Part shown: piece by piece, positions 1-32,000 of the stretch
Layout: each line of letters begins with the position of its first letter
Position numbering within the stretch: the stretch's first letter is position 1
Source: Trichodesmium erythraeum IMS101
Lineage (GTDB): Bacteria; Cyanobacteriota; Cyanobacteriia; Cyanobacteriales; Microcoleaceae
Assembly (NCBI RefSeq): GCF_000014265.1
Contig: NC_008312.1
Span: 2,340,001-2,372,000 of the forward strand
Direction of reading: 5' to 3'
Length of the DNA stretch: 32,000 nucleotides
The notes under the pieces: generated by a model
The model's input: only the letters and a program-made list of their open reading frames with translations
Database searches by the model: none
Told to the model about the DNA's origin: nothing
Translations under genes and position numbers: made by a program

Positions 1-1994
1 GCAATTTGGGATATATGAACCATTCCTTCTTTTCCAGCAAATACTTCTACAAAAGCACCAATAGGAATAATTCGAGTCACTCGACCAACATAAACATCTC
101 CAGGATTGAGTTTCTTGGTCATCCCTTGAATAATATTGCAAGCTTGTTTAGCTTTTTCACCATCTGCTGCTGCAATAGTTACGGTTCCATCATCATCAAT
201 ATCAATTTTAACACCGGTTTCCTCAGTAATACCTTTAATAGTTTTACCACCAGGTCCGATGACTAAACCGATCATTTCTGGGTCTATCTTGAAGCTTAAG
301 AGTCTCGGTGCATAGGGCGACATATCGGGACGAGGTAGATCGAGAACACTTAGCATCTTGTCTAAAATATGTATCCGTGCTGGTTTAGCTTGATGAATAG
401 CATCAGCAATGACCTCTATAGGCAAACCTGTAATTTTCATATCCATCTGTAAAGCTGTAATTCCACTATCGGTACCAGCAACTTTGAAGTCCATATCACC
501 CAAAAAATCTTCTATACCCTGAATATCTGTCAGAATTCGGACTTCCTCATCTTCTTTGATTAAACCCATAGCTGCTCCACTCACGGGTTTAACAATAGGA
601 ACTCCAGCATCCATTAAACCAAGAGTAGAAGCACAAACTGAACCCATAGAAGTTGAACCATTTGAAGAAAGGACTTCTGAAACGACTCGAATTACATAGG
701 GAAAAATATCGCTTTTTGGTATGACAGGTATCAAAGCACGTTCTGCTAAAGCACCATGACCAATTTCTCTACGACCAGGCTGTCGCAATGGTTTGGTTTC
801 TCCTACAGAAAAAGGAGGGAAGTTGTAATGGTGCAAATAACGTTTTTCGTCTTGGGGATGTAAATCATCCGCTAGTTCTTGAGCATCACCTGGTGTTCCC
901 AAAGTAACAGCAGACATTACTTGAGTTAAACCTCGATTAAATAGAGAACTACCGTGGACTCGTGATGGCAGTACTCCTACCCGACAAGAAACAGGGCGTA
1001 CTTCATCTAACTTCCGACCATCAACCCGGATACCTTCAGCAACAATTTGTTGACGCATTAACTTTTTGGTGACGCTCTTAAAGGCATTCCCAAGCAACAT
1101 ACTTTCAGATTCAACCATTGCTCTTACTGCTTCTTCTTCAGGAAGTTCAGTGATGCTTTCTGCCAGAGAATCTTTAATTTCATCGAGTTTTTCGTCCCGC
1201 TGATTTTTATCTAAATCATATTGAGACAAAATCTCTTTAATCTGTTCTGTAGCTTTTTCCTTGATATAGTTTTCTAAGGTAGGGTCTACTTCCGGAGGTT
1301 CTAATTCTACAAGTTCAATACCCATTTCAGCAATAATTTCTCGTTGAGCTTGAATCAGGTCACAAACTGCTTCATAGCCAAAATCAATTGCCTCAATAAT
1401 ATCTTGTTCTGGCAATTGATTTGCCCCTGCTTCTACCATGATCACCCCCTGGGGAGACCCAGCGACCACTAAGTCTAAATCACCATTTTTGACTTCACGG
1501 TAAGTAGGATTAATGATAAAGTCATCCCCTACTAGCCCTACCCGTACTGCAGCCATTGGGCCATAAAAAGGTAATTTGGCCAGTAATACTGCTACTGAAC
1601 TACCTGTTACGGCTAACACATCTGGTGGTACTTCCTCATCCATGGACAATGTTGTGGCCACAATTTGAATATCATCCCGTAACCAACTAGGAAATAGGGG
1701 GCGTAGAGGTCTATCAATTAAACGACTTGTCAGTGTCACCTTTTCTGGAGGACGACCTTCCCGGCGCAAAAAACCACCGGGAATTTTTCCTCCAGCGTAG
1801 AGTCTTTCCTCATAGTCAACCAAAAGAGGTAGAAAATCTATTCCTTCTCTACCTTTAGCTGTAGTAGCTGTGACTAATACTGCTGTGTCTCCTGACTCTA
1901 TCATCACAGCACCACCAGCTTGAGGTGCAAATAAACCAACTTTGAGTCGAATATCCCGTCCGTCAAAGGATATGGATTTATCTATCTCTTCCAT
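1..1994 (-). CDS. pnp: polynucleotide phosphorylase (polyribonucleotide nucleotidyltransferase); the C-terminal end runs off the window
   Basis: Absent from the ORF track because it is open at the window edge. My reverse-strand translation from the ATG at 1994-1992 gives [86 protein letters not shown] (RNase PH-type N-terminus). Bases 1080-961 give ..[30 protein letters not shown].. Bases 330-1 give ..[90 protein letters not shown] (KH then S1 domain). Confidence 0.93.
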
Positions 1995-2397
1995 CCAGTT
2001 TTTTTCCTTCTATATTCTTTTGTTTCTGTGGCAATCCTAGCATTGTTGATGGGGCAAGTGTTATATTGCTTAAGTTGGAACTCTGAGGTCAGAAGCTAGA
2101 AGTCAGAGGTTAAAAGTTTTTTGAAGTCTAGTCTTTGACTGAAACTCGTTAAGTTTTGTATGGGAAAAAAATTTGTCAAATTTTGTTATGACAAAAGTTA
2201 TAACGAAAGTTATATAAAAAAAGCTAATGATGGATAGTAAAAATTTTTTTCCCTAGTAAGTTAATACATTTTCTGAAGCACCCATCCGAAGGAGATGATT
2301 AGTGAAATTTTTCGGCGTTGGTAAATAGAAAGATGAATTAAATAGGACAAGAGCTACGGACTAGTTAAAGTCTCTGAATACTATAGACTCAGATTCT

Positions 2398-2950
2398 ATG
2401 TTTCATTGCAATATCTGTGAGTATCTTAGGAAACATATTGGTAAAAATGGCCATGGATCAGGTTGATTTTTGTGATTCACCTGGATATGGTCAGGATATT
2501 AAGGTTCTTTGTCTCAAAATATAGGTTAATGGTATGGGTTTCTAGGGGATTGGTTGAGTTCTTGGTGTGGCCCATGCTATTGTTATTGATTGGCTGAAAC
2601 AGGTGGGAGAGCTTTTGCCTGATGCTTAGGATCCAGAGGATATTAGTCAAGTTGGAGAGCTTGATGAATTTTAGAGTTTTATCGCTAAAAAAAATAAAGT
2701 CTAAGTCTCAATAGTTGTAGATTATTTTCTCTTAGGAATTCTTGATAGGGTGGTAGGAGACTCCAGTGGGAAAATTTTGATTCTTTTTTGAGGAGCGATC
2801 GCCTATTGGCAGTTACTTGTGGGTAAGCGACGGTAGATATACTTATTCCTGCTTAATTTATTTTCTAAATTACCAACGCCAAATTTTCTTACTAGAAGGA
2901 CACGTCTTAAATGTTGCATTATAAAAGGCTCTAAAAGCTTGTTATAATAA
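2398..2950 (+). pseudogene. decayed IS1-family-like (InsB-type) transposase remnant
   Basis: A single frame from 2513 reads LKI*VNGMGF*GIG*VLGVAHAIVIDWLKQVGELLPDA*DPEDISQVGELDEF*SFIAKKNKV*VSIVVDYFLLGILDRVVGD, with six in-frame stops and no frameshift. From memory this matches cyanobacterial IS1-family transposases (..YVNGMGFRGIERV.GV.H.TVI.W.KQVGELLPDAYDPE...VGELDEL.TFVGSKKNKIW.WTAVDH...GILGWVLGD). The upstream MFHCNICEY.. at 2398 resembles the zinc-finger N-terminus. Both end coordinates are approximate. Confidence 0.6.
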
Positions 2951-3043
2951 GAACTATAGAAAAAAAAGGCTCTGCAAAGTTTTAGCTGTGTCAGTCTAAT
3001 ACTGGACTCTCCTAATATCTCTGGAATTTTACTGAATATAAAA

Positions 3044-3052
3044 TGCTATAAT
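3044..3052 (+). promoter_or_regulatory. extended -10 element TGCTATAAT, candidate promoter for the SNF2 gene
   Basis: Exact TGnTATAAT match about 150 nt upstream of the ATG at 3203. There is no convincing -35. The same ATGCTATAAT string occurs upstream of the Uma2 gene. Confidence 0.2.
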
Positions 3053-3202
3053 AATCATACTTACTGTTCATTGTAAATGATGAAGTTTGCATCCAGTTAT
3101 TTTAACTCGGATGTAGTTTTTATTGTGAAATTTTGTTTTTCAAAGGTTTACAGTAGAAAAAATTAGTAGTCAAAATATAACCTTTTTGATAGATATTTTA
3201 AG

Positions 3203-6200
3203 ATGGCAATTTTACATAGTTTTTGGGTGACAGAACATGAACAACCTAGTTTTTTATTTATTTGGGGAGAAGCTTGGCACAGAGTTACAGAAGAGGATGC
3301 TGGTGAAGTAGAAAAAATTACTAATAATCCTTATTCAATAACTTTAGATGAACTATTAAAGTTATCTGAGGCAAATATATATTTATCTTTAGAAAAGCAC
3401 AAAAAATCCACAAATCAAACTTTAGGTATCCCCACAAAGTTATCAGAATCTAACCAAAAATTATACCCAATTCACTCTGCTATAAGTTTATCAGAAATTC
3501 CAGAAAATTTATATATTTATCCCTGGAAAATAGAAGGAATTTGTCTAGAACCTGATGAAGCAATTAAATTTTTACAATCTATTCCTCTAGGACAAACTAC
3601 TGAATCTTTCATCGGGTCAGATTTAAAGTTTTGGTCTCATCTTGCTCGATGGAGTCTTGACTTATTAGCAAGATGTAAGTTTTTACCTTCTATTGAACAA
3701 AGATCTATTACACAAGAATTTATTACAACTTGGCAACCTTTAATTGATAGTTCTATAGACCAAACAAGATTGAAAAATTTTGCCCAACAAATGCCTCTTG
3801 TTTGTCGTACATATAATCTTGATTGGCAATTACATCCTTCTTTAGAAAGTTTACAAATAATTACTAAAAATAATAGTTACTCAAATTTACCTCGACTTCA
3901 ATCAAGTCAAGAAATTATACAGGATTTCTTGAAAAATACAATAGATAAACAGATTAGACAACTATCAGCTGAAATATCTCTAACAGAAACTACCTCATTA
4001 AATTCTTCAATTAGACAATGGTTGAAGTCTTTATCAGGAAAATTAAGTTTAAAATTACCTGCTCCTCAAGAAACAAAAAAAATTCAAAAAATACTTGATA
4101 ATTGGAAGTCACCTCTACAAGAATATCAAGCTATAGAAAATAAGTTTGTTGCCTGTTTTTGTCTCCACTCACCATCAAATAATTCCCAACAATGGAAGCT
4201 AGAATATTGTCTCCAAGGACTTGATAACCCAGATTTTTTGGTTGATGCTAAAACTATTTGGGAAAATCCTGTGGCAAGTTTAAATTATCAAGGTAAAACA
4301 ATTAAACTGCCTCAAGAAACTTTGCTTAAAGGTTTGGGTTTAGCATCAAGAATTTATCCAATTATTGAGCCTAGTTTACAAGAAGCAACTCCCCAATATT
4401 GCTTACTAACTTCACAACAAGCTTATGATTTTATTAAAAGTGGAAGTGGGCGGTTTATTGATAGTGGACTGGGGGTAATTTTGCCTCCTAGTTTAGCTAA
4501 CCGAGAAGGGTGGGCTTCTCGTTTGGGCTTAAGTATTCAGGCTACAGCTCCAAAAATGAAAAAAACTGAAAAACTTGGGTTGAAAAGTCTTCTCAATTTT
4601 AAGTGGCAGTTGTCTATTGGAGGTCATAAATTAACTAAAGCTGAATTTGAAAAATTAGTTTCTCAAGATAGTCCTTTAGTAGAAGTTAATGGTGAGTGGG
4701 TGGAGTTACAAGGTCAAGATGTCCGAGCTGCTAAAAATTTCTTTGCCTCTCGTAAAGACCAAATGAGTTTATCTTTGGAAGATGCTTTGCGCCTGGCGAC
4801 TGGGGATACTCAGACTGTGGAAAAGTTGCCTGTTGTTAATTTTGAAGCTGGGGGTCAATTTCAGGAACTTTTAGATACTTTAACTAATAATCGTTCTTTA
4901 GAGGAAGTTTCTACTCCTGAGAATTTTCGGGGAGAACTGCGCAATTATCAAGCACGAGGGGTAAGTTGGTTGAGTTTTCTGGAACGTTGGGGTTTGGGTG
5001 CTTGTTTGGCGGACGATATGGGTTTGGGTAAGTGTGTGTTGCACGATACAGAAATTTATGTTAATGGTATGGTAATGGAAGCAGAACAAATTTGGCAAGC
5101 TTATGCAGGTGAGGCTGAATTTGATGGGGAAGGGTTTTGGACAGAGCCTAATAAGGAGTTATTGGTAAATTCTTTAGATGAGACAACTGGTAAAATTGTC
5201 TTTGCTCGGATCCGACGGTTATATCGCCAGTGGGTACGGGAAAAGTTACGGAAGGTTAGGTTGAAGGATGGTAGTAGTATTACTATTACTTGTAGGCATA
5301 AATTATTTATTCGCGATAGTTGGAAAAATGATTTTCAGGTGGGAGATGATGTTTGTGTACCTGCAAAGCTGATGTGGGATGGGAAACCAGAAGATCCAGA
5401 TGTGGTTAAGTTTGTTGCTTGGCAAGTAGCTGAAGGATGGGAAAGGGTTAATTCTGGAATGTTTGGTGTTTCTCAGAAGGGAAAGGATGTTTTGGAAGGT
5501 TTACTTGAAGTTTTTAGCAGACTTGGAAAACGATATGATATTAAAATTAATTGCCCTAAAGTTGTTGCTCATGGTAGCAAGAAAAATTGTTATGAATTTA
5601 GTGCGCATAGTTTAGAGTATCGGAAATTTTTGGAAGAAAAAAGATATGGCTGGGGGAAGCGATCGCATGAAAAAACTATCCCACTATTTATAATGCAGGC
5701 TGACTTAGACAGCGTTAGAGTTTTTCTGAGCAACTACTTTGATGCAGAGGGTTGGGTAAACAAAACTGTAAGATGTGTCGAAATTTCTACAGCATCATCC
5801 CAACTTATTCAAGAATTATCTATCCTTCTCAGACGCTTTGGGGTTTGGATGAAAATTTCACCTCAACAGAAATGCGCTACTAATGGTACTGGAGTTTTTT
5901 GTACCTATTATATTGGTACATTTGGTGGTAATTCGGCACGCTGTTTTTTACAAGAAATAGGATTTAATGATTCAGGAAAACAAGAAAATCTTAAGTCAAT
6001 TTGTGAAAAAATTGCTGACTCTAATGTTGAAGGAATTCCTGCTTCTGATATAGTTGCTGAGTTAGTAGAAAAAACTCAACTACCAGTGGGAAGTTTAGGA
6101 ATTCAGGATCCAATTTATATGGATGGTTGCCAAGATTTTTCTCCTACTAGTTTAGAAAAAGTTATTAACAGTATTGAGGATATTATTAGTGGAGCTGGGG

Positions 6201-7798
6201 AAGAGGAGTATGGTCAACTGAAATCTTCAAAATTGAGGAATAAAACTTTAGAGGCTTATTCTTTACTGAATATTTTAGAGCTAGAAATTTATAAAACTAG
6301 GCTGCAAAAATTACTCAACCAAGAGGTCTATTATTGTCAGATAGAATCTATCGAAGAGATGGAATATGAGGGATGGGTTTATGATTTTGAAGTGAGCAAA
6401 TATCATAATTTTGTTGCTAATAATATTATTTGTCATAATACTATTCAAACTATAGCTTTTCTACTGAAACAACAAGAGCAAAAAGCACTTAAAGGACCTA
6501 CGTTATTAGTTTGTCCTACTTCTGTATTAGGAAATTGGGAAAGAGAGGTCAAAAAGTTCGGACCGACTTTAAAAGCAATAGTACATCATGGGGATAAACG
6601 TGCTAAAGGTAAAGGGTTTGCTACAGCAGTAAAAGATACAAATTTAGTCATAACAAGTTATGCTTTATTGCATCGAGATGAGAAAATATTGGAGACAATA
6701 AAATGGCAGTCAGTGATAGTTGATGAAGCCCAAAATATTAAAAATCCAGAGGCAAAACAATCTCAAGCAGCTAGAAAGTTAGATGCATCATTTAGAATTG
6801 CTTTAACAGGAACTCCTGTAGAAAATCGCCTTTCAGAATTATGGTCAATTTTGGATTTTTTGAATCCTGGATATTTAGGTCAAAAGCAATTTTTCCAGCG
6901 TCGGTTTGCTATTCCTATTGAGAAATATGGCGATACAAGTTCGTTGCAAATTTTGCGTTCTCTTGTTCAACCATTTATTCTCCGTCGCCTTAAAACTGAT
7001 AAAGATATTATTCAAGATTTACCAGAAAAACAGGAAAATACTATTTTTTGCCCACTGGCAAATGAACAAGCATTGCTTTATCAAAATATAGTTGAAAATT
7101 CTTTGGCAGAAATTGATACTGTTGGTGGTATTCAGCGAAAAGGAAAAATTTTAGCTTTGTTAATAAAACTGAAACAGTTGTGTAATCATCCTGTACTTTT
7201 ACAAATCAAAAAAGGTAGTAGGAAAAAGGTAGAAATTACTGATAAAAATTCAGGGAAATTACAACGTTTAGGGGCAATGTTGGAAGAAATAATTTCTGAG
7301 GAAGAACGGGCAATTATTTTTACACAATTTGCTGAATGGGGAAAGGTTTTACAACCTTATTTGCAGAAAAGTTTAGGTAGGGAAGTTTCTTTTTTATATG
7401 GTTCTACTCAGAGGAGTAAAAGGGAGGAAATGATTGATCAATTTCAACTGGATCCTCAAGGTCCTCCTGTCATGATTTTGTCGTTAAAAGCTGGAGGTAC
7501 TGGTTTAAATTTGACTCGGGCTAATCATGTTTTTCATTTTGATAGATGGTGGAATCCTGCAGTGGAAAATCAGGCTACGGATCGGGTATTTAGAATTGGT
7601 CAAACTCGAAATGTTCAGGTGCATAAGTTTGTTTGTACTGGAACTTTGGAGGAGAAAATACATGATTTAATTGAAAGTAAAAAGGAGTTGGCTGAGCAGG
7701 TTGTAGGTGCGGGTGAAAAATGGTTGACTGAACTTGATACGGATCAGTTGAGAAATTTATTAATACTTGACAGAAATCAAGTGATTAAAGAGGAATAA
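3203..7798 (+). CDS. SNF2/RapA-type DEAD/H helicase with N-terminal SNF2-helicase-associated region; the precursor contains an intein
   Basis: 1531-aa ORF. Helicase motifs present: LADDMGLGK / (intein) / TIQTIAFLL (motif I restored after splicing), VIVDEAQNIKN (DEAQ box), ALTGTPVENRLSELWS, and the C-terminal LSLKAGGTGLNLTRANHVFHFDRWWNPAVENQATDRVFRIGQ. Predicted mature size is 1062 aa. Confidence 0.95.
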   Translation: MAILHSFWVTEHEQPSFLFIWGEAWHRVTEEDAGEVEKITNNPYSITLDELLKLSEANIYLSLEKHKKSTNQTLGIPTKLSESNQKLYPIHSAISLSEIPENLYIYPWKIEGICLEPDEAIKFLQSIPLGQTTESFIGSDLKFWSHLARWSLDLLARCKFLPSIEQRSITQEFITTWQPLIDSSIDQTRLKNFAQQMPLVCRTYNLDWQLHPSLESLQIITKNNSYSNLPRLQSSQEIIQDFLKNTIDKQIRQLSAEISLTETTSLNSSIRQWLKSLSGKLSLKLPAPQETKKIQKILDNWKSPLQEYQAIENKFVACFCLHSPSNNSQQWKLEYCLQGLDNPDFLVDAKTIWENPVASLNYQGKTIKLPQETLLKGLGLASRIYPIIEPSLQEATPQYCLLTSQQAYDFIKSGSGRFIDSGLGVILPPSLANREGWASRLGLSIQATAPKMKKTEKLGLKSLLNFKWQLSIGGHKLTKAEFEKLVSQDSPLVEVNGEWVELQGQDVRAAKNFFASRKDQMSLSLEDALRLATGDTQTVEKLPVVNFEAGGQFQELLDTLTNNRSLEEVSTPENFRGELRNYQARGVSWLSFLERWGLGACLADDMGLGKCVLHDTEIYVNGMVMEAEQIWQAYAGEAEFDGEGFWTEPNKELLVNSLDETTGKIVFARIRRLYRQWVREKLRKVRLKDGSSITITCRHKLFIRDSWKNDFQVGDDVCVPAKLMWDGKPEDPDVVKFVAWQVAEGWERVNSGMFGVSQKGKDVLEGLLEVFSRLGKRYDIKINCPKVVAHGSKKNCYEFSAHSLEYRKFLEEKRYGWGKRSHEKTIPLFIMQADLDSVRVFLSNYFDAEGWVNKTVRCVEISTASSQLIQELSILLRRFGVWMKISPQQKCATNGTGVFCTYYIGTFGGNSARCFLQEIGFNDSGKQENLKSICEKIADSNVEGIPASDIVAELVEKTQLPVGSLGIQDPIYMDGCQDFSPTSLEKVINSIEDIISGAGEEEYGQLKSSKLRNKTLEAYSLLNILELEIYKTRLQKLLNQEVYYCQIESIEEMEYEGWVYDFEVSKYHNFVANNIICHNTIQTIAFLLKQQEQKALKGPTLLVCPTSVLGNWEREVKKFGPTLKAIVHHGDKRAKGKGFATAVKDTNLVITSYALLHRDEKILETIKWQSVIVDEAQNIKNPEAKQSQAARKLDASFRIALTGTPVENRLSELWSILDFLNPGYLGQKQFFQRRFAIPIEKYGDTSSLQILRSLVQPFILRRLKTDKDIIQDLPEKQENTIFCPLANEQALLYQNIVENSLAEIDTVGGIQRKGKILALLIKLKQLCNHPVLLQIKKGSRKKVEITDKNSGKLQRLGAMLEEIISEEERAIIFTQFAEWGKVLQPYLQKSLGREVSFLYGSTQRSKREEMIDQFQLDPQGPPVMILSLKAGGTGLNLTRANHVFHFDRWWNPAVENQATDRVFRIGQTRNVQVHKFVCTGTLEEKIHDLIESKKELAEQVVGAGEKWLTELDTDQLRNLLILDRNQVIKEE
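5033..6439 (+). mobile_element. 469-aa intein with a LAGLIDADG homing-endonuclease domain, inserted between K and T of the Walker A GLGK|T
   Basis: Starts with the Cys codon TGT at 5033 (CVLHDTEIYV, block A). Block B TxxH is present (ITITCRHKLF). Two LAGLIDADG-like motifs are present (VAWQVAEGW and LSNYFDAEGWV). Blocks F/G read VYDFEVSKYHNFVANNIICHN, ending with Asn at 6437-6439. The +1 extein residue is Thr (ACT at 6440). Removal restores the canonical DDMGLGKTIQTIA. Confidence 0.9.
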
Positions 7799-7851
7799 TT
7801 TTGAGATTTTCTCCACCCTCAAGTTATGATAATTTTGATGCTTTTATCTCC

Positions 7852-7868
7852 TTTTTTTTGGGGGGGGG
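7852..7868. repeat. homopolymer junction T8 G9
   Basis: The sequence cTTTTTTTTGGGGGGGGGaagggtggagg was read directly. The G9 run is striking in an AT-rich genome. It sits inside a long-range inverted repeat, CTCCACCCT (7811-7819) / AGGGTGGAG (7870-7878). Confidence 0.9.
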
Positions 7869-8080
7869 AAGGGTGGAGGCGATCGCTAAGGTTAAAAGTG
7901 AAAAATAGGAGGTCATTTATTAATAGTTAAAAAATGCAAATTTTGAGGTTATCAGTAAACTGATACTTATAAAAATGTAGGCTGGGTATAACAGCGGTGA
8001 AACCCAAAAAAGCTTAATTTTGGTTAGGTTACTCTAATAGTTACTTTTATTTTTAAAATACTGAATAAAACCGACTACTA

Positions 8081-8234
8081 CCTAACACTTAATGCCTAAA
8101 ACCTGGAGCCTAAAACCTGCAACCTAAAACCTGCAACCTAAAACCTGATACCTGACACCTAAAACCTGACACCTACAACCTGCAACCTAACACCTGCTAC
8201 TTAATACCTAACACTTAACACTTAAAACCTAAAT
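8081..8234 (+). repeat. 22 in-phase heptamer repeats (CCTAAAA / CCTGCAA / CCTGACA / CCTAACA ...), STRR-like
   Basis: Parsed by hand without any phase break: cctaaca cttaatg cctaaaa cctggag cctaaaa cctgcaa cctaaaa cctgcaa cctaaaa cctgata cctgaca cctaaaa cctgaca cctacaa cctgcaa cctaaca cctgcta cttaata cctaaca cttaaca cttaaaa cctaaat. It ends 40 nt before the ATPase start. Confidence 0.92.
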
Positions 8235-8273
8235 CGAGGTATATTATAGATATCAACTAACCAATAACTAAAA

Positions 8274-9449
8274 GTGGATAAACAACCTATTGATAATTTA
8301 ACTATTCATCATTTTCGAGGTATACGAGATTTAACTTTGGAAAATTTAGGTCAAATAAATTTATTAGTTGGTGTTAATAATTCAGGGAAAACAAGTGTTT
8401 TGGAAGCAATTTATACTTATTGTAATCCTTTAGAACCTTTGGAATGGTTAAATACTGCTTGGCGAAGAGAAGTTAAATCTTCTCGTAAATCAAAGTTAGA
8501 ATCCCTTAAGTGGTTATTTCCTCAAAATACTCACAATAATTCAGATAGTTTTTATCAAGGAGAAACTTGGGTTTCTGGTAATAGTACTTTTGGTTTTCTA
8601 GAGTCAAAAGCAACTTATCAAGAAATTGAAGAAATCTGGGATTCTACAAAAGATAATGATGAAGAAGATGAGCAAGAAAATTTGATTAATGAGATAGATA
8701 TTGATGATAATGAAATTAGACGTGGTGCAGGTTTAAAACTAAGATTTACTCCTTTAAAGCTAATACCTAAGTCGGATATATTTGACTATGAAAATGATGA
8801 GAAAAATCAGGAAAAGTTTATATCTAAAAATTTTAGAATCTGGGAAAATCAACCATTAACTATTTTGAATAAATATAAGGGGAACTGGTTATCGGTTGAT
8901 ATAGTTACTCCTTTTTCTCATAGGATAGAACAGTTGCAAATTAAACTCTTAACAGGTGCAATTTTTCAAGGTTTTAAGCCGGAGATTATTGAGTTAATTT
9001 CAATGATGGATTCGGAAATTCTTGATTTAGAGATTCTTGACATTACAGGTAAAAATTCTCGCCTTTATGTACGTCATAAAACATTAGGTATTACTCCATT
9101 AAGTTCTTTTGGTGATGGCGTTAGTCGGTTATTATTTATGGCTTTAACTATAGCTAAGTTAAAGGATGGTATTTTGCTAATTGATGAACTGGAAACAGCT
9201 ATTCATACTGAGGCTTTACTTTTTTCATTTTCTTGGTTAGTTAAGTGGTGTAGAAAAACGAATGTACAGTTATTTGCTACTACCCATAGTTTAGAAACTG
9301 TTGATGCAATGTTGAATGCTAGTAAGTTAAGAAATGATTTGGTTTTATATCGTTTATATCAAAAAGATATGCAGACTCAAGCAATTAGAATTGACCAGGT
9401 TAAGCTAACTAGGGTTCGAGAAAATTTAGGTTTAGAAGTAAGATGGTAA
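8274..9449 (+). CDS. ABC/AAA_21-type (RecF/SMC-like) ATPase, stand-alone
   Basis: 391-aa ORF with a GTG start; the in-frame stop TAA lies at 8265. Walker A is GVNNSGKTS (8370-8396). A signature-like SSFGDGVSRLLFMAL is present. Walker B is ILLIDELETAIH, and a His-loop-like ATTHS is present. The N-terminus (LTIHHFRGIRDL) is typical of this ATPase class. No nuclease or DUF4435-type partner ORF follows. Confidence 0.8.
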   Translation: MDKQPIDNLTIHHFRGIRDLTLENLGQINLLVGVNNSGKTSVLEAIYTYCNPLEPLEWLNTAWRREVKSSRKSKLESLKWLFPQNTHNNSDSFYQGETWVSGNSTFGFLESKATYQEIEEIWDSTKDNDEEDEQENLINEIDIDDNEIRRGAGLKLRFTPLKLIPKSDIFDYENDEKNQEKFISKNFRIWENQPLTILNKYKGNWLSVDIVTPFSHRIEQLQIKLLTGAIFQGFKPEIIELISMMDSEILDLEILDITGKNSRLYVRHKTLGITPLSSFGDGVSRLLFMALTIAKLKDGILLIDELETAIHTEALLFSFSWLVKWCRKTNVQLFATTHSLETVDAMLNASKLRNDLVLYRLYQKDMQTQAIRIDQVKLTRVRENLGLEVRW

Positions 9450-9455
9450 AATATG

Positions 9456-12400
9456 CATTTTTTTGAGATGAAATGATTTTTAGGAGGTTGTTTGATGTTT
9501 AAGGTTGGCAACTATATTTGGTGATTTATTGAAGAGCGATCGCTAAACTGGCTACTACCTAAAATCTGCAAGTTAAAACCTACAACTTCTTAAGGAATGT
9601 AATAAGTTGATTCAAAATAATAAGCTAAAAACTACAGGGTTGTTTCCCTGAATAGGTTGTTAAAGTAATGTTTGAAAAGTCAATTTTTTGAGATGAAAGG
9701 ATTTTTAGGAGGTTGTTTGATGTTTAAGGTTGGCAACTATATTTGGTGATTTATTGAAGAGCGATCGCTAAACTGGCTACTACCTAAAATCTGCAAGTTA
9801 AAACCTACAACTTCTTAAGGAATGTAATAAGTTGATTCAAAATAATAAGCTAAAAACTACAGGGTTGTTTCCCTGAATAGGTTGTTAAAGTAATGTTTGA
9901 AAAGTCAATTTTTTGAGATGAAAGGAATTTTAGGAGGTTATTTAATATTTAAGGTTGGCAACTATATTTGGTGATTTCTTGAAGAGCGATCGCTAAACTG
10001 GCTACTACCTAAAATCTGCAAGTTAAAACCTACAACTTCTTAAGGAAAGTAATAAGTTGATTCAAAATAATAAGCTAAAAACTACAGGGTTGTTTCCCTG
10101 AATAGGTTGTTAAAGTAATGTTTGAAAAGTCAATTTTTTGAGATGAAAGGATTTTTAGGAGGTTGTTTGATGTTTAAGGTTGGCAACTATATTTGGTGAT
10201 TTCTTGAAGAGCGATCGCTAAACTGGCTACTACCTAAAATCTGCAGGTTAAAACCTACAACTTCTTAAGGAAAGTAATAAGTTGATTCAAAATAATAAGC
10301 TAAAAACTACAGGGTTGTTTGCCTGAATAGGTTGTTAAAGTAATTTTTGAAAAGTCAATTTTTTGAGATGAAAGGAATTTTAGGAGGTTATTTAATATTT
10401 AAGGTTGGCAACTATATTTGGTGATTTCTTGAAGAGCGATCGCTAAACTGGCTACTACCTAAAATCTGCAGGTTAAAACCTACAACTTCTTAAGGAAAGT
10501 AATAAGTTGATTCAAAATAATAAGCTAAAAACTACAGGGTTGTTTGCCTGAATAGGTTGTTAAAGTAATTTTTGAAAAGTCAATTTTTTGAGATGAAAGG
10601 AATTTTAGGAGGTTATTTAATATTTAAGGTTGGCAACTATATTTGGTGATTTCTTGAAGAGCGATCGCTAAACTGGCTACTACCTAAAATCTGCAAGTTA
10701 AAACCTACAACTTCTTAAGGAAAGTAATAAGTTGATTCAAAATAATAAGCTAAAAACTACAGGGTTGTTTCCCTGAATAGGTTGTTAAAGTAATGTTTGA
10801 AAAGTCAATTTTTTGAGATGAAAGGATTTTTAGGAGGTTGTTTGATGTTTAAGGTTGGCAACTATATTTGGTGATTTCTTGAAGAGCGATCGCTAAACTG
10901 GCTACTACCTAAAATCTGCAGGTTAAAACCTACAACTTCTTAAGGAAAGTAATAAGTTGATTCAAAATAATAAGCTAAAAACTACAGGGTTGTTTGCCTG
11001 AATAGGTTGTTAAAGTAATTTTTGAAAAGTCAATTTTTTGAGATGAAAGGAATTTTAGGAGGTTATTTAATATTTAAGGTTGGCAACTATATTTGGTGAT
11101 TTCTTGAAGAGCGATCGCTAAACTGGCTACTACCTAAAATCTGCAAGTTAAAACCTACAACTTCTTAAGGAAAGTAATAAGTTGATTCAAAATAATAAGC
11201 TAAAAACTACAGGGTTGTTTCCCTGAATAGGTTGTTAAAGTAATGTTTGAAAAGTCAATTTTTTGAGATGAAAGGATTTTTAGGAGGTTGTTTGATGTTT
11301 AAGGTTGGCAACTATATTTGGTGATTTCTTGAAGAGCGATCGCTAAACTGGCTACTACCTAAAATCTGCAAGTTAAAACCTACAACTTCTTAAGGAATGT
11401 AATAAGTTGATTCAAAATAATAAGCTAAAAACTACAGGGTTGTTTGCCTGAATAGGTTGTTAAAGTAATGTTTGAAAAGTCAATTTTTTGAGATGAAAGG
11501 ATTTTTAGGAGGTTGTTTGATGTTTAAGGTTGGCAACTATATTTGGTGATTTCTTGAAGAGCGATCGCTAAACTGGCTACTACCTAAAATCTGCAGGTTA
11601 AAACCTACAACTTCTTAAGGAAAGTAATAAGTTGATTCAAAATAATAAGCTAAAAACTACAGGGTTGTTTGCCTGAATAGGTTGTTAAAGTAATTTTTGA
11701 AAAGTCAATTTTTTGAGATGAAAGGAATTTTAGGAGGTTATTTAATATTTAAGGTTGGCAACTATATTTGGTGATTTCTTGAAGAGCGATCGCTAAACTG
11801 GCTACTACCTAAAATCTGCAAGTTAAAACCTACAACTTCTTAAGGAAAGTAATAAGTTGATTCAAAATAATAAGCTAAAAACTACAGGGTTGTTTGCCTG
11901 AATAGGTTGTTAAAGTAATTTTTGAAAAGTCAATTTTTTGAGATGAAAGGAATTTTAGGAGGTTATTTAATATTTAAGGTTGGCAACTATATTTGGTGAT
12001 TTCTTGAAGAGCGATCGCTAAACTGGCTACTACCTAAAATCTGCAAGTTAAAACCTACAACTTCTTAAGGAAAGTAATAAGTTGATTCAAAATAATAAGC
12101 TAAAAACTACAGGGTTGTTTCCCTGAATAGGTTGTTAAAGTAATGTTTGAAAAGTCAATTTTTTGAGATGAAAGGATTTTTAGGAGGTTGTTTGATGTTT
12201 AAGGTTGGCAACTATATTTGGTGATTTATTGAAGAGCGATCGCTAAACTGGCTACTACCTAAAATCTGCAGGTTAAAACCTACAACTTCTTAAGGAAAGT
12301 AATAAGTTGATTCAAAATAATAAGCTAAAAACTACAGGGTTGTTTGCCTGAATAGGTTGTTAAAGTAATTTTTGAAAAGTCAATTTTTTGAGATGAAAGG

Positions 12401-12932
12401 AATTTTAGGAGGTTATTTAATATTTAAGGTTGGCAACTATATTTGGTGATTTCTTGAAGAGCGATCGCTAAACTGGCTACTACCTAAAATCTGCAAGTTA
12501 AAACCTACAACTTCTTAAGGAAAGTAATAAGTTGATTCAAAATAATAAGCTAAAAACTACAGGGTTGTTTCCCTGAATAGGTTGTTAAAGTAATGTTTGA
12601 AAAGTCAATTTTTTGAGATGAAAGGATTTTTAGGAGGTTGTTTGATGTTTAAGGTTGGCAACTATATTTGGTGATTTCTTGAAGAGCGATCGCTAAACTG
12701 GCTACTACCTAAAATCTGCAGGTTAAAACCTACAACTTCTTAAGGAAAGTAATAAGTTGATTCAAAATAATAAGCTAAAAACTACAGGGTTGTTTGCCTG
12801 AATAGGTTGTTAAAGTAATGTTTGAAAAGTCAATTTTTTGAGATGAAAGGAATTTTAGGAGGTTGTTTGATGTTTAAGGTTGGCAACTATATTTGGTGAT
12901 TTCTTGAAGAGCGATCGCTAAACTGGCTACTA
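9456..12932. repeat. tandem array of about 15.5 units of 225 bp, non-coding, more than 95% identical
   Basis: GCGATCGC lies at 9536, 9761, 9986, 10211, 10436, 10661, 10886, 11111, 11336, 11561, 11786, 12011, 12236, 12461, 12686 and 12911, exactly 225 bp apart each time. Units differ at about 10 sites. Stops occur in all three plus-strand frames of the unit, and the ORF track shows no ORF on either strand. Confidence 0.98.
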
Positions 12933-13002
12933 CCTAATACCTAATACCTAATACCTGCTACCTAATACCTAATACCTAACACCTAAAACCTGCTACCTAA
13001 CA
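12933..13002 (+). repeat. 10 in-phase heptamers (CCTAATA / CCTGCTA / CCTAACA / CCTAAAA)
   Basis: Read directly. The last, truncated 225-bp unit runs straight into this array at ..ggctacta|cctaata... Confidence 0.9.
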
Positions 13003-13008
13003 TTGCTA

Positions 13009-13017
13009 TGCTATAAT
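13009..13017 (+). promoter_or_regulatory. extended -10 element TGCTATAAT, candidate promoter of the Uma2 gene
   Basis: Exact TGnTATAAT, ending 37 nt upstream of the ATG at 13054. No clear -35. Confidence 0.35.
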
Positions 13018-13053
13018 TTCAATCATTCCTAATTAGTTATAAGGTGAAGGTCA

Positions 13054-13818
13054 ATGGTTTTAACTGCCCAACAACTAGAGGCAATAATGCCAGATGCTAC
13101 TCAACTAGAAAGTGAGGAGCCAGAGATGGAAAGCTCTCAACACTATATGCAACTGATATTGCTGGTCATTTGCCTAGAATGGCTGTGGCGCAATAGTAAT
13201 GATTACTTTATCGGTGCTAACCTCACTATTTATTACAGTCGACAGCAACTAAAAAATCGTGATTTTCGGGGTCCTGACTTTTTCTTGGTGAAGCAAACCC
13301 AGAAGCGACCTCGCAAGTCCTGGGTAGTTTGGGAGGAAAACGGTCAATATCCTAATTTAATTATTGAGTTACTATCGGGCTCTACTGCTAAGGTGGATCG
13401 CAATTTGAAAAAAGGGTTATATCAAGATAATTTCCGCACCCCAGAATATTTTTGGTTTGACCCGGAAACATTGGAGTTTATGGGGTTTCGTCTACAAAAT
13501 AATCAGTATGAAGAAATTCAGTTGAATAACCAAGGTTGGCGTTGGAGTCAAGAATTAGAACTATACTTGGGTGTTGATGAAAGTCAATTACGTTATTTTA
13601 CTGCTAATGGTGAACGGGTCCCAACTCCCCAGGAAGCAATGAGACAAGAACAGTTGGTAGCTAGACAGGCTCGGTTACAGGCTGAACAAGAGCGAGAGCG
13701 GGCTCAAAAAGCTGAGTCTCAAGCCAAAAAAGCTCAGTTACAGGCTGAACAGGAGCGAGAGCGGGGAGAACGCCTAGCTCAACGGCTGCGAGAACTGGGT
13801 GTCGATGCTGAACTATAA
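13054..13818 (+). CDS. Uma2-family (DUF820) putative PD-(D/E)xK-fold endonuclease with a C-terminal coiled-coil tail
   Basis: 254 aa. Family-typical blocks are SQHYMQLILLVICLEWLW, YFIGANLTIYYS, PDFFLV, YPNLIIELLSGSTAKVDRNLKKGLYQDNFRTPEYFWFDPETLEF. The tail contains a duplicated LQAEQERER segment. Confidence 0.85.
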   Translation: MVLTAQQLEAIMPDATQLESEEPEMESSQHYMQLILLVICLEWLWRNSNDYFIGANLTIYYSRQQLKNRDFRGPDFFLVKQTQKRPRKSWVVWEENGQYPNLIIELLSGSTAKVDRNLKKGLYQDNFRTPEYFWFDPETLEFMGFRLQNNQYEEIQLNNQGWRWSQELELYLGVDESQLRYFTANGERVPTPQEAMRQEQLVARQARLQAEQERERAQKAESQAKKAQLQAEQERERGERLAQRLRELGVDAEL

Positions 13819-13882
13819 GTTACTGGATAAGTTAGAGCTTCCGCAAATTCACATAAGGACTCTTATCTTTAAACTGCTAACA

Positions 13883-13910
13883 CCTGCGACCTAAAACCTA
13901 ATACCTAAAC
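13883..13910 (+). repeat. 4 heptamers (CCTGCGA CCTAAAA CCTAATA CCTAAAC) directly upstream of the CHAT gene start
   Basis: Read directly. It ends 5 nt before the ATG at 13916. Confidence 0.8.
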
Positions 13911-13915
13911 TAACC

Positions 13916-16900
13916 ATGCAACAACTTTTGCTCATTAAAAAAATACTTTTCAAATTAGGGCGGAGTTTTCTCCAACTACTGCTTATCGTTTTTGTTGGTT
14001 TGCCTCTGGCGGCGTTAATGTTGATATTTCCGTCGTTGCGGCGGAGGTTGTTACCTAAAACTCAAAATGAAATTTACGATCGCTTAAGTTCAACTGTTGG
14101 TACTAGAGAAAAATTACCAGATCAGCTTCTTTCTCAACTAGATTTTTTAATCCAAGTATTGCGGGTAACTGCAGAAAGTAATGGTGACTCGAAGGTTGTC
14201 TACCCATTCCTGCAGCAAAACTTAGATAAACTTGATGATAACTTTGCTGATATATTGCGAAACTGGGCAACTGCTAATTTTTCTGAAGTGGAGGCGGATG
14301 TAGCAAAAAGCATTGCTATAGATATTATTGACTTCAGTTACAACATTCAGGAATTTCCTCTGGGCAGCAAAGCAAACAACATGGAAATTAGCATTGCAGG
14401 TTATGAAGTAGTGCTAAAAGTTTTTACATATAAGAGTCACCGGGAAAAGTGGGCAATGACTCAAAATAATCTCGGCGTTGCCTACAGTAAGAGAATAAGG
14501 GGAGACAAAGCCGAAAATATTGAAGCCGCCATTGCTGCATACCAACAAGCTTTGCTGGTGTACACCCAAACTGACTTCCCCATCAACTGGGCAATGACTC
14601 AATATAATCTCGGCATTGCCTACAGTGACAGAATAAGGGGAGACAAAGCCGAAAATATTGAAGCCGCCATTGCTGCATACCAACAAGCTTTGCTGGTGTA
14701 CACCCAAACTGACTTCCCCATGGACTGGGCAATGACTCAAAATAATCTCGGCATTGCCTACAGAAACAGAATAAGGGGAGACAAAGCCGAAAATATTGAA
14801 GCCGCCATTGCTGCATACCAACAAGCTTTGCTGGTGCGCACCCAAACTGACTTCCCCATGGACTGGGCAATGACTCAAAATAATCTCGGCATTGCCTACA
14901 GAGACAGAATAAGGGGAGACAAAGCCCAAAATATTGAAGCCGCCATTGCTGCATACCAACAAGCTTTGCTGGTGTACACCCAAACTGACTTCCCCATGGA
15001 CTGGGCAAGAACTCAAAATAATCTCGGCATTGCCTACAGAGACAGAATAAGGGGAGACAAAGCCCAAAATATTGAAGCCGCCATTGCTGCATACCAACAA
15101 GCTTTGCTGGTGTACACCCAAACAGACTTCCCCATCAACTGGGCAATGACTCAATATAATCTCGGCATTGCCTACAGTGACAGAATAAGGGGAGACAAAG
15201 CCGAAAATATTGAAGCCGCCATTGCTGCATACCAACAAGCTTTGCTGGTGTACACCCAAACAGACTTCCCCATGGACTGGGCAATGACTCAAAATAATCT
15301 CGGCATTGCCTACAGAGACAGAATAAGGGGAGACAAAGCCCAAAATATTGAAGCCGCCATTGCTGCATACCAACAAGCTTTGCTGGTGTACACCCAAACA
15401 GACTTCCCCATGGACTGGGCAATGACTCAAAATAATCTCGGCATTGCCTACAGAGACAGAATAAGGGGAGACAAAGCCCAAAATATTGAAGCCGCCATTG
15501 CTGCATACCAACAAGCTTTGCTGGTGTACACCCAAACAGACTTCCCCATCAACTGGGCAATGACTCAATATAATCTCGGCATTGCCTACAGTGACAGAAT
15601 AAGGGGAGACAAAGCCGAAAATATTGAAGCCGCCATTGCTGCATACCAACAAGCTTTGCTGGTGTACACCCAAACTGACTTCCCCATGGACTGGGCAATG
15701 ACTCAAAATAATCTCGGCATTGCCTACAGAAACAGAATAAGGGGAGACAAAGCCGAAAATATTGAAGCCGCCATTGCTGCATACCAACAAGCTTTGCTGG
15801 TGCGCACCCAAACTGACTTCCCCATGGACTGGGCAATGACTCAAAATAATCTCGGCAATGCCTACAGAGACAGAATAAGGGGAGACAAAGCGGAAAATAT
15901 TGAAGCTGCCATTGCTGCATACCAACAAGCTTTGCTGGTGCGCACCCAAACAGACTTCCCCATGGACTGGGCAATGACTCAAAATAATCTCGGCATTGCC
16001 TACAGTGACAGAATAAGGGGAGACAAAGCCGAAAATATTGAAGCCGCCATTGCTGCATTCCAACAAGCTTTGCTGGTGCGCACCCAAACAGACTTCCCCA
16101 TCAACTGGGCAACAACTCAAAATAATCTCGGCCTTGCCTACAGTGACAGAATAAGGGGAGACAAAGCCGAAAATATTGAAGCTGCCATTGCTGCATACCA
16201 ACAAGCTTTGCTGGTGCGCACCCAAACAGACTTCCCCATGGACTGGGCAATGACTCAAAATAATCTCGGCATTGCCTACAGTGACAGAATAAGGGGAGAC
16301 AAAGCCGAAAATATTGAAGCCGCCATTGCTGCATTCCAACAAGCTTTGCTGGTGCGCACCCAAACAGACTTCCCCATCAACTGGGCAACAACTCAAAATA
16401 ATCTCGGCCTTGCCTACAGTGACAGAATAAGGGGAGACAAAGCCGAAAATATTGAAGCTGCCATTGCTGCATTCCAACAAGCTTTGCTGGTGTACACCCA
16501 AACTGACTTCCCCATGGACTGGGCAATGACTCAAAATAATCTCGGCAATGCCTACAGAGACAGAATAAGGGGAGACAAAGCCGAAAATATTGAAGCCGCC
16601 ATTGCTGCATGCCAACAAGCTTTGCTGGTGTACACCCAAACAGACTTCCCCATGGACTGGGCAATGACTCAAAATAATCTCGGCATTGCCTACAGAAACA
16701 GAATAAGGGGAGACAAAGCCGAAAATATTGAAGCCGCCATTGCTGCATACCAACAAGCTTTGCTGGTGCGCACCCAAACTGACTTCCCCATGGACTGGGC
16801 AATGACTCAAAATAATCTCGGCAATGCCTACAGTGACAGAATAAGGGGAGACAAAGCCCAAAATATTGAAGCCGCCATTGCTGCATGCCAACAAGCTTTG

Positions 16901-19255
16901 CTGGTGCGCACCCAAACAGACTTCCCCATGGACTGGGCAATGACTCAAAATAATCTCGGCAATGCCTACAGTGACAGAATAAGGGGAGACAAAGCCCAAA
17001 ATATTGAAGCCGCCATTGCTGCATGCCAACAAGCTTTGCTGGTGTACACCCAAACAGACTTCCCCATGGACTGGGCAGGAACTCAAAATAATCTCGGCAT
17101 TGCCTACAGTGACAGAATAAGGGGAGACAAAGCCGAAAATATTGAAGCCGCCATTGCTGCATTCCAACAAGCTTTGCTGGTGTGCACCCAAACTGACTTC
17201 CCCATCAACTGGGCAGCAACTCAAAATAATCTCGGCATTGCCTACAGAAACAGAATAAGGGGAGACAAAGCCCAAAATATTGAAGCTGCCATTGCTGCAT
17301 ACCAACAAGCTTTGCTGGTGCGCACCCAAACTGACTTCCCCATCGACTGGGCAATGACTCAAAATAATCTCGGCAATGCCTACAGTGACAGAATAAGGGG
17401 AGACAAAGCCCAAAATATTGAAGCCGCCATTGCTGCATACGAACAAGCTTTGCTGGTGCGCACCCTAGAAGCAGACCCCATCACCCATCTAAAAACCACC
17501 AGCAACCTAGGCGACCTATATTTCGACAACCAAAACTGGCAACTCGCCGCCGACAACTATAAAAAAGCCATAACCGCAGTGGAACTCACCCGCAGTTGGG
17601 CAACCACCGACGATCGCCGCCAGGAAATACTCAAAGAAAACATCAATATCTATAACAAAGCCATCCAAGCATACATACACCTAAAAAAGTTAGAACAAGC
17701 ACTAGAAATAGCCGAGCGCAGTCAAGCCCGAAACCTAGTCCAACTCCTCACCAACCGCGACTTAGTTCCTCAAGACAATGTACCCCCAGAAATAACCCAA
17801 CAACTTCAACAACAACAAAAAGAAATTCGCGTCAACAAAGGAGAACTAGAGAAAGTCAGAAAACAACTATCACAGCAAAACACACAAGAAAAAACATCAT
17901 TAGAAAAATCTGAGAAACAGCTAAACGAAGAATTACAGAAACTCAGACAGCAGTTAGAAAAAACATTTAATCAAATTCAGGAATACGACCCCACCTTCCG
18001 CCTGACCCAGGAAGTGCAACCAATAGCTTTTAGAGAAATTCAGCAACTTGCCACAGAACAGCAGACAGCAATTATTGAGTGGTATATTATGGGAGAAAAA
18101 TTCCTAGCATTTACCCTAGTTCCCCCAACCTCAACAGCAACATCAGAATTATTTATGTGGCAGTCTACCGAAGACGGCTTAAAAAATTTACAGGAGTGGG
18201 CACAAGAATATGTAGATAAATATTATGAACTTAAAATAGCACATCAAGAAAATCAGGAAAAAGCCAAAAAATTACAACAAGAATGGGAGACAAAAATAAC
18301 AACTCGCCTAGAAAAACTAGGAGAAATTTTACATATAAAAGAAATACTCCAACCCATCCTCGAAAGTGAATGTCAAAGACTGACCTTAATTCCCCATTCA
18401 TTCCTACATTTTCTCCCCCTTCATATCTTACCCATTAATAACCCAGAAAATAGTCAAGAAAACCCAGAAAAAAAATATCTCCAGGATTATTTTAACCAGG
18501 GAGTAAGCTATGCTCCAAGCTGCCAAATATTGCAAAAAGTTAGAGAACGAAACAACCAAGAATTTCAGAGTTTATTTGCCATTCAAACCCCCACCCCAGA
18601 TTTATACGGGCAAGACTTAGGCATTATTTCAATAATCAAAAAACAATTTAATAATGTGGAAATAATCCCAAAAAATCAAGCCACAAAATCAGCATTAATT
18701 AACGATTCCAAATTATCCCTTGCTAACTCGGTATTATTCTTCTGTCACGGAGTATTTGAACCTTTTTCTCCCCTAGATTCAGGATTAATATTAGCCGATG
18801 AAAAACTCACATTAGGAGATATTATTCAAAACCTAAATTTAAGCAAATGTCGCCTAGTAACCCTAGCCGCTTGCGAAACAGGATTAACAGATATCTTAAA
18901 TCAAGAATATGTAGGTTTACCCAGCGGTTTTCTCCTAGCAGGAAGTACAAATATTATTGCCAGTCTTTGGAGTGTGAGAGTTGATGCAACAGCGTTATTA
19001 ATGTTAAGATTATATCAAGAATTAAAAAAATATGATAATATAATAATAGCCTTAAAAATAGCCCAAAACTGGTTAAGAGATACAAAGGTGCAAGAATTGA
19101 AAGAGTGGGTCATAAAGTCCCCTCTAAAAATTATTTGGCAAGAAAAATTAGAAGAAACATTTACTAAAATGGAAAATCTAGAAGGAGTCAATTGTAAACC
19201 ATATAACTCACCTTATTTTTGGGCTGGTTTTTGTGTTGTCGGAAAAGGAGAATAA
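13916..19255 (+). CDS. membrane-anchored tetratricopeptide-repeat protein with a C-terminal CHAT (clan CD caspase-like) protease domain
   Basis: 1779 aa. There is an N-terminal hydrophobic segment (LLLIVFVGLPLAALMLIFP). The family-typical pre-repeat region is VVYPFLQQNLDKLDDNFADILRNWATANFSEV...EFPLGSKANNMEISIAGYEVVLKVF. It carries 22 TPR-like 46-aa repeats and a coiled-coil linker. The CHAT domain has a putative catalytic His in FFCHGVF (CAC at 18746-18748, His1611) and Cys in LAACETG (TGC at 18872-18874, Cys1653). Confidence 0.93.
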   Translation: MQQLLLIKKILFKLGRSFLQLLLIVFVGLPLAALMLIFPSLRRRLLPKTQNEIYDRLSSTVGTREKLPDQLLSQLDFLIQVLRVTAESNGDSKVVYPFLQQNLDKLDDNFADILRNWATANFSEVEADVAKSIAIDIIDFSYNIQEFPLGSKANNMEISIAGYEVVLKVFTYKSHREKWAMTQNNLGVAYSKRIRGDKAENIEAAIAAYQQALLVYTQTDFPINWAMTQYNLGIAYSDRIRGDKAENIEAAIAAYQQALLVYTQTDFPMDWAMTQNNLGIAYRNRIRGDKAENIEAAIAAYQQALLVRTQTDFPMDWAMTQNNLGIAYRDRIRGDKAQNIEAAIAAYQQALLVYTQTDFPMDWARTQNNLGIAYRDRIRGDKAQNIEAAIAAYQQALLVYTQTDFPINWAMTQYNLGIAYSDRIRGDKAENIEAAIAAYQQALLVYTQTDFPMDWAMTQNNLGIAYRDRIRGDKAQNIEAAIAAYQQALLVYTQTDFPMDWAMTQNNLGIAYRDRIRGDKAQNIEAAIAAYQQALLVYTQTDFPINWAMTQYNLGIAYSDRIRGDKAENIEAAIAAYQQALLVYTQTDFPMDWAMTQNNLGIAYRNRIRGDKAENIEAAIAAYQQALLVRTQTDFPMDWAMTQNNLGNAYRDRIRGDKAENIEAAIAAYQQALLVRTQTDFPMDWAMTQNNLGIAYSDRIRGDKAENIEAAIAAFQQALLVRTQTDFPINWATTQNNLGLAYSDRIRGDKAENIEAAIAAYQQALLVRTQTDFPMDWAMTQNNLGIAYSDRIRGDKAENIEAAIAAFQQALLVRTQTDFPINWATTQNNLGLAYSDRIRGDKAENIEAAIAAFQQALLVYTQTDFPMDWAMTQNNLGNAYRDRIRGDKAENIEAAIAACQQALLVYTQTDFPMDWAMTQNNLGIAYRNRIRGDKAENIEAAIAAYQQALLVRTQTDFPMDWAMTQNNLGNAYSDRIRGDKAQNIEAAIAACQQALLVRTQTDFPMDWAMTQNNLGNAYSDRIRGDKAQNIEAAIAACQQALLVYTQTDFPMDWAGTQNNLGIAYSDRIRGDKAENIEAAIAAFQQALLVCTQTDFPINWAATQNNLGIAYRNRIRGDKAQNIEAAIAAYQQALLVRTQTDFPIDWAMTQNNLGNAYSDRIRGDKAQNIEAAIAAYEQALLVRTLEADPITHLKTTSNLGDLYFDNQNWQLAADNYKKAITAVELTRSWATTDDRRQEILKENINIYNKAIQAYIHLKKLEQALEIAERSQARNLVQLLTNRDLVPQDNVPPEITQQLQQQQKEIRVNKGELEKVRKQLSQQNTQEKTSLEKSEKQLNEELQKLRQQLEKTFNQIQEYDPTFRLTQEVQPIAFREIQQLATEQQTAIIEWYIMGEKFLAFTLVPPTSTATSELFMWQSTEDGLKNLQEWAQEYVDKYYELKIAHQENQEKAKKLQQEWETKITTRLEKLGEILHIKEILQPILESECQRLTLIPHSFLHFLPLHILPINNPENSQENPEKKYLQDYFNQGVSYAPSCQILQKVRERNNQEFQSLFAIQTPTPDLYGQDLGIISIIKKQFNNVEIIPKNQATKSALINDSKLSLANSVLFFCHGVFEPFSPLDSGLILADEKLTLGDIIQNLNLSKCRLVTLAACETGLTDILNQEYVGLPSGFLLAGSTNIIASLWSVRVDATALLMLRLYQELKKYDNIIIALKIAQNWLRDTKVQELKEWVIKSPLKIIWQEKLEETFTKMENLEGVNCKPYNSPYFWAGFCVVGKGE
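14450..17485 (+). repeat. 22 tandem 138-bp (46-codon) coding repeats inside the TPR-CHAT gene
   Basis: The unit is WAxTQxNLGxAYxxRIRGDKAxNIEAAIAAxQQALLVxTQTDFPxx. I counted 22 copies in the translation. 35 of 46 positions are invariant, and only the tail of copy 22 diverges. Multi-unit blocks are duplicated; for example copies 12 and 14 are identical, and copies 13 and 15 differ at only two positions. Confidence 0.97.
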
Positions 19256-19258
19256 CCT

Positions 19259-19612
19259 ATGTATGAAGACTACTATACTATCAAAACATTTATTGACATA
19301 ATAAATGATCAAGCCATCCCCCCTGAAGAGTTTCCCAACTTATTAAATTTAGTCGAGCAAATGCCAGAAGATTCTGAAGAAATAGCCAATCAAATTGATG
19401 ATTGGTTAAGGGAAGAATCTCGGTTAGAAATTCAAGAAGCCTATAGAAATCAAGTGAAGAAATTACCAGAGATTGAGTGGAGAAAATTAGGTTTTGGCGG
19501 GGCAAAAGCTCCTCCGGGAAACGAAAATGAATCTACCAAAGAGTTAATACTTAATGCCATCAAAAAAAATACTCCTGAACCGAAACCAGAGGAAAACTCT
19601 GAAAAGAAATAA
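19259..19612 (+). CDS. hypothetical small acidic protein (117 aa), translationally coupled to the CHAT gene
   Basis: The ATG lies 3 nt after the CHAT stop (TAA at 19253-19255). AAGGAG at 19245-19250 is 8 nt upstream of the ATG. I recognise no domain. The N-terminal two thirds are acidic and the tail is Lys/Glu/Pro-rich. Confidence 0.6.
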   Translation: MYEDYYTIKTFIDIINDQAIPPEEFPNLLNLVEQMPEDSEEIANQIDDWLREESRLEIQEAYRNQVKKLPEIEWRKLGFGGAKAPPGNENESTKELILNAIKKNTPEPKPEENSEKK

Positions 19613-19628
19613 TCAACTTAAAGTTGGT

Positions 19629-20071
19629 AAATTGTAGTTGTAGGTTGGGCAGAAAACAGGAAAAACGAAACCCAAAGCCAATAATATCAATTGGAAAAAT
19701 CACAACTGCAAAATTTATATAAGAAAGAAATTATCAAATATTTGTAGGGGGGTTAACTGCAGTTAACTCCTCCTATAAAAAGCTGCAAAATTGTAGGTTG
19801 CGTTGCACAATGAAACCCAACAGCAATAATATTAATAACTATAGAAAAATGTAGATAGCAGCCAAAAAAATGTAAGTTAAATTGAAAAATCAAAACCCAA
19901 AAAAGTAATATTAATAGCCATAGAAAAATGTAGATAGCAGCCAAAAAAATGTAAGTTAAATTGAAAAATCAAAACCCAAAAAAGTAGTATTAATATCTAT
20001 AGAAAAACATATATAATAGCCATAAAATTGTAGGCTAGATTGAAAAATGAAACAAAATACTAAATCTAAAA
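19629..20071. repeat. degenerate tandem array of about 79-bp units, about 5-6 units; the last two full units are nearly identical
   Basis: GTAGATAGCAGCCAAAAAAATGTAAGTTAAATTGAAAAATCAAAACCCAAAAAAGTA.TATTAATA.C.ATAGAAAAA occurs at 19851 and 19930 (79-bp offset). Older copies carry TTGTAGGTTG(G/C)G...GAAACCCAA hairpin-like cores, at about 19636 and about 19790. Confidence 0.7.
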
Positions 20072-21457
20072 ATGAAAAACTTGACAATTAGCTTATTAGC
20101 ATTTCATCTATATTCTCCATTCCTAGAATCTTCAGAAACAAACGACCAGGAAGGCAAATTATTATGGGAAAACCTCACCCAACTCGGAGAAAAATCTCTA
20201 CCATTTTTAGGACTCAAATATTTACCCCATCAATTAATTTGCTACGACCAAAATGGCAACTACAACCTAGATTTTAAAACTCATGAAAATAACTGGTGGA
20301 TGAGCAGATCAAAGCAAACAATAGACCTAGGTGTAATTGAAATAGAAGAATGCAAAATAGCAGGTAATCTCCAGCCATTTATCCTCAACGACACCTACGC
20401 CGCCGACCTAACTCTCACACCTAAATTATCAGAAGAAAAACTAGATATTTCTCAACTAAAAAAATTCCCCATAAACAACCTATTACCCTCATCAATTCAA
20501 GCATCACTAGGAGAAACATTTTTAATTTATGGAGAAATAGACTCAGAAGTAAATCCCCAACAAATAGCCGATGAATGTGTAGAAAACTTATTCAATTCCG
20601 CCCAAATTGAACCTGTATTTCTCAGCCAAAGCAAATTATTTAATAGCTTACTATTTGAATACCAAGGAACAGAATTAAACCAAAATAATAACCAAAGTCA
20701 ACCATTCAAAATATTAGTCTTATTAAAAAATAGTCAAGCAGAAACATTAAAACTAGCAGAAAAATCCTATGAATGGATATTACAATTATTATGTTGTCGC
20801 CATAAAATCAATTTTATCTATCAAGAATCACGAAATCTCTACCCCAAAGCCCGAAAATCCTACGGCAAATTAGAAACACAAATGGAAAACTTCTCTAAAA
20901 TAATAGAAGACCCAAAAACCAGACTAGAATCTCTCAAAGAAATCCTCGAAAAAATACCAAAAGACTATCTATATTATTCCCGTTATGTGCGAGACCTAAA
21001 AACACATAAAACCGCCCTCGAAACAAACATCAAAAATTATGAAATCTGCCTAGAAAAAATTAAAAAAACTAGTGAAATCCCTCCATATTGGCAAGAATTT
21101 TTGAATAAAACCAGCCACATCCGTCACAGACAAATTGAAACCGATATTAACTATCTATCCCCTGGTCAGCAGTTATTTGAACAATTAGTAAACGCAATTA
21201 GAGGCATAGCAGAAACAGACCAATTAGAAAGCGATCGCCACTTAGAAAGAACCATTCAAATTATTGGTATAGGATTAGGAACAGGAGGAATTATTGCTTC
21301 TAGTACTGGTCATATTGATGTACCTCTAACCTTCAAATCTACCGGAAAAATAGAAACAATTCATCCTGTTATTTTGACTTTAATTTTAAGCATTTTAGCC
21401 ACCCTATTAGCAGGAGGAATAACCTGGCATCTTACCAAACCTAAAAACAAAAAATAA
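20072..21457 (+). CDS. hypothetical protein: soluble N-terminal domain, coiled-coil middle, two C-terminal TM helices
   Basis: 461-aa ORF. The coiled-coil-like region runs about aa 215-390. The hydrophobic segments are IQIIGIGLGTGGIIASS and IHPVILTLILSILATLLAGGITWHL, followed by a basic KPKNKK tail. No family recognised. Confidence 0.72.
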   Translation: MKNLTISLLAFHLYSPFLESSETNDQEGKLLWENLTQLGEKSLPFLGLKYLPHQLICYDQNGNYNLDFKTHENNWWMSRSKQTIDLGVIEIEECKIAGNLQPFILNDTYAADLTLTPKLSEEKLDISQLKKFPINNLLPSSIQASLGETFLIYGEIDSEVNPQQIADECVENLFNSAQIEPVFLSQSKLFNSLLFEYQGTELNQNNNQSQPFKILVLLKNSQAETLKLAEKSYEWILQLLCCRHKINFIYQESRNLYPKARKSYGKLETQMENFSKIIEDPKTRLESLKEILEKIPKDYLYYSRYVRDLKTHKTALETNIKNYEICLEKIKKTSEIPPYWQEFLNKTSHIRHRQIETDINYLSPGQQLFEQLVNAIRGIAETDQLESDRHLERTIQIIGIGLGTGGIIASSTGHIDVPLTFKSTGKIETIHPVILTLILSILATLLAGGITWHLTKPKNKK

Positions 21458-21465
21458 AATAATTA

Positions 21466-21500
21466 AATGGTAATATTTTATCAAAAAAAATATTACCATT
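21466..21500 (+). terminator. 14-bp perfect AT-rich hairpin immediately after the 461-aa gene
   Basis: AATGGTAATATTTT (21466-21479), loop atcaaaa, AAAATATTACCATT (21487-21500). It starts 9 nt after the stop codon. There is no U-tract after the stem, so terminator function is uncertain. Confidence 0.4.
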
Positions 21501-21895
21501 CAGTCCTCAGCTATTAGCTAATTATCTAGGCAAAATTGAGAGATAAATCAATTATCAAAACATTGATTTAATAGTAGATAAAAAATTATCAAAACCTCAT
21601 TTTTTTCAGTTAAAATACCAGTAATATTATGTTCGGATAATCAATAATTAAAAAACCTTCCCTCGTAAGTAAAATTCAACCTTTTTCCACCTCCCAAATT
21701 CAGCATAAGTAACTCATCTATTGGAAAGTATAAGTATTTAACCGGACATAATATACAGCATATTTCAGGCAAATTATCTACAAAGTAAATAGTAAAAATT
21801 ATGTATTGTAGGTATCTTCCCCAGGTAGTTTTAACTCATAAAAAAAGAAAGCACCGTAAGTTATTTCAGCTATAAAATAAAAAAAAATACCAAAA

Positions 21896-22381
21896 ATGAA
21901 AAAAACCATCATCGGTGTCATGGGTCCTGGCAATAGCGCCACTTCAACAGACCTAAAAAATGCCTATAAACTAGGTCAATTAATTGCTCAAGAATCTTGG
22001 GTATTATTGACAGGAGGGCGAAATATTGGAGTAATGGATGCTGCGAGTCGGGGAGCGAAATTTCTTAATGGTTTAACTATTGGAATTTTACCCGACAATA
22101 ATCTTCATAGTATTTCTGAGGCTGTAGATATTCCCATTATTACTGATATGGGAAATAGTCGTAATAATATTAATGTACTTTCTAGTGACGTTGTTATTGC
22201 CTGCGGAATGGGAGTAGGAACTGCTTCCGAAATTGCTTTAGCAATTAAGAATAATAAAAAAGTAATTTTGTTGAATAATAACTTAGAAAGTCAGGCTTTT
22301 TTTGTTGCCTTATCTCCTCAAACAGTTTTTGTTGTAAACACTCCAGAAGCCGTTATTGAAGTAGTTAAAAATTTGATTTGA
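21896..22381 (+). CDS. TIGR00725 / LOG-family (SLOG-fold, lysine-decarboxylase-like) protein
   Basis: 161 aa. The sequence IIGVMGPG...LLTGGRNIGVMDAASRGA...IACGMGVGTASEIALA matches the LOG-family GGxxGxM and (P)GGxGTxxE signature regions. Confidence 0.82.
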   Translation: MKKTIIGVMGPGNSATSTDLKNAYKLGQLIAQESWVLLTGGRNIGVMDAASRGAKFLNGLTIGILPDNNLHSISEAVDIPIITDMGNSRNNINVLSSDVVIACGMGVGTASEIALAIKNNKKVILLNNNLESQAFFVALSPQTVFVVNTPEAVIEVVKNLI

Positions 22382-22779
22382 GTAGTATTCTATCAATCTT
22401 TTCCTAAATGCAGATCGCAATTGAAACTACTGTAAGCGCAAACCATTAAAGCAAAATAACCGCTTACGGCGCTTTTCAAATTCATAAACCACATCCCCAT
22501 AACCAAAACCTTGTAGGGAACTTGCGTACATTATTTTTACTGTAGTCTATGAACATAAAAATTACTGTAAAAGCGTCTACAGGTTTTTACAGTAGACATT
22601 GGGAGATACCCCCGAACCCCGTTACTTTTATTATGTATTCTCAACAAGTGTTAGCACTCATAATATCAAGACAAGCTGAATAAAATATCAATCAATATAG
22701 ACAAATATCAGCTTATTTATAAGAGCTATTTTTGTTTTAACTATTATAGAGTAGTAAATTTTGTCAGAGCGAGCCATTA

Positions 22780-22805
22780 GAAAAGGAGCTTAGAAAACAA
22801 GCTCC
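22780..22805 (-). terminator. intrinsic terminator candidate for the PRC-barrel gene
   Basis: On the minus strand: GGAGCTT gttttct AAGCTCC (22805-22785) followed by TTTTCT. It lies about 115 nt downstream of the stop at 22918. Confidence 0.5.
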
Positions 22806-22917
22806 TAAAGATAAATAGGCAGATAAATTTTTTTCTTAAAACTAACCCTTAGTTGTCAGCAGTGACAAAAATTAACTGGCAAAACTTAGGCTAGCAGTAA
22901 CAGATCAAAACAGTAAC

Positions 22918-24054
22918 CTAATAATCTTCATATTCTGGGACCTTAGTTTTTTCAGGAATATTCACCCGTGGAGCCTGATAAGGTTTTGGAGCCTCATCAT
23001 CAGCCCAAGCATCTCTATCTATCTCCTCATCATATTCATACTCCGAAGTTGCTTTATATTCTTTCTTCTGATATCCATCCTCTTTCTTCTGATATCCATC
23101 CTCTTTCTTCTGATATCTATCCTGTTCATTATCATATCCAGTCTCTGAGTCACCCCAATTACCTTCTTCCTCATAGTAGTCATTATCAGCAGGTTCTACC
23201 CTTACCTGACGCGCTGATGGGGGAGCAACAGGCTCTGGCTCATAATAATTATCATAAACCGCTTCTTGTTCTCGCTGCCGGGGAGGAGGAGCCATTTCTT
23301 GTTCATAATACTTACGATAAACTGGTTCTGGTTCAATTACCCTACTTTCTACTGGCTCTGGTTCAACCCAGTTATCATCCCATGTCTCCTGAGTAGAGCG
23401 TCTGGCTGTACGAATAGGTTCACGAGACACTAACTGTCCTGGACCTAATTGGTTATCAGGATTTACAGTAGGAGGGTTATATAAACCTTCTTCCTCTTTT
23501 TGCCAAGGTGCTTCTGCTAGACCCAGACGTTCCAATACTCCTACTGTTAACTGTTGTAGTTTTTCTTCAGAACCTTCAAAAACAATTAGACGATTGGGCC
23601 CACTAGCAACAATTTCATCAATAGGCATTTCATAAGTGCTGATAATTTGGTCTGGAATTTGGGGTATACCAATGGAAGCGATAATCAATGACAAAACTTT
23701 ACCATCTCTTACATCACACTTGAAATCTCGAACCCTGCCTAAAAAATCACCATTTTCTGTCAAAACTTCACTATTTATCAACCCACTATAAGCTTCAGTA
23801 TCAATATCTTCCTCTATTACTTCTTCGTCATCTACTAATATCACATCACCTATTTCACAGACGTCCTTGAGAAACATAAACTTAGGTATTCCAGCAACTG
23901 CCAATATATTGTCCCGTAGCCCAATAGCTACTACTTCCCGTTTATCAACATCTACCCATAATTGACTTACTACTCCTAGGCGTTTACCTTTATCACGAGT
24001 AATTATTTGAGTTCCTAACAGTTCAGAGCGTTGGCGGTTTTTTTCAGATCTCAT
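22918..24054 (-). CDS. PRC-barrel domain protein with a long acidic, low-complexity C-terminal tail
   Basis: 378 aa. There are two PRC-barrel-like halves (LLGTQIITRDKGKRLGVVSQLWVDVDKREVVAIGL.. and LINSEVLTENGDFLGRVRDFKCDVRDGKVLSLII..). The tail is rich in E, P and Y. This family is conserved in cyanobacteria. Confidence 0.85.
   Translation of the reverse strand: MRSEKNRQRSELLGTQIITRDKGKRLGVVSQLWVDVDKREVVAIGLRDNILAVAGIPKFMFLKDVCEIGDVILVDDEEVIEEDIDTEAYSGLINSEVLTENGDFLGRVRDFKCDVRDGKVLSLIIASIGIPQIPDQIISTYEMPIDEIVASGPNRLIVFEGSEEKLQQLTVGVLERLGLAEAPWQKEEEGLYNPPTVNPDNQLGPGQLVSREPIRTARRSTQETWDDNWVEPEPVESRVIEPEPVYRKYYEQEMAPPPRQREQEAVYDNYYEPEPVAPPSARQVRVEPADNDYYEEEGNWGDSETGYDNEQDRYQKKEDGYQKKEDGYQKKEYKATSEYEYDEEIDRDAWADDEAPKPYQAPRVNIPEKTKVPEYEDY
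23060..23122 (-). repeat. 3 x 21-bp in-frame repeat encoding (Q)KKEDGY in the PRC-barrel tail
   Basis: tctttcttctgatatccatcc occurs three times on the plus strand, with one mismatch in the third copy. The protein reads YQKKEDGYQKKEDGYQKKEY. Confidence 0.9.
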
Positions 24055-24091
24055 TGTAATCTAATCCCGATTATTTTGATAATTAAATAAT

Positions 24092-24140
24092 AAGTTAAAA
24101 GTTAAAAGTCAAAAAGCAAAAATCAAAAGGCAAAAGTCAA
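24092..24140. repeat. 7 heptamers (AAGTTAA AAGTTAA AAGTCAA AAAGCAA AAATCAA AAGGCAA AAGTCAA)
   Basis: Read directly. It lies about 40 nt upstream of the PRC-barrel gene start (minus strand). This is a different heptamer family from the CCTAAAA arrays. Confidence 0.8.
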
Positions 24141-24598
24141 CAGTTATATAAAATCATAATTGATTAATAAAGGGTTAAATCAGATCTAGGTAGAATTAAA
24201 TTCTGAATTTAATTTTCAAGCCAGTTGCGCTTAGATTTGACCATTGCTAGTAGTAGCTTATGTATATTAACAGCAGTCAAGAATTTACTCCAATGCTATC
24301 TAAGTAATTTTAGTTATATTGCAATATATTTATGGTTAATCATAATTGCCAATGACAATCATACTGAGCTATACCTGCGCGTTGAGCCAGCATAATTTTT
24401 TTACTTATTTGACTGTAGTTCACCTTTAAATTTTAGTATCATAAAATATATAATTATATCATTATAATATATAATATCATATTTACTTAATGCTTAACAG
24501 TTAATATGTAACAGTTAATACTAGTCCTCTAGAGTTTCTGTAACTCCTGCCTCCTTCTTAAACTGACTTTCACTTTTTTTTTGCAAGAACAAATAAAT

Positions 24599-27500
24599 CT
24601 AATGTTGACTCATTTTTATACCTAAAACTTGGGTATAAGCACCTCTAGCTTGGGTCACGCCGATAGTACGCTCTGATAATTCCATCATTGGCCTTCGTAA
24701 ACTTACCACAATAAACTGAGCCCCTTCTGCCTGTTGTTTAATCATTTTAGCTAATCGCTCCACATTGGCCCCATCTAAAAACATATCCACTTCGTCAAAA
24801 GCATAAAAAGGAGATGGACGGTAGCGTTGTAGAGCAAAAATAAAGCTTAAAGCTGTTAAAGACTTCTCTCCTCCAGACATAGAGGCCAACCTTTGTACCG
24901 GCTTTCCTTTAGGGTGAGCGACTAAATTTAACCCACTGTTAAAAGGATCTTCTTGATTATCTAATTGAAGATAGCCGTCTCCTTCAGAAAGTGCAGCAAA
25001 AATTGTCTGAAAATTTTTATTTACAGCATTAAACGCTTCAAAAAATGAACGTTGTCTCATAGTAGTAAAGTTTTCTATTCTTAACAACAATGCTGTCCGC
25101 TCCTCCTCAAGAGTGCCTAACTTTTGACTTAATTCTTCTAGTCGTTTCTGAGTTTGCTCATATTCTTCAAGAGCCAACATATTTACAGGTTCTAGGGCTT
25201 GCAGTTGTTTCTGTAGCGATCGCACCTCCTTCTCCAACTCTGTCATTTTTATCTTTTCAGGCACTATTGGCAATGGATCAGGCAATTCTGCTTTCTGCTC
25301 TTCTAAGAGAATTTGCAAAGGGACCAACTGTTCCCGACGTCCCTGTTGAGATTCCTGTAATTTTTGTAGTTGCCATTCTAATCCTTGTTTTGCCAAATAT
25401 AACTCCCGCAAATTAGCTTCAGCTTCATCTCGTTTTTGTTTTTCTGTACCCAGCCTTTCTTCGACTTTGGCCATTCCTTCTCTCGTCTTGCCAACTTCCT
25501 CATCTACAACTAAGATTTGACTTTTTACTTCTTTTATGGTATTATAAGCATCTAATTCTTGTTCTTGATATTCTGAACAGCGACGGGAAATTGCCTCTAC
25601 CTTCTCCTGCAAAAGCCGTTGTTGATTTTCCAAATGCTGTAATTTTTGTTCAGCACTGCGCAAAGTAGCTTCCTGTTCTTGCAAAACTACCTCTTGAGAC
25701 CGAATCATAGTTTGGAGTTGTTGCCATTCACTATGAGTATGAGACTTTTCCAACTCAGCCAAAGTTTTCCTTAACTCAGTCAACTGGACTTCCTGAGCTG
25801 GAATTTCTTGGTCTAAGGACATCAACCTATTATGAGCATCAACTAGCTCCTGATTATTTTTCTCTAGTTGCCCTTGTCCTTGCTCTTGTTGTCTAATCAA
25901 TCTTTGCAGTTCAGCCTCAATTTGTGATACTTTTAGCTCAGTTTCCCTAAAATACTGCTTTCCTTCCATGAAAGCTTGCGATCGCTCTTTCACCTTTTCT
26001 TTTAACCCCTCTATCTCCACCAAACATCGCTCCAGAACTATATCTATTTCTTGCAAACGTTGACTATGACTTTCCATTTCCCCTATTTCTGTCAAGTCCC
26101 TACCATCAACCGTGCCAAAATGCAAGCTTCCCGAACGGCGCGACATACTTCCACCAGTCATCGCCCCACTACTTTCCAATATTTCCCCATCCAGAGTAAC
26201 TATCCGATATTTACCCAAATACTTGCGGGCATTCACCAAAATATCAAATACTAAAGTCGAACCAAACACATAAGCAAAAATATCTTGATAATGGGGGTCA
26301 CACTCAATCAAATTCACAGCATAATCTATAAACCCAGCTGCTCCCCAACCTAAACTACCATCCCGTTTCTGAGCAGGATATCTAATTTTATTCAAAGGCA
26401 AAAACGTCATCCGACCAGCTTTGTGTCGTTTCAAAAATTCAATCCCCAAAGCTGCCACTCCATCATTTTCGACCACCATATTTCCTAGACGGCCACCAGC
26501 AGCAATTTCTAAAGCCAGTTGATATTTTGGTTCAACCCTCCCTAACTGTGCCACCAGACCACAGATCCCAGAAATACCCGACTGTTGTAGCATCTTAGTA
26601 GCATAAGTACCAGTAGCCTCTTGAATTGCCTGTTGCTGGGCTTCTAACTTATCAAGTTTTCTTTGTCTGTCTCTTTGTTCTTGTAGTAGGCGAGTCTGAG
26701 TATCTTGCTGAACTTTTAAATCTTGTTCTACAGCCTCCAATTGTTTCGTTAAAGACTCTACTTGATACCTAGCTGTCTCTTTCGACTCTTTTACCTGTTC
26801 ATAGTGCTTACCATAACCTTCAATTTCTTCCCCTAAAACTCCTAGAGACTCTTGCTGTTCTTGAATTTGCTTTTCTAACTGATAAGCTCGTTCCCTAACT
26901 CTAGCTTGTTCAGTTCGTTGAGGGTTGAGAGTTTGTTGTAGACTTTCAATTTGATGATGAAGTTGACCCTGTTCCTTAACCCAAGCTTCAGCAGTATCAG
27001 CAATAGCACTAGCTGAACCTCGTTGTTGATTAAGAATTTCTTGGGCTTCATTACGACCAGCTTCTAAAAATGAAACATTTTGAGTTTGGACAACAATTTC
27101 AGTAGCTAATACTTCTAAATTTTGCTGGTGTTTATTTACTTCTTGCTCTAATTGACTCAAATTTTTTTGAGTCTGCTGAATAGTAGCTTCTAATTCTTTG
27201 TGCTTTTTTTGAAATTGACAGCGCTCCGCTTCTTGAGTCGCGAGGCTGGACTGTAAAGCTAAAAGTTGTTCTTCCCCCAAAGCTTTCACTTGGGCGTTAA
27301 GGTCATCTAGTTCAGTTTGAGCTTGTCTAACTTCAGTTTCTTTAGCTTGAATATTTTGGTTAAATTCAGTGACAGAGCGATCGCCTGACTCAATATTTTC
27401 CCTCAGTTTCCATTCCTGTTTTTGTAGATTTTGCCATCTGAGTATTGTTTGCCAGAGACTTTTCTCCTCAAGTTCCCCTCGTAGTTGTTGATATTTTTTA

Positions 27501-28258
27501 GCCTTTACACAATCTTGAGAAAGACGGCCACATTGTTTTTCCAGTTCTCTTTCTACAATACGACTTTTTTCCTCCTGCTCCTTAACTAAATCTAATTTTT
27601 CTTTTGCCAAAGAAATTTTTCTGTCAAACTGAGCCACACCTGCCAACTCATCAATAATCTCCCGACGTTCCCGAGACTTCATAGAAATAATACCAGTCAC
27701 ATCACCCTGGAGAACTACATTATATCCTTCAGCGTAAACCCGAAGTTGATTTAGTTGTTCATGGAGTTGGCTCAGAGTACATGGCTGACCATTCATATAG
27801 TAGGTAGAAGTATAAGTACCTTGCTTGGTAACCCGCAGGCGACGAGAAATGCTCCACTCTAATAATGAATCAAAAGAATTAGTTATCTCAAAAGGATCTT
27901 TAGTTTCCCGAGTCTTATATCCATTTTCTTCTACTTCCGGTACTTGTGGCTGTACTGAGCCCAGTTCATTCTGGCCATTCTTTTGACTTGAAAGGTCTTC
28001 TAAATCAAAGGTAACAGTCACAATAGTTTCAACAGTTTTACGTCCAGCTAATTTATTGTTAACCAGATCTGGAAGACGTTCAGCTCTCATGCCTTTGGAA
28101 GTTGATAAGCCCAGGCAAAATAGAAGTGCATCAAGAATATTGGATTTACCAGAACCATTTGGTCCAGAAACCACAGTAAACCCCGGCAGCAACGGAATTG
28201 TGGTTGTGCCACCGAAGGATTTAAAGTTGGTCAGTTCCAAGCATTTGATATGAACCAT
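24599..28258 (-). CDS. smc: chromosome segregation protein SMC
   Basis: 1219 aa. The N-terminal Walker A region is MVHIKCLELTNFKSFGG..VSGPNGSGKSNILDALLFCLG. Long coiled coils flank a hinge (GLVAQLGRVEPKYQLALEIAAGGRLGNMVVE). The C-terminal signature and Walker B region is LASMSGGEKSLTALSFIFALQRYRPSPFYAFDEVDMFLD. Confidence 0.97.
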   Translation of the reverse strand: MVHIKCLELTNFKSFGGTTTIPLLPGFTVVSGPNGSGKSNILDALLFCLGLSTSKGMRAERLPDLVNNKLAGRKTVETIVTVTFDLEDLSSQKNGQNELGSVQPQVPEVEENGYKTRETKDPFEITNSFDSLLEWSISRRLRVTKQGTYTSTYYMNGQPCTLSQLHEQLNQLRVYAEGYNVVLQGDVTGIISMKSRERREIIDELAGVAQFDRKISLAKEKLDLVKEQEEKSRIVERELEKQCGRLSQDCVKAKKYQQLRGELEEKSLWQTILRWQNLQKQEWKLRENIESGDRSVTEFNQNIQAKETEVRQAQTELDDLNAQVKALGEEQLLALQSSLATQEAERCQFQKKHKELEATIQQTQKNLSQLEQEVNKHQQNLEVLATEIVVQTQNVSFLEAGRNEAQEILNQQRGSASAIADTAEAWVKEQGQLHHQIESLQQTLNPQRTEQARVRERAYQLEKQIQEQQESLGVLGEEIEGYGKHYEQVKESKETARYQVESLTKQLEAVEQDLKVQQDTQTRLLQEQRDRQRKLDKLEAQQQAIQEATGTYATKMLQQSGISGICGLVAQLGRVEPKYQLALEIAAGGRLGNMVVENDGVAALGIEFLKRHKAGRMTFLPLNKIRYPAQKRDGSLGWGAAGFIDYAVNLIECDPHYQDIFAYVFGSTLVFDILVNARKYLGKYRIVTLDGEILESSGAMTGGSMSRRSGSLHFGTVDGRDLTEIGEMESHSQRLQEIDIVLERCLVEIEGLKEKVKERSQAFMEGKQYFRETELKVSQIEAELQRLIRQQEQGQGQLEKNNQELVDAHNRLMSLDQEIPAQEVQLTELRKTLAELEKSHTHSEWQQLQTMIRSQEVVLQEQEATLRSAEQKLQHLENQQRLLQEKVEAISRRCSEYQEQELDAYNTIKEVKSQILVVDEEVGKTREGMAKVEERLGTEKQKRDEAEANLRELYLAKQGLEWQLQKLQESQQGRREQLVPLQILLEEQKAELPDPLPIVPEKIKMTELEKEVRSLQKQLQALEPVNMLALEEYEQTQKRLEELSQKLGTLEEERTALLLRIENFTTMRQRSFFEAFNAVNKNFQTIFAALSEGDGYLQLDNQEDPFNSGLNLVAHPKGKPVQRLASMSGGEKSLTALSFIFALQRYRPSPFYAFDEVDMFLDGANVERLAKMIKQQAEGAQFIVVSLRRPMMELSERTIGVTQARGAYTQVLGIKMSQH

Positions 28259-29007
28259 GAAGGCCAGTTTTTCTACTGGATAGATTGATTTTTAATTAAT
28301 TATAGACAGGACTTGTGATTTATGGGTTTGTTTTTCTAAGATTTTGGTTGTTTCTAAAAGTTTAGGGCAAGTTTTTTTTGACTTATAGCTTTAGATAAAC
28401 ACAATATTTTTCAATTGCGTAGATAAAATTATTATTTTTCCTAAATTAGGGAGCGTGGTTACTTAGGATACCTAACTGCTCTTAATAATAAACTGAAAGT
28501 CAATGTTTATCACTACAGTGGAGATTCCCCCGTAACGGTGGCCAACTTTTAGTGAGGGAATGATTAGGATTCCAAAGGTTTGGAATTAAGTAGTCCAACA
28601 TAAGAGAAACTCCTCTGGCTCTGAGTCAGATTTCCGGCTTCATACTGTAGTCTCCAGGAATTTTATCTCCGATAAACTGTTTAATTACTATTACTTGAAA
28701 ACCATGAGATAGTATCTGAACCCTAGTTATCAAGTTATACTAAACATTCGAGAATCAGGAGAAGTAAGTATGAATTAAATTCAATTAATTTAAGAGGAAG
28801 GATAACAGACTATAATAATACCATCATGGATTGGATGAGCATACGAGCTTTGATATTTGTTTTTCTATTTCTGAAGCAGGAGTATTGATTAATTAGATAT
28901 TTTAATAGTCATAATTAATCAATTCCATCCACTTCAGGAATTATAAAGTCTCGATTAATTAAAGCTATTTATCTTTAAACTTTGGAATCATTTGCTATTA
29001 GTTAAAT

Positions 29008-29859
29008 TTAATTTTTTCTGTTATGTTTTCCTCGAAATAAATGATTATGTTCAGGATTATAAAGACCAGAGCGACCTACTTTTTCCAGCTTCTCCAAAGC
29101 AGGACTAATCACATAAAGTGTGGTTCTAACTAACTGTTTCTCTTCAGTCATAAGGGCCATTTTCTCCAAAGGCACAACCCAAATTTTCTCATCAGGCCAT
29201 CCCAACCTATAACATATCGCCACAGGTATGTCAGCCGAATAATGTTCCATCAACTTTTCTTGTGCTTCCCACACATATCGGGCACTCAAATATAAACATA
29301 AACTGGCTCCATGAGCTGCCAAACTACCCAATTCTTCCCTTGAAGGAACAGCAGTTGCTTTCCCACTAATTCTTGTTAAAATAATAGTCTGTACCAACCC
29401 AGGCACAGTCAACTCAACCTTTAACTTAGCTGCTGCATCCTGAAATGCACTAATTCCAGGCACAATCTCAAAATCAATTCCCGCTTCAGCCAAAAGTTGC
29501 ATTTGTTCATAAACCGCCCCATATAAACTAGGGTCTCCAGAATGAAGGCGCACCACAGAAAGACCTTTTCTGACTCGGTCAATCATTAAAGGTAAAATTT
29601 CTTCTAAAGTTTTATTAGCCGTTGTGATAATCTCAGCATCATGACGCACATTCCTTAACATTTGTTTGGGTACCAAAGAATCTGCATATAGAATTACATC
29701 TGCTGTAGTTAAGATTTTGTCAGCCTTCACCGTTAATAAGTCCGGAGCTCCAGGGCCTGCCCCTAAAATGTAAACTGCTGGTGTGAGACTTTTAGTATCG
29801 TTCATTAATTTTTCCGGATATGAGTCTTTATCTTCAGATAAATGGAATGGTAGATGCAC
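29008..29859 (-). CDS. cobM: precorrin-4 C(11)-methyltransferase (CobM/CbiF)
   Basis: VYILGAGPGAPDLLTVKA..ILYADSLV...VVRLHSGDPSLYGA..EQ...L...GI.FEIVPGISAF is classic for tetrapyrrole methylase CobM. The longest ORF starts at 29859, but the biologically likelier start is Met19 (MNDTKSL.., first base at 29805). Confidence 0.9.
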   Translation of the reverse strand: MHLPFHLSEDKDSYPEKLMNDTKSLTPAVYILGAGPGAPDLLTVKADKILTTADVILYADSLVPKQMLRNVRHDAEIITTANKTLEEILPLMIDRVRKGLSVVRLHSGDPSLYGAVYEQMQLLAEAGIDFEIVPGISAFQDAAAKLKVELTVPGLVQTIILTRISGKATAVPSREELGSLAAHGASLCLYLSARYVWEAQEKLMEHYSADIPVAICYRLGWPDEKIWVVPLEKMALMTEEKQLVRTTLYVISPALEKLEKVGRSGLYNPEHNHLFRGKHNRKN

Positions 29860-29869
29860 CCTGGTTTAG

Positions 29870-29905
29870 TCCTAGGCTTTATGTCTAGGACTTTTCTAAT
29901 TTTTC
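29870..29905 (+). terminator. intrinsic-terminator-like hairpin oriented opposite to the flanking genes
   Basis: GTCCTAG (29870-29876), loop gctttatgt, CTAGGAC (29886-29892), followed on the plus strand by TTTTCTAATTTTT. It lies between the lgt stop and the cobM start, both on the minus strand. Confidence 0.3.
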
Positions 29906-29917
29906 ACTTAGTTTAGT

Positions 29918-30784
29918 TCAGTTTGTTTCTTTAACTTCTGGGGGTAAAACATCTAGCAAAGGTCGTTTCAACAAATATAGCCACCCTAAACCTATTAATC
30001 CCAACAAAATACCAGCTAAACTGACAAACTGAGCAATGCGTAATGGTCCTAACATTAAACTATCAGTGCGCAATGCTTCAATCCAAATCCGTCCACTACT
30101 ATAAGCAACCATATAGACTAGAAATAAAGTCCCTGGTTTAAGTCGAGGTCTACCCCGCAAATCTCTAAAAAAAAGAAATATTAATAATCCAAATACTATC
30201 AAATTCCATAAAGACTCATATAAAAAAGTCGGATGGAAATAATCAAAACTTATTAAGTCTAACGGACGACGTTCTGGAGGAATATACAACTTCCAAGGTA
30301 AATCTGTGGGACTGCCAAAAGCCTCAGAATTGAAAAAATTACCCCACCGACCGATGACTTGTCCTAAAATTAAAGAAGGAGCTACTAAATCTGCTAATTG
30401 CCAGAAAGAAATTTTATTGAGTCTGGCAAAAATCAAAGCAGCGATCGCCCCACCAATAATTGCTCCATGAATTGCAATTCCTCCTTTCCAAATAGCAATC
30501 ATATCTATAGGATTTTGTTGATATTGTTCCCACTCAAAGAGAACATAGTACAAACGGGCTCCAGGAATTGCGGCTAATACTAACCAAATCACTAAATCAC
30601 CCAATAATTCTGGGTTAACATGACGAAGTTTAGCTAAGTATTGGGAAAGAGTGACTCCAATTAATAGTGCAGCTGCAATTAAAAGTCCATACCAGCGAAT
30701 TATCAAAGGTCCCAACTGAAAAATAATTGGACCTGGAGAAGTAAATTGAAAGCCTAAAGGCAATAAGGTAATCTCTACTGTCAT
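29918..30784 (-). CDS. lgt: prolipoprotein diacylglyceryl transferase
   Basis: 288 aa, polytopic. Hallmark blocks are [34 protein letters not shown] and [12 protein letters not shown]. Confidence 0.95.
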
Positions 30785-32000
30785 TTCAGTTATCAGTTAT
30801 AAGTTATTAGTACCTCTCACTTTGGTTGAGGGCTTGAAATCATAAATTTCTTTTTATCCCCATGAAAGGGTAGGCTTAAAACCTTATTTATTGGTCATTA
30901 ATCTAGTATCAAAATTACTATGGATGTTCTTTACTATTTATAAGTATAAAAACTTTTATAAAACAGGTGACTATTATAATTTATTATGCTTGGGTATAAT
31001 ATCTAAAATCTAACTGAATTTCCTGTCCAATTTTATGATTATGTATTAACAGTGATATTAGTTGATCTTTCTAATAGACATCTCCAAAATCAAAATTAAC
31101 ATCAAATATAGTAGTCTATTATTCTTTATGCAGCCCCGATCTGAATCAAGTATTAGAATATATTAATAACCATCGAAAACGGACAAAGAGAGTTATTGGT
31201 GTCACTAACATACAGCTTTCAAAAATTAATATAAAATGCTCAGAATATTGTTGGAGAAAGAGAATCGGTCAAAGCCCTTTGTAAAAAAAAATATTAATTA
31301 AAGTAAAGGGTAGTAGAAACATGATTAATTCCTAGTAAGTAAATTAGATAAACTTTATATTATTTCTACTAGAAGCAGATATTTAAATTGATAGGAATAA
31401 ATTTTGGTGTCAGTGATTAATTGCCAACAATATATTTGAGAATAAGTTAAGTGGTTATTTTCCGGTAATTACTACCAGCAAGATTATTGGAGTGGGTAAA
31501 AAAAAAAGAATTATAGAGTTATAGGATAAAGAAATATTAAAATAGCTATAATTAACTTTATACAGTAAACCAGAAAGACATAAAAATACTTTTTAAATAG
31601 GAAACATAGGAAACATATTATTCAGGTAAATACAAAAAATATACATTTAATTTCACAAATAATTATCACAGATAGATGTGGATTAATAGTAGACTTAGTA
31701 GTCAGATAAGTTTGTCAATAAAGTCATAAATACTCATTCAATAAACAGCAAAAAAAATATGATAGGGAGTAAAAAAAATAAGAATATAAAGGATATTAAG
31801 GCAGGGATATATTTGATATATAAAAAAATAAAATCGAAAAATTAACTGTCAGGAAAGGAATAGAATAAGTTAAAATATTAAAAACAATAATATCTGTATA
31901 TTATTAATACCATTTATCATGTATTCATGGTGCCCGGGGAAGATTTTAAAAAATAACTGGATAGATTACAGAGGTTAGTAGAAAATAAAGTTAAGTCAAT

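What the first reader, a model, noticed from the sequence alone, without database searches (positions are those of the whole stretch)
9456..12932. 3.5-kb array of about 15.5 near-identical 225-bp non-coding units between an ATPase gene and a Uma2 nuclease gene
Seen directly: 16 HIP1 octamers lie exactly 225 bp apart (9536 + 225n up to 12911), so no unit has gained or lost a base over 3.4 kb. Units differ at only about 10 sites. An AGGAGG box comes in two forms. The G-type is GGATTTTTAGGAGGTTGTTTGATGTTT (units 1, 2, 4, 7, 9, 10, 13, 15). The A-type is GGAATTTTAGGAGGTTATTTAATATTT (units 3, 5, 6, 8, 11, 12, 14). Unit 16 is a hybrid. The box form is linked to variants just upstream of it: CTGCA(A/G)GTT, GTTT(C/G)CCTG and TAAT(G/T)TTTG. 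The two haplotypes partly alternate, giving a 450-bp higher-order period (unit pairs starting 9906/10131, 10581/10806, 11931/12156, 12381/12606), with a few recombinant units. Units 3, 6, 8, 12 and 14 are identical at every variable site I tracked, as are units 4, 7 and 10. The array is not protein-coding, because stops occur in all frames. It is not CRISPR, because there are no unique spacers. This level of homogeneity implies very recent amplification, ongoing gene conversion or selection on the unit. A known cyanobacterial precedent is the NsiR1 sRNA of Nostoc/Anabaena, which is encoded by a tandem array in which each repeat carries its own promoter. Alternative roles are a protein-binding scaffold with phased HIP1 sites, or a recombination hotspot.
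Basis: partly seen in the sequence, partly recalled or inferred. Interest (0 to 1): 0.8.

Follow-up and report, generated by a model that had tools for sequence, protein, structure and literature searches.

The report
Tandem repeat built from defence-gene debris
The 3.5-kb array in Trichodesmium erythraeum is real, but its 225-bp unit is leftover sequence from a decayed phage-defence and restriction-modification locus that was recently copied about 15 times, and nothing found here suggests it is an evolved small-RNA gene array.

Summary
There are 15.5 head-to-tail 225-bp units with no indels, 16 HIP1 sites exactly 225 bp apart, and about 11 variable sites forming two haplotypes. The window comes from Trichodesmium erythraeum IMS101; the ATPase is Tery_1544.

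Related genomes show where the unit came from:
- The ATPase is the A gene of the candidate defence pair PDC-M38. Elsewhere it is followed by DUF3226 (the B gene), and in one relative also by a C5 DNA methyltransferase and an NspV-type restriction enzyme.
- Each unit holds the first 18 codons of that methyltransferase (now with stops), about 120 nt of unknown origin containing HIP1, and four heptamer repeats.
- A single copy, 80% identical, sits at the same place in a sister Trichodesmium lineage.
- IMS101 has also lost DUF3226, leaving a 7-codon stub.

The unit diverged at least as fast as fourfold-degenerate sites. It has no promoter-like site, no significant fold, no Rfam match and no coding-type substitution pattern. 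The higher-order period is six units (1350 bp), not 450 bp.

Best reading: a young, probably functionless minisatellite that may be read through from the ATPase gene. Expression was not testable.

In passing: a genuine single-copy NsiR1 homologue lies at 29848-29899.

The parts
8080..8233 (.). Heptamer (ACCTAAA-type) short tandem repeat array upstream of the ATPase gene. It is the same repeat type that forms the last 28 nt of each 225-bp unit.
   Evidence: Tandem Repeats Finder, 22 copies; sequence; blastn of the unit tail against 8095-8137.
8274..9449 (+). AAA_15/AAA_21 ATPase, Tery_1544 of T. erythraeum IMS101. It is the A component of the PADLOC candidate defence pair PDC-M38 and is AbiLi-like.
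   Evidence: Pfam; PADLOC PDC-M38A E 1.1e-76; 100% match named Tery_1544.
9443..9466 (+). Stub of the lost partner gene (DUF3226 = PDC-M38B): ATG GTA AAA TAT GCA TTT TTT TGA = MVKYAFF*. Relatives start MVKYAIIALEG... and run to 259 aa. The deletion junction lies at a CAATT microhomology with the unit.
9456..9585 (+). Left, partial unit (positions 96-225 of the evolutionary phase). It carries two private substitutions.
9586..12735 (+). Fourteen complete 225-bp units in the evolutionary phase, each starting CTTCTTAAGG. This is the sequence that directly follows the DUF3226 stop codon in relatives.
9607..9660 (+). Pseudogene fragment, present in every unit (+225n up to 12757-12810). It is the first 18 codons of a C5 DNA methyltransferase including motif I, now LIQNNKLKTTGLF(A/P)*IGC against intact LTQTNKLKAIELFAGIGG.
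   Evidence: tblastn and blastn against Dapis and bin.35 loci; intact MTase-NspV pair in L022; coordinates.
10036..11385 (+). Higher-order block 1 (units 3-8, haplotypes alpha-beta-beta-alpha-beta-alpha).
11386..12735 (+). Higher-order block 2 (units 9-14, same haplotype order). It differs from block 1 at 5 sites, so it is a real 1350-bp segmental duplication.
10778..10851 (+). Example of the weak, GU-rich 25-bp plus-strand hairpin that contains the AGGAGG box; one per unit. No evidence of selection on it.
12736..12937 (+). Last unit, truncated where its own heptamers give way to a different heptamer array.
12927..13000 (.). Heptamer (CCTAATA-type) array forming the right boundary.
   Evidence: Tandem Repeats Finder; sequence.
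13054..13818 (+). Uma2-family putative endonuclease gene. TGCTATAAT (an extended -10-like motif) lies at 13007-13015, just upstream.
   Evidence: Pfam; sequence.

Best explanation
The array is a young tandem amplification (a bacterial minisatellite) of non-functional sequence left behind when a defence island decayed.

The ancestral locus was ATPase (PDC-M38A) - DUF3226 (PDC-M38B) - C5 methyltransferase - NspV-type endonuclease. In the Trichodesmium lineage the restriction-modification pair was deleted. What remained was the first 18 methyltransferase codons, about 120 nt of unidentified origin containing a HIP1 site, and four heptamer repeats. This roughly 200-nt remnant survives as a single copy in the sister lineage.

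The following steps are inferred:
1. In the T. erythraeum lineage the remnant was duplicated head to tail, probably by illegitimate recombination at a CTTA microhomology next to the heptamers.
2. The two copies diverged into haplotypes alpha and beta.
3. The array then expanded by unequal crossing-over, including one six-unit (1350-bp) duplication.
4. A microhomology-mediated deletion (CAATT) removed DUF3226 and the first part of a unit.

Homogeneity reflects youth and concerted evolution, not selection on the unit. The exact 225-bp HIP1 phasing is simply a consequence of indel-free copying.

No terminator-like site lies on the plus strand between the ATPase stop codon and Uma2. The array is therefore probably transcribed passively as a long 3' extension of the ATPase mRNA (inferred, not shown).
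For: Shown:
- Synteny series. L022 has ATPase-DUF3226-DNA_methylase-NspV. L019 has ATPase-DUF3226-methyltransferase pseudogene. L014 has ATPase-DUF3226-single unit-HicAB. L015 has ATPase-DUF3226 followed by 69 nt (of the 76 before the contig end) 95.7-98.6% identical to the IMS101 units (98.6% to the best), and then the contig ends.
- The start of the unit matches the methyltransferase N-terminus: blastn E 5e-7 to 8e-8; tblastn E 2.5e-7 for the single-copy form and 0.004 for the IMS101 unit.
- The last 28 nt are four heptamers of the type flanking the ATPase gene.
- The unit is 80% identical to its progenitor over 195 nt. Fourfold-degenerate sites of the adjacent ATPase gene between the same two genomes are 86.8% identical.
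- AGGAGG and the ATG are derived states, and beta matches the outgroup at 4 of 5 polarisable sites.
- No promoter-like site lies inside the array (2 found in 9300-13100, both outside it, against 12.5 expected). No plus-strand terminator-like site was found.
- No Rfam match. Fold z-scores run from -0.4 to -1.9.
- Six-unit higher-order structure.
- Alpha and beta differ at 7 of 225 sites (3.1%). IMS101 and MAG_R01 differ by 2.6% at fourfold sites, so the first duplication may be about as old as that split.
- The same genome holds another array built partly from a duplicated gene fragment (PMC4143802).
Against: - Absence of function cannot be shown from sequence.
- That study's libraries omitted RNAs under 300 nt, and its TSS tables were not available here. 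Expression of this array is therefore unknown.
- Zero indels in 3.4 kb and the persistence of two haplotypes could also be read as constraint.
- A 25-bp plus-strand hairpin keeps pairing in alpha, beta and the progenitor. The plus-strand C>T and A>G substitution bias that explains this is also seen outside the hairpin and in the ATPase gene.
- The origin of the middle ~120 nt of the unit was not identified.
Confidence: 0.65

Rival explanations
1. ncRNA array: each unit, or each higher-order block, produces a small or medium RNA with a regulatory role. This would resemble NsiR1 of Nostoc or the 7-repeat array at 103-110 kb of the same genome.
For: - There is precedent in the same genome (PMC4143802) and in Nostocales (PMC6596454).
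- Each unit has minus-strand hairpin-plus-T-run sites: 13 found against 1.7 expected.
- Each unit has a weak plus-strand 25-bp hairpin that stays paired in the progenitor.
- The published libraries would have missed RNAs under 300 nt.
Against: - No promoter-like site on either strand and no TCCGGA.
- No Rfam hit at E <= 10.
- Fold z-scores are not significant.
- The minus-strand hairpin CAGGG/CCCTG is absent from the progenitor and is broken in half of the units.
- Divergence from the progenitor is at or above the synonymous rate.
- Pair-preserving changes are explained by a locus-wide substitution bias.
- The array is not among the top-20 transcripts of PMC4143802.
Confidence: 0.15
2. Cis-acting spacer or 3'UTR: the array is kept because its length or sequence affects ATPase mRNA stability or translation, or insulates Uma2 and the TPR-CHAT gene from upstream transcription.
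For: - The array starts 7 nt after the ATPase stop codon, with no plus-strand terminator-like site before Uma2.
- Uma2 has its own TGCTATAAT motif.
- The plus-strand C>T and A>G bias is compatible with the plus strand being the non-template strand of a transcribed region (inference).
Against: - Nothing indicates selection.
- The ATPase itself shows near-equal substitution at all three codon positions against MAG_R01 (0.961, 0.964, 0.956). This suggests relaxed constraint after loss of its partner.
Confidence: 0.1
3. Micro-peptide array: G-type units carry AGGAGG, 7 nt, then ATG and a 9-codon ORF (MFKVGNYIW). All units carry an 18-codon ORF (MKGFLGGCLMFKVGNYIW or MKGILGGYLIFKVGNYIW).
For: - The Shine-Dalgarno-like box has ideal spacing in 8 or 9 units.
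- The KVGNYIW stretch differs from the progenitor only at three third positions.
Against: - The ATG is lost in seven units.
- AGGAGG is AGGAAA in the progenitor, where the ORF has a different end (33 codons).
- Over the whole ORF, differences from the progenitor fall 1, 6 and 4 on codon positions 1, 2 and 3, which is not a coding pattern (read directly from the alignment).
- The changes follow the general C>T bias.
Confidence: 0.03
4. Assembly artefact or mis-estimated copy number in the reference genome.
For: All short-read assemblies collapse the array, bridge it with N, or break at it. No independent count therefore exists here.
Against: - Independent assemblies reproduce both edges and at least two different consecutive units.
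- The ordered SNP haplotypes, and two 1350-bp blocks that differ at 5 sites, are not what a collapsed or falsely duplicated assembly gives.
Confidence: 0.05

Closest known systems
Seven-repeat array at 103-110 kb of T. erythraeum IMS101 (Pfreundt et al. 2014, PMC4143802)
   Same: Same genome. It is an intergenic head-to-tail array of near-identical non-coding units, and each unit contains a duplicated fragment of a gene (there the 3' part of Tery_0080). The rest of the unit has no similarity elsewhere.
   Different: Units there are 736-973 bp, there are 7 copies, and each has a mapped TSS giving a ~260-nt RNA that is the most abundant transcript. For the 225-bp array no TSS, promoter-like site or transcript is known.
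NsiR1 tandem array of Nostoc/Anabaena (Ionescu et al. 2010; Rfam RF02399)
   Same: Direct repeats in an intergenic region of a filamentous cyanobacterium.
   Different: NsiR1 repeats each carry a HetR-dependent promoter (TCCGGA at -35), a 60-nt RNA with a conserved 5' end, and a terminator. None of these is present in the 225-bp unit. The real NsiR1 homologue of this genome is a single copy at 29848-29899.
Bacterial minisatellites/VNTRs and cyanobacterial STRR heptamer repeats (own knowledge: Mazel et al. 1990 for STRR; MIRU-VNTR in mycobacteria)
   Same: Head-to-tail non-coding repeats that grow and shrink by slippage or unequal recombination. The unit ends in four STRR-type heptamers and the array is bounded by heptamer arrays.
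   Different: The unit is much longer (225 bp) than STRR (7 bp) or typical VNTR units (10-100 bp). It shows satellite-like higher-order structure, which is rarely described in bacteria.
PDC-M38 (PADLOC candidate defence pair) / AbiL
   Same: The ATPase matches PDC-M38A (E 1e-76) and AbiLi. In relatives the downstream DUF3226 gene matches PDC-M38B.
   Different: In IMS101 the B gene is reduced to 7 codons and the array occupies its place. The pair is therefore incomplete here.
Type III toxin-antitoxin RNA arrays (ToxI; own knowledge)
   Same: A tandem non-coding repeat next to an abortive-infection-type gene.
   Different: ToxI repeats are about 36 nt, lie upstream of an endoribonuclease toxin and are processed by it. 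Here the units are 225 nt, lie downstream of an ATPase and derive from pseudogene debris.

Membership tests
NsiR1-type sRNA repeat array | Sequence and structure match to the NsiR1 covariance model (Rfam RF02399) | tested here: not met
   No hit in 7800-13200 at E <= 10. The model does hit 29848-29899 in the same window, so the test had power.
NsiR1-type sRNA repeat array | Own promoter in every repeat (DIF+ TCCGGA at -35, or any sigma-70-like site) | tested here: not met
   No TCCGGA in the array. No promoter-like site inside the array on either strand. The scan covers consensus sigma-70 promoters only.
NsiR1-type sRNA repeat array | Intrinsic terminator in every repeat on the transcribed strand | tested here: inconclusive
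   None on the plus strand. There are 13 weak hairpin-plus-T-run sites on the minus strand, one type being absent from half of the units and from the progenitor.
NsiR1-type sRNA repeat array | Discrete transcript of unit-internal length | not testable with these tools
   No expression data were accessible. The supplementary TSS tables of PMC4143802 are not held.
Conserved structured RNA (any) | Stable fold and compensatory changes across homologues | tested here: not met
   z-scores run from -0.4 to -1.9. One pair has a change on both sides. The one-sided changes are explained by a locus-wide C>T and A>G bias. Only two lineages were available, so power is low.
CRISPR array | Short repeats (about 25-50 bp) separated by unique spacers | tested here: not met
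   The units are contiguous and 97-100% identical over all 225 bp.
Non-coding tandem repeat (minisatellite/satellite DNA) | Head-to-tail copies without an ORF; variants arranged in higher-order blocks indicating unequal exchange | tested here: met
Pseudogene-derived repeat | Unit homologous to a gene fragment at the syntenic position in relatives, with disabling stops | tested here: met
   C5-methyltransferase N-terminus directly after DUF3226.
PDC-M38 / AbiL-like two-gene defence system | Both A (ATPase) and B (DUF3226) genes present | tested here: not met
   A is present. B is reduced to MVKYAFF*. B is intact in L014, L015, L019 and L022.
Mobile element internal repeat / phage or plasmid sequence | Unit found in phage, plasmid or viral contig collections or flanked by transposase | tested here: not met
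   No match in plasmids or phages. The viral-contig hits are limited to the 19-22 nt seed.

The most novel reading that the evidence does not exclude
The amplified remnant has been co-opted. The array would be transcribed from the plus strand, from the ATPase promoter or from a non-consensus promoter in each unit. Its roughly 15 copies of a GU-rich hairpin carrying an exposed AGGAGG box would act as an RNA sponge or antitoxin-like partner. That partner would tame the orphan PDC-M38A ATPase after loss of its protein partner DUF3226. This would be a protein-to-RNA replacement inside a defence system.
Probability: 0.06. Interest if true: 0.7.

Novelty: new member of a known kind. Interest (0 to 1): 0.3.

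Why it matters
Trichodesmium erythraeum is notable for having about 40% non-coding DNA. This locus gives a fully traceable example of how some of that DNA arises. A defence and restriction-modification island decays, a roughly 200-nt remnant is left, and the remnant is amplified into a 3.5-kb satellite with higher-order structure.

It also shows that near-perfect repeat homogeneity and a tidy Shine-Dalgarno-like box can arise without function. That is a useful caution for sRNA prediction in this genome. If the array turns out to be expressed, it would join the 103-110 kb array as a second repeat-derived RNA of unknown role.

Tried and rejected
- Rfam scan of the array at E <= 10: only a chance snoR11 hit inside the ATPase gene.
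- Plasmid and phage blastn with two units: nothing.
- 20-mer scan of genome contigs and metagenome contigs: only the MAG_R02 single copy, a chance Myxacorys hit limited to the 20-mer, and one contig holding the right edge. The IMS101 genome itself was not returned.
- Viral-contig scan: seed-only chance hits.
- My early impression that the end of the unit resembles the last 45 nt of the ATPase ORF: rejected. The local alignment score was 16, against 18.8 +/- 2.8 for shuffles.
- Search for the origin of the middle ~120 nt of the unit in the methyltransferase, NspV or downstream ORF of L022 and in the Dapis pseudogene: only non-significant matches, E > 0.1.
- A plus-strand hairpin at first looked conserved, with 99% of cells paired and nine pairs varying compatibly. 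I rejected it as evidence of selection because the same C>T and A>G bias holds outside the hairpin and in ATPase synonymous sites.
- The supplementary TSS tables of Pfreundt 2014 are not held, and no paper mentions Tery_1543-1546.
- One literature search was wasted on the prefix 'AbiL'.
- One look-up (P0048) was not on record.
Full report
**1. The observation**

Tandem Repeats Finder reports one array at 9459-12937 with period 225, 15.5 copies, 97% matches and no indels. GCGATCGC (HIP1) occurs 16 times at 9536 + 225n, and every spacing is exactly 225.

The longest stop-free stretch in any frame is 32 codons. The flanking genes are an AAA_15/AAA_21 ATPase (8274-9449) and a Uma2 gene (13054-13818). 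The array is real and far beyond chance.

One sub-claim does not hold, the 450-bp higher-order period. Unit-to-unit differences at lag 2 are ordinary (permutation p = 0.42). Lag 6 stands out (p = 0.011), and positional identity is highest at 1350 bp (0.989).

**2. Where the window comes from**

The ATPase is 100% identical to Tery_1544 of Trichodesmium erythraeum IMS101. This genome is known for about 40% non-coding DNA and for another tandem array: seven units of 736-973 bp at 103-110 kb. Each of those units contains a duplicated gene fragment, and the array gives the most abundant RNA of the cell (PMC4143802). The 225-bp array is not mentioned there, nor in any paper I could search.

**3. 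What the unit is**

The ATPase matches PADLOC PDC-M38A (E 1.1e-76) and AbiLi. This is a two-gene candidate defence system, yet no partner gene follows it in the window. Loci of close homologues explain why.

| Locus | Source, ATPase identity | Order after the ATPase |
|---|---|---|
| L022 | cyanobacterial bin P01_H01_bin.35, 71% | DUF3226, C5 DNA methyltransferase (390 aa), NspV-type restriction enzyme |
| L019 | Dapis, 78% | DUF3226, the same methyltransferase as a pseudogene |
| L015 | Trichodesmium MAG_R01, 92% | DUF3226 (259 aa, PDC-M38B), then 76 nt before the contig ends; 69 nt of these match the IMS101 units at 95.7-98.6% identity |
| L014 | MAG_R02-type, 82% | DUF3226, one single copy of the unit (199 nt, about 80% identical), then hicAB |

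Aligning these fixes the evolutionary phase of the unit. It starts at CTTCTTAAGG, the sequence just after the DUF3226 stop codon, at window 9586 + 225n. Its parts are:
- Nucleotides 22-75 are the first 18 codons of the methyltransferase with motif I. The intact protein reads LTQTNKLKAIELFAGIGG. The IMS101 unit reads LIQNNKLKTTGLF(A/P)*IGC, with stops. Support: blastn E 5e-7 to 8e-8, and tblastn E 2.5e-7 for the single-copy form.
- The last 28 nt are four heptamers of the CCTAAAA/CCTGCAA type. The same type forms the arrays at 8080-8233 and 12927-13000.
- The middle ~120 nt holds the AGGAGG box and HIP1. It is present in the single-copy form, but its older origin could not be found.

IMS101 has also lost DUF3226. 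Only ATG GTA AAA TAT GCA TTT TTT TGA (9443-9466, MVKYAFF*) remains. It is fused to position 96 of a unit, at a CAATT shared by both parents. The microhomology mechanism is inferred.

**4. Is the unit under selection?**

- *Rate.* The unit is 80% identical to its single-copy progenitor over 195 nt. Fourfold-degenerate sites of the adjacent ATPase gene in the same two genomes are 86.8% identical. The unit has therefore changed at least as fast as silent sites.
- *The box.* The progenitor has AGGAAA and ACA where IMS101 has AGGAGG and ATG/ATA. Haplotype beta (the A-type box) matches the outgroup at 4 of 5 polarisable sites, so the Shine-Dalgarno-plus-ATG look of the G-type is a recent accident.
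- *Coding.* Over the 18-codon ORF, differences from the progenitor fall 1, 6 and 4 on codon positions 1, 2 and 3, and the stop is at a different place (read from the alignment).
- *Promoters and terminators.* The consensus scan finds no promoter-like site inside the array on either strand and no plus-strand terminator-like site. Weak minus-strand hairpin-plus-T-run sites exist, but one type is missing in half of the units and in the progenitor. TCCGGA is absent.
- *RNA structure.* Single units and dimers fold no better than shuffles, with z from -0.4 to -1.1.
- *The hairpin.* RNAalifold proposes a 25-bp GU-rich plus-strand hairpin around the box. It stays 99% paired in alpha, beta and the progenitor, with nine pairs changing compatibly, and z from -1.4 to -1.9. 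All these changes are C>T or A>G on the plus strand, which automatically turn G-C and A-U pairs into G-U. The same bias holds outside the hairpin (C>T 7, A>G 6, G>A 2, T>C 0). It also holds at synonymous ATPase sites (C>T 12 against G>A 4; A>G 9 against T>C 5). The hairpin is therefore not evidence of constraint. The bias is compatible with the plus strand being the non-template strand of a transcribed region, which is an inference.

**5. How the array grew**

In the evolutionary phase the variants collapse into two haplotypes, alpha (ACG-TGGG) and beta (AGT-AAAA), which differ at 7 of 225 sites (3.1%). Units 3-8 and 9-14 both read alpha-beta-beta-alpha-beta-alpha and differ at only 5 sites. 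A six-unit block was therefore duplicated.

The alpha/beta divergence is similar to the IMS101-MAG_R01 divergence at fourfold sites, 2.6%. The MAG_R01 contig also breaks inside the unit. Together these suggest that the first duplication is about as old as that split and that later expansion was recent. This is inferred.

The junction CCTACAA|CTTCTTAAGG can be derived from the progenitor by joining ...TTTCTTA, which lies after the heptamers, to ACTTAAGG, which lies after the DUF3226 stop, at CTTA. This inference is weak.

**6. Other assemblies**

Contigs from more than 20 samples carry the identical ATPase or Uma2 gene. They end inside the first or last unit, or bridge the array with N. This confirms both edges, the DUF3226 deletion and a multi-copy repeat. 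It does not confirm the copy number.

**7. Verdict**

The most likely reading (0.65) is a young, non-adaptive minisatellite made of defence-island debris, possibly read through from the ATPase gene. The rivals are:
- an expressed ncRNA array (0.15);
- a cis-acting 3'UTR or spacer (0.10);
- micro-peptides (0.03);
- an assembly artefact (0.05).

Expression is the decisive unknown and could not be tested here.

The finding is a new example of a known kind. It is of moderate-to-low interest, and its main value is as a traceable case of how Trichodesmium accumulates non-coding DNA.

**8. In passing**

- Position 29848-29899 (+) scores 41.1 bits against Rfam RF02399 (gathering score 39). Its 5' 16 nt are identical to the consensus, it has a terminator hairpin, and TCCGGA lies exactly 35 nt upstream.
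- The syntenic lgt-cobM spacers of a T. thiebautii-type contig (48.8 bits) and of Okeania (43.2 bits) hit too. The terminator stem co-varies among them, and TCCGGA is kept in the former.
- Reviews describe NsiR1 as confined to heterocyst-formers (PMC6596454).

Noticed in passing
window 29848-29899 (+), promoter motif 29813-29818; L037 2407-2458 (-); L039 2370-2421 (-): A single-copy NsiR1 homologue scores 41.1 bits against Rfam RF02399 (gathering score 39). It has TCCGGA (the DIF+ motif of HetR-dependent heterocyst promoters) exactly 35 nt upstream. It is conserved at the syntenic lgt-cobM spacer in T. thiebautii-type (48.8 bits) and Okeania (43.2 bits) contigs, and the terminator stem co-varies. 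Reviews describe NsiR1 as limited to heterocyst-forming cyanobacteria. Trichodesmium forms diazocytes, so this may matter more than the array itself.
   Followed up: partly
window 14450-17465 within ORF 13916-19255 (+): There are 21.9 copies of a 138-bp (46-codon) repeat, 95% identical, inside a 1779-aa TPR_10/TPR_12 + CHAT protein gene. This is a coding tandem array as homogeneous as the non-coding one. The 1010-aa antisense ORF (14414-17446) is probably a by-product of the repeat.
   Followed up: no
window 8274-9449 compared with L015 8001-9170 and L014 392-1555: Against MAG_R01 the ATPase shows nearly equal identity at codon positions 1, 2 and 3 (0.961, 0.964, 0.956). This suggests relaxed constraint on the orphaned PDC-M38A gene.
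   Followed up: partly
L011/L012/L013 (34-aa stub), L020 (200 aa), L021 (split 121 + 126 aa), L019 (methyltransferase with in-frame stops): The DUF3226 (PDC-M38B) gene and the adjacent restriction-modification genes are truncated, split or pseudogenised independently in several Trichodesmium, Okeania and Dapis genomes. The ATPase stays intact in all of them.
   Followed up: partly
window 8274-12937 (+): There is a strand-asymmetric substitution pattern relative to the MAG_R02-type lineage: plus-strand C>T and A>G greatly exceed G>A and T>C. It appears in both the ATPase gene and the repeat unit, and the unit has a GC skew of +0.29.
   Followed up: partly
window 3203-7798 (+): A 1531-aa SNF2-family helicase (DUF3670 + SNF2-rel_dom + Helicase_C) is interrupted by an intein carrying a LAGLIDADG homing endonuclease domain.
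   Followed up: no
window 19827-20052: A 79-bp AT-rich repeat occurs 2.9 times (89% matches) in the spacer before ORF 20072-21457, which has no Pfam match.
   Followed up: no
window 7850-7885: A homopolymer run T8 followed by G9 lies next to a HIP1 site just downstream of the SNF2 gene. It is a possible slippage-prone tract.
   Followed up: no
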